DNA from: Massalongia carnosa
Lineage: Eukaryota
NCBI GenBank assembly: GCA_965645245.1
Contig: OZ287069.1
Coordinates: 3,038,001-3,102,000 of the forward strand
Direction: 5' to 3'
Length of the DNA: 64,000 nt
Part shown: one piece after another, positions 1 to 64,000 of the stretch
Layout of the letters: every line of letters begins with the position of its first letter
How positions within the stretch are numbered: position 1 is the stretch's first letter
Notes under the pieces: model-generated
The model's input: only the letters and a program-made list of their open reading frames with translations
Databases searched by the model: none
What the model was told of the DNA's origin: nothing
Position numbers and translations under genes: made by a program

Positions 1-33
1 TGCTTCAGACTAATGATACTAATAGCGTTTTAG

Positions 34-3000
34 GTGCTGCAAGCAATACTCAATTTAGATCCTTGCGTCCTAGCAAGTCGTACTCCGAAAAGCTCGGGGG
101 TAAAGTGAAAACCATTTTCCACGGAAAGCCACGCGAAGTGGAAGCGACTCTGGAGGGAAAAACGATCGACGACCTTTGCATCACGGGGATAGGCCAGTTT
201 TGGCTTCCCGATGCTGTTGCGGTATACAATCATATCAAGCTACCCACAGTCATAAGCGCGACGGCCACGTATTTATTGACAAGTAAGTCGCTATCTCATG
301 GGCATATTTTCTCGCTCAGCTAACGGCAACGAAGACCGTAGTGCTCCAGGGATTTTCCGCGTCAGCGGAGAAAGCAAGAACGTATCCAACCTGCGAGGTT
401 ATTATACCCTCCAGTATAAAAATGCTCAGAACATTCATAGGGCGTCGTCCTCTACAAAGCTCCCGGGCCACATTCCCTACGGGATTCATGATGTGGCTCA
501 TTTTTTCAAGCAGACTATTGGGGGCCTGTCGGGCGGTGTCCTGGGCTCACCCATTTTATTCAAAGTATTTTCAGCAATCAAAACAAGATTTCCACCAAAC
601 TCCCCAACTCAAGAAATCAACCAATGTCGGGTGAATCTTATTGCATTGACAATATGTGCGATTAAATCGCCAAATCAAAAAGCCCTAGTATATGGCTTTC
701 TGGGACTGGCGACTGCAATTGGCCTTGCCACTGAGAAAGCCCCTGTTAAGCATGAACTTATGGATTATAAGGCGCTTGGCACGGTCCTAGGGCCTTTGCT
801 CCAGGGAAAGAAAGCTTTTGACTTGGCCGTTTCGGTACCTCAAACGGCTGAAAATAGCTCCCAAAGACGCCCAAATAGTCAAACACCAGTTCAAAGTACA
901 GTCGGTGCAAGTCAAGGAATGGCTAGTGGTTTTGCGCATGCCAAACAGGCGGCTGAGGTTATGACGATGCTTATTAAAGACTGGCAGCAGGTGGTGCAGC
1001 AGATTCAACGCTTTGAAGGTGGAACGTATTACGATGGATCTAGGGGCGCCAGCGGGCAGGGTGTATCATTTGGGAGCCCTTCAGCAATACTAGAAATTCC
1101 TATGAATGATTTGAAAGTTGCACAGGTGGGCATGTCTTCAGATAGACATGCTCGGAGCAGAAGTCAGGACCGACTAGGAAGAAGTCTAAGCGACAGAAAC
1201 TATACATCGCAGGGCTCAAATTCATCCAAACTGCAAGTCTATCGTTCCCAACCCTCGGAAGAGCGCAACTTGGCGTCAATGAATCCAGTCTCCAGGACAC
1301 AAGAGGGCTCTGCTCGTCAATCCAATCATACTGGCTCCTTTCGTCCACAATCGAGACTTGAGTCTCCAGGTGAGCACAAAAGCCACCAACCTGCCAGGTC
1401 CGTCAGCGGGGTACAATCCCCAAGTTTAAACCTGGAATCGATGCCTGATAATCCAAAGCCGACGGACAGACCGGATATGGCCAAAGCCGCAGACATCCTA
1501 AAAGGACCTGACAGAGGCTCAAATGGTGACTTTTTTTGGATTCCAGACCGTCCGCTTACTGATAAGTCAAGGCCTAAGGTTCGTCATAGGCATGGGGTTG
1601 GCAGGCCTCCACGGTCTACATCCTCAATTCTACCTCCTGTTGCTCAAAACTTGGCTCTTCCGTTTGTTCCACTCGAAACAAGCAGTACCCAAAACCTAAC
1701 CCTTCGAGCTAGCGCCACGCAAGTGGCATGGAGTTCGAATACTATAGATTTGCCAACATTGCAATCTCAAGGGAGGTCAGATATCTTGCACACTCACGCG
1801 ACTGAAGATGAAGCTAATGACGATACGGATACTCAGGCAACGCTAGTCACTAACTCGATGGATGAGCTAGGTAACATTCGCTCCACAACATACCATACTG
1901 GTTTTCATCCTGAAACTTATGTTGATTGCATACATCCACCCAACTTCACTGCTAGTTATCTTACAACCGAATACGATCAAACCCTTTCATCAATCTACAA
2001 ATCTGCTCATCCTACTTCCGAGAACAAACCCTTTGGCGTACCAGGCTGCACCGTCGCTCATCTTATATCTGCAAACGAACCCTTGGAAACATCAATCTCC
2101 GCTGTTGCTAGTCCCATACTTAATAAAGAACCCCTTGGCACGTCAAGCTGTACTGTCTCTTATCCTGTATCTAAAACGGACCCGCCTGGCATCTCAAGCC
2201 CTACCTTTGTTCATCTCGCCATTAACATTGACTACCCAAAGACATCGGATAACGTCTCTAAATACTTCAAACCCGTACTCAAAGACATAACAAATAACAA
2301 ATCTGGAAACATTGCGCCGGACCACCAGGATCTTGATGACATCATGATGAGTAGTAATCGAAGAAGTAGCGTCAAAGACATAGCCCGACGCTTCAATGAA
2401 CTTTGGCGGCGTTCTCGAGATGGTGCAAGCACTTCTGTTAACTCCTCTTTGCCGCCTATTACTCTAAACCAAGCACGTGCAGCAGTAACAGCCGCAGAGC
2501 CTTCAAGTGGCCCAGCTGTAAGTAAACCTGCAACAGTCACCCGAATCCCAAGGCCGGCTGATCGTAGCCGTGACCGGAGAGATGAAAGGCGCTCACCATC
2601 TCCTATCAAGACAACTTCCCGTGCGCATGTCTATTTGCGCCCAAACATGCCAACTGCGCCGGAGCCCTCACCACAGGTTGGTTCCTTTCGCCCACCCTCG
2701 GCTCTGGCGTACTCCAATACACCCGAAATATCCATGTCGGGCAGGTCAGAGACGATGGGAGCCCCTTCGCTCATAACCCCAGGTCGAAGGGCCGCGCCAG
2801 ACCGTACCTTCTATGACGAGTTGTTTCGGGTCATGGTCCAGGCAGAGCTCAGCGTGTGGCCTCAAGTGAGTTCTCTTGAAGCAGCTGCCCTCCGATCGAC
2901 GACACCCAATGCAGCAGCTGCGCCCGCCACTCCCCCTCCTATCACGTACGCCGCCATTGTTAGGACCGCTCGGCGGTTCATGTGGGAAGTTGAGAGCAAT

Positions 3001-3225
3001 ATAGCCGCAGCCATGGACAGGGGCGATATAGCGATATTGTGGGACCAATTGAAGAGGAAGCGTTCGCAAGGATGCGTCTGGACGAGTTACGGCGCATATT
3101 TGGAACGTGGCCTGGTCGAAGGATTTGAGGGTACATATTTGCAGTCAAAGCCGCTGGATCCGGTGGAGTTGGAAGAGGCGGGTGTGGACGAGGACTGGGA
3201 GAAGGCTGATGATGCTTGGAAATGA
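34..3225 (+). CDS. RhoGAP-domain protein with long disordered S/P/R-rich tail (5' end lies outside the window)
   Basis: An intron 3' end (CTAAT...TAG, 31-33) precedes exon 34-282. Intron 283-334 (GTAAGT...GCTAAC...AAG) joins it in frame to ORF 298-3225, giving LPTVISATATYLLTN-RSAPGIFRVSG (arginine-finger motif) and then IHDVAHFFKQ..GVLG, the RhoGAP 'DVASLLK' helix. Confidence 0.75.
1969..2274 (+). repeat. Degenerate 51-bp (17-aa) coding tandem repeat, about 6 units
   Basis: Units start at 1969, 2020, 2071, 2122, 2173 and 2224: EYDQTLSSIYKSAHPTS / ENKPFGVPGCTVAHLIS / ANEPLETSISAVASPIL / NKEPLGTSSCTVSYPVS / KTDPPGISSPTFVHLAI / NIDYPKTS... Confidence 0.7.
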
Positions 3226-5195
3226 GCGGTGTTGGGCAGGCAAGTGTAGACTGCTGGGGCAATGGGTAGCGATGCATATGTTACTGATGGACGGGAAGAG
3301 AAGCATGGGTTTTCACGCGGAGGAGCAGCTCTGGGTGGAAAGGAGCCGTTTGGAGAAGGAGGTTGATCTTGGCAATCTTTAAGACGCCCCTGGCCTTGGT
3401 TCGTGTCTGGTAGGCCAAATTCCACTATCGCATCATTTTAGAGCCGCCGGCCACTCCCCTGTTTTATCCGGGATGATGCGTAACACTTGCCTAGGGGCGG
3501 GACCCTTATTTCTATGGGTTTTGGCTGCTTCTGTATCCGACTGGTCAGGGTGCTTGTAAGGCCGGTTTTATTTCATATTTTTAGTCAGTTTAGTTTTCTT
3601 AGCTTATCATTCATTGCAATCTATTTTTCTTTTTTAAATAAGGTGGAACGTGAGATAGTTGCGTGTAGAGAGCCGACGAAAGGAGTAATTGTAGGAGTCT
3701 CGGGTTTAATATAATTACGCTTGGGACTGGGGAAGGATGCGAGGGGCGGAAGATGATGGATTTGAGCAGGATTTCTCAGGATCGTGGCGAGGGAAAACCT
3801 TTCTTCTGGCCTCAACAGAACATGATTGGGGAAGAATGTTAACGGAGGGGTTGAGAAACTTAAGAAAAGAGAAGTAGAGAATTCATTGGTGTTGGGAGGT
3901 GAGGGTTGTCATGGTTATAGTGATGTTGCATTCTCAGAGACAGGTAGCTAAGATCACGCAAATAGTACACCTGTGTTGGGTATTAAAAGCAACACAGCAT
4001 AAACGGAGTAGAGAGGCATGACTTATCTTAATGACCTTGATAGTTGTCATGGGGGCCTGCTGGGTTAGAAACCTCTACGTGGTGCAGGCTATCAACATCT
4101 CCTCGAAGATGGCCAATAACTATCTGATCATCGCCAACGCGAAAGCTCACTTTGGTGGCCGTTTGAATGACCAACGTCTTTACTGATCATTCAGCACCTC
4201 GAAGACATACAAAGCTCATTCATTCGAAGTGGTCATACTTCTCAGGCGAAAGCCTTTCACAACATCGAAAGTTCTGTTCACAAAGACATCACGATCTGTT
4301 CTCGATCACGGCTCGTCTTTTCTTCATTGAATCCAAACATTGAGATTAGAGAGAACGTTCGTCGAAAGTGTGAAGATACCACTCTCTGATCCATCGAGTC
4401 TACAAGATTCCTAACTCTTGAGGATCTGGGTGTATGCACCGCGTGGTAGAAGAATTGTTTTCGAAGCGATTAATATGAAACTAGGGAGTGGTTTTACCCT
4501 GAAGATCAGGTTACCACTTTCTGACTGTTGGATATGTACATAACTAGCAATCACAGCGTCATATCCTTAGGATGCATACGCTTAATTAATCAATAAAAAA
4601 TAATATAAAAAATAATTTAAAAAAAGCTGTCGTGGGAATGATGTTGATTATGGTATCTGCCGAAACGAGGAGCTAACTTTTGTAATTTTACTAACGTTAC
4701 AGAGCAACTACACGCTGGCCGCTTGAATGGAAAAATCCCACAACCACCCGTGATCATCGACGAAAGCCTTGAACAACTAGCAACATGAAGTATAATCTCG
4801 CAAAAAGCTTTTTGCAAAACCGTGCCCCTTGCTTAAAACTATCGAGATGTCGTTCAGCGAAATGATAGTCGAACGAGCGCGACAGTAACCTTGCGTATTT
4901 CACTTTGCATGGGGAATTGATTTGAGGTGTCTTTAGCCTGCATCGTCACGGCTCTGTATTCTGCATCGATAGGTATGCGGCTATGTGGTTTGTCAAGTTC
5001 TGGGTTATAGCCTTATGGTAAAAAGAGCATGACATGGTGCACTGGGGCGGGAGAGAGAGATGGGATTTGCGTGGTTATTGCAGCACGGCGCCGGGTTTGT
5101 AATATTTCGATCTTTTCCTTATGGACGAGAACAAGATTCACTAGATTTTTACGTTTCCTTCAATTCCACCTAGCATCAAAAATGATCACCTAGTC

Positions 5196-5392
5196 GCTTC
5201 TAGAAATGCTAGAGCTTGTCGTCTCCACCTTCCAGGGCGAGCAAGTGTGGACAGAGAAGCAAGATTGAACAACAGTCTCATTGAATTCTATGGAAAGAGA
5301 TGGCGCTCCTTCAGTGCCCTGCTCGGCTCTTAACTGAGCTCGACGTCTGGTGTCAATGTCTACCGGATAGAGGGGTGCTGAAGGGAACAAAC
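5196..5392 (+). ncRNA. Candidate structured ncRNA (H/ACA-snoRNA-like architecture)
   Basis: A 5' hairpin (GCTTCT/AGAAGC lower stem, internal loop, upper stem) and a 3' stem (CCTTCAGTGCCCT/GGGGTGCTGAAGG, G-U pairs on + strand) followed by ACA-NNN at 5387-5392. Folded by eye only. Confidence 0.35.
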
Positions 5393-5547
5393 ATGGCTAT
5401 CGCAATGGTTCGCATGGGGATCGGGGAGAACAAGTGGAGTGGGACTTGGATGATACATGCTTCTGCGCAATCGGATTTGGAAAGCTATCTCACTTGTTTG
5501 GTCTTATCATCCCCGAGCCTGTTGTCAGTTTAGTTTTCTTCCATTAT

Positions 5548-6407
5548 TCAAGTGTTCTTCCATACGCTATCCGCATCTATATCCCAAGTTAGTATTTCGT
5601 GCATGTTTCAAATTTCTCTTGATTCTACTTACCTGTATGTGTCTCCGGCTCAGGGATATACGCCCTCTTCTCCTTCTTCCTTCTACTATCAGTCCTAAAT
5701 CGTTCATCCCTCTCCGCCAGCAGTTCCTTCAATCCTGGACACTGTTCCTCCCCCGTAAAACTCATCATCAGCTGCGGCGGCCCAAGAGGTAGCTTATCCC
5801 CACGATCCACCTGCCAGAAATGATATGTTTTCCCATAAAAACCAATCACCTCCTCCATCTCCTTCGTTTCCGCCTCTTCCCAGATCCCGGTCTGAAGTCC
5901 ATCAGGCCCAGGCATTATCAGCATCCCACTCTTGACCTCAAATACGTGGCTATGCCAAAGCTTTCGCTCCTCAGCACCAAGCGTCTTGAAGAGGGCGGCG
6001 CTGATCATATATTCGACGCCGATCAACCGGGCATTGGGCTCGAGACTGTCGTAAATGAGGCATTGGCGGACATCTTCCAAGATGAGCTTGTGGTTAGTGG
6101 GATGCAGGTGGTTTGGGGAGTGAACAGAAGAGACTGAGTCTACCTTCGTTGAGGTGGGCGCAGTAGTGGTTTGCCTCAACACAGCGGCTGGTTTCCGAGG
6201 CATAGACGTGAAAGGCGTTAAGATGCGCACATATTTGCTTCAAAGGGTCGAATTTCTAACTGCGCGTTTAGCATTGGAGATGCAAAATAGCGATATGCAT
6301 AAAACAAGGGATACCTGCGCTAATGCAGCACCTGTTTCAAGGACTCTGCTCTTGGTAGAAAGAGGCTCTCCGAGAGCTCCATTAGTTACTTGATCTACGC
6401 TAGACAT
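5548..6407 (-). CDS. DUF1264 / oil-body-associated protein (OBAP) family, 4 exons
   Basis: ATG at 6407 ([27 protein letters not shown]). Exon 2 reads [31 protein letters not shown]; exon 3 reads [44 protein letters not shown]; the last exon is DADSVWKNT*. Confidence 0.88.
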
Positions 6408-6616
6408 CCTTTACGAGACGAGTTGAATTAGTATGAAGAAGCCGTTTCAATATCCAGGAGTTTCTGCAATTTGCTTCGGTTTGGCAAAACACACCTGAAC
6501 AATATAAAGGTGGGGCTGAAGATAGGCAATGATGGAGAATTTTTATGAGTGATTAACGAGAGTAACACGGCGAAGCCAGTAAAGTGACCGGATGAAGCTT
6601 TGCAGAAAGAGCAGGT

Positions 6617-6624
6617 TGACGTCA
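6617..6624. promoter_or_regulatory. Perfect CRE (TGACGTCA) about 210 bp upstream of the DUF1264 start
   Basis: Palindromic ATF/CREB site, with a second near-site TGACGTA at 6670-6676. Confidence 0.4.
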
Positions 6625-6816
6625 TGAACCGGCAGTCAATTTTTGATGATCACAGATGTTTCTATATGATGACGTATATTTCGATATGGGAATCCTAACT
6701 TTACAGTATTGGAGATATCACTGTTTACTTTTCTCCCTAACGCCCTGACCGGCGGAATCAATTCATGGCCAGGGATTGTCTTGGGTACATTCATAGCATT
6801 GAAACATCACGAAGTA

Positions 6817-8148
6817 TCACATATTGTTCTTCATCTCCCGCAACTTGCCCATAACATCCACCGGTGCTGTTTTGCCAGTTGCTTTTTGTACAGCAGGATC
6901 CTTTTCAAAATTAGCAAGAAACATGCTATACCTACGACAAAGCTCAAGGCTTACCTCCAACCTCATAAAAGCGTTATATTTCTATCGAGAATTAGCGCCA
7001 TTGGGTGCCAGGCGATTCATGTTAGCGTTACCTTTTCATCTCCTATGGTGAATTTGCCCTGTGTCTCTCGATTGTTTTCCGCGAATGACTCCAGGTTCTT
7101 GACTGCATCGTTCTGCAGAATGGTGGTGAGGAATCTGACATTTGATTTTGTATACTCATGGCCCGGCTGGTCTAATCAGTACTTCTTCAATCGTTACGAT
7201 GTAAGAACTCTTACATAGACCTTGGTATCATCGGGCAATGCCGCCAGCGTCTCATTGAGGGCTTTATGCATTTCCTCGGCGGTTCCTTCAAAGAAACGCC
7301 CACATCCTTCTCTCGATCAGTCATCCCAGACACTACAGAAATAGAGTTTCTAACCTCCAATGAATAATGTATCCCCAGTGAATACTACCCTGTCGGTTTC
7401 ATCTTCCATCAGCCAGCAAATGCTATCTTGAGTATGACACGGAGTATGAAGTGCTTTTACCGAGATATTTCTCCCAATCTTGAAAGTCTCGTTATGCTTG
7501 GGTGTTCGTGTTACAGCTTCGCATTGACTTCCCCCTACAACTGGAAGGCCCGGGAATTGGGACAGCTATTTTTAAGTCAGCCGAGTTATGGATAGGATCG
7601 GACAGCATCTGTACAATCTCGGAATTTCCACCTGCATGATCCCCATGACTTCACTCCCTCTTAGTTTTCCAACGTACATTTGTATAAGATTGGTGGTCTT
7701 ACTGATGGGTGTTTATGATGGCTGTTAAGTTAATCTTCCCCGAATTAATTTGCTCCTTTAAGACTGGGGTAACTCTATATGGCGCGTTAAATCATCATGA
7801 TTAAGGCATAAGCTTGAAGGTATCATACTCTGGAGGATTGGCAGGATCGATGATTACGGCGTCTTTGGACCTGTCATCTACAACGAGATAGGCATAATTA
7901 TTGCCCGTCCCGGTCCCTTGTAAAAAAATATGAGTAAGTCAAAGAACAGTAACTGAAATAGGTGCTATGTTCTACTCACACATCGGAATTGATTGAATGT
8001 GCATTGCGCGCGTTCGAGTGAGCTAGAGCTTTAGTAAGTAAAGTCATACTGTAAGTTCAAGATCAACTAATGGTCTGCGTACAGCTGTAGCTAATGCTCT
8101 TAATGATACCGTCAAGGAACTGCTTCTTGTCCACCTTGACAAGTTCAT
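6817..8148 (-). CDS. GLO2: Hydroxyacylglutathione hydrolase (glyoxalase II); core ATG 8004, upstream presequence ATG 8148
   Basis: Splicing 7 introns from ATG 8004 gives [73 protein letters not shown], with the glyoxalase II metal motifs. The ORF track misses this gene. Confidence 0.93.
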
Positions 8149-8365
8149 CGGAGCCCAAATGCAGGACTGACGATCGATTTAGAGCATTGATGTTTCAGCC
8201 GCTGGATGACATGTATCTTCAACGGCTGAAGTATCCAATCACAAAAAAGGGTTGCACCGTGGAGTTCTGAGTTACCCGCCCGCATCACCCCCGCACTGGT
8301 TCATCGTGGGTTGAATCGACAATGATCGCAGGTTTAGAAATCTATACCTTGAATCCAATACAAAA

Positions 8366-10265
8366 ATGTCTGGTAGGTTTTTAAGTTTTCTAGCTAACGT
8401 TGTACCGGCTAATACTATATCCTTATTTGATCTTCAGCCAAGCACTTCGTTGACGATCCTACAAATGCTGTACTTTCATCGTTGCACTCTCTTACTTTGA
8501 CGAACCCTTCCCTACTTTTCGATGAGACCAACAAAACTGTCTACCGCCACCCTTCCTCAATATCCTCAACCCACAAAGTCTCAGTGGTCTCCGGGGGCGG
8601 CTCTGGCCATGAACCTGGTTTCTCCGCGCTCGTTGGTGATGGACTCCTCACCGCATGTGTCTGTGGCACGATATTCGCCTCGCCGAGTGCGGAGCAGGTC
8701 CGGAAGTGCTTGTTGCATAGATTGCCACCTAATTCGCAGGGTACGTTAGTGATTGCAGCCAACTACACGGGAGACGTTTTGAGTTTTGGTGTGGCCATCG
8801 AAAAGGCGCGGGCATTGGGGAAAAAGGTAGCTATGGTGGTTGTAGCGGACGACGTTGGTGTCGGTCGGGCCAAAAGTGGAAAAGTTGGCAGAAGGGGCTT
8901 GGCAGGAACGGCACTGGCCATAAAGATCTGTGGTGCTCTGGCAGGGGCCGGGGTGGATCTCGAGGAGTGCGTAAGGATAGGGAGGCTAGTGGGGGACAAT
9001 TTAGTTAGCCTAGGTGCAAGCTTGAGTCGAGTTCATGTCCCTGGTAGAGCGGCGAAGGAGGCAAAGAAGGAAGAGGAGAGATTGGGACTTGGATTTGTCG
9101 AAATTGGTATGGGTGTTCACAACGAGCCAGGATGCGGGAAAATAAAAACAGATTTGCCAGGCTTGGTGCGAAATATGTTAGCGCAAATGCTCGATAATGA
9201 TGACGAAGACAGGGCGTATGTGAAAGTAAAAAGTTCAGATCAGACGGTCCTACTAGTGAATAACTTTGGGGGCTTGAGTAATTTGGAGCTTGGCGCTATC
9301 GCTACCGAAGTCCATGGCCGGCTGGTAAACTATTATGGCATCAAACCGCAAAGAGTCATCGCTGGGACTATTTACGGAAGTTTGAATGGACTTGGTTTTG
9401 GTCTCACGCTCTTGCGGATTGCAGACACAGGCCTTGGACCTGGGAAATCGATTTTGGAACTAATTGACGCTCCCACCGAAGCAACTGGATGGCCGGCGAA
9501 TATCAAAAGTGAGACCTGGGGAAAACACTTCGCGGCGGTAGAGGTAGAGGTAGAAGGAGAAAAGAATCCAACCAAATCAAGCAATTTGAGAAGTATGATT
9601 TCCTAAAAGCGCGAGAAAATAACAATTCATAAGCTGATGATAGAGCAGTTGACCCAAAGATACTAGAAAAAGCCATGAGATCTGGGCTATTACGGGTAAT
9701 TGCCGCAGAGAGTGAAATTACCAGATTCGACAGTGTCGTTGGTGACGGTGATTGTGGAATCGGATTGAAAAGAGGCGCAAACGCAATTTTGAATATGCTT
9801 GATCATGGCAATGTGCCCGAAGACGCAATTTTGGCTCTCGGGAAAATTGTTCAGCTTGTCGAAACTAACATGGATGGGACTTCTGGGGCGCTGTATGCAA
9901 TATTCTTAAATTCGCTCGCGCACAACATGCAGAGTCAAGATACTTCTTTCCCAATACCGGTTACGCCACGAATGTGGGCAAAAGCTCTAGGGCTTTCTAT
10001 TGATGCGCTAGGCAAGTATACACCTGCCCAGCCAGGCGATCGAACCTTGATGGATGCCTTACATCCTTTCGTATCAGTTTTCCAAGAGACCAGTAACATA
10101 CATCAAGCGGCAAATGCAGCTAAGAAGGGCGCAGATGAAACAAAAGGTATGAAAGCGAGTTTAGGAAGGTCTGTCTATGTCGGCGGCGCTGGCTACGAGG
10201 AGGTGCCAGATCCAGGAGCATATGGGCTCAGCGAATTTCTGATTGGAATAGCCAATGGGCTGTAA
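8366..10265 (+). CDS. DAK1: Dihydroxyacetone kinase (DAK1 + DAK2 domains), 3 exons
   Basis: ATG TCT G | intron 8373-8437 | MSAKHF...; motifs SGGGSGHEP, GRRGLAG, GMGVHNEPG; intron about 9593-9648; then VGDGDCG, MDGTSGALY, GDRTLMDAL and VPDPGA. Confidence 0.95.
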
Positions 10266-10365
10266 CTAGATATTCCGAGGCTCAAGGAAGATAAAATAGC
10301 ACGCTTTATGGCATTGGCCACTAGTGCTGCATCTCGGTTGGGACTCATCTTCACGAGCTCGGGGG

Positions 10366-10956
10366 TTAACTCAATAAAACCAAAATGACAGAATCCCCTC
10401 GTAGAAACCTGCCACATAATAATCAGCCATCGATAGTCTCATAAAAGACATTTTCCTTATAATGATACTGACATCTTGCTGATGAACCTGTCCTTGTTGA
10501 CTGGCCTGCCCTTCTTGCCCCCCGTAGTCCTTGGAATCTCTGTCCACATTTCCTTTACATTTTCTAGCACCATATTACAGTGCCGATCAAATGCCTTGAC
10601 TCTTGCTAGCAGTTTCCGATTATTGCGACACGATATCAGGACTTGGGTATGCGAACGAACGGCGGTCTGGAGGATAGATAAAGGTCCGGAGGTGAACTCA
10701 TGCTCCTCAAGTAATGACACTTCATACTCGCTATAAAAGGTTTAGCATCACAAATAATCAAGGCTATTGCAATAAAATAGGTAAATTGATCAATGAGGGC
10801 TTATGCTGTACACATAGAAGCCTTATTCAAGGGTTAACATACGTGAGATCTGTTCTAGGCTTGTTGAGAAGATCCCTGGTTCGGGGTTAATTAGCGTATT
10901 ACAAAGATATCAGATGATAGCGGATGAGTCACTAACTGAATTTTTGCGTCTGCCAT
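10366..10956 (-). CDS. SMD2: Spliceosomal Sm protein D2, 4 exons
   Basis: [67 protein letters not shown]. Confidence 0.95.
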
Positions 10957-11403
10957 GTTGGGGTATAAAGATCGAGGGATTCCCACATTGGAGTTGTGAG
11001 AACTTCAGACTCTCGGAGCATTTTCACGCTAGCGAAAGGTTATCTAATATGCTAGCTGACTCAGCGAACAATCAACCCACGCCATCTGTATTGCGCGTGT
11101 CTGTCTGTTCAAGGCGCGACAATTCAATTAGGTACAAAATACTTCGCGACTTTTCAAACGTATTGATTGGAAGAGTTACGCATGTGTTGTAGATGAACTC
11201 AGCAAATGACGCTGCTATTCAATCATCCGATTCATTCTCTCATCAGTTTCTTATCTACATTTACATCCTTTCGTTGACCCCAAGTTCCTTGCAAACTTGT
11301 CTCCCATCTGTGGTTGAAGTGACCATGCTTGGAGCCTTGGATTAGGACTGACACCGCACAAGATTTGCGCATTGATACCAGTGTTCTTACTATTTCGATC
11401 AAA

Positions 11404-14400
11404 ATGTCAATGTCTTCTTTCGCGGTGCCCAATTATAGCTATCCTGACCGAGCTCCGGCTTCATCTCCTGAACTCGGTCCTAGACGAGCGGAAGCACCTC
11501 AAAGACCAGAAGATATTTCCGTACGTCCTATGAGACGTAAGTGGGCAGAGTATAAACTGATATTATGCATGTCATCGAGCTCACAATGTATACAGTAAAG
11601 GTGCTCTACACATTCGATGACCAGAACAAAATCAATTGCCTCGCCCGATGGCCACAAGTCCTTGACATACGCACTGCATTTCTTGATGAAAGTACACAGA
11701 TTGGAGTCATTGAGCTGAAGACATGTATTCAAGCAATTGTCTCGGCAAGCCCAGAGTTGGTGGCAAAACTGGGTCAGGAATACACAGTCTACGCATACGA
11801 CTACTCCGAGTACGAAACACCTCTTGTGGGCCAAGGAATGCTGTCATGGGTACTCGCGTCCTCCTCAGCTATGCCCTCTGCACCTACAACTTTATCACGC
11901 CCGGTGGTTACTGGTCGTGTTTGCAAAAATATCCTTGGGCTTTTTTCAAGCAGTTCACAAGAAACTTTGGAGGTAAAGTTACGACTGATACCTGTACCCA
12001 ATTGTCTTCAAAGCGAGTATATGGAAAGTATGAGAAAATATAGAGATTTGAGTAGAATAATGCCCCCCGGATTTGATTCAGGAGCATGGATGACTTTTCT
12101 TCAAGCAAATCCTGCAATGACGCAGCTGGCAAGTCAGAGCAGATGTGGATCGCCAGCAACTGTACCTGGACAGAATGAAGCAATGGGTCTTGAGCATATG
12201 CAAAGATTACTCGGCGAAGGCTTAAACTCCAATTACATGGGAGAGCAGCATTCTAACTTTCAAGGCGGCAATTACCAAATGGCAGAAACTAACGAAAAAT
12301 TTGCCCGCACTGCAAGCCCGGCATCGAGCACTCAGTGTTCGACAGCACCGTTAAAGCGACGTGGGAGGCCGCCGCGCACAACATCCAGAACATCAGCCCG
12401 AGGTCCCGATATCAAACCGAAACAGGTGATGGGGTCGCAAGCTATTGAGAATACCCTTCCTGCTAGCGACGATCGATCGGAGGATGGTCCAGCGAAGAAG
12501 AGGGCTAAGGTTAGCAAGGCAGATTGGAGCGGCAATGCCGGCATTGGAAAGCAAGCCGAATCTCTGCGGGTTGCGGCAAGTACGGCTGCATCTGTTCGAA
12601 TTCATCAGCCTACAGCAGTACGTCCATTAATGCATGATGCCAATTCTCTTGAAGGACCACCTAGGGCACCCACTCCAATTGCAGATCCTACTAATAGCAT
12701 GCGACGACCTCCGCTTCCCGTTGCTGGTAGCAGCTTAAGGCGTGAGTCATTGACGGCCGAAAGTCTATCGTATGAATCGCCATATCCTGTCTCAAAGGCA
12801 GTGTCGAAGCCTCCAGAGTCTGCAACGTCTTCTCCTGAAAACAGTCGTGTTGGTAGCTTGTCTAATACTCCTATGGACATTGCCTCATCTCCGCCCATAT
12901 ATCGAGGTGTTTCGACTGCCCCCTCAAGCCCGAACTTGCCAATCCTTCCACGACATGCCGACTCGGGATTTATGAATAGCTCAATTGATGATTTGTTTGA
13001 AGATGATGAACTCCAGCCTCACGATGATGAAGAAGCTCAAGTTGTCGGTCAGTATAGCCAACGTCCGGAATTACTTATTGCGGTATCCGAGCAAAACGAA
13101 TCCCCTCAAACCGCCCCGATAGCATCTATTCCTCAGGTACTTGACCAGCCAGATGCAAAGGCGATTGCTCGTTCAAGGACGGCTGCTAGGAACGCAACAG
13201 GTTCACGCCTGCTGGATCGAGCAAACTCGTTAGAGAATCTTCCTGCACCTGCCAACGCCAAGAGCGACTTCGTTCAAACAACTGCTTTACATCGATCACA
13301 GACATGGTCTAGTCAACAGCCACAACACGCCGCATCAGATACTGCTATCATGAGCGGAGGCGCTGAAGGATCTGTGGGATCACTTTCTGGAAGCAGATCC
13401 GGGAGTGGAGCTAGTGGAAAGCGGAAGAAGGCTATACAGAGCAAACTTGAGTTGTCCATTGCGGCCGGTGAGATGCCACCGTTCTGTGAGAATTGTGGGG
13501 CGATCGAGACACCCACTTGGAGGAAAGCTTGGGTCAAAGTGCACAGCGGAACCCCAGAACATGTGAAAATCTCTGAAGAAGAGGGTGGAATTGTCGCTTG
13601 GCAACCCCTGAAGACAGATAGCGAAGGGAACATAAATCTTTACAGGATCGTCAAGAAAGCACTTCTTGCTGCGGACGAAGGATTCACCGAGATTCTACTA
13701 TGCAATCGTAAGTCCTAGTTTCATGGCATTAAATTATTGCTAACAGGACATAGCATGTGGATTGTGGCTGCACACTCGGAAGTGTATGCGACCCAGAGAG
13801 ATATGGGAGAAACCTCAGAGAGATCCTGATGAAAAACGTAAACGGGCACCTAGAGCCAAGAAATCAAAGCGCGGCTCAATGCCTGACGAAGCCACCAGTG
13901 AGCCTCCCCTAGAGGTGACCATGCAGTCGGACGCATCATCCCCAGCGAATGATACTAAGCCTAAGAACAACGTTGAAGAAGCTTTCCAATTGCCGCAAAT
14001 AACTATACGAAGAGCATTAAGCGAACAGGGAAACACTGAGAATATGAACAACTTGAAGGATCTGTCTACAGCAACGGCTCTTCATAGAGCAGTCCAATCT
14101 TCGCCTACAAGGTTCATGGGCACAGAGCATGTCCCTATAGTGGTCGACGACCTCACGCCGAAGCCAATCAGGCGGGTTCTCTTCCCTTCCCCGCAGCAAG
14201 CCGAAGCTCAGCACGCAGCCACAGAACAAAAGTCAAATTGCGATAGCAAAAACCATGAAGTAAACCTCAGCTCGGTAGATTCATCCCTACAAGAAGAAGA
14301 CGCCCAGGCTGATAAAGAGAACTGCCCCCCTCCACCCGCCCAAGACCATTTTTGCCGCGTCTTTGAATATAATCAACTTTTGACAAGTCGCCCAACGACA

Positions 14401-14811
14401 CCAACGCCTTCCAACGAACTCACTCTTAATCATTTCAAAACTGCCAAAACACTTAGGACTCCGGACCGCAATTTGCCTACGGGCGACTTCCTCACTTCAG
14501 CCGCCAAAGCCACCATCCTTCCCATAACCCCCAAACGCACACCCACAAACCCAAGAGCCCAAGCACTCGTCGAGTTATCTCCCTTCACGGTTCAACTGAA
14601 CCAGCTTTTTTCGGATTCAAGCAATGGAAGCCGCAGTGATCATTTTGAATTTACGTCTCTCCCCTCCTTCGAAATGGGAAACGTAATGGACATGGATTTT
14701 TCTCAATTCGAGGGACAAGATTTCTTTAGCACGGATGGACCGATGCCCAGTAGCTCACCGAGGTGGTTTGGCGTTTATGAAGACCCCGTAGAGAAAAGGC
14801 CTAGCGTATAG
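11404..14811 (+). CDS. ams2: Ams2/Spt21-type GATA transcription factor, 3 exons
   Basis: Introns 11537-11595 and 13708-13753. N-terminal domain RPMRLKVLYTFD..CLARWP..DYSEYETPLVGQG; GATA finger CENCGAIETPTWRK...LCNPCGLW. Confidence 0.8.
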
Positions 14812-15795
14812 AGCTAGTCGCAACTCTTAAATGGTATGGTTTGAACGATAATGGAGCCACAAAGAGGGGGCACTCGGATGTAGTAAAACAGACTGCGGAA
14901 ACTGTTGCTACTGTTGAATTTGATTTGGGAAAGTGGTCGTCAAAGGAATCTACAGAAAGGCAGAAAATCAATGAGTGCGCTTATTGAATGTGGACGACCT
15001 TGAGAATCAATAGAACGGATCGTTTTGATTGGTATTGGATATGGTTGGAGGAAACTTGTTAAACGCTTATGATACCCTACAGGCATGAGTCGGTGATGTT
15101 TTTAGCTGGAACTAGTCATGGCCAGTGAGATAGCAATGGGATATGTTTTTCAATGATTCTCTCCCATGCGCCTTAATTTCCGATTCTCAATCCTTAAACC
15201 CCTTTTTGTGGTTTCCGATTAACAGGAAGGCGATAAACATAAAACAGACAATATTTGGACCTCGAAAAACAAAAGGAAATCCCAGAGGAAGATGAAATGG
15301 TAGGTATTTGGAGAAGGTCTCGGGGAATATGGAAGTGTGTCCTTGCTTTTCAGTTCATTGGTTCCCCCGTTTGCGTGCGAGATTCCCCAGGCAACAAAGC
15401 TAGGTAAGAATGTGCAGCTACGAATGGAGAAGATGCTGTAATCATTGTGTAATAACCCAGGATGCTGATGAAATTGCACTAATTCTGCATTTGTAGAACT
15501 CATGTCACATCAAGTCCCTCTGTGCTTTTATGATTTTCCATCCAAATAAAATGATAGGCTCGTTTCCCCCTGTCCCTTGCTTCCGTTTGGTGTCTGCGGC
15601 TCTTGAGCTACGGCTCAAACTCTATACCCTCATTAACCAGCCGAAATTGGTAGTATTCTAGATATTCCTACCAGGCTCCTACGGGGGCTTTAAAAGTGAG
15701 GCCTCTACTCTATTAATAATACCCAGAAATCCCCTAACCTACTCCACCACGCTCAAGAACATGATTCCTTAAAGGAATAATACATGCTGGGAGGC

Positions 15796-16323
15796 TTAGC
15801 TGACACTCTCATAGAAAATTTCTTTGTAACGATGTGTAGCGTCTACAAGCGCTTCCACTGCGGCAAAATCTGTGATGGAGAGGATGTTAATTCTGGGGGC
15901 TTGTTTGGGAACAAAAGAAACCGCAGGATAAAATAAAGGAGAATAAGCAGTCATAAGTATCACATAAGAACTCGGACACACCAATATTACTTCCAAAATC
16001 TGTAGCTTGGAACACTTTGATGCTCAAATCCTGCTGGACCTTCCCAACGACTTCTACCGCATTGTGGAGGGTAAGGTGAGAATCCTATATATTGGTTTAG
16101 ATATTGAGGATTTACATAGTAGCATAAATATATCTGTCTTTTCAACCGCCCTATGGCCTATGGTTGCACATACCCGATTGAGATGTATTGTGATCGAACC
16201 GTTCGCTTCGATCGTTGCGGTCTCGCCGCGCAGAGAAACCACTTTCCCGAGGATACGTACTGTTTGATTGGCGAAGGCGTCAAGGTACTTGGCATTTATG
16301 CGAGGAGTAGCTTCGGAGGCCAT
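15796..16323 (-). CDS. RFA3: Replication protein A small subunit (RPA3/Ssb3), 3 exons
   Basis: Exons 16323-16174, 16084-15982 and 15869-15796: TPRINAKYL..VRILGKV..VEVVGKVQQDLSIKV..DFG..VDATHRYKEIF. Confidence 0.9.
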
Positions 16324-17295
16324 TGTAGTACGGACGTGGCTTTACGGGGTGATAGACGTTATGAGCAGGTGATGGACGTTAGCGGAAGCCCTTATCTTAT
16401 CAACCAAGCGATGATAACTAGCGTGTCGAAAGGCCGATCGCGTCAACACGTGATCGCGGCTAAATATCATCATCCAGCGGAGATGTTCAACTTTCGTACA
16501 ACAGTTGCAATGGCAAAAGGAACTGCTTACGATTCATGTACTGCTACAGAGTACATTATGCAACCTCCGGTCGCTGCAGTACAACCGTTCATAGCCAGTC
16601 ACAGTCCTCATACTCGAACATTACAAGACCGTGTTAGTCTATTTATGCGTCTATCTTCTTTCTCCACTCCTTGGCCTCGTTCAGAAACTTTGTTGACCAA
16701 ATCATTGCAAATCCATTCGCCGAACAACACGCGGATCGCTGCGTCGCCGCACAGCTTCAATCGGTCTTCGGGGCTTGAATTGGAAACCAACTCATGTAGT
16801 GGAGACTAACATCGATTGATGGAAGGCATTACCTGAGATTTAGGAACACATCTTCGCTTGTATGAGTTACCTGCCTATTTGGGTAGTATTCGGGAAATCC
16901 CTTGACAACTTTCTCCTAACTATATTTTGCTATCAATCATTTCTGCACTGCAAGATGATGAAAAATCCAACGTGTGCGTTGTTGCTCAGCGTACTATCTC
17001 TGCATTCAGCCAATTCTGCTCTTTCCAAATCAAGCAGGCCACGATATCACGAACGTCATCGAGCATCTCAAACCCAAATTATGTCCCGAATATGACGAAT
17101 CGCCTTTCGCCGGCGAGACATTGATTGATGTTGTCCTTGTTACCATCAAGATCGGAGGAAGATGTTTTCTGTTACTGTTTTGGGAGGTTTTCCTCCGAGG
17201 CGGTTTCTTCCCAGAAGCTCTATATAATACTCCTCAAGGTTCTTTTTGTCTTTTCAGTCTCCATTTTACCTGCATATACATTTAAGTCGCCTAGC

Positions 17296-19135
17296 ATGTT
17301 TTCTTCGAGCCTGAAAATTACTTCTCTAGCATTGGGCTTGCTTGCCCCTTCATTCAACGTCCATGCATCACCCGCAAGATTCAATGGAAGGCAGTTGCCT
17401 GCAACAGTCCAAGACTTGAAGACCATTACATCACCAAGCGGAGTTACCATTCGGTACAAAGAGCCTGGCAAAGATGGGATCTGCGAGACAACCCCTGGGG
17501 TCAACTCGTATACTGGTTACATTGACTTGGCACCGGATTCGCATACTTTCTTTTGGTTTTTTGAAGCAAGACACAACCCAGAAGATGCGCCACTGACGCT
17601 CTGGCTCAATGGTGGTCCTGGCAGTGATTCGCTTATCGGTCTTTTTCAAGGTGGGCTGTCTTGTTCCGTGCTCATCTCGTCTTCGTCTAGATAACAGCCC
17701 TAACTCTGTTTCAGAGCTCGGACCTTGCAACGTCACCAAAGATCTCAAGACTCAGTTGAATCCCTATTCATGGAGCGAAAAGTCCAACATGTTGTTCCTT
17801 TCCCAGCCACTTGGAGTCGGCTTCTCTTACTCCGAGGAGGAAGCCGGTAGCTTGAATCCCTTCACTGGAGAGCAAGAGGACGCTTCATACGGAGTCGACG
17901 GTCGTTACCCAGAGATCAATGCCACTGAGCTAAGCACTACGGATCTCTCTGCGGTTGCTACTTGGCACGTTCTGCAAGCATTTGTGACTAGTCTTCCTCA
18001 GCTCGATTCCAAGGTTGGAAAGAAAGAGAAGACATTCAACCTTTGGACCGAGTCCTATGGCGGACATTATGGCCCCTCGTTCTACAATTACTTTTACGAG
18101 CAGAATCAGCTCATCAACAATGGCACGATCAAAGGCACTCCGCTCATCTTCGACACTCTTGGAATAATCAACGGTATAGTCGATCAGGGCATCCAGACAC
18201 CCTACTACCCGGAATTTGCCATTCACAACACCTACGGTATCAAAGCGGTCAATGATACCGTGTACGAATATATGAAATTTGCCTGTTTTATGATCGGAGG
18301 ATGCCTTGATGCGTTGTCGTATTGTCAGTACGCCAACAGGACTACAGATGTCGGACAACAGTTATGCTTCCAGGTATGTGTTTACAACGAGTAAAGTACG
18401 TGCAATTTTGCTTTTGCTTATTACTGCCAGGCCACGGATCAATGCCGCACCAACGTGGAACAGCCCTATTATTCTTACAGTGGTCGTGGTGTCTATGACA
18501 TCCGTCACCCTTACAATGACCCCACACCACCACGTTATTTCAACCAGTTTCTCAACAAACCCGACGTCCAACAATCCATCGGAGTTGACCTCAACTACAC
18601 GCAGTCCAACAACGATGTTTTCTATGCCTTCCAAAAAACCGGCGACTTCGCCTACCCGGTCTACCTTGATGATCTAGAAATGATCCTCAACAACAGCGTG
18701 CGAGTCGCGCTCATCTATGGGGATGCCGATTATATCTGCAATTGGTTCGGTGGTGAGGCTGTCTCCAATGAAATCGACTACGCGCATTCCGCCGAATTTG
18801 CCAAGACAGGCTATGTGCCCTTTACGGTTGATGGCACTGAGTACGGTGAAGTGCGGCAGTACGGCAATTTCAGCTTCCTGCGCATGTATGAGGCCGGCCA
18901 TGAAGTACCTTACTATCAGCCCTTGGCTTCTCTTGAGTTATTCAAGCGCGTGTTGGATAACCTAGATGTTGCGACAGGGAAGATTCCCGTAACAGGGACG
19001 TATGCCACAAACGGTACCGCCAACGCGACGCATACGGAAGCCTTTGTGCCGCTACCGAAGACATCGGCTAGCTCAAGTGCCGGTGCGACGGCTAGCCCGA
19101 CCGAGACGGGGAAGCCGATTCGGTTGAGGTCGTAA
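17296..19135 (+). CDS. Secreted serine carboxypeptidase, peptidase family S10, 3 exons
   Basis: Signal-like N-terminus; WLNGGPGSDS; catalytic motifs ESYGGHY, GDADYICN and AGHEVP; introns 17651-17714 and 18374-18430. Confidence 0.93.
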
Positions 19136-19767
19136 GGTGTGTTGTCGGGATGCTATGCTCCTCGAGCAGGAAACTAGGGGATTGGATGGTTTTCATCCTA
19201 TGTGAGTGAAGAGAAAAAGGAATCGGTGGGGGGACCAAAGCATATGTTCATGGATTCGTTCACGAAAAATCATGATTGTAAATTTTCTAGAATAAATTAA
19301 TAACAATGAACATATAGGGTTATGACACAGCCGTTCTTGCGTTTTCATTCATTCATACATTCTGGCGGTGCATGTCGTGAATACACATTGAGGTTTTCTT
19401 CCTTCATCTCCAAAGAATGATGAATCCCAGCCCCTGCCTCGCTTTTCCTCGTTGTCCACTTAACTCGTTCATTTCCTCGCTGCTCAATTGCCCGACTCGC
19501 TCGGACATCGGACATTGATTGTATGAGTGAACAAGAAGAAAGAAGAAAGAAGAATAACAAGAAACCTCGAAGAACACCCTCTCCCTAATTTCCAAAATGC
19601 TTACTTTTCTTTTCTTTTTCTTTAGTTTAACACTTCTACCTATCCGGTTTTCCGTCTTCTATTCGTTCCCTGTGGAAACTCAACTTAACCCCCCCATAAC
19701 TGCCCGTTTCTCTTTCGGGCTTGGGTTTCGGGTTCGGTTCCTTGCTATTGTTGCTATTACTCCTATT

Positions 19768-19891
19768 GCAGGCAGGCAGGCAGGCAGGCAGGCAGGCAAG
19801 AGACTCAAAACACGAAACAAGAATGAACGAGGGGGGGAACGGGGAACGGGGAACGAGGAATACTTACCTAGCTAGGTAGGTAGGTAGGTAG
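19768..19891. repeat. Microsatellites (GCAG)~8 and (TAGG)~4.5
   Basis: Read directly at 19768-19798 and 19873-19891. Confidence 0.85.
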
Positions 19892-21368
19892 ACTAAACTA
19901 AATCGGTAAGGGGAAGAAGATCGACAAGGAAGAAACGTCCATACAGACCTCGACGTAAAACATGTGAGTATGTTCATTGATGTTTCCCCCCCCAATTCTT
20001 CCTTATTTCGAAAAAAAGTCCTCGTACTATTCACTTCGTCAGATTCATCTGCATACTTCTTACTTCATCCATCTACCTTGCTCGCTCGTATTGGCAGGGA
20101 AAGAATCGAGAGGGGTAAGGGGACAGTCAGGATGTGGCCTGTTATTGGTGGTGTTGGGTGGAGGAATCGGAAGCCCAGGTGGGGGATATACTCTTAGCGT
20201 CAGATAGACTTTCATCTTTCTCTTTCTCATTTCTCTTCATCCTCCATCGTGCCGCTAGGCCTGGCTCAAACGCAAGCTTTCAGTTGCTTTTCTTCACTCC
20301 ACACCATATCACTTCAGATATAGAGAGTAGTTGGTTGGTTGGCTGATTGAGTCGATAGGGACGTCGTGGTTTTTTCTTTTCTTCTTTCGAGGATGATGGC
20401 GAACTGATAGGGGGAGAGGGAGGGAAAGGGGAGGTTGGCGAAAAGGTAACAGGAGAGACACAAGAGAGGAGGGAAGAATCAAAAAGGAAGGTCGTAAATG
20501 CATTGAGAGTTTCATTAGCTTGGGTTTCCTGCTGCTGGTAATGAATGATGATGACAGCGCGGGGGTGTTGGCGTTGGAGAAAGAGCCAAGGAAAGTAGCT
20601 GCAAGGTGAAAGGTTAAAAGTGGAAAAAAAGCCTCTTGGAGGGGAGGGTTGGGAAAGAGAGGTGGAGGGGTTTCAGAGATGTGACGAAAGTTTTCCTCCC
20701 TATGCATAGTCTACAGAAAGATAGGTGCTCGAGTTGAAAGGGACGAAGAAGTGGGCGACAGCAACGAGCTTGTTTTCGAGGTGGGAATTGAGTCTGAGGC
20801 TACGTTTTGCAATTGGGTTGATATGGGAAATTAAGGGGCCTTTTTTTGATGGCAGGAACTGGGAAAGGGATCTTCTACTTTTGGATCTGGAGAGCCGGAT
20901 CGAGGGTTAACCTACTTGAGCAAAGATATCCCATCGATAGGATATAGACCTCGAGTCATGATATCCTCCTATTCTGTATGTATGAATGTATGTATATACG
21001 TTTGTTTGTTTGTTTATTTGGGGATCTTGATTGTTGCAGATGCCAATCTAGATGGAGAGGTAGGTATTCGTTGTAGAGGTGGATACTGTGGAGAGAGATG
21101 TCGGGAAAAGACAAGGCTAAAGAAGTTAGTTATCGACTGGTTTGGTGAGGAGGCCGATGAAGCAGAGACAGTCTTCCGTCCCTTGCAGCACAGTCTTTAA
21201 AGCGAGGGCTTCTCGCCATACGAATCCAGGCAGGCAAACAGACAACCTGGGAGGCGAACGAATGGTTGATGCACATTGGATTGAGCAAAAAACACACACA
21301 TGAAGCGTGATTGTCGTTGGCAGTGCCTGTATTTCGCATGATGCAGAGTGATTCTAACACTCGTATGA

Positions 21369-21400
<32 letters not shown>

Positions 21401-21421
21401 CAGCGGTGGTGGTGGTGGTGG
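21369..21421. repeat. Compound trinucleotide microsatellite (CAG)8...(TGG)5
   Basis: Read directly. Confidence 0.85.
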
Positions 21422-23254
21422 CTAGTGCCATGAATGCTTCCTGGAAGTCCTCGCCCCGATTTCGAGGGGAGAAACGATTGAGAAAACGAACAAGAGAACT
21501 GTGATGGCTGGTGACTTTGATATTGGGGGGAAAACGCCGCGCAACATGGCGTGAGCTCGATGGCAAATGAGAAACTGACGGTAGAAGACATTTCCGCCAC
21601 CGCAGGAGATGGTGATGGTACCGTACGGGCAATGAGACCTCACGTGCGCAGAAACAATCAACCATCCAAAGCCCAAGCTTTCACGATGCAGAAGCAATCG
21701 CCGTTGACAGTGAGAGCGCTGATCCACTCCTAGCATACATGGTGTTATGCTTAGAAACAAGGTCCAATCTTTCAAGCTGCCCGTACCCGGTAGACAAACC
21801 ATGTAATGTATTTTACATCCGCATCTTTGCACGATGGTATCGAGTACGGGAGTACAGGTGGTTTCGATGATTACTTACACGCTACGTCATAAACGGTATA
21901 GCTACTTTTGTTGTCTGTATGTCACTCGTGCTTTCTGGAATAGGTATAGCCCCTTGCGTTTTGGTCCGGGCATGCCATGGAGAGTTAGAGCGGAGCTTCA
22001 TCCGAAGTGTTGATGTGGCACCGGGAGATAGCTCCGCCAAACCGTCGAGGAAGGGAGAGAGACAACGAGGCGTCGAGGGAGAAATGCAGCCATGAAGATT
22101 GGCACTGTGTCAAAATACATAGCACAGACGATCGCCTGCACTACGCAGGATTTTAACTCGGGATGTTTTCTTCATTTCCCATGTAAGGGGATTTGAAAGA
22201 AGTGCATACCAGGAGCACGTACAAATGCATGTACCGAGTACCAGAATTGTCACATCGAAATGTTGCCTTGACCCTAGCCTTACGCAACAGGTCGAGCCTG
22301 TGGCAACGCGAGACGTAGAGAGCCAATAGCAGAAGGCCGTTTGCGTGCTAGCATGTTTGCTTCGTTCCTTAAGTTAAGTTGACGGTGACAGTACAGAGCA
22401 AGTCACTTAGTAGCAGAGCCTATTCCAAAGCTCGCTTAGCATGGCATTTGCAAGAAGCCCATCCATCGGAAACTGCGATACCCGAACCAACTTGTGCAGA
22501 GGACACATCTCAAATATCTCGATCTCTCACGAGAATCTCGATCGCGCGCGATGTGGGGGGGGATTTATTAGCGGCGCATTCATCTGCGGGAATGGGAAAT
22601 CGTGGTGCTAGAGGAAAGAAACCATGGCATTTATGGAATTGTCACTCTCGCTCGTCCAACACATCGGGTTACTTTGGATCTGGACTCTTGTCCAGAGTAC
22701 TCTGTACCTGTAGCCCCAACGTGTGCTTTGTAGCCCCAACGCATTCCTGACAACGGGTGTTGGCTCAAGACCGGCAAACGACCTCAGGCTACTCGGGCTG
22801 CTTGACCTGCTCGGGCTTTTCTGTACTCTGCACCGTCGTGAAAAGAGTCAGTAAAAAAACCTCAATCGGTCAAGTGTGATGTGAAGTGGGGGGAGGGGTT
22901 TTCCGACGTGCAAAGTTTGCGGGTGGGGTCACCCTGGAGCGCTCTCCTCTCTCATCGTGCACCCCCGGAGGAGTCTTCCGGTACTCTGTACCTATCCAGC
23001 TTAACCCCGTTTTGCATTAATACCACATTCCACGCCTCTTGCCCCGAACGCCACACCACCCACGACGAACATCGTAATCGGTGCCATTTCGACCCTCAAC
23101 CTTCAAATCACCATCCCTTGGACAACAGTCGTGGATCTCTGATAGCGCCTCCATTGACGCACTGTCAAGGTAAGGGCTCTTCATGTGCATCGGTACCTCA
23201 CTTCAGCCCGCCTTATCCCTCACAGGCACCGTGTATCGTCCTCTCGAAACACCA

Positions 23255-23293
23255 ATGCACATCGTGGCCACTCAGTCTGAAAACCCCCCATAA
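23255..23293 (+). promoter_or_regulatory. 12-codon upstream ORF in the bZIP leader
   Basis: ATG CAC ATC GTG GCC ACT CAG TCT GAA AAC CCC CCA TAA, starting 87 nt upstream of, and in frame with, the bZIP ATG. Confidence 0.45.
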
Positions 23294-23341
23294 AGCATCA
23301 TTGCCCTGGATCCGTTTCCATTATCGGCCGCGACTCTCACC

Positions 23342-24472
23342 ATGACGAACTCGTCCGTCACGTATGGTTCGCCCGAGATGAGCGATCCTGCCATGTCATA
23401 CTTCACCAATGGCAGCCACCTCAACAAGATGCACAATATGCCTTCTGGATACGGGAGTCCTGTACACATCAAAGGTGCATCGCATCACTACGTCGATTCA
23501 TTCTCGCCGAACAAAAACAACAACAATAATAACAACGATCTTGTTAGCGATGACCAGCTATCGTTCTTCGAATTCGAACCTCGTCAAAGCGTCTCGCCGT
23601 TCGGGGACCAGCATTCAACCTCAACTCACCAGGAGATATTTCCTTCCTGGACCGATTCCAACCAGCATCCCTTATCCCCGCCGAACTCGGCATTATTTTA
23701 TTCGCCCAAAGCTCGACCTTTCTTCGAGCACCACCAAAGTCTTCCGAATATTCTCACGAGCATCGATCCAGTTAGCACGCGTGCGCAGTACGGACAAGTC
23801 ACACCGCCCGATGACGAGGAACCGAACGTGTTCAGGTATCATCATCAGCAAATACCATCAGGACTAACCACCCAAACCGCTTCTCCAAAGAAGGGAAAGA
23901 AGTCAACGACCTTGTCTAAAGACTTGACGGGCACGGTAACCCCTAAGCGTTCACGCAAAAAGGCGTTTCGTGCGGGCCCTTTAGATGGTTCAGCGGCAGA
24001 TCCTAGCAATCCGGAACAGGTGCGGCGCTCGAAATTCCTGGAACGTAATCGTATCGCTGCTTCAAAGTGCCGGCAGAAGAAGAAGCAATGGATCGACAAG
24101 ACTGAGGCGCAAGCCCGGGAGCTACATTCGCACAATGCCTCGCTGCAGTTGTTGGTAGAGTCTTTAAGGAATGAAGTCACGTTCCTCAAGGCGGAAATGG
24201 TGAGACATATGGACTGCGAAGGATCCAGCGCCCAGACCTTCATTTCTCAGGAAACCGACTCGTTCGCGGATGCCATTCATACGTATCGGCAGGACCAGAA
24301 GCACAAACACGAAACCGATGTTGAACCTCAACCAAAGCTTGAAGATACCGGTGCGGAGCCCAGCAATGAGTTGGAGAACGTCCTAAGCGTCGATGAGCCA
24401 TCCGTGCCAGTATCGGAGTTTGAGGACATCGACACCCTAGAGGCACTTTTAACCAGTGAACTAGGGCAGTAG
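23342..24472 (+). CDS. ATF/CREB-type bZIP transcription factor (AtfB/Atf21-like)
   Basis: Basic region RRSKFLERNRIAASKCRQKKKQW, a leucine zipper ending LKAEMVRHMDC, and a YGQVTPPDD motif. Confidence 0.88.
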   Translation: MTNSSVTYGSPEMSDPAMSYFTNGSHLNKMHNMPSGYGSPVHIKGASHHYVDSFSPNKNNNNNNNDLVSDDQLSFFEFEPRQSVSPFGDQHSTSTHQEIFPSWTDSNQHPLSPPNSALFYSPKARPFFEHHQSLPNILTSIDPVSTRAQYGQVTPPDDEEPNVFRYHHQQIPSGLTTQTASPKKGKKSTTLSKDLTGTVTPKRSRKKAFRAGPLDGSAADPSNPEQVRRSKFLERNRIAASKCRQKKKQWIDKTEAQARELHSHNASLQLLVESLRNEVTFLKAEMVRHMDCEGSSAQTFISQETDSFADAIHTYRQDQKHKHETDVEPQPKLEDTGAEPSNELENVLSVDEPSVPVSEFEDIDTLEALLTSELGQ

Positions 24473-25102
24473 AACAAGAAGTCAGGACCAAGCCAAGCAA
24501 GTGACTCGACCTCGTTATCATCGTGGTGAGGCTCCACACCAGTTATTACTACTGTAGCTAGTCAAGGCAAAAGCAAAGGTGGTGGAGGGCGGCGGCAATG
24601 GAGGGGAAATTGGAGTTCTTGAACGAACCTTCTTTATGATACCAAAGGCTGACGTCAAAATGACGCCATTTTACTTTCCATTTCTCCTTTTCAGCCAACA
24701 TTTCTCGTACTTCCCTTTTGTCTCTCGATTCGGCCCCAAGCAGGCGTACCCGGCTATTTGCTTGTGCGACGATGACGATAATGAATGATGAGGGACATTT
24801 TTCCTTTTACACGCACACGCCCAATCCGCTCTGGTACGATCGAATCAACGCAACCAGGTCTCGCAGAAAACTATCCTGCTTGAGGCAATGAATTCCCTTA
24901 CTTCGCTGATGCATCGTGCCCTTTCCCTCCCCAACCCCTGGTGCAAGGCAGTGGCTCTTCTCTTACGATCTTGTTTTCAAAGAGAAAAAAACACACAAAA
25001 TGGTGAGAAGCGCTTGGCGGCATGGCTTTTCCTGGCTTTCTCTCCCCTCCCACTCCGGCTCGTTTGCGAGTCTCTCATCTCAAAGATCCCCGGCTTTCAT
25101 GA

Positions 25103-25131
25103 TGTTGTTGTTGTTGTTGTTGTTGTTGTTG
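25103..25131. repeat. (TGT)~9 microsatellite
   Basis: Read directly. Confidence 0.85.
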
Positions 25132-26031
25132 ATGATGTGGTTGTAGATAGGTCAGAGCGCTTTTCCAGGGGAGGTGGCCCTTTTTAGTTAGGTCTTGGCC
25201 CTTCTCGAAAAGCCTTTTACTTCATAAGCAGTAAGAAGAAACCCTAGTACTTAATCACAAAGGGTCTCCCCTTTCTCCAGTGTTGCATGACCTCTTTTGT
25301 AGGATCTACTTGCTCATGACCTCCGTATCCAGGTAGTCTCCTTCTATGTACATCCCTAGTTAATTTAGTGGGTTCTCAGGGCTCTCGTGATGTTATGTGA
25401 TGTGATGTGCTACTAAGGGGGGATTACAATGACGTAGTTTGGGGTTTTTAGTTCTCGGTACCAAACTTTTAATTATTTGTGTTGTTCCCCCGCCAGTGAA
25501 CCGAAATCCCGAATTCGAACACCCCGGAGCCTTTCTTTCGTGGGGCAGATGTGGGTTTTCCTTTAAGATAATTACTGAAGGTTAGGGTTAGGGCTGAGGG
25601 GGGGAAGGGGGCCATTTGTTTTGTCCCGGGAACGGTTCTTGAACGGTTTGGTAGTGGGTAGGGGGGGGCTGGGAACTAACCTACCCACCCATGTGTTTTT
25701 ACTATTAGGGATGGATGGATGGATGAATGGATTGATAGATTGACTGACAAATGGAGGAACGGATGGATGGGTGGATGGTCGAGGTGGATGAATAGATGAA
25801 AATCTGGAGGTTTCGGACTTTTTAACGAGAGGATGAACGGCAGGCAATATCTGTTTTTTCCCTTTTATTTTTTTTCTCCCATGACGGGATTCTAGCAAGT
25901 GTTCGCTCGTTCGAGCATGTATGGACGGAACTGGAAGGTGGGGCTGGTATGTGGGGTTCTCTCTCTTTCTATGTACATCATCCCATCCCGTTCCATCCCC
26001 GTTCCATTCAGTTTCTTCCCGCGCGCATCCC

Positions 26032-27337
26032 TTACCGGTACCGCTCTCCATCCTTCTTCTTGTACGGTAGTTTTTCGGGCTTTTTGCGCTGAAACTCGAT
26101 GTCTGCGCCCTCGACTCCGGCGCGTGTCATCACGCCCTTGGTGCCCTCGTCCCATTGGCTCCGGAACATGTTCACACCCACCGGGAGGAGCGAGTATCGA
26201 TCGTTGAAAGAGCGGAGATTGAACCTGTCCCTTTGGACTTTCGTCTTCACGGCTTCCAGATCCAGAGCCGCCCCGTCTGCCTGCTGCAGCACAAATACCG
26301 CGAGCCGGTGGTATGGCGCGCCTTTTTGAGCGAACGGAGGCAGCCATGGCAAGGCTGTTTGCGCACCTAATCGCGACAGCGGCACTGAGGTTGAGGTTGG
26401 CGAGACGGGAACGTTGACTGCCAGGAAATGGCAGCGGTATTCAAAGGCGTCGGTGGCCGCGTTTGGAACGTCCGGGTCCACGACAGCGATCGTGACGAGT
26501 CTTTCGCCCTTGTCGAAGACCTGAACGCGTAGTTTTGCGGGTATCTCGCTGATGCGCGAGTCGACGAATTCACCTGGTTGAACTGCGCGGGTGCCGAAGG
26601 CAAGGGTCACTTCGGTAATCGGATCGAGGTATGGGAGGATATCGGGTACAACGTGCATTTGTGTGATGCGTTGCATAATAAGGAGACGCCGGTATGCACG
26701 CCATTGACGGTCGGCAAGGTAGCGGTATATGGGGCGGTTCATGTCACCTGGCAACGCATTAGCAATGGATAATGGTGTCGGTAGGGGTAGTTGATAGCTT
26801 TAGACCTTCGCCATCCTCAAACCGTTTCTTAATGACCGGGTCGTTGATGTCGGCCAAGATTTTCAGATGCTCCAAATGTTTATGCATAGCTATTAGCCGG
26901 CCCTTCTTGCTCGCTTCTCCACTGCCGAGTCCAGCATCTTTAGCTTGCACTTTGGCGATTCTCTTACGCTCTTGCTCAATCTGCTTCAACTTCTCTTCCC
27001 GGTCGGCCTGGAGGATCTTACGGGCTTCTTGAAAGCATTGGTAAGGGAGCTGTTCAAAGGGGATCGAGGACTCTGCGCCTTGCAAAGCTGCTCGTCGTCG
27101 CCGCGAACCAATGGGATGTACGCCGGTTTTGAGAAGCTGCTCTTCTTCTTTACGTGTAGATACGAGCATCGGATCCAAGATGGTTAACGTGCTAGGCGTA
27201 TCTTGGAGAGATGTTTCATCGCCACTAGATGTGATGCTCGTAAGAGTTTGCCTCGAGTGTAAGATTCTTGGATTCCTTTGAATTGCGCATCGAAGACACC
27301 GAAAGGATGGGCGAATAAAGGATGCTGTAGCGGCCAT
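26032..27337 (-). CDS. MRPL35: Mitochondrial ribosomal protein mL38 (PEBP fold), 2 exons
   Basis: MAATASFIRP presequence; GSRRRRAA..PFEQLPYQCFQEAR..ADINDP; intron 26805-26748; GDMNRPIYRYL..VVDPDVP..PPFAQKGAPYHRL. Confidence 0.92.
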
Positions 27338-27814
27338 TGAAGGAGCGAATATATTTAGAAGTGGATGGAGGTGATGCACGAAATTGTGGGTTTGTATGTT
27401 GCCTTTTCCGGCCAGATGGAAGAAAGTGAAGAGTTTTCGGTGCTGTGATGGCGAGCTCCCAGTTCTGCTCCCAGTTCTGCTCTTGGAAGATATGTTCAAT
27501 ACGACGCAAATTCAATAGGTCTGTGTATGTAAATGTCATGTATCCAATACAGAATCTTCAGCGGAAGGCACTAAAAGATGTTCTCCATAGCAGTTGATTA
27601 GGGAATTTCGCGGACAACGGACATGCCCGAATGAAATGAATTTTGCTGGATATATTGTCGAGAGAGTGCAGCTTTTCCAAAGTTCTCATGCATTTGCAAA
27701 ATTTTATGCGTATGTTTGGAGCTTGAAGTTTAGGTCCGTGCTCAATTTAACATGCTGTACTCCGTAAGTAAAAATACAATTTTCTCTATCTCGGTACAAG
27801 CTCAAGAAATCCAA

Positions 27815-28746
27815 ATGACCTCCCACAGTCTTGGAAGCTCGGTTCAAAGCCTTAGGAAAATAAGTGCATTTGTTACTGTTTTCAAGGACCCGTTGATGGT
27901 GAATTATATCCATTTTGCTTATCATGGTCGCTAACCGTCAAACAGCGATGTCTTACGCCTCACCTTTCCCGCTCAATGGCTACGGAGACTCAACTGCCAC
28001 CAGCATCCAAAAATATGGCCCTTGACTTGCCGCCTCCCTTGTCACGTCGACCTGCTCCTGTAATTCCAGATGTGCTGGCGACTGTCTACCGCTTTCCTAC
28101 AATGGAACCAATGCGATTCACCTACTACCCAGCAAACCATCTGCATTTGCCTTTACGCCGCGATCTACTTCACCGAGCTGTCATCTTCGAAGGTGATGCA
28201 ACGCGACAGGGTACAGCTAGTACGAAATGGAGAGACGACGTTCGTGGCAGCGGGGCGAAGATACGGGCTCAAAAGGGTACTGGGCGTGCCCGTTTAGGTG
28301 ACAAGAAGAGTCCGATGCTCAAAGGTGGTGGTGTTGCCTTTGGGCCTCACCCTCGAGACTTTTCTACTAGGCTTCCGCGGAAAATATACGATCTGGCATG
28401 GCGAACTGCTTTGAGTTATCGATATCGGAGAGGTGAATTGATAATTGTGGAAAATGGAATTGACGTTGAATCGGATGAGCCAGATTGGATTACGAAGATT
28501 ATGCAACGGAACCATTGGGGCAACGCAGATGGCAGATCTATGATTGTCACAAGGGGGAGAAGACATAACCTGTTCGAGGCTTTGGACGGTGCTGGAAGGG
28601 AAGGGAGGGCAAAAACGGCGGAAGATGTTGACGTGAAGGATATATTGGAGCTTGGAAGGATTGTCATTGAGAAGAGAGCGTTAGACTCGATTTTGAGGAG
28701 TCATTCAAGCGATTTGAACAGAACCGTTCCTTCTGCTGTATACTAG
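27815..28746 (+). CDS. YML6: Mitochondrial ribosomal protein uL4m, 2 exons
   Basis: Probable exon 1 (27815-27898) and intron 27899-27945 are in frame with ORF 27976-28746. L4 motifs RQGTASTKWR..QKGTGRARLG..GGGVAFGPHPRDF. Confidence 0.9.
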
Positions 28747-28991
28747 ACTTTGCACTTTTTGACGGAGCGGGTATTTCAGCTTTCAATTTCGAGCACTCAA
28801 ATCACAGCACTTGATGTATTTAGCCAATTAATCAACGTGATATGCGAGCATGGCAATACTATGTTTCTAATAACCCTGACAATGATGCATTCTGGCTGTG
28901 TCCTGCCCAAAAGAAACGCCGAGGTTCGTCACTCGAAGAAAGTTTCTGGTTTCTTGCATTTACCCAATTTTCGAACACATCGTTGCCATTG

Positions 28992-30634
28992 ATGTTTCTA
29001 CGGCATCGATGCGCAACAGCATTTACGCCGCTGAGCCGGCTCTCGCGGCGATACCGATCGATCATGCCGCTCAAAGCAAAGATCCTTGAAAATGCATTCT
29101 CAACCCATGGAGAAGAGGTGCTGATTCTTATGTCCTTGAACACGTTGTAATATCGCTGACTATAACACAGATGTCAGCCCCGCCGTCTCACGAAGCACCT
29201 GGCGACGATCCGGATGATGTTTTATTCGGTTCGCATTATGGCGTTCGTACAATTGAGCTGAATCGTCCCCGCAAATTGAATTCCCTCAACAGTTCAATGG
29301 CACGTAAGATTATTTCAAGACTGAAGGTAAAGCTAGAAAAGTCGACTCCCAAAAAGTGAAACGCAGATGCTCATCGTCGGATGTCATAGGAGTGGGAAAA
29401 ATCGGAATTGGCCAATGTTATAATCATTGGCGGCGCCGGTCCTAAAGCTTTCTGCGCTGGCGGCGATGTCGCTGCTCTAGCTCTACAAAATGCCTCTGGA
29501 TCTGAAGGTCAAGAGCACTCGAAAGCTTACTTTGGTTTAGAGTATCAGCTCGATCATCTTATCGCCACGTACCCCAAACCCTACGTCGCATATATGAATG
29601 GCATTACCATGGGTGGGGGCGTTGGGCTCAGCGTTCACGCCCCATTCCGCATCGCTACCGAAAATACCATATTTTCTATGCCTGAAACATCGATTGGGTT
29701 CTTCCCAGACGTAGGGGGCTCTTTTTTTCTACCGCGGTTGGAAGGCTACATAGGGACTTATCTGGGGTTGACGTCGGAGCGCTTAAATGGGGTGAATGCA
29801 TTCTACACAGGAATTGCGACACACTATATTGATTCAAGCAGTCTGCCAAATCTAACGGCAAGGCTCAGCGAGTTGGAATTCAAAGACTACACTTCACTCA
29901 ATAGTAGACTGTCGATCATTGATGCGACAATTGAGGAATTTGTTACCGGTATCCCGCACAATGAGCCTATGATAATATCAGGGGATATGCGTAAGGCTAT
30001 TGATCGTTGTTTCAGACACAACCGGATGGAGAACATCCTGCAGGCGCTTGAGGAAGAGAAGTCGGGAAAATTAGCTGATTGGGCAACCCGGACACATAAC
30101 ACCCTTTTGGAACGCAGTCCCACAAGCTTAAAGGTTACTTTGAAGCAAATGCGTGTTGGTAGAATATGGGACATCAGCGAAGCCTTCCAGAGAGAGTTCC
30201 ATATTGCGAGTCACTTTATGACACATCCCGATTTTAATGCGGGCGTCTCAGCGCGACTAATTGATAAACCACCCTCGACACCAAAATGGAATCCTTCAAC
30301 GTTAGACGAGGTCAAGGACGGAGACGTAAATGAATTCTTTACGGTGCCAAAGGATGGAAGACGGTTAAACTTAATGGCGTACAGCACGTGGAAGGAATAT
30401 CCGGCCCAGATGGGTTTGCCCCGAGAGGTTGAGGTGGAAGAAGCTGTGCGAATAGCAGTTGGGAGCGGTGAGAAGGCTCGAAATGTGAGGCGGAGGATTG
30501 TGGATAACATGGCAAAGCAAAAAGGGGGAAAATTAGGAGTGAAGGAAAAGGTGGAGGAGGTACTTCAGCGAAATTGCGGCGTCAGTGATCATGGAGGATT
30601 AAGATGGATTCAAGAAGAATTATCGGAACTCTGA
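28992..30634 (+). CDS. EHD3: 3-hydroxyisobutyryl-CoA hydrolase (Ehd3; mS47 in the yeast mitoribosome), 3 exons
   Basis: Arg-rich presequence MFLRHRCATAFTPLSRLSRRYRS; ELNRPRKLNSL; KAFCAGGDV; GITMGGGVG; MPETSIGFFPDVG. Confidence 0.92.
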
Positions 30635-30913
30635 ATTGCAGATCCCCAATGTACCAAAGATTGTAATAAAATGTCAACTCCTAGAATGTATTGGCTTGAT
30701 ACTAGTGTTTTGCTCGAAGGATACGGTGCTGAATGCCATCTTACGAAGATCAAGCAAACTCGTCGCATACATCCCCGGGGTACAAGATATTTTGTTTTAT
30801 ATTCTCCCGCAGCATATGATATTGCCCCGGGCCAGTTCTCCATAGTTACTCCCCTACCGTCGACTCTAGCCTTTCCTTATTTGGTCCTCCAACTATTCAC
30901 TCTCAACTTGCCC

Positions 30914-31391
30914 CTAAAACCCCCCAAACGCCTTCTTCCACACCACCTTCCCCGGTATATTCATAATCTCCTCCAAAGTACTGCCTAACTTCACCACCCC
31001 ACATCTTAGCATTCTAGCATCTATCGCCACGGTCTTATGTACAAGCTCGTGCGTCTTTGGCGAGCAGTCGTATCGCATGATGAAATGGTGTCCGCTGTCA
31101 TGGAGCACTTGCGAGCGCACCTTTGGTTTCGTCAGGAGGGAGGGGCCCCAGTTGGTAAAGCCACGGACCACACCGCCCGAGGCTAGAACCAGACTGCCAG
31201 CTGTTCGGGCGATCCTGGGTAAATATTAAGCTTTAGATGAAGGCGAATCATGATAGAAGAAGGAATGAGGTGAAGGGGGAGTACTCTTTAACTTCATTAA
31301 CGTTCCCTACTCGAGCCTAGACTTCTGTTAGACTGGAATACAACTGGGGCGAAAGGTAGATACATACTACTGCTATCATCTCGTACAACAT
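30914..31391 (-). CDS. MRP17: Mitochondrial ribosomal protein bS6m, 3 exons
   Basis: MLYEMIAV|ARVGNVNEVKE|IARTAG..GGVVRGFTNWG..GHHFIMRYD..DARMLR. Confidence 0.88.
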
Positions 31392-31566
31392 CTTGCGAGC
31401 CCCAAAGATTCACCACTACGAGATCACGATTATGAAGTTGCGATGCTCTAAGACGTTAAACCGAATAGGAGATGAATCCTTGTAAGGCCGCTAGCGGGGT
31501 TTCACTATCTCACTGATACGTCAATGGCTCCTCAAATTTATTTGCTGGCGCACCATCCTCTTCATC

Positions 31567-32247
31567 ATGGCGACAATTGTAAGAACCATTCTACCAATAA
31601 CGAGACCGGTCGACTCGCTGTTTTCTCAATCCTGTCTCTATCGAAGAATATCACCCAAACAAGGCATCTGCAAAACCAGACTACTCTATCCAAGATGGAG
31701 TGCAAAGGCGTTCACAAACTCAACAGCCCGTAAATAATATTGGCAGAAACGAGCAACAAGTTCATATAGCTGACATGTTCAATTATCTAGTCTATGAGAA
31801 GAAATATACCAAAGACCATGAATGGATCGAGCTCTCGGACGACGGCAAAATTGGTCTGTCTCCCTTTTCATCCCTCAACTCAACTCACTTTAAACCACCC
31901 AAATCGCTTAAAATTCCATACTATGTATACCAGGCACAATTGGCATATCAGAATTTGCAGCAAATGCCCTAGGCGACGTTGTCTACATCGAACTCCCAGC
32001 CCTCGACACCGAGATCCACGCCGGCGACACCATTGGTGCAGTCGAATCTGTTAAATCCGCCTCAGATATCCTAACGCCGCTTTCCGGGAAGGTCGTCGCG
32101 AAAAATGATTTCCTGGAGGAGAAGCCCGGGTTCATAAATAAGGAACCGGAGGGCAAGGGGTGGATTGCTCGGATCGAAGTTGTGCCGGGGGAAGAGGTGG
32201 AAGGGTTGATGGGAAGGGAGGAGTATAGGAAGTTTACGGAAGAGTAG
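31567..32247 (+). CDS. GCV3: Glycine cleavage system H protein, 3 exons
   Basis: Presequence exon; KYTKDHEWI; GTIGISEFAANALGDVVYIELP; lipoyl-lysine motif AVESVKSASDI; TAG 32245-32247. Confidence 0.93.
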
Positions 32248-33455
32248 GGGAGTGGGTTTAGCTCTGGAATGCATGGGTTAAAGAGTCTGTGGGGTTTTTC
32301 TTGGGTTTCACGGTATGGAAGGTGAAAATGGTTGCTTCAACGCACTACTTCGCTGGGTTGGGTACATAGATTTGTGAATTCCGTCCGGAGTATTATCTTG
32401 AGGGCATTCAAAAGTTGAGATATACTATCTGTGATTGGGGTGGATATCCGCAGCTCCGTTTGAGTTTTGGTCTTTGTGTGGCTGCAGCTACGGTTGCTTC
32501 GGAGAGAACGATATCGCGAAGCCTGGCTTCTCCAGTCTACTTTTAAATAAGAGCGTCCAACCTAGCAGGCAAGGGAGAGATCTTTCACAGGTATTTCCTC
32601 CCACCAAAATTTTACCTGGATTGGCTAACAATACTGCATTGGACACATCTCCTGGGAGTCTGCGGACGGTCAACAGCGGTAGATATATGTTACTGTTCAG
32701 AAGATTACAGTTTCCTCAGTATCGAATGTCTTTATCTTACTTTGAAAAGTCCTGTTCATAGCCACTCACCTGCCTTTCTCTGACTTACTTTCATTCCAAC
32801 CCTTTACTACTGTTCTTCTCCACTTCTCCTTATTCCTATTTATCAATTATTACCTCCTTGAAGCACCCAGCAATTTCTTTTGCCTAATTTTTCCTCCGTC
32901 CACGCAATTCAAACTTAAAACCACCTCCTCAATATACAAAGTCTGTCGACCTCTTCCATGTCCGACTCTGTTTGTCACAGGAAGGAAGATAGATTTTCTC
33001 CTAAGAAGCCCATCGCTGACGATAACTGAATACATAATGCAAACGGTGCTCCTGACCTCGATCAGGAGCGTCGGCCATGGTAATGGGATATTTGCCATTT
33101 TGCCTTTCTCGTTCCCTTTCGTTTTAGTTACTCTTGTTATTCTTGTCCTTGTTTTCTTTTTTCGGCTGAAATAAAATAAAGCATGGAAATTCCGGGACCG
33201 CTAGAGGTTAGTGGTAAAGAAAGAACGAATAAAGTGAAATTACACAATGGGTCTGTCTGGAAGAAGGGAAAGTGGGAGGGCAAAATTAATCTTTTCATCC
33301 TATCTCAATCAGCCAATCCCCCTTTCATGCCTAACTTACCTCTTTCTGTCTCTTTCGACTGCCTCGCCTCCCCTCCTCCTAGCAGTTCCTTTCCCTTTCA
33401 CTTCTTATATCCCTTATCCCTCTCCCCAAACTCCCGAAACCTCCCCACTATCTGA

Positions 33456-33456
<1 letters not shown>

Positions 33457-33534
<78 letters not shown>
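33457..33534. repeat. Perfect (AGT)26 microsatellite
   Basis: 78 uninterrupted nt between the GCV3 and MGM1 3' ends. Confidence 0.95.
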
Positions 33535-34009
33535 TAAATAAGTACCCTAGTTTAGCCCCCTTACCTCACCCTACCTGCTGTATTCATCTACCTATATACC
33601 CATGTACCTGCCTAATCCACCTACTCGCTGTAACTTGTACCTACAACACACCTATCTAGCCAGTCACCCAGATCCCTACATACAACAATGTATATATACA
33701 CGTTCAAACGTCCGGCCAAGAAGGGCAACCCCTCCCCACTAAAAAACAAAAGGAAGCGGGAGTTTGGAGATTTGGGGATCGGTTCGGTGCTCTTTGTAGC
33801 CTTTTTCTTGTAACAGGCACGCTTGGGGGGGTCATGAGAGATATATAGGAGGAGTGAGGTAGGATTGGGGGAAATCGTATGTATGATGGATAGATGGATG
33901 GAGATGGTATGAATAAGCCGCCTGCTAAAATTGAAAATGAAAATGCCCGTTTCTGAAGGGAGATGAAAGAGCGCCATACCCAGACAAGACCCCATATTTC
34001 CCTAACCCT

Positions 34010-36961
34010 TCAGAACAAGCGCCACCCTTTCCCCCCTCCCCTTTCCTGGCCCCCGCCTCCTCCACCCCCTATCTTCCCCCCTCCTCCCACCCCTCCGGCC
34101 AACTTCCCACCTAACCCCTCCCTCCTCCGTTCCCTCCCTTCTAACAAGCGCAACCCCTCCATCTTCGCCAGCACCAGTTCCAGCATTTCCTTCCGGCGAA
34201 TGACATCCAGATGCCTCCGCACCTTAGGATCCTCCCGTGCGAAGCGCTCGACCTCGGCGTCGGCGAGATGACGGCCTAGGCGCGCGTCCAGCTCGCGCGG
34301 GAAATCGTGGTAGAAAGCGGCGAGCAGCTCGACGTTGAGGAAGAGCACTGCCGTCGACACGAGCTGCTCGGCCACGACGTCGAGGAAGATCTCGGGACAT
34401 TGGTATTTGGCCTTTTTGCTGGCGCATTGCGAGGATTTTAGCGCCTGCAGGCGCATTTGGAGGATGGAGGCGCGTGTACGGAGGAAAACGGCGTCTCGAC
34501 CTAAAAAGGGAGAGGTTATGAGGTCGTTTAATGATATGCTAGCTGCGCTGAAGGGCCTTACATACCTTTTGCAAGTAAAGCGGCGCTGAAGCCGCCGGCG
34601 CCGCCGACGCCGTCACCCTCGAGCACAACATCGCCCTTCAGGACACGATCGATGAAGCTCATGACATCGTTCAGCTTCCGTTTGCCGCCTACGTCGTTTT
34701 CCACGCGCTTGACGGCCGCTTCGCACGACTTGAGCTCGTTTTTCAACACGCTAGCGATCCGCTGGCGTCCCTTCGCCCATTCTGCGTCTTCAACTTCGAT
34801 TTCGTATTTGTATGGCTTGATACAATTCTCCACCTGATCGCTGGTGCTGTAGAAGCGCTCGTTCAGAATGCCTGACGCGGCGCTCGTGATAGCTTGACGC
34901 GCGAACGGATGTGCAGCGAAAGTGGACGAAGAGATTAGTCGATCAACCTCTGACTGAAGGGCTTCTGCAACCTTTGTGGTGGCTAATCTTCCTATTCCAA
35001 GTTTCGTGAGTGATGATGTTGAAGCATCGAGTTTCCGATGCCAATACAAGGACTCGGGGTCAGCCCTTGGAAGACTGATGAGTGGGTCTGGTTCAAAGGG
35101 GGGGGGAGTAAGGTCGTTGATTCTCTTGTTCCAGTAGCGTTGCGCAAGCAAATCCAAGACCTGTTGATCGAGCTCTGATTTGAGTAGTTCCTTGACCTGC
35201 GGACGCCCGAAGGCCTCTGCAAATTCCTTGAAGGAATGCTTGAAAGCATCCAGGCTCTCGGCGAGATACGATTCAGCGCTGAGGGGTCGGTCGTTGTATT
35301 GGACCTTGAATTCGTAGGTAGCTTCTTCGAGCTCTTGATGAATTGCCTCGCTGGTGCTCTGTAGACTTGCCGCCATAGTCTGCTCCAGCACATGCATCAA
35401 TTTCTTTCGTAATGTCATCGTTCCCACGGCAATTTCGGATTTATCTCCAAATTCCAGCGGATGTGCTGAGAAGTAAGCACTTTCGTTCCTCGTAATCGCC
35501 CTCGTGATATTGCCATTTCCTCTCGAGAAAAGCCCCGAAGCGTGCGGTGCACGGCTGACCACGCCAACGTACCCAAGACGTAGCGGGTATTTTTTGTCGG
35601 TGAGTATGCTCACTCCTCTGGCAGGGTCCACCAGGTCCATTTTTGTTACCACTCCTATTGTTCTCTCTCCTCTTGGGTCCACGCGTCTGCTTGCACGAAG
35701 TGCTGTGGAGTTCGCTAAATCAACATCTGCAGCTGATATGGCGAGAATAACATTTGGGGGCTGAATGTATCTGTCGCAAAGATCTGCGATCTTTTGCTTC
35801 AGCTCAGGGGGTTGATCGAGCCCGGAAACTTGTATGTATCCGGGCAAGTCAATAAGAGAAAGATCGGGAACGTTGGGCGAATATATGGACAATCGGATTG
35901 GGTCGTCTGAAACACAATCCGCGGCTGGCACTGCAAGGTTGAGATCTGTCAAAGTGTTTTGGATATGGGAGAAATCTGTTATTTTCCCTAGACCTAAAGC
36001 TGGAAACTCGCCGTATTCCGTCTGTGCATCAGGGGTATTGACTAGAGTGAGCTCGATTGGCCGTCGAGTAATCATATTCGTACCCTTTGGCAAAAATTCA
36101 TGGCCTACAATTGATTCCAAGACCGAGCTCTTTCCTGACGACTGAGATCCAATGACGACGATTGAAGGTAGCGTTAAAGCGTTCGATTGACCGACGGACT
36201 GTAGCAGGCTCCTTATTTCAATCATTTTTTTCGTCAACACCATCATTTGATCATCTCGTGCAGCCTCTTCGCCTGAGCGTTCGTCATCCTCCAGTGACTG
36301 CGAATATCCGAAGGCTGCGGCAGTACCGGCAACTGCCGCCGTGCGGGCTTTGCTTTGCTGAGGTTCACCCCCTTCATGAGATGGGCCGTCATTGTTTGGC
36401 GCCCGTGCTGCCTTTGCCTTGGTTGTCAAACTCTGAAGCCATTCTGGTACTACTATCTCCTCCTTTTTTCTATCCCAACCATTCTTTGTTTGCTCTGCAA
36501 TGTCCATGAACCCTGCCAACATGCTTCCCGCTGCTCCACTAGCTAATTCACCGGTTCTCCGGACCGTATCTATCGCATAGTTGCCCGCCTCTGCCAAAGC
36601 ACCCCATCAGCTCCCTAGGACTGTTTAACCTACCAAGAGACTCACGCGTAGCCTGATACTGCAAATATGCTAATCCAGCAATCATTGCGCCCCCGAACAT
36701 GGCAGGTATCCGTACCAGCTTTAGGGCCAAGTTTGGCAAGACTCTTGCAAACGATATGGCACGCACGGCGGGAACATTATGTAAATAATTGGCTCCAAAT
36801 GGCCAAGATCGCTTTATGTTTCGCCTCAAGCCCCTTGAGAGTTGGCTGTGGAGTAACACTCCTGCAGAAGACGCAACAGGTTCATGAAGCTCCCGGCGCA
36901 AGGAGAGCAATCGGTATGGTGTTCGGCGGACAAGGCGCGCAGCCTGCATTAATCTACTCAT
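34010..36961 (-). CDS. MGM1: Mitochondrial fusion dynamin-like GTPase Mgm1, 3 exons
   Basis: Introns 36645-36591 and 34565-34501. P-loop GSQSSGKS, TRRP, DLPG, TKMD; CPEIFLDVVAEQLVSTAVLFLNVELL; RFAREDPKVRRHLD. Confidence 0.95.
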
Positions 36962-38050
36962 CCTAGGCGAACTTCAAGGGACAGCGTGAGTCCTCTGATG
37001 GATGCGAACCCCGATCATGGTATATGTGCATATATGTGCAGAGTAAGTTTCTAGTTGTTTCTTTGGAAAGCCAACATAATACTTCAAGCTTTTACAGAGA
37101 CGGAGAGGAATAACGGAGCTTCGGCGAACACTGCCAAGCCGCTAAATAGGCGAAGGTGATTGTTTGGGGTCCTTTGTCGTTTATGGAGATTCTACGTTGT
37201 ACATATGTGCGTTATCAATCAAACACTATGCGAGTTGAACGACAGCTACCGCATCGGAATATCATCGTGTATAATTGTACATGATGGTGCTCTCACCGGT
37301 TTGGGAATGCTGCCCTTCTCAGAGGATGTTTGAACAGGTAAGGTTGAAATGGCTTTGCATGGAAATATGTAAAGGTGATCTTCATTCACTCGCAGATCAA
37401 CAAACAGTAGGTAGAGGGCGCCGGAAAACGATTCCATCATATTGTGCCAGACCTATGCCGGCGGTCTGTTCAATGGCTCGTTGCATGATATTCTCTCATG
37501 TCATGTTCATCTGGGTGCATTGTGTTAACTGACAGGAGATTAATTGATCTTGGAAAGGCAACATAATGTATGCCCCGCTGACCAACCCCTCGCACTATAC
37601 CTAGGAGATGATCGAAATCCAAGGGAAGTACATGTGGGTATTGGAACACCATGCCGCAAAAGGAATTCGTCGCTCGTGAGGATACACGACACCACCAAAG
37701 TGCGGTGGAGATGTCCGCGTGGTGAAAACGATTATGCTTTTGTACCAGAAGATGGGCGGGGACCCGTCAATAACGACCTCCGAAACCGTCCACAAGTACG
37801 AGAACTGAGGTACTCTGAATGAAAAACACCTTGGAAAGTACACAGAAGAAAACTTGAATTAGAACTGACGTGTTTTATTCAAGACGAAACACTGAGACCA
37901 TGCGATGCCCCATCGCAGCAGATCTTGACTAGCTGCACAGAAGGAAAGGCGCAACTTAAAGGCCAGTGCGATAAAAAACATGAAAGGGATACCCTGGGTA
38001 CGCAGGCGATGCTTGTCTCAAAATACTGCCATGGAAAGAAGTATGCCGAG

Positions 38051-39959
38051 TTACGCTTGGTAGCCTCCTCCAAAGTTGTTGCTAGGCGCGTTTGAGGGAA
38101 AACCGCCAGCGCTCTGAGGGCCCCATCCGCCAGAAGGGTTTTGGTCACCACGGCCGTAACCGCCAGCGCTCGCCGGCATCTGAACATTGCCATAGCCTTG
38201 AGGCGTCATCCCTGGTCCTCCAAACCCACCCTGAGGTTGATTCCAGCTACGACCACCAGGGTTCGGTCCTCCCATGGGAGATTGATGGTTCGGCGGATAT
38301 GCTGACATTGAGTTCCCCGAGTTAGACGAATGAGGGGCACCTTGTGGGTTCATGGCTCCAGGCCCGCCGCCGTACTGAGGAAATCCATATCCTGGCGAAG
38401 CTTGAGGGAAGCTCGGAGTCTGGGGCTGTTGAGGGGAATAGCCCTCAAATTGACCGGTTGGAGGACGATCTTTACCCCACTGCGAAACGTTACGTCAGTA
38501 AATGGACCTGTTGATTTCCTGCGCTACTTACGCTGCATTTCAGAGGACGGCCATTAACGTTATAGCCACTTAGTTGGCAGATCGCCATAGCCGCATTTTC
38601 ATGGGTGTCCATCTTAACAAAAGCAAAGCCACGATCGGACTGAAATCTAGTCTCGACAACATAACCAAAATTCTGGAAAAGAGGAACGAGGTCATTTTGA
38701 GTTGTATATGGGGTGAGATTTCCGACATAGCAGGTGGTTTGCCATTGAGGAGTTTGTTGAACCACCATGTCATAGCTTTGCACACCATGGGTGGGAAAGT
38801 GATGGTGACCGAATGGCGTAGTAGGGGTCATTCCCATCGCCGACATGGCTTGCTGTTGAGAAATAGATGGTTGCCCTTTCTGGTTGGCCCAATTGCAGCG
38901 AATGGCACGAGATCCAAGCCACTCTCCATCCATAGAACTAAGCGCTTTCTCCGCGTCACCACGATCACGGAATGCGACGAACCCATAACCACGAGAGCGG
39001 CCGGTCTTCATATCCCACATGACACGAGCTTCGGAAACTGAGCCGAAGGCGGAAAATGCTTGAAGGAGTACCTCGTCATTGACTTCATTGCTAAGATCAC
39101 CAACAAAAATATGAAAGTGGTTGGAGGTATCTTCTTTGCTAGAATTGTTCGACTGGTAAGCCCAGTTAACGCGAATTTCCTGCCGACCGAATCAGCGATC
39201 ACTAATCTGTATGATATTTACTTGCGGGGGCCTACAGCTTGGTGGACTCGTCGACCATTGAGAGTTGCCATAGCGCGCTCGGCGGCTCCTGGATCGTCGT
39301 ATTCAATGAAGCCGTAATTGAAACCCTTGCTCTTGACACGGATCAGCGTGTGTAGAATTCAGTGGGGAAACATACATAAGAGCGTGTGTTGACGTGTGGA
39401 TAAAAAATTTCAAAATCAACAAAACTTGGGAGGGCTCGCTATCTGAAGCTAGTGCGGTATCGAGTCTTCATACCGCCATTTTATCATCGATAACGCGCTG
39501 AACAGCATAATTGAAATGGTTCAAAGGAGAATAATGGATTTTACTTACAGCACCCACATTCTTATCAGGAATGATTTTCACATTTTGTACATGCCCAGTA
39601 GTCTCGAAAATTTGGCGGAGTATGTCCTCCGTAACTCTTGGATCTAACCCCCCCACATATAATGCACGCTTGTTTGGCTCCGGAGCAGCGCGACGAATGA
39701 AACTGCTCGTGGCAGATGACGGCGACATCATTCCGCTCTGGTCGCCTGTGATCGGCGATGTCATCGCGGTTGGTATAGGATTGGTGTTCTGGGGAATCAC
39801 CACCGGTGGCAATGGAGGGGGTGGCATATGTGCCGGGTTTCCCTGACCATTGCTCGTGCCGTTATCGTATACCTCTCTGCCGGGGGCTCCTACGAAGGTT
39901 TGGGGTGGGGGCGGAAGGGGTATGGAGGACGAGGAGGAAAGGGCTTCGGTGTCGGCCAT
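38051..39959 (-). CDS. PUB1: Pub1/TIA-1-like three-RRM RNA-binding protein with Q/G/P-rich tail
   Basis: RALYVGGLDPRVTED; SKGFNYGFIEY; EIRVNWAYQ; HIFVGDLSNEVNDE; RSRGYGFVAF; TCYVGNL; LKCS|WGKDR. Confidence 0.92.
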
Positions 39960-40981
39960 CGCGAAAAGCTGGCTGATCGTTGCAAAAACTTAAGAGAGAA
40001 TTGGAACAGAATGAGAATTTCGAAAGATTCGGCAGCAGCTTGAGCGCCTGGTGAAAGGATGCGAGTAATACGAGTAGCAGGCGACCTCTAGAGAGCAATA
40101 ACGTGAGTGGAGGCCGCATTGCAACAAGAATATTACTTCACATACGATTGGTCAAACTTGAATTGTTGTGGGTGAACAAGCTAATGCTACCGCTATCACG
40201 AGCTTTTGCGAATGATATGGCTGCAGCTACTTTGCAAATAAAAAAGCTAACAGAGCGGGTAGTGAGCAGTAGTAGATTTCGCCGAGCGCCTGGTGTAGGA
40301 GTACGTTTATCGACTGGAGGAGAGAATATGAGAAGAGATAAAATGTGAAAAGGAAAGGGAAATGACGAAAGGAAAGAGAGGAGAGCCACTCGAGATTTCC
40401 CTGACGCTGATACTGGTCCACGAATTATGTGGAAGAAAAGATGCGAGAAGTTGGGGGAGTTTGTCGAGGAAAGCTCTCAATCTTTCGACTAAATAACGAA
40501 ACACGAAGCGCTAGTCGCGAGTGGGTGCGTGGGTTCAAAGGAACGTAAGGTACCCCATCTTTCCTACCTTGACGTGGGAGAAGGGCGGACAGGGCGAGAA
40601 TGTGTGTCTATTCGCCATTTTTCGATGTCATTTGGCATGGTTCGTTTAAGCATTGTTCTCGTCAACACTTTGCACGGGGAACTCGGCATTTTCACGGTGA
40701 TGTGAATTACTTTCTACACATTCCATCGCCTCGCAACAGATGAATGAGAACAAAAGGGTACCGCCTAGCGTGGCTCATCAGTGTATTTTATCGACAAAGC
40801 GAGATGCCGCTAGTAAGTTTACCTGTACATGCATGGCCCGTGCGCACTGAGCAAAGAGCCTCTTCTATTGTCTCTATTCTCCATCCTTCATTCTTTATTC
40901 TTGCGACAACCATCCCCAATTGAGGTGGCATATGATTAGCCTTCGACGTCGTATTTCGACGGAAAACGATGCTCTGCAGCC

Positions 40982-42326
40982 ATGGCAGATCTTCAGCCGC
41001 CAGAACATCCTTTTGAGGTCCTTTCCGCCATGCTGAATTTAGTGGTAGGTATAAGAAGACTCGGGGCAATGTGATACCAAGCGAGAGTTGCTAATTCATA
41101 CGCCGTACAGCTCGTTCAGGCTGGAAAGTTTTTCAAAGATCCTTCTTTGCATGATCCCAAACATCTCGTCCTCACAAGAGGTCTCATAAATCAGGTGGTT
41201 CCAACGGCCAACCGCAGGTTCCATGATGCCCTTGATGAAATCGAGATCGAGATAGTAAGTGTCATATTATTGTAAGCTTTCATTGACCGCAAATCCGGTA
41301 TCCTGGGAGGGTTTAGAAAATTGCGATGATCAACGCTTCCATATCGAATATCGGTTCCTCAAGAGCTAATCGTGGCTCCAGATCAGCGCTAAATCTGTCA
41401 TGGAACGCGATCTTGCTTTGATTCGGACAAAGCGAGTAGAACGAGAACGGGCCGCAGGGGTACTCAAGGCGCAAAGTTCTTTGGAGGAGTTCAAAGGTGA
41501 TCCGTCAGAAAAAACCATTGAGAGCGGAGAAGAAGCATCAAAAGGGCGTTTAGTCGATGGATCCGAAAAGCAAGAAATGGACGACGTAGTCATGTTGGAC
41601 CAGCCTATTGAAAAACAACTACAAGGTCATTCTATAAATTCAAGACCTGCCCCCAAAACTGCAGGGTTGGGAAGGACTGAACCGGTTGCACAAAATATAT
41701 CTCAGAACGCCAATGACTCCAAAGGCTTAGTCGTTTCTACTGATACATATTCACTAGAGAAGAAGCCGCCGTCTAGTGTTGCTTCGAAAGCGCCTAACAA
41801 CGACGTTTCGCCAGAACAGCAATTAGAAACACCTACAACAGCAAATCTTCGAGATACTGATTTTGAGACAATGTTCAATGATACGGAGAATACAGAAGGC
41901 CACGACGAAATGGATTTTGAATTCGACTTCTCTGGCAATGCAAGCATCAATAGGGAAGTCCTCGACATTACTTCACTCAAAAATGCTTCTATGAACAATG
42001 AAGATCTGTCCAACTTCGTCACGACCTCCACTGAGGATATAAATACCCTTCTCCCAGGCTTGGAGAGTTATGTCAACAACGCAGGAGACGACTTTTTAAC
42101 AACCGAAATGGCTATGACTTCTACGCTACCTATTAGCGACCCAAACCGAAATGCATCCAAATATGTTGCCTCCGCTTCTCAAGGCTTCGGAATAGCAGCA
42201 GCACAGCCCAATTTCGATGATCCTTTCTCGTTTAATGACTTTGGAGGATCTGGAGATTATGACATGAGTGGAGAAGGAAACATTGACGATATTGGAGACT
42301 TTGATGACTTGTTTAAAGCTGAGTAA
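40982..42326 (+). CDS. Hypothetical protein, possible divergent Mediator tail subunit Med2/Med29, 3 exons
   Basis: Exons 40982-41044, 41111-41254 and 41382-42326 splice in frame with canonical sites. A helical N-terminus (RRFHDALDEIEIEIISAKSV..ERERAA) precedes an acidic F/D-rich tail. Confidence 0.7.
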
Positions 42327-42727
42327 AATAGAGGTACCTTTGGGGTAATACTTGTGAGATTTTGAAATTCAGGCCGTGGAGGTTTAGACGTGTCTTCCAA
42401 GTACTGTAGGTTTGCGTCTGGAGCTCAAATCAAGTCGAGTTTAATGGAACACACGCTAAAAGAAAACAATGGGAAATTCATATCACAAACTAGTGGTGGT
42501 AAATTTTCCAATCAATAATACGACAGCATTATCGAAAGGTCCAGAAGTGAGCTCTGAATTGCTCCAAATAGTCTTGAATGCTGATTCCATATATTAGTGT
42601 TCTTAAAATACATGAGCCTAATCTTCACGCCTCTAAACCCTTTTCCGAAAGTTCCTTTAACAGCCCTGCACAGGAATTTTGGCTTTACAACCTACTAGGC
42701 TTATCAAATCTACCAACCCGACCTCCC

Positions 42728-43100
42728 ATGAAGTCACCTTTACTCTTGCTCTTCTCCCCGCCATGCCACCAGTGGCATGTCACTACCGCCCTATGTTGAG
42801 ACCCCTCAGTCGTTCAAGTTGATCAAGATGGAGACGCTGGATATGGATATCCTTAGCATAACTCATATTTCCGAGCCCGGGTTTGCGGTCATGAGTAGCG
42901 ATGACATGGGCAAGCTTACCAGCTAGGTTGCCAGCTTCTTAGAGTGGAATTAAACCATGCGGGGTTACAGGAAAGCTGACGATGAATGGGAACGGCAAAG
43001 CGTTGGATGGAGGGTGGATTTCTCATTTGATATTATGTCCGGGGCCTCTTCGAATGATATCATCGGGACTCAGAATGATGGAAAGGAGAAAGGGGATTAA
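42728..43100 (+). pseudogene. Possible decayed small secreted-protein gene
   Basis: A signal-like start (MKSPLLLLFS..ATSGMSLPP) needs a frameshift; the reading frame is broken by TAG and TAA. Confidence 0.25.
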
Positions 43101-43749
43101 GGGAACAAATCATCAGTAAATAACAGGGAAAGCGCTCGTTTTTACACAACACCTTTCCTGGATGGGCTCCGAAAACTTCACCACTATAAATCACCCGCTC
43201 TAGGCCCGAGACATCTTTTCCAGTGTTGAAACATGCTGGAAAGTTGTGTGAATTCCCTATCTGCTTTCAGCGTTCACACGGCTTGTAACTGTTCGAGATC
43301 TCATATAAACACTTTGATGGGTTCCACCAACAAGCACGAGTTCGTGGCCTTTGCTGCTTGAGAGCGTGGTCAAACCTGCTTAGTTCTTTCGTGTTTGACC
43401 TTGCAGCCCGAGTTTCGGAAGTTGGTTTAATCTTGCAAACAGGACACCGTCTGTTCTCCAACACGATACATCGAGTCAAACTCTCGTGTCAGTTTGTACG
43501 TGTTGCCAGGTTGACAAGACACAAGGGAAATTATATATTGTAGCACATTAGCTCTGGAAAATTTGCTTATCTTGACGTGCAGAGCAATTGTGGGCGATCC
43601 AAGTCTATAGGATCACCATTCCAAGGACTGAAATTAATGCACCAACGCTCGATGCGATTCAATAATCCAAACAGCGGTCGTCACCGCGGCGGATTATCCT
43701 CGTGCAACTGCCATGAATGCAAGCTTCGTCTTTCACCGTTCGATTTAGG

Positions 43750-45500
43750 CAGCTGGCTTGACGAACAGAGAATTCCAGAACCTAAAAGGGATGATGTCAA
43801 GGCGCTACGAAATCCAAAGATTTGTCCGAGTACCCCAAGCTTGAACTTGTCCCAAAGAAGCGTTCGGGCTTCCGCATCAAGCTCTTGCAAACTATAGACG
43901 AAGAGATGTGGCCTGTTTGAACCCGCTCAGGAGTACTCTCTATCGAAAGAAGCATTTACCTTTCATGATCTTTGACCAACTGGACAAGGAACTTCTCCGC
44001 TCGGTCTTAAAGGAAACGTCTTCCTAACATGGGCATCTTGGCAGATGCCGCCTGGCATTTACTCCACGACAACTCGGGCTAGCTTAGGAACGACGTCACG
44101 TATTACCCTCTCGCTCTTTAAAGGACTCCTTGGCGCAACTAAACTGGATGTTCTCGCCACGCTTGTACATCAAGTGATCCACGCCTACTATTTTTAGTGC
44201 TGTGGCTTTCGCCAAAACGCCGACGACGGCTCGGGCCACAATCTCCGGCATAGACACCAGTTCCGAGCGCCTCTCCTTCCAATCAGCGAGCGGTGCTCCC
44301 TCAACGGCCAGGAAATCCCAACCTCCGAGCCTGCGTCCATTCGACGCCAAGGTCTATCGCTCGCTTCATCCAACAGCAATTGTTGCCGCCATGCCTTTAC
44401 CATTAAAAATATTGATCGCGAGAATTTGGCGACGGATGGCCATTGGCGAAACCCTTTCGCTAGAACAGAGACGGAAGAAAAAATCCGTGCAAAATGCTAA
44501 TCAAATTGCAAATATCCAACTTCCCAGATACGGCATTTTCTTTTATCCTTGAGTGAAGGATCGGAAACTCACCTATGACGGCCACCGAGTTCTCTCTGCT
44601 GAATTCCGGTTTTTATGGCCGAACACCATTTACAACAACGTAACTCTGTAGCGGAAGCATGTCATGGAGCTGTACTTCCAATCTCACGCCTACACTGTTC
44701 ACAACCCTTACTTCTCCTATCTCCTCGCGCTCGCTACCTTATCCCATTTCACCCGGAATGGTATCATTACCCTTCCCTCATAAGCTAGCCTCACCGATTT
44801 AGGAATCCTTTACTCCTTTTTCCAGCACCCTTCGACCCCAAGCCTCTCCCCTCATCAGCAACCAAATTCCCCCCTCATCTTTCCCCAGTAACCTTCCATC
44901 CCACCTATCTTGGAACCCTACATCTCGGTTTACACCCTCTCCCGTCTCCTCGCCTTCCCACCCCTCGCAATCCATGCCCTCGCCATCCTCTACTCCTACC
45001 CATATATGCGCGAAACCCCCCTTACTATCCTCAAAGCCATCTACCACCCCCCTCACCGGGCCGCCTCTTCATTTCCACCCGACAGTATCCTCCGCGAGCG
45101 GACTAGATCTTGGCTGGCGTGCCCCTTTTCCGGGGAGCTGGACCGCTACGCTAGCAAGTTCCCGACCAACTTGGCCGTCATGCAGCGGTATCGAGACTAG
45201 GAGCAATACATACGCCTACGCGAACGCGGCGCCGTGCTCGTAACGGATCTGGATGATGTGAAGCGCAGCCTCGCGCAAGCGCAGAAAGCGAAGGAGCAGC
45301 TAAAGGCGGAGTCTAAGCCCGACGCTGCACGGCCGCCATTTAGGCCGTTATATGCAACGGATCATAATTGTTGGCTACCGGATCTTCGCACCTAACCCTT
45401 TCTTGGCCCCGATATACCGCCTAGTAGTTTAATTCCTTCGTCAAGCCTGACGCCAGTATCTTCGGGGCAGGCGGATGGTAGGTATCTCGAGCGGGTAGTG
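43750..45500 (+). pseudogene. Pseudogene: SprT-like (HQxxH) region plus BTB-like region
   Basis: FMIFDQLDKELL..NVFLTW..LATLVHQVIHAYYF*CCGF (TAG 44195-44197, frameshifts), then YISVYTLSRLLAFPPLAIHAL..PLTILKAIY. Boundaries approximate. Confidence 0.55.
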
Positions 45501-46844
45501 CAGGGGCAACGCGAGAGGGGCAAAAGAAGAGACGAGGCGGGCCGTGGATAGTGAGAGGGAGATGGAGGATAAAGAGCAGGAGGAAGAACAGAAGCTGGAG
45601 GAGAAAGAGTGAGAGCGTGAGCATGAGCGCGAAATATAGAGAGCTTCGGGAATGGGTACTATTTAGATATTCCTCCCCCCGGGGGTTCGAGGGGGAGATC
45701 ACGTCGATCGCTCTGGGTGATAGGGATAGGAAGACGGGGAATGGAAGGATCAGGCCAAACCCTTGCGTTGGACAGCTAAGCAGGTACCCCATGTTTTGGG
45801 ATTTGGTTAGGTAGTTTAGTTAGATGTCCGGTTTCTCTTTTCCTTTCATTTCCTTTCCTTTTCTGTTTTTTTAGGAGCACAGAGGGAGGGAGGTAGAGGA
45901 GGCTGTCTTTACCTCTCGACATTTTCTCGATGGAGTTGGGGGTTTTCTTTGCGCCTTGTCTTGCCTTTTCTCGCCTTTCTTTCTAGCCTTTTCGCGCATC
46001 TATTCGTGTTCGGCTATTCCATCCTTCCTTCCTTTATCCTTACTCCTCCTCCTTTTCTCTTTCGGGTCGGGGAGGATGGTTGGTTGATACGCGTTTTCTT
46101 TCTTTCTTACTTATGACTCATCCCTCCCTACTTCCCCCCCTCATCATATTCCATCTCAACTTAATTCAACTCAACCCAATCCAACCCTTGCTTTCCCCCC
46201 CTCCCTTTCGCAATACCTATTGCAATCCCCCCTCCCCCTTCACTTTTTCTTCTCTTTCTCACTTCCCGAGCAGGTATTTAACTTTGACATTTCTATCTAC
46301 CTATCTATCTATCTATATATGTATATATAGATAGAATAAAACCACTTGATTATCCCAAATCCCCTCCTGTCCGTATTGTGTTGTGATATGATACAGTCGA
46401 GATCGGGGGAGATCGGGGGAAAACGGGAGGTAAACCCCTGAAATGTTACTTCTTATTGTTGTCGCTGTTGTTGTTGTTGGTGGTGGTGGTGGTGATGGTA
46501 GTGGTGTGGATATATTTCGAATGAAATGGAATCGAAATCAACAATTGTTCTTTCATTCATTCGTTCATTTCCTTCTATTTTCCTTTTCTTTTCCTCTTCT
46601 TCTTCTTCAATTATAAAAGGAGGGGGAGTTAAATGTCCCTCTGTATCAAATTCCTCTTCTCTATCTCTTACCCCCTACCTCTACTTCTCAACCCCTCAAC
46701 CCCTCAATCCCAACCCCAACAAACAAAACAGCTAGAAGAGAACTCCCAGATCCTAGGCATCAGCTCAACGAACAACCCCCCCCCCACAAAAATCATCGCT
46801 AACTTGGAGCGGTTGCTGATTAAGTTAGGTGGTGGTTGGGGACG

Positions 46845-47361
46845 TTTCGGTGGGGGGGATTGGGAGCAACACCAGTAGGAACGGCTTCTCAGGTCGCCGA
46901 TGAGTTGGAACGCTGGGTTGAGGAGGCAGACGTTGACGGATTTAATTTTGTAAGCACCATTCTTTTTACAACCCGATCATCGTGTACCCCATCCCAACCC
47001 TTCTAGACCACCAGTCCATGCAATTTTCTCAAATTTCATTCGGCAAGCCAATTTACCAACCACATTATACTCTCGATTTCGCATCTTGTGTGATCTTTCC
47101 TGTTTTAACTTGTACTTCCAGGCCTATGCCATCTTCCCCTCCTCTTTCCAAGACATAGCCGATCTGCTTATTCCTGAGCTCCGAAAACGAAGCCTATTTT
47201 GGTCCGACTACGCGGTACCGGGTGGCACATACCGCGAGAACGTGTACGCGCAAAAAGGACAGACACGACCGCTTGATGAACATGTGGCGGCTAGATACCG
47301 TTGGAAGGCGGGTGTAGCGAAAGAAGAGCATGTCATACCTAGCCAAGTATCTGCGACCTAA
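46845..47361 (+). pseudogene. 3' fragment of an NtaA/DszA-type luciferase-like flavin monooxygenase
   Basis: GGLGATPVGTASQVADELERWVEEADVDGFNF | intron | AYAIFPSSFQDIADLLIPELRKR..YAVPGGTYREN. No N-terminal coding sequence upstream, only low-complexity DNA. Confidence 0.75.
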
Positions 47362-47799
47362 AGGGGCAGTCTTGCAATTGAACATATGACATTGAGAAGG
47401 GTTGGGAAAGGATCAGTACACGAGAGGAACTGGCGCGTAGGCAAGGTATTTTAACTTGTAGAATAGGTAAAATTACAGTAGATGTCATAGTTTATATTAG
47501 TAGATAGCTCCAGATACCTAACACCTATCTCTTCCCCGGGTTGCGTGTTATTTAACAAAGGGGTTGGGATTGCTATGGAGAGCGGCGACAGGTATGTACG
47601 GAATAACTACGGAGTAACTACATGTCAGATACCATATTAGTTTCACCTAGGTCACATAACATGATTACAGAAAGCATCAGAAATTATCAAAGCTAATGCT
47701 TAGCCTTAAATACCCTATCTGAGGAAGCACTGCGGGCATTTGGTGGGGTTGTTCTTCTGTGCTTTTAGGTTGCTCCTACAAATGCTTTCATCTGAACAT

Positions 47800-48750
47800 A
47801 CTCAGCCTTGAGGAGGTATGTAAATGCAGGATGGCATAAGTCGGGTCATATACCATACTGGGGGCGCAGGTGTTTTCGCGTGCCTTACTGGCCAGAGAGA
47901 CCATTGCTGCGGAAGTGGCTGCGAAAGCCTATGTACATGGGAATTATAATCCTTGCGCCAGAGTTTGGTGCTAGCGTGGCCATGGAAGACTATCAAACGT
48001 GCGTTCTCTGCTCATTCTGATGCTCGGAGCAGGAACAGTGTTAGAAAGAAACTGACCGTAACCCACGCTTTCTATGCAAATATGGGTGGGTTCGCTCTTC
48101 GATCTCGTTATCAGAAACACCTACACAGAAACAGGAATCAACGGTAGGAAAAGCCAAGCCAATAAGGGGATCTCTGTTTGCCGTTACAGCCCTCCGAGTT
48201 TATACTGTTGCAATTTAAGTGTTTATAGTCAGGCTAAGGAATCCAATCATGTCAATATAAGCTTGACAAGATCTTGTTTAGTGCTTTACGCTGAGAACAT
48301 TCAAGTCATAATAGCGACGATCATTCACGATCATGATAAGTTCCACGATTTTACAAAAGTCTTTGTTCTTGTTTAGTCAAGTTGACTGTTGATACAAAGT
48401 ATTGCACGAATATCGGTTGTGTTACTCTATCGTTAACAGAACTAGAGCTAGTGATCATGGTATACATTGTTTGCGTTATTTTATCTCGTACATAAGAAAC
48501 CCCCCAACCTTTTGAAATCGTTTTCACAACACAGAACGTCGAAATATACTTTCGCAAATCAATAATACTCGTGTTTACCCCCTTTTGCACCAGCGCTAAA
48601 AGTAAAAAGATCAGAACAAACCTAAATCTTTATGTAATTTTCTGAAACCTTCAGTATCATTAGTTCACATAGTCATAAACTCAATCACATCACTCTGTGA
48701 GAATGGAAAACTTTTTCGTTGTCATAATCACTATGGTAGTTGATTTTGAT
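47800..48750 (+). pseudogene. Pseudogene of an uncharacterised fungal multipass membrane protein family
   Basis: Family motifs ILAPEF, THAFYANMGGF and DK.HDFTKVFVLV*SS*LLIQSIAR..LTELEL, with stops where Q and W are expected, plus frameshifts. Confidence 0.6.
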
Positions 48751-49434
48751 TTTGTGATTAGTAATCAGGAAGTCTAACATAGTGGCCGCGCTTAGCGCTA
48801 GTGCAAAAGTGGTTTAGCACGATTATGGACCGTGAGAAGGTTCAGGAAGTTTTGCTTTCTCTATTTATTTATTTTTCTTTTCTTCTATCCTCAATTTTTT
48901 TTTAAAAAAATATGGGTGCACTGCCTCACAACTAAACTCCCGTTTTGTCGCGATTCTTCGAAGATTCTGGTTAGCCACAATGAACAGGGCGAAAAAAAAA
49001 GAAAATGGCTACTCAGAGTAGGATGGTAGCTGGCTAAAAACTCACGATCTAGACTGAGAGTTTTCCCTTTTTCTGCCTGCTGCTTACGCAAGACCACCTC
49101 ACAGTTACAGGCTGTTGGTTCGGTTGGACCAAACGAGTATTTTCTGGCATGCAATACGGATTTCTTAACAGGTGTAGGCAGTCCTCTGAACATTATGTCC
49201 CCCGCTTCACGGGGTGGTTGGTATTACATGACGTATCTGCACTTTAGGTTCCTGCAATGACAAGTCGTTGTAGTAAACTAATATCTTCAATTTCTCCGTT
49301 GCTTACCTCTATCTGTTTAAGCTCCTGGTAGCCTAGTTTATCTACTCTCTGTTTCATTCCTATTTACAAAGTGGGCCTCCTTGCTTTTGACGCTTCCACC
49401 GCCTGTACGGACTTCACTAGCAGATTCTCCGGTC

Positions 49435-51228
49435 ATGGCAGATGTATTCCGTGTGAGCTTGAATCAGCGGTTCGTCGTTTTCGTTGGTGCTTTCATTCTT
49501 CTCTAACTGATCGGCCTGGGTATCTACCACCTTTTCTTTCATCCCCTTGCCAAATTTCCAGGTCCGAGGTTGGCGGCTGTTACACGATGGTATGAAGCCT
49601 ACTATGATTTTATTAAGGGAGGAGTTTTTGTCTTTAAGATTGGAGAACTACAGCGGAAATACGGTAGGAACAACTTCCCTTCGCCATGTTATACCTAATG
49701 AAGTCGAGCCTTTTGAATGAAACACTAATATTGCTCACACCCTCCTACTCAAAGGCCCATTGTGCGGATTAGCCCCTTACGAACTTCACATCAGTGATTC
49801 AGACTTTCACGAAAAGTTATACAGGTAGGATAGAAAGTGGGAGAAATATGCATTTGCATATCATCCAATGGGCAATCCAAATTCCGGCCATGGAACGTTG
49901 GATCACGAGTTGCATAGAATACGCTGGGCGGCCATGAACCCTTTCCTCTCCAAATAAAAAATTCTCCTTCTACAGCCGGTCATTCAAGATCAGATTGAGA
50001 AGCTATCGCAACGTATCGAAGCGTTTGCCGCATCATGCAAAGTACTGCTGATTGGAATCGCGTATGAAGCTTTTACCATGGATGTCATCACAGAATACGC
50101 TATGGAGAAAATTTACGGGAATCTAGATTTTGAGGATTTCAATAAAGATATGGCTAATTATGTACAAAGTCTTGGGTTGGTTTGGCGGCTGGGAAAGCAT
50201 GTCAAGGGGTTTTCCTTGTCATTTGCTTAGGCTCCAGCTTGGATCATTGTTCGTCTATTACCTGCATCTAGTCAAGTAGGGTAAAAGTTTCGTTCTTCAT
50301 CCTTTGACCACGAAAGTTTCTGTTTCAGCTAATCATGCTAGATACACAGTCTTGCCTTGGTCAAGTCCAAAACGTCTTCTCCGCCGCTAAACTCAGCTCA
50401 ATCCAGCAAAGATCCCACGAAACCACGTTCCACGCACTTTTAAACTCCGAAGTTCTTTCGGACTTAGACAAGACTGCCGAGCGCTTCAGCGAACAAGTAC
50501 AAACTATCGTTAGCGCTGTCTCGAGTATGGCAGCGGCAACACTCCGTCTCATTACCTTCTACCTTTGCGAGAACCCTCCGGTGCTTCAAAGACTCCGTGC
50601 GGAGCTCGAAACGGTTCCATCCCTCTCGCACAGTCCTCGAAAGCTGCAGCAGCTTGAAAAGCTCCCGTACATCACCGCAGTCATCCCGAGAAGGTCTCCG
50701 TCTTTCAATCGGACTTTTCCCGCGGCTAGCCAGAATAGCGCCCGATCGAGTAATTGAGTTTGGGGAGTGGAAGATACCACGTGGGACTCCTGTGGGCATG
50801 ACAGCTGCTTTAATGTTTCGCGATGAGAGTATTTATCCCGAATCTTGGAAATTTGACCCCAAGAGATGGATGGAACCTCTGAAACGGAGGCGGCTTGAGA
50901 AATATTTCGTGCCGTTTTCAAAAGGTTCCAGGAACTGTCTTGATATCAAGTGAGTCGAAACGTCCTTTTGAGTTAGTCAATATGAGAAAGTCTTCGTTTA
51001 GTATGCAAGAATGGATATGAATATCGGATGAATAACTGACACGCTTCCCGCCAGCCTTGCATGGGCAGAACTCTACCTGACGCTCGCAAAATTCTATTAC
51101 GATACGACTTTCGCTTTACAAAACCACCGTTGACGAGGTTACTTTTTGCAAGCGATCAGTTCGTGCCGGGGGTAAAAGGCAAAAATGGCATCCACGTAAC
51201 GGTGGCAAGAAGAAAAGCTCCGAACTAG
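49435..51228 (+). pseudogene. Cytochrome P450 pseudogene (CYP58/trichodiene-oxygenase-like clan)
   Basis: [23 protein letters not shown]; heme motif FSKGSRNCL at 50915-50941. In-frame stops at 49504, 49826 and 49955, a frameshift near 49775, and an apparent internal deletion near 50260-50350. Confidence 0.88.
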
Positions 51229-51980
51229 CCCGTGGGGAGAGTACGTATGACATGATCCTTGGATGGTAGATGAATGACGATTAACAATTAACGAAATGAG
51301 TTGTCCAGTGTCGTCGTTTTTGGACGACTAGTTTGAACGATGTTGTAGGACTCCGCCGGGTCAGACGGAGGCAGGAAAGCGGTTCTGTTCATTTCTAAAG
51401 ATCCTAGGGATTGAGATGGGTCCCAATACCAGTTTACCATAGGGGAAGTTTGATGTTTATTTCTTGTAGAAAACCCTATTGCACCAATTGTCCTTGATGA
51501 GACTTGAATTTGTTTGGACAGGGAATTCCAAAAGCAGTTAGGTTATGTTGTTCAACGCCCAAGCGACGCGGTTCGCTGGACCCCCACGTGACAGCAACAT
51601 CCATCCTCATCTCTAAATTCGTCAAACACGCCAGATACCCTACTAACAGCACATTTCCGCGCTCTCTGGTCCATTGCATATTGATGATCAGTAGGCTCCC
51701 AACGGTTTCAAAGACCGATAGTGTGTGGTACGTACAATGTATTTCGCCACGTAGTAGCATTAGTCTTCTATCACGTCCCCGCCCGCAACAGCTCCAGCCT
51801 CGGCCTCAGTTGAACCGGCTGGACAACAAATATCGAAGCTGATTTGTATCCTCGCATTCACCTGGAGCCATCATCATCGGCCTTGCTACCCTTCTGCAAT
51901 TTCATGGCTAACTATCGCGTTATTTAGGCTCCTGCGCTTGTTTAAGCTACCTGGGCACCCGTCTTCCCTGGAGGGCAAAT

Positions 51981-52931
51981 ATGTCGGTCAAATTTGAGAA
52001 AGAGACCATCCGGGAAACCCCGGTCCCCGGGGGCCGCAAGCATACCTTCGCGCATGAAGTTGGCGAACGCTTAACAGGAGGGGAGGGACAGACGGGCTAC
52101 TTGGCGGTAAGCAAGCCAACTCGTTTGCGAGCACAAAACGTTATGCTAACGGTCGATGATGCGCAGGCGTACCTCAAACAACTGCAAACAAACCCCCTGC
52201 GCACCAAAATGTTGACATCGGGGTCATTATCGGCTCTACAAGAAGTTCTCGCATCATGGATCGCACACGACAGGAGCAAACACGGGCATTATATCAGTTC
52301 TCGGGTGCCGAAGATGGCTGTGTATGGGGCATTTATTAGCGCTCCGCTGGGACACGTCTTGATTAGCATCTTGCAGAAGCTGTTCGCGGGGAAGACCAGC
52401 TTGAAGGCGAAAATCCTGCAGATCCTCGTCAGCAATTTGATCGTACGCAAGGAATTATTCTGTTCGAAGCCAGTGTTTCCATTCTCGTTCTAACCCGTCC
52501 AGGTCTCCCCTATTCAAAACACGGTTTATTTGACCTCGATGGCCATCATCGCCGGCGCGCGCACATTCCACCAAGTCCGCGCCACCGTCCGAGCTGGATT
52601 CATGCCCGTCATGAAGGTTAGCTGGATCACATCTCCGCTAGCATTGGCGTTTGCGCAAAAGTTTCTGCCCGAGCACACCTGGGTGCCCTTTTTCAACATC
52701 ATTGCCTTTGTCATCGGCACGTACATCAACGCGCACACCAAGAAGAAGAGGCTGGCGGCTTTGAGGAAGAAGGTGTGTTTTGCTCTTTTTTTTTTCCCCT
52801 AGCTTGGCCTACGCGGGATAGGCAATTACAAAATACTGATCCTTTTTCTGCCGTAGCATTACGGCGACGGTCGCGGCGATGGACGAAGCCATGCCGGTAG
52901 GGCGGAGGATTACCCACGGCGCGACTATTAG
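51981..52931 (+). CDS. PXMP2/Mpv17 family membrane protein (probably peroxisomal), 4 exons
   Basis: AYLKQLQTNPLRTKMLTSG..YGAFISAPLGH..SPIQNTVYL..FAQKFLPEHTWVPFFN; last exon HYGDGRG..RRDY*. Confidence 0.88.
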
Positions 52932-53227
52932 AGACGGACGGGGTGAAGCCCAAGGAAGCGTGGCATGGCAGCAAGGCGGGTGGAGCCACCCACTGCCGAC
53001 GAAAGCCATCTATCTTATAATTTTTCGGGAGAGAGGCAGAAGGATATAAAGAGCAAGAGCAAAGGGAGACAGAAACGGCCCCCTTTTTCCCATACATTTT
53101 TTTCATAATATCGTTGGGGTGGATCTGCCCTGTCTGTCTGTCTATCTCTCTACCTATTTGTTTGCAGCTACAAGCGAGATCGCCTACCTTCCCCCCCTTT
53201 TACTGGACTGTACGGGACTGGTCGGGA

Positions 53228-53263
53228 ATGGGATGGGATGGGATGGGATGGGGTGGGATGGGA
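53228..53263. repeat. (ATGGG)n pentanucleotide microsatellite
   Basis: Read directly. Confidence 0.8.
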
Positions 53264-54725
53264 GGAGAAAGGGAGTGCCCCGGGACCTATAGATAGAGCG
53301 ATACTTGCTTTTTGCGACCCTAAACCAACTGATAGGTCTTTCTTTTTTTTAGAATTTTTTTTTTCGAGTTTTTTTGCTACGAACAACCTAAACACGCCCC
53401 AAATCTATTTCCTCCCCCTTCCGCACACAAAATACTACATACCCGCCTACCTCGACCCCAAAAATAAAAACAATAAGATAAAAAAAAAGGGTACCTCCTC
53501 CTTACAGGTTGGGGATTGTATCTATCTATCCTGTATAGATGATGGTCTTGGGGGTTCTTGATGTTGGGGGGTAAGTAAGTAGGTTTCGTTGACGGGGGAG
53601 GGATGGGGTGGGAGTTGGTAGTTGGGGAGTTGGTTGCATAGGGTAGATGGATATAGATAGAGATATAGTAGATGTATATGTATTATATATACCCCGAACT
53701 TAGGGTCGAGAATCTCCTTTTCCGATCGAGAAAAGGAGCAGCGAGGGAGGGTAGCACTGTTTGTGGCCGTGTTATGTGGCCGAGTGAAGGCGCAGCACTC
53801 AAAATGGCTCCCTCAATCTCGGCTTGACTTGCACCTATTTTTCACAACGTCTGAGCCTTGTCTACCTTCCTGTTTATTTCCTCGGGAAATTCCTTAGCCT
53901 CTCAGGGTGGCAAGCTTAAGCAGGCGAGTTGGGTGAAGAGGAAGGGTACTGAAAGCGTTTTCTTCTTCTCGCGAAAATTGCTTTCCCACCTTCTGCTTTT
54001 TCCCATCTGCTATTTGCTCGTTAGGTACAAGGGGTTTAGGCATGTTCGGAAAATCGACGTTTTCATGCAAGAGCTAGGTATATTGGTTTTGCGTACAACT
54101 GCTCAAATACCAACAGCAGAAGGGAGAGAGAGCAGCTGGATGAGCTGTGTGCTTCGCATGATCTGGCTCCGGTCTTTCGGTATGCTCTTGAGATTAAGTA
54201 TGATGAGAAAGTCAAGGAGGATGTGTTGGCGGATCTGATGAGTTTGAGTCTGGGAAAGAAGGAGTCGAAGGGAAAGCCAGTAAGATGTTTTCTTAGGCAA
54301 GAAGTAGGTAGAATAAGAAGTAGTAGCCTTTTCCGGAGGGAGAAGCAAAGATGAAGCATCATGAAAAGTATTCTCTCAGACGAAGTACCACAAGATCTAC
54401 TGCTTTGTCTCCTCATCTGCTATCATCGAATCGTTCGGTGCCGTCTAAGCGTCATGTATGTACCTCCCAGCGTTACGACCCTCGAACCGTTGACATCCAT
54501 CACTTCCTCTGTCCTTACATCCTTGACTTCGAACCGCTTTCTTCTCGACCTGATGCTATCCTTCTCTCCACCATATTGAATCTCATCGTTGCTATTTTCC
54601 ACATGTCATTCCAAGATGCCCGTAAGCCTGCCTGTTTCCCCACCACACTCTCTGCCATCTCCGCTCCTCCAACAAAGATTAGTGCCATAATTTCCGAATG
54701 CTCGAACACTCAACGAACCGTCATG

Positions 54726-55198
54726 TCATCTTTTCCCTTTGTTCTTGTCGGTTTTTTGGGGAGAAGTCTTCTGCTGCTTGCCAAGTCCTGTCCATTGGCC
54801 GCCAGGCTCCAACTATAGACCATTAGCCAACATTTTATCCAGAAAAGCTTTATTTCTTTCCAGGTCTTTCGGCTTAATGCCGAGCGCTTTTTCTAGGTTA
54901 GGTGTCACATCGTGAGCAGCGTAGACGCGATAGTCACCGCTCTCCACGCGCTTCGCGTCTCTTCGATCAGAGCTGACATAGTCTTGCCCCCGTCGAGGCG
55001 GGCTCCTTTGAATTTCTCCGCTTCGTCTTGGTTGAAGTATGGTTCTCCGAGGTATGAAGGGTCTACCACTGTTTCGAGTCTAGATTGACTGACGTTGGTC
55101 TGCTCAAAGTGCCTCAGGTCGTAGAAAAGGACGTGGATTTGGTACCAGACGTTACTATCCATCCTAAGTTCCGGAAGGCTGACCGATGAATTATCCAT
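54726..55198 (-). pseudogene. Pseudogene of a small hypothetical protein
   Basis: MDNSS..WYQIHVLFYDL..DPSYLGEPYF..LIEET shifts frame near 54955 to KRVESGDYRVYAAHD..LGIKPKDL..NGL*LEPGGQWTGLGK..KGKR*. Confidence 0.6.
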
Positions 55199-56052
55199 GC
55201 TTTGATCGTGATGTTGGTGTGGTTGCAAAAGCGCTTGCTGGAGTGTCTTTTGCCGAAACGTTCACAGCGCAAGGCTCCTGCGTACACATGATTTAGTGGT
55301 GGTGTAGTGGCAGAAAGCGATATGTAGTAACTTCCAGGCGAGAAGGACTCATTATACCCATGTAACCGTTGAGTTCGCGAATGACCCAGACTCGCATGTG
55401 GCGCAACATTTTATAAGTTGTTTTTTTTTTTTAAATAATTCTGTTCATCTATTTAACGAGATAAGATGATTGTACAAAACTTCATAACATTAGAAATTTA
55501 TCTCCTTAAGCTCGACCAATACTCCGTAATTTAGAACTTATAATCCTAAGTTCAAGGAAGCTATACATATTATTCATGTAACATACATCTACACATCTAC
55601 ACATCTCCTCGTCTTCATATCACCCAACTAACTAATCAATCAACCAATCCTCATACCTAATCTTCTTCCCCCCCCAAAAAACACATCAAGCAAACTAAGA
55701 AAAACCCATTTTTCCTTCCCTTCAAAGCAGGAATAACAAACCAAACCAACTGTTCTATTCGGCAGAAAGCGGGAAAAAAGGAAAGGGAAAGGTGGAAAGG
55801 AAAAGGGGAAGGGGAATGATGAATGAATAATAGACAAAAAAGTGCACTTGTGGCCGGGAAGTGCGAAAGAGAGATGGATAAGATAGACATGTACCCGGGA
55901 TTATTCTTGATTTTGTGTTTTTTCCTGTCTCTGTTTTCATGTTCTTGCCAGAATTTATGTACATTCCCTCCATCATGATGTCAACCACCCCCCCCCCCCG
56001 GAAACTCCGTTACAATTCATCCACACACCCGTCCTTCCCACCAGCCTGTTGG

Positions 56053-59000
56053 CTACTTCCCCTTCCCGACGACTTTCTTCCCCACCCCCTCCCCCCACTG
56101 CACCCGACCCTGGCTCACGGCTGGGGAATCGGCAAATCGGATCCCCGGGGCTCTTCTCGCCCCTTCCCGGCTGGGCTCCGCTACAGGCTGATGCCCCTTC
56201 TCGGGTATCCGTTCCCCCCCGTCGTCATCGCTGTCGCTGTCGCTACCATCCCCACCGCTCAATGCGGCGAGTCGTCGTTTCCGCTCTGCGTTGCTTTCCC
56301 CGCTCGCGGTGACCGGCGTTGCGGTTCCACCGGTGGAGCGACCTGCGATGGTGTCGTGATGGGTGGAGGGCGGCACGCGAGCTGTGCCGTCATCGTCCGA
56401 GTCTTGACGATCGGCCAGCGCGATGCGGCGGCGGCGTTGGGCCGCGGTTTCGACGCCGCGGCGGGAGGCGTATTTGAAAACGCTGTCGGAGACTGCGTGC
56501 ACGGGGATGTCGCCCGTGTTGGAGTCAACCAAGGTGAGTCCGCCTTCGCCAAGTGGGCGTTCGGAATCTTCGACTACGTGGTGTAGTTCGGGGCCTGGGC
56601 GAGCAAGTTGAGATGAGGCGTCTGGAGGCTGAGCGACGGAGCGGCGGGAGGTTCCTTGACGTGAAACGGCTGGCCGAGAGGTTGTCGATTGGGATCTAGG
56701 TTGATCTGGGCGGGAAGCCAAGGGTGGATCTTGAGTCGCTATTTCTTTGCTGGCTTCGGGGGCGTCGCTGTCTTGGGCCGCGTCCCAGCGGTGTTTGGGG
56801 TCCATTTCTTGGATTTGACGGATGAAATCAGCTTTGCTCATGCGTTGACCACCGGCTGTAACGGTGAAGCGAAGACCATCATCTTTCTCTTCCACCGCTT
56901 CCTTCGCGGTCGAGGATTTCCGACGGCTAAGGTTCGGGTCTTGAGATTCCTGGCCGGGGGCGATCCCAGCTTCGGTGGATGCTTCCGCTTTGCCTTTAAA
57001 TCCTGCCCAAGTGCCCATGCGTTTCAGACCTTGGCGAACAGCTGCCGAGTCAACGTGAGTGCCTGGCGTATCTTGTGCCCCGCCCTTACCGCGTCTTCTC
57101 TGCGCTGCCGGGATTTCGTATTTCTGGATAACCTCGCCATCTTCGTCTTCAAGGATAATGGTATTGCCGAATTGATACGCATGAGCGGGACCACGTTTCT
57201 TCGCAGGCGCCTTGAGGTCCGAAGCGCCTTCCTCACCATCATCATTTTTCTTCCCCCGACCGTCCCAATGAGTAAGCTTCATCTTAAGTTTGCGATAAGC
57301 CTTTTCGGGATGCCCCAGGCTAACTTGAATATTATGCTGAAGCTCTTCTCCTTCGTTCCTACTGTGCGGATGGAACTTCCCCTTTGCATATTCCCCACTC
57401 GTCTCCTCGCGGAGCTTTCGCTCCGCATCCATTACATGTTGTTGTTTCTGATCTTCCGTCTCGCCACGCACATCGCTCATGCTTAACACATTGCCTTCTT
57501 CATCCTCCACTATCAAATTGTGACCTTCCTCATATACTTCAATCTCAGGCTCCTCGACTTCTTGGGACTCCTTTTTCCGCTTTCCTGTATCTTCTTGCCT
57601 CTGAATTCCATTCGGCGATTCCTCGTCCTCACGGCTGCTCTTCTCATTCAGAGTATCTGACACGCTATCATCCGGGCTCTTCAGGTCTGCTCGCGGTGCC
57701 GGCATGATGGCCGACTGGCTGATCGGGCCGCCCGGACCCATGCCAGAGTCCCACTTTCTTCGTTTTGTTGGTCGAGAAATCTGAGCCTTCCCCACGGACT
57801 TGGTAGGATCGTCTTCTTTTTGCCGGCGCAAGAAATTGCCAGGCACCCCAACCGGAGGGAGCGTACCAGGCGCAAATTCCGGCACCTCGCTCGAGGACGT
57901 ACTCTGGTCATCGTTTTTCGTTCTCGAAAACGAGCCTCGGGACGTCGACGCAATTCTCGGCAGTCGGTTCATCCATGAGGGTCCGTTTTCGTCGGCTTGC
58001 GTGTACGACATTGTCAGCGTTAGGGTGTTGATGCGTTTCCCTAGCGTAAACACAGCTATCGAAGACCCATGCACCACAATTGAAGTGATGACGAGAAAGG
58101 TGGTCAGAGGCCAGATGATTTGAACGATGGCGTAGTTTTCCGATCCCACTGGTGGGAAAGCGGCCAGGGGCGTGGTGGTGTCCTGCTCCAGCTCGGCTCG
58201 GGCCAGAATGGCGGCAAAAATGGCACCAACGCCAATTGGACCAAAGTGACCGGCGAAGAGGGCCTCTCGCCAAGTTTTGATGTCGGGTATTAGAGGTTTG
58301 AGGGCCATCATGATCGGAATCCGGCGAAAGAATATGACAAAGATGGCAATGACAACAAGCCGCCACGGGGTGAGACCGAGCTGAGGGGCGTTGTACTGTT
58401 CCCACGGTATAATAGCACCCAGGTAGACAAAGTATGCCAAATTAAGCAACAAGTCGATAACGTTGGACACGTGAGATTCTTCCGTCTTCTGCGTGAACCA
58501 TCCATCATTGCTAAAACCCACCCCGGCAGCAAAGCCAACCAGTAGATCGTCGGTTCCCAGCGCTGCTCCTGTGCCAGCACAAAAGAGGGCCAGGACAAAG
58601 TAGAACACCAAGAAACTCTCTCGATCGATCAACCCTCTTCGATCCGCCCACTTGATCGCATGTCGTCCCATATAGCCAATGAGAACCCCATAAATGGCTC
58701 CGAAAACACACTCATAGAGAATGGTGTTGCAAAACCAATGATAGGCCACTTGGGAGGTGTGTGGTCTATAGTGGATGATATAGAATGAAAGATAAATAAA
58801 AGGAAATGCCATGCCATCGTTGCATCCAGATTCGGCAGAAAGGAGATCTCGTAAATGTTTCGGTACCCGCTTGGCAAATTTGCCCTTCCCCACCACCGAG
58901 GAAGCAAGAACGGGATCGGTGGCGGTGACGCAAGCGGCACACATCAAGCTTTCTAGCCAAGACAACGGCTCAATCATCCACCAAATTACCAGGCTAGTGA

Positions 59001-59346
59001 CCAGCCAGCCAAACGTCATGACCGGCACCAGCAAAAACACCACGGATCTCCAATGACGTTCCATGTACGCTTTGGGCAACTCCACTCCTACGGCAAAACA
59101 CTGCACGACCAGAACCACCCGTGAGCATTCCAGCGTGATTTGATCCGAATTTCCCCAGGAGAGCGGATTGAACAGATTCGCCGCATGTGGGCCGAATATG
59201 ACTCCACAAATGGTGGCCACAGTGGCCTCGCCGATGTATAGTTTCTCTTTCACAAACAGCGAGCATAGCATGAACAGACTGGTGAACCCGCCGATGATCA
59301 AGTAGGCCAAGTGAGGCTTGTTGATTGCTAATTGGTCCCACACCAT
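56053..59346 (-). CDS. NHA1: Plasma-membrane Na+(K+)/H+ antiporter with long hydrophilic tail, intronless
   Basis: MVWDQL..KEKLYIGEA..ATDPVLA..ESGCNDG..FAGHFGPIGVGA..VHGSSI. Confidence 0.95.
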   Translation of the reverse strand: MVWDQLAINKPHLAYLIIGGFTSLFMLCSLFVKEKLYIGEATVATICGVIFGPHAANLFNPLSWGNSDQITLECSRVVLVVQCFAVGVELPKAYMERHWRSVVFLLVPVMTFGWLVTSLVIWWMIEPLSWLESLMCAACVTATDPVLASSVVGKGKFAKRVPKHLRDLLSAESGCNDGMAFPFIYLSFYIIHYRPHTSQVAYHWFCNTILYECVFGAIYGVLIGYMGRHAIKWADRRGLIDRESFLVFYFVLALFCAGTGAALGTDDLLVGFAAGVGFSNDGWFTQKTEESHVSNVIDLLLNLAYFVYLGAIIPWEQYNAPQLGLTPWRLVVIAIFVIFFRRIPIMMALKPLIPDIKTWREALFAGHFGPIGVGAIFAAILARAELEQDTTTPLAAFPPVGSENYAIVQIIWPLTTFLVITSIVVHGSSIAVFTLGKRINTLTLTMSYTQADENGPSWMNRLPRIASTSRGSFSRTKNDDQSTSSSEVPEFAPGTLPPVGVPGNFLRRQKEDDPTKSVGKAQISRPTKRRKWDSGMGPGGPISQSAIMPAPRADLKSPDDSVSDTLNEKSSREDEESPNGIQRQEDTGKRKKESQEVEEPEIEVYEEGHNLIVEDEEGNVLSMSDVRGETEDQKQQHVMDAERKLREETSGEYAKGKFHPHSRNEGEELQHNIQVSLGHPEKAYRKLKMKLTHWDGRGKKNDDGEEGASDLKAPAKKRGPAHAYQFGNTIILEDEDGEVIQKYEIPAAQRRRGKGGAQDTPGTHVDSAAVRQGLKRMGTWAGFKGKAEASTEAGIAPGQESQDPNLSRRKSSTAKEAVEEKDDGLRFTVTAGGQRMSKADFIRQIQEMDPKHRWDAAQDSDAPEASKEIATQDPPLASRPDQPRSQSTTSRPAVSRQGTSRRSVAQPPDASSQLARPGPELHHVVEDSERPLGEGGLTLVDSNTGDIPVHAVSDSVFKYASRRGVETAAQRRRRIALADRQDSDDDGTARVPPSTHHDTIAGRSTGGTATPVTASGESNAERKRRLAALSGGDGSDSDSDDDGGERIPEKGHQPVAEPSREGARRAPGIRFADSPAVSQGRVQWGEGVGKKVVGKGK

Positions 59347-59952
59347 GACGATGATTATTTCCACTCACGATGGGCTCTGTAGAGTTTTGCCGAGACTTGT
59401 AGCCGATTCCTCCGTCGTACACCCTTATCTTTGCGGCTATATCCCCCAATCGTTCGTTTCTCTCGCCGAAGCCTTGTAAGACCTTCGTCGAAGCATCCAG
59501 CGTTGCGCTGCGCGCAATTACCGCTTCGGATGATTGACAATAAAAGTGTTGGGTTCAAGGAGGGTCCAACACGGCGTATCTATATGACACTCGAAAGGCG
59601 AGGATTTTTAAAGCGCGAAAGGGAACAAGATCTAGCCGCGAAATCAGCTACCGATAATACTAAACCTCCGTGGCAAGTTTTATGTCAGCTGTGGATCGTG
59701 AACCAAGTGAGTGACTAGGTCAAATAATGGAAATTCTCCTGGACGCTCACCAGCCCCGGTGAGGACCAAAGCGTCGGGTTAGCGTAAAGGTTGAATAGGG
59801 TCAAATATCGCAATAGGAACAGGAAAGGGTCATCTAAAAAGCACAAATAAGTACATAATGAAAAGCGAGAAGTCGACGACGTATGCCAAAAATTTCTTTT
59901 TCCAGAGAATTTTTGATAAAGTTTCGCCTAAGCTTAAGCTAATGCCGTGTGC

Positions 59953-59977
59953 GATAAGCTAAGATAAGCTAAGATAA
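59953..59977. promoter_or_regulatory. Three GATAA sites at exact 10-bp spacing
   Basis: GATAAGCTAA-GATAAGCTAA-GATAA, about 600 bp upstream of NHA1. Confidence 0.45.
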
Positions 59978-60061
59978 ACCATAGGACCGAGGGTCTGAGA
60001 CTGGTCTCTCATTGGTCTCTTCCCATGTCGCCAATACTTGCCCAAGAACTCTCAAGGCCTC

Positions 60062-60306
60062 GCCAAGCGTGCGCCAAGCACGCCTTTCCGGGGAAGGCAT
60101 GTGACCTCCTCGGCTCTTATAGCTTCATTCTTCTATGGCCGAGAAACGTGGGTATGGGGATGGAAGGGCGGATGGAACGGTGGTTGCCGATGATGGTGAT
60201 GTGGTGATGTAATCACTATGAGTCGGTTCTGGTATCATTCGATATGGCGCGCAAAGAGAGCGGTAGGCATGACGTTAAACTCCAATTGATGATGATGTCG
60301 GCCAAG
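60062..60306. promoter_or_regulatory. Three PacC/Rim101 consensus sites (GCCAAG)
   Basis: GCCAAG at 60062, 60073 and 60301, upstream of NHA1. Confidence 0.35.
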
Positions 60307-60808
60307 TCTCCAGGAAACACCATTGGCGACTTGATTATATTACATGATGACCGCACACGATGACCGCGCGCGCATCAATGCTCTCCGCAGCAGCTCAGTC
60401 AGCGCCCGCCTGATGAGCCACGGTCCGACCAAAAGATGGGATCCTTACGCCCCCAGAGCCGTTCCCCGAAAAGCAGCTTGACCTTAGACGCCGAAAAGAC
60501 TGTGAGGCGAAAAACTAACACTAGTGGAATGAAATCGTAAAACGTTAAGTAAAGACACAAGCAAACCGTGTAAGAGGAATCAACGAGCTAGAAACGATCA
60601 TGGGTATCCTCGCTTGCAATCATCAAAATACCGACCGCGCGGCGGTAATGCCATGTGTCCAACCCAGGGCACAGCACCCTCTCAAGGAATCGCGGAAGAA
60701 TGTCTGCTTATCCTCCACAAAGGCACCAGGATCCCGGCGTAACGGTTGTGGAAGTACTATACAATAATGGAATCCAAGGCCCTAAAAATCCGAAACACGG
60801 TGTTCACG

Positions 60809-62833
60809 TCACAGCTTCCAGCCCTCATGGCTGATTTCTTCCAGCATCTCCTCACAGCCGTTAAGCCATCGACTATCCAGCACCTGTCGAATAGTCCAGC
60901 GACTCTCGCTGTTCATGTCCAAGCATCCATGAACAAGTTCGAGCACCTCACTCTCCGAGCCCCGCGCCCGGGCCGCGCACTGCAGGGATTCGTGGCTCCA
61001 CTCTCCAGCAAGGATCATCATCTGGACGCGAGGCTGGAAGACATGCTGAAAGGGCAAGGCCCCCACAAGGAGAGCAAAGACCACCACTCCATACGCCCAC
61101 ACGTCGACCGCGCGGTTGAGAAAGCCGGCGGGGCTGCGAATGAGCTCAGGCGATGCATACTGAAGGCTTCCGGTAATATATGTGCTGCTGGCGGTGGAGT
61201 CAGTGGTTCGTGCCGCCGGATGGTGAGCTGCGTCGGCGTAGGGGTCGGGTGAATGGCGGCTATGATCATCCGTGACAACAAACTCAGCCAATCCGAAATC
61301 GCAGAGAACGAGATTGCCCCCTTCGATGGAAGCGTTGGGTGGAGACAGGTCGATCAAACAGTTCTCCAGCTTGATGTCTCGATGGACAATCCTCATATCC
61401 TCGTGAAGATAGCGGATGGCCGAGGCAAGCTGGTAGGTATATCGTCGAGCCCTATCTCGGCTCAGACCTTGCCGGTTCGCGCGAACCATATCAAAAAGGG
61501 TCCCGCCAGTGTGTAATTTGGTAAAGCAAAAGGTTGCGTAATTGGTTACGTGTACAGCAATCAGAGGTAAAATATGACGATGATCCAAGCATCGCCACAG
61601 GCCAACCTCACGCTCAAACTCCGCCTGGAAGTGCTCATTTTCCATATCCTCCTTGCCGGTAACATGTTTGCGTACGATCTTGACCGCACGACATACGCGT
61701 TCCCCGCTTTCAATGGTATATGCTTCCTTGACCACACTAAAACCCCCATGAGCTATCTTCTTTCCCAACACATACTCGCCAACCTCTTGCCCTTCGTCAT
61801 CTGGTTCGGCCACGGGATCCTCACGGGCAAACTTGGAAAGGAACGCCGTAGCCGGTGACATGGACGACGCAATTGATCGGCGAGAACTTTGGCGCACGTT
61901 GTCTTTCCGGTTAAACGAATAGCTCTTTGCGCGAGGCGCGGATCCCCGCCGCGGTATCGTAGGCCATTTGCTCGACTCCTCGAGAGATGTGGGATGATAG
62001 AAGGGAGAAAATGAAGAGATTGGAGAGACGAGACAGTCCATCGTACTGTCTGGTGGCGTTTGAATCTCGGATCGAATGAGAGACGCAGTGGAAGCGGAGG
62101 TCAACGAAACACCTTGCTCAAGGCTTGGCTGTTCGTTGTCGCTGGCACGTCGATAAGTTGGAGACCGGAGCAACGGAAAACGGGACAAGTTCTCTGCCTG
62201 CCTAGTCTTGAACTGAGGACGGTCTTGTTGACTTTGACCTTTAAACGGCTGACTAGTGAAAGCGTCGTAGTTGACAATCTCGGCGTCGCTGAAAGCCCTC
62301 GATAGAGGCGATCTCGGCGATTGCCTCAATAGCTCCTGCAATCTCGAGCTTTTTTTCAGACTTGTATCTATCGCGAGCTTTGAGAGCGGTTCGTTTAATC
62401 CACGTTGCTGTCCCGATTCCAAAGTGACGTGTGGGTGGAAAGTGATCGAGGGCCGTCGGTTGCGTATGAACTCTTCCAAAGGAGAGGGTTCATGATAATG
62501 GGAATCGTGAACGAGTCCGTCCTTTAAGAAGGGCTGTAGATCGTCATGACCCGAGGCTGCCGGCACGTTAATGGGCGGCGTAGATGCATGGTTCTCCTGC
62601 TCCTCGAACGCCGTCCATCTTGTTTCTGTATCAGCAGCCCTTATCGATAATGGATATTTCCGTGATAGCGAAACACGCCCAATGACATCAATCCCTTCGC
62701 CGTGCAATTGCCCGAGGGTCCCATTATCTTCACTGCCGCGAGTGAGCAGCCCTTGGGGTGTAGGCGAGCTAGGGGCGGAGCCCGAGGTCGCTGTCCGCAG
62801 CCTCTGGAATCGGGCCTGCAAATCATAGGCCAT
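60809..62833 (-). CDS. Ser/Thr protein kinase (CAMK-like, possibly Nnk1-related), intronless
   Basis: First in-frame ATG is 62833 (MAYDLQ). Motifs LGKKIAHGGFSVV, AVKIV, HRDIKLEN, DFG, GSLQYASPE and DVWAYGV. Confidence 0.9.
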   Translation of the reverse strand: MAYDLQARFQRLRTATSGSAPSSPTPQGLLTRGSEDNGTLGQLHGEGIDVIGRVSLSRKYPLSIRAADTETRWTAFEEQENHASTPPINVPAASGHDDLQPFLKDGLVHDSHYHEPSPLEEFIRNRRPSITFHPHVTLESGQQRGLNEPLSKLAIDTSLKKSSRLQELLRQSPRSPLSRAFSDAEIVNYDAFTSQPFKGQSQQDRPQFKTRQAENLSRFPLLRSPTYRRASDNEQPSLEQGVSLTSASTASLIRSEIQTPPDSTMDCLVSPISSFSPFYHPTSLEESSKWPTIPRRGSAPRAKSYSFNRKDNVRQSSRRSIASSMSPATAFLSKFAREDPVAEPDDEGQEVGEYVLGKKIAHGGFSVVKEAYTIESGERVCRAVKIVRKHVTGKEDMENEHFQAEFEREVGLWRCLDHRHILPLIAVHVTNYATFCFTKLHTGGTLFDMVRANRQGLSRDRARRYTYQLASAIRYLHEDMRIVHRDIKLENCLIDLSPPNASIEGGNLVLCDFGLAEFVVTDDHSRHSPDPYADAAHHPAARTTDSTASSTYITGSLQYASPELIRSPAGFLNRAVDVWAYGVVVFALLVGALPFQHVFQPRVQMMILAGEWSHESLQCAARARGSESEVLELVHGCLDMNSESRWTIRQVLDSRWLNGCEEMLEEISHEGWKL

Positions 62834-64000
62834 CCCCCCAGGAAGCACAACCCAGAGAAATGGGGACTTGTGCAAGACGGGCTGAACTGCAGCAGCGGCG
62901 GATTTGCGCTCCTCTCACACTTGGTTTGGGAAGGCGCCGATTTTGGAGGCGAGAGCATGCGTCTGCGTTGATTCGAAAAAGACGTTTGCTTGGTTTTAGA
63001 TGGCACTGATAGTGCTTTCGGACCGATTTCAGTTGCCTTGGATTGTTCGGGAATCGTGTTTGGGTTGTGATCACCGCCTCCGCCGAGTGTCTGGCAGAAA
63101 CTTTTTCTCATACACGAAAAAGCGATTGCGATAGCGTTTTTGAATGGAGCGAATAATGGTTGAATCTAGCGAACTGACAAGTACAAATACGTAAGAACGA
63201 GAAAGAAAGGAGAGGACTCGAAGGAGACGTATGGTTGAAGAGATTTCAAAAAATGAGGGGGGGGAGGATAATGGGCGAGTTAATCCATACGCCTTTGTGG
63301 TCGAATTGGGGGCGTTGTATGAATGATTATCTAAGACTTTTTCAATTGCGAAATGGAGCTACCTAAAAGTACGGCGTATTGTACCTAATGGCGAGTATGT
63401 ATGTACCGAGTACCACCAAACTAGATCGTTTTTAAGGGGGAAGGTTCCTGGGTTCCTCCGCTTCCCCACGCCCTATAAAGTCCGGGTGCGCACTAAAGCC
63501 CACACCGTGATACCTTATCCAGGTTCGCCGGATTTTACGCATATGATTCTACGCATCGCCTCTCCTCGTACGCATCCGCTGTTTTGCCGTTGACTTGCAC
63601 TGTTTCTTTCATCTTAGGTAACAGAAATCGCAATCGGGGGTCTCCGTCACTAGACATGAGTGTTTAGCTAACGTCAGAGATTGTACACTCACCGCTACGA
63701 GAAGAACGGAGGGATTGGTAATCACTAGTTACAAAAGGAATCTTACCCAGATACCGACAGTAAGAGCCTAATCACCTAACCCTATTCATAGGTACACACA
63801 CACCAACCCTAGAGTAGATACTCTCTGTACGGAGTACTTTAGTAGCCGATAATGAGCTCATACGAGCGGCTCAAAGTTCATTCTCCGAGCGGTCCCGACA
63901 ATCCCGACATCTAGCCGAATTTCGGAGGGCGAAGAGATCCCTGCAAGCCAGTTACAGTGCTGTTTAAGCATGATATTAAGCTTGTAACCTGACAGGCGAG

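Follow-up and report, generated by a model that had tools for sequence, protein, structure and literature searches.

Six consecutive genes for mitochondrial proteins, four of them mitoribosomal, occupy positions 26,032-36,961 of a 64,000-nucleotide stretch of the Massalongia carnosa genome (contig OZ287069.1; this whole stretch is the window below), and the run probably arose when two older microsyntenic modules met, in a restricted lineage, within an ancient chromosomal neighbourhood whose gene order has been shuffled by intrachromosomal inversions (mesosynteny). It is not an ancestral arrangement but joins module A (mL38-uL4m-EHD3) to module B (bS6m-GCV3 and, loosely, MGM1). Each module is conserved separately, distant fungi lack the junction between them, and non-mitochondrial genes accompany them.

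The six-gene run

The preliminary description of this DNA had reported six mitochondrial genes in a row, four of them mitoribosomal, and this was upheld by intact, open spliced models for all six, by PDB and Pfam matches and by a search that found nothing between them. The features of the run are as follows.

26,032-27,337, minus strand: mL38 (MRPL35), 415 aa, mitoribosomal large subunit, PEBP fold; intron 26,748-26,805; module A
27,338-27,814: mL38/uL4m gap, 477 bp, head-to-head; putative shared promoter, predicted to be bidirectional
27,815-28,746, plus strand: uL4m (YML6), 294 aa; predicted start codon and 47-nt first intron; module A
28,992-30,634, plus strand: EHD3/mS47, 508 aa, 3-hydroxyisobutyryl-CoA hydrolase family; two introns; second in-frame ATG at 29,064; module A
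30,635-30,913: junction of modules A and B (EHD3/bS6m gap), 279 bp, tail-to-tail; unseen in all distant fungi examined
30,914-31,391, minus strand: bS6m (MRP17), 118 aa; two introns; core of module B
31,392-31,566: bS6m/GCV3 gap, 175 bp, head-to-head
31,567-32,247, plus strand: GCV3, glycine cleavage H protein, 179 aa; two introns; core of module B
33,457-33,534: (AGT)26 microsatellite in the GCV3-MGM1 gap; breakpoint of public contigs
34,010-36,961, minus strand: MGM1, 943 aa, dynamin-like GTPase; two introns; loose member of module B

The top PDB match of each mitoribosomal protein is a chain of entries 6ywe/6yw5 (E = 3e-76 for mL38, 4e-74 for uL4m, 6e-132 for EHD3/mS47 and 6e-21 for bS6m), followed by yeast mitoribosome chains or, for EHD3/mS47, by a hydrolase and then yeast mS47, and GCV3 and MGM1 are identified by the Pfam families GCV_H and Dynamin_N plus LIS_MGM1, respectively. 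The intergenic gaps are, in order, 477, 245, 279, 175 and 1,762 bp, of which the first and fourth agree with the earlier estimates of about 480 and 175 bp for the divergent pairs. The stretch is single-copy and is flanked by a bZIP gene and a PUB1-like RRM gene. A hidden gene in the 1.76 kb GCV3-MGM1 gap was considered and rejected, since three tested ORFs of more than 100 aa have no Pfam match, none of 152 gap ORFs of at least 25 aa matches any related locus, and all Atlas leads were below 0.9. No gene was found between any of the six, where a very small or non-coding one may lie.

Conservation of the two modules

The bS6m-GCV3 pair, which is divergent with a spacing of less than 1 kb (175 bp here), is head-to-head in all 25 fungal locus clusters that extend 1 kb or more upstream (lichen-like, Eurotiomycete-like and others) and, counting every cluster, in 28 of 35, with L034 added at a relaxed cut-off. 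The two start codons lie 138-315 bp apart in 23 locus clusters (~180 bp typically). The genes also look adjacent in Yarrowia (YALI0E00220g/00242g, IDs 22 apart), given what we take to be the numbering step of those IDs, and they are split in N. crassa (by number) and S. cerevisiae (by name). MGM1 is present in 3 of 10 full-length clusters, and a search of representatives gave no MGM1 tag suited to pairing.

The three genes of module A lie within three genes of one another in seven of the nine Pezizomycotina genomes with ordered IDs. Tag trios are found in U. reesii (URET_05014/05015/05017) and in Verticillium (VDBG_07520/07522/07523 and VDAG_09241/09243/09244), and the mL38 and EHD3 tags are two apart in Alectoria, Malbranchea, Pyrenodesmia and cf. 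Caloplaca. The adjacency of mL38 and uL4m, whatever their orientation, is retained in distant taxa as judged from the order of locus tags (NCU01473/01474, VDBG_07522/07523, VDAG_09243/09244, with the URET tags two apart), and the two genes are far from each other in Yarrowia. A presumed adjacency of uL4m and EHD3 in S. pombe turned up nowhere in the literature searched, including the main text of PMC8565316, and is not used here.

The divergent pairs on which the preliminary description had built a co-regulated cluster are therefore old, bS6m-GCV3 from its narrow spacing in 23 clusters and mL38-uL4m from its adjacency in Neurospora and Verticillium, and their use as bidirectional promoters stays putative. 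Its caveat that the order might be ancestral synteny proved apt for modules A and B taken separately. The near-universal bS6m-GCV3 pair is the useful residue of that proposal, as a compact candidate bidirectional promoter.

The looser members behave less simply, in a manner that counts against our reading. EHD3 stays at most 2-3 genes from mL38-uL4m even though the order differs between this genome and Verticillium, and MGM1 adjoins bS6m-GCV3 in more than one arrangement (loci L004 and L036 versus L022 and the window). Closeness kept through different arrangements is also what selection for proximity would produce.

The junction between the modules

Module A was beside bS6m in none of 79 metagenome loci (E 1e-2; the downstream sequence reached 1 kb or more in 25 clusters, and in 10 both sides reached 9 kb or more) and in none of eight genomes with tags for both. 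The modules are ~1,650 tags apart in U. reesii and 210-360 tags apart, probably on one chromosome, in Verticillium; in L. helva and Xylona they share a chromosome yet are separated by 122 and 98 accessions, respectively. N. crassa has the six genes at five separate loci by number, and with the modules split there and in U. reesii, the six are not adjacent across independent lineages. A conserved six-gene cluster is not supported by these counts or by the non-mitochondrial neighbours that hitchhike with MGM1 and EHD3. The junction may nevertheless have persisted for some time, because two relatives may share it, both genes being carried there on Logan contigs of equal length.

Non-mitochondrial neighbours

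Several neighbours of the run are companions of the modules in other fungi.

8,431-10,956 (within), plus strand: dihydroxyacetone kinase (DAK), 15 kb left of mL38
10,366-10,956, minus strand: Sm D2, 15 kb left of mL38
38,051-39,989, minus strand: PUB1-like RRM gene, non-mitochondrial, presumably PUB1
43,757-52,778 (within): SprT-like gene, conserved ORF at ~44,660-45,300 and Mpv17/PMP22-family gene

DAK and Sm D2 are the neighbours of EHD3 in Neurospora (NCU03777-03779), PUB1 comes after MGM1 in two of the three full-length locus clusters containing MGM1, and the SprT gene, the conserved ORF and the Mpv17/PMP22 gene, which adjoin bS6m-GCV3-MGM1 in other lichen loci, are reshuffled here. The hitchhikers thus comprise PUB1, SprT, Mpv17/PMP22, Sm D2 and DAK in the window and TUL1, CHS7, TRAPP, PQ-loop, PEX11 and EDC3 in its 50 kb flanks. 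PUB1, SprT, Sm D2, DAK, Nup192 and TUL1 also travel with the modules, compared with MGM1 in 3 of 10 full-length clusters, on local counts from the loci and genomes compared here. Genes that neighbour the modules in lichen, Eurotiomycete-like and other loci, and in N. crassa, are found again in the window and its flanks, but in a scrambled order, and the presence of the module companions PUB1, SprT, Sm D2, DAK, TUL1, CHS7 and PEX11 within ~80 kb points to an old neighbourhood shuffled by inversions.

A wider mitochondria-rich domain was rejected, since a scan of 102 of the 105 ORFs of at least 95 aa in the 50 kb flanks, plus five window ORFs, revealed no mitoribosomal family, though it may miss small multi-exon genes. 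The only candidates that may be mitochondrial are an NAD kinase and PIF1-like genes. A first reading of the Mpv17-family neighbour as mitochondrial SYM1 was dropped and the gene was left uncounted as mitochondrial; an AAA gene in locus L025 was rejected as ClpX on its own sequence.

Chance, selection and co-regulation

Assuming a mitochondrial share of 7-13%, runs of six or more mitochondrial genes are expected 0.001-0.05 times per genome under independent order. The run exceeds naive chance, yet gene order here is not independent, and a rough model puts a chance meeting of modules A and B at ~0.2-2% per lineage, which weighs against the preferred reading.

We regard it as unlikely that the run is a selected mitochondrial-biogenesis cluster, in which shared chromatin or promoters would co-regulate mitoribosome, one-carbon and fusion genes and selection would have gathered the modules. 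Such a cluster would accord with the rarity of finding four mitoribosomal genes among five positions (~2e-4 per genome if gene order were independent), the passengers retained through rearrangements, the junction possibly common to two relatives and a slight excess of close mitoribosomal pairs in Neurospora (gap of at most 3: 4 versus 1.3 expected, P 0.04, at one of five thresholds). It is opposed by the missing junction in the 79 loci and eight tagged genomes, the five loci of N. crassa, the co-travelling non-mitochondrial genes and the regulatory sequences. None of the four motifs tested, a small set, is common to both divergent promoters, and strict Puf4 sites occur in one of the six 3' regions versus one of ten controls; within 500 bases 3' of the stop codon, MGM1 alone of the six has such a site. 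No cis-element shared by the six emerged from either motifs or Puf4 sites, and bS6m orthologues carry a Puf4 site in 15 of 29 clusters.

According to Hogan et al. (2015; PMC4654594), co-regulation in these fungi stems from the action of Puf4 on genes at scattered sites. The orthologues of the four ribosomal genes are among the conserved Pezizomycotina Puf4 targets there (FDR 0.0005-0.0044), as are the scattered mitoribosomal genes examined (FDR <0.01), and MGM1 is not (FDR 0.34), which argues further against the selected cluster. The run thus resembles the Puf3/Puf4 regulon in its ribosomal members, but that regulon acts in trans on scattered genes, unlike a positional cluster (PMC4654594).

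A variant that we likewise hold to be doubtful is that mitochondrial-translation modules are under selection, that a bS6m-GCV3 bidirectional promoter predating the Saccharomycotina-Pezizomycotina split ties the supply of mitoribosomes to lipoylation and the cleavage of glycine, and that a six-gene co-regulated domain was assembled in the lichen lineage. Glycine cleavage provides a link to translation through one-carbon units for formylation of the mitochondrial initiator tRNA.

It is still less probable that the run preserves the gene order of the Leotiomyceta ancestor, which most other lineages would then have broken up. The modules do share a chromosome in L. helva and Xylona, and probably in Verticillium, and TUL1 and CHS7, neighbours of module B in Eurotiomycete-like loci, sit beyond module A here; however, many independent losses would be required, and the orders GCV3-bS6m-MGM1 (lichen locus L004) and bS6m-MGM1 (Eurotiomycete-like L036) suggest that MGM1, rather than EHD3, originally lay 3' of bS6m. 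That the EHD3-bS6m junction, unseen in distant fungi, is an assembly artefact is highly improbable, as contigs of runs X2 and X3 span 25,148-33,448 without difference (not independent support, because they come from one study and are possibly the source data) and both genes lie on equal-length Logan contigs in two relatives. The contigs of run X4 are short and of low depth and have no bearing on the junction.

A proposed model for the meeting of the modules

In the preferred explanation, a meeting of two older modules, each module would be anchored by a head-to-head pair with start codons 140-480 bp apart and common promoter DNA. An inversion break between such genes would have little DNA in which to fall and would harm two housekeeping genes at once, and hence the pair would move as a unit, with EHD3 and MGM1 as looser passengers. 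The paired genes would probably be co-expressed as a side effect, and the six mRNAs would likely be coordinated in trans, by Puf4 on their 3' UTRs as for scattered mitochondrial genes, rather than by position. A striking functional cluster would then have arisen from conserved head-to-head pairs and local inversions, and run-length tests in which gene order is taken to be independent should be read with care. If all six are in fact co-regulated, the run would be a rare housekeeping cluster recently built from old parts.

Relation to known gene arrangements

Fungal metabolic clusters (GAL, DAL and biosynthetic) contain several functionally related adjacent genes with divergent promoters. The six-gene run differs in that it covers several pathways, has no local regulator that could be seen and was not inherited as one block. 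Its pairs are closer to the fungal divergent pairs surveyed by Davila Lopez et al. (2010; PMC2871058), which are likewise head-to-head with a short gap and kept across Pezizomycotina and beyond, some being functionally related (HSP60/HSP10, ribosomal S16/L13). Neither bS6m-GCV3 nor mL38-uL4m was found in the passages and supplement file 4 of that survey, a table of which pairs EHD3 with Sm D2/LSm in seven Sordariomycetes and Leotiomycetes, plus Monosiga. No prior report of the run or its pairs was found in the literature searched, which covered few subscription papers; the bS6m-GCV3 pair, not found in print, offers a way to ask whether function preserves such pairs or whether they persist only because they are unbreakable.

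The retention of regional gene content while inversions shuffle order and orientation resembles mesosynteny as set out by Ohm et al. (2012; PMC3516569), where it is described for Dothideomycetes, whereas the lichen case is deduced from 20 kb loci and locus tags rather than whole chromosomes. Simple repeats lie near mesosyntenic breakpoints in that work (PMC3516569), and the (AGT)26 microsatellite, which adjoins an inverted-looking pair here, is a candidate parallel.

A six-gene mitochondrial run probably made of two modules

Six mitochondrial genes, mL38, uL4m, EHD3 (mS47), bS6m, GCV3 and MGM1, lie at window positions 26,032-36,961. The window itself covers 3,038,001-3,102,000 of one contig in a 52 Mb genome of 25 contigs. 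We consider it likely that the six genes are two modules brought together in one lineage, since the modules are separately conserved, their junction is absent in distant fungi and unrelated genes hitchhike. Module A is mL38-uL4m-EHD3 and module B is bS6m-GCV3, with MGM1 loosely attached; they meet tail to tail at EHD3/bS6m.

Genes of the run in order, with protein length of the spliced model (all open) and gap to the next gene
mL38, 415 aa, 477 bp
uL4m, 294 aa, 245 bp
EHD3, 508 aa, 279 bp
bS6m, 118 aa, 175 bp
GCV3, 179 aa, 1,762 bp
MGM1, 943 aa, end of run

The preliminary description, of consecutive mitochondrial genes with divergent gaps of about 480 bp (mL38/uL4m) and 175 bp (bS6m/GCV3) and no intervening gene, is borne out by the open spliced models, the measured gaps of 477 and 175 bp and the finding of no gene in any of the five gaps. 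The best PDB matches of mL38, uL4m, EHD3 and bS6m are chains of 6ywe/6yw5, and GCV3 and MGM1 have the expected Pfam domains. By a crude residue count, five of the six proteins (the exception being bS6m) have basic, acid-poor N-termini, and the best named protein relatives are from lichen-forming Lecanoromycetes. The MPETSIGFFPDVG motif of EHD3, which we take to bear the catalytic acids, is intact. Translation of EHD3 (+) could begin at either of two in-frame ATGs, 28,992 or 29,064, the upstream one adding 24 arginine-rich, presequence-like residues, and named orthologues align from residue 25 only; judged from sequence, EHD3 may have dual starts, or else the orthologue annotations may be truncated. 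The Neurospora mitoribosome includes the same four subunits, according to PMC7560712.

Conservation of the separate modules

Five named genomes were found among the best 120 matches listed for both mL38 and EHD3, and in four of them the two genes are two tags apart (Alectoria 007491/007493; Malbranchea 7845/7847; Pyrenodesmia 000545/000547; cf. Caloplaca 005277/005279), the distance in Lecanora helva being 19 accessions. Tag order is assumed throughout to be gene order. In the portion of the PMC4654594 orthologue tables used, which the remaining supplementary files could extend or alter, module A has IDs 05014, 05015 and 05017 in Uncinocarpus, reads EHD3, one other gene, mL38, uL4m in two Verticillium species, and in Neurospora retains mL38 adjoining uL4m with EHD3 located elsewhere. 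Over the five named genomes and these tables together, the module lies within three genes in 7/9 Pezizomycotina (Trichoderma, with unordered IDs, being excluded), and its genes are dispersed in Yarrowia and Ustilago. In several lichen gene models (related proteins P0016, P0056, P0069 and P0072) mL38 is fused to a FAD-binding domain, probably through merging of neighbouring genes in annotation.

For module B, metagenome contigs were scanned with a 37-sequence bS6m alignment, which matched 179 stretches; of the 80 loci among those listed, 79 contain bS6m and form 35 clusters at 90% DNA identity, a set biased to lichens (31 loci share one accession series). Among these listed loci GCV3 is head-to-head with bS6m in 28 of the 35 clusters (29 with a looser threshold) and in all 25 having at least 1 kb upstream, the six clusters without GCV3 each having at most 516 bp of upstream DNA. 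In 23 clusters the distance between the two start codons is 138-315 bp, leaving out two spurious calls, two clusters without a call and one without a start. MGM1 is near the pair in four listed clusters, in differing arrangements, three of the four being among the ten clusters having 9 kb on both sides. A step of 22 between Yarrowia IDs is taken to denote neighbouring genes. In the partial tables of PMC4654594, YALI0E00220g / 00242g thus appear adjacent as a bS6m-GCV3 pair, the pair is separated in Neurospora (by gene number) and S. cerevisiae (by gene name), and MGM1 is three tags from GCV3 in Uncinocarpus.

The window's bS6m-GCV3 pair runs opposite to that of lichen cluster L004, from the metagenome loci holding bS6m, and two small features occur in this part of the window:
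33,457-33,534, (AGT)26 microsatellite beside the pair, a possible breakpoint mark
37,660-37,680, 22-base exact match to L004-L012 near 14,226-14,247, between MGM1 and a PUB1-like gene, conserved with cluster L004 and possibly a PUB1 3' UTR element

Regulation in cis or in trans

A selected cluster is a rather unlikely alternative. Runs of this kind are expected only 0.001-0.05 times per genome, given independent gene order and an assumed mitochondrial share of 7-13%. Among 67 Neurospora mitoribosomal genes, taken from the 68 Puf4-table rows described below, close neighbours by NCU number were observed versus expected as 2 and 0.44 at gap 1 (P 0.07), 4 and 1.3 at gap 3 (P 0.04), 4 and 2.2 at gap 5, 4 and 4.3 at gap 10, and 12 and 8.2 at gap 20, which is at most a few tight pairs; close pairs by number are NCU06450/06451, NCU05714/05717 (uL15m near bS6m) and NCU08296/08299. 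Mitochondria-rich flanks were not visible in an ORF scan of 50 kb either side.

Coordination of the six genes would instead be mainly in trans. Strict Puf4 sites occur in 1/6 3' regions of the run versus 1/10 controls, and Puf3 sites in 2/6 versus 1/10. A Puf4 site is found in bS6m orthologues of 15/29 clusters, as against 4 on the antisense strand and a mean of 2.7 after shuffling, and in GCV3 orthologues of 4/25. Two elements, GCCAAG (presumably the PacC/Rim101 site) and GGAGCT, are each present in 16 of 28 bS6m-GCV3 gaps (metagenome loci L033-L078; shuffle maximum 12, with relatedness uncontrolled), and neither is in the window's own bS6m-GCV3 gap; CGCTAG tends to replace them in lichen loci and the window. 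In PMC4654594, the four ribosomal-gene orthologues are conserved Pezizomycotina Puf4 targets (FDR 0.0005-0.0044), with FDR 0.02 for GCV3, 0.34 for MGM1 and below 0.01 for 68 mitoribosomal rows of scattered genes, seemingly preselected as targets.

The junction elsewhere

The suggestion in the preliminary description of ancestral synteny holds for modules A and B separately and probably fails for their junction: mL38, uL4m and EHD3 had no match in the 79 listed bS6m loci, even at E 1e-2, and mL38/bS6m adjacency was found in none of the eight named genomes with tags or accessions for both (Alectoria, Psora, Malbranchea, Ikaeria, Usnochroma, Rusavskia, L. helva and Xylona), some of whose bS6m contigs are short enough for a contig break to conceal a junction. 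The two genes share one contig in L. helva (122 accessions apart) and Xylona (98). That the whole run is an ancestral order since lost elsewhere is improbable. The Logan contigs that carry the two closest bS6m relatives (78%) and those that carry two EHD3 relatives (65%) have matching lengths, 23,732 and 15,877 bases in each case, and these equal sizes hint, without showing it, that the junction is common to a clade of relatives. An artefact is very hard to credit, with 25,148-33,448 spanned without change by contigs of two runs (both of one study).

A scrambled neighbourhood

Returning to two modules brought together, the flankers of bS6m-GCV3 elsewhere are mostly non-mitochondrial (116/358 ORFs scanned) and include Nup192, a TEL1-like gene, TUL1, Shg1, CHS7, EBP2, TRAPP and PEX11, names that we take in part from Pfam families. 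Many flankers recur in and around the window with their order scrambled. Inside it are PUB1, the 41 kb gene, SprT and Mpv17/PMP22; the left 50 kb flank carries TUL1, CHS7 and TRAPP, and the right one PQ-loop, PEX11 and EDC3. At 8,431-10,956, 15 kb left of mL38, the dihydroxyacetone kinase gene converges on that for Sm D2, and in Neurospora EHD3 is followed by Sm D2 (NCU03778) and dihydroxyacetone kinase (NCU03779). EHD3-Sm D2/LSm is listed as a conserved divergent pair in PMC2871058, and the scrambling matches the mesosynteny pattern of PMC3516569.

Tight head-to-head pairs would share promoter DNA and hence resist inversion breaks, EHD3 and MGM1 would be their passengers, and an inversion would have placed modules A and B tail to tail in the Massalongia carnosa lineage. 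A rough model gives a 0.2-2% chance for two modules of one region or chromosome becoming adjacent; such a meeting would be unlikely in a given lineage, yet unsurprising when so many windows are scanned. Conserved divergent pairs and mesosynteny are already known phenomena, and no prior report of the six-gene run or the bS6m-GCV3 pair was found in the openly available papers and supplements searched.

Further genes lie in or around the window:
L086:78-989 (-), left-flank Ras-family gene, perhaps also from the old neighbourhood (the Neurospora GCV3 neighbour is TEM1)
L090:1,045-3,966 and L094:1,767-4,300, two genes for PIF1-like helicases in the right 50 kb flank, one of which could be the nuclear/mitochondrial Pif1
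50,308-50,953 (+), cytochrome P450 C-terminal fragment in two frames, either a pseudogene or an intron effect
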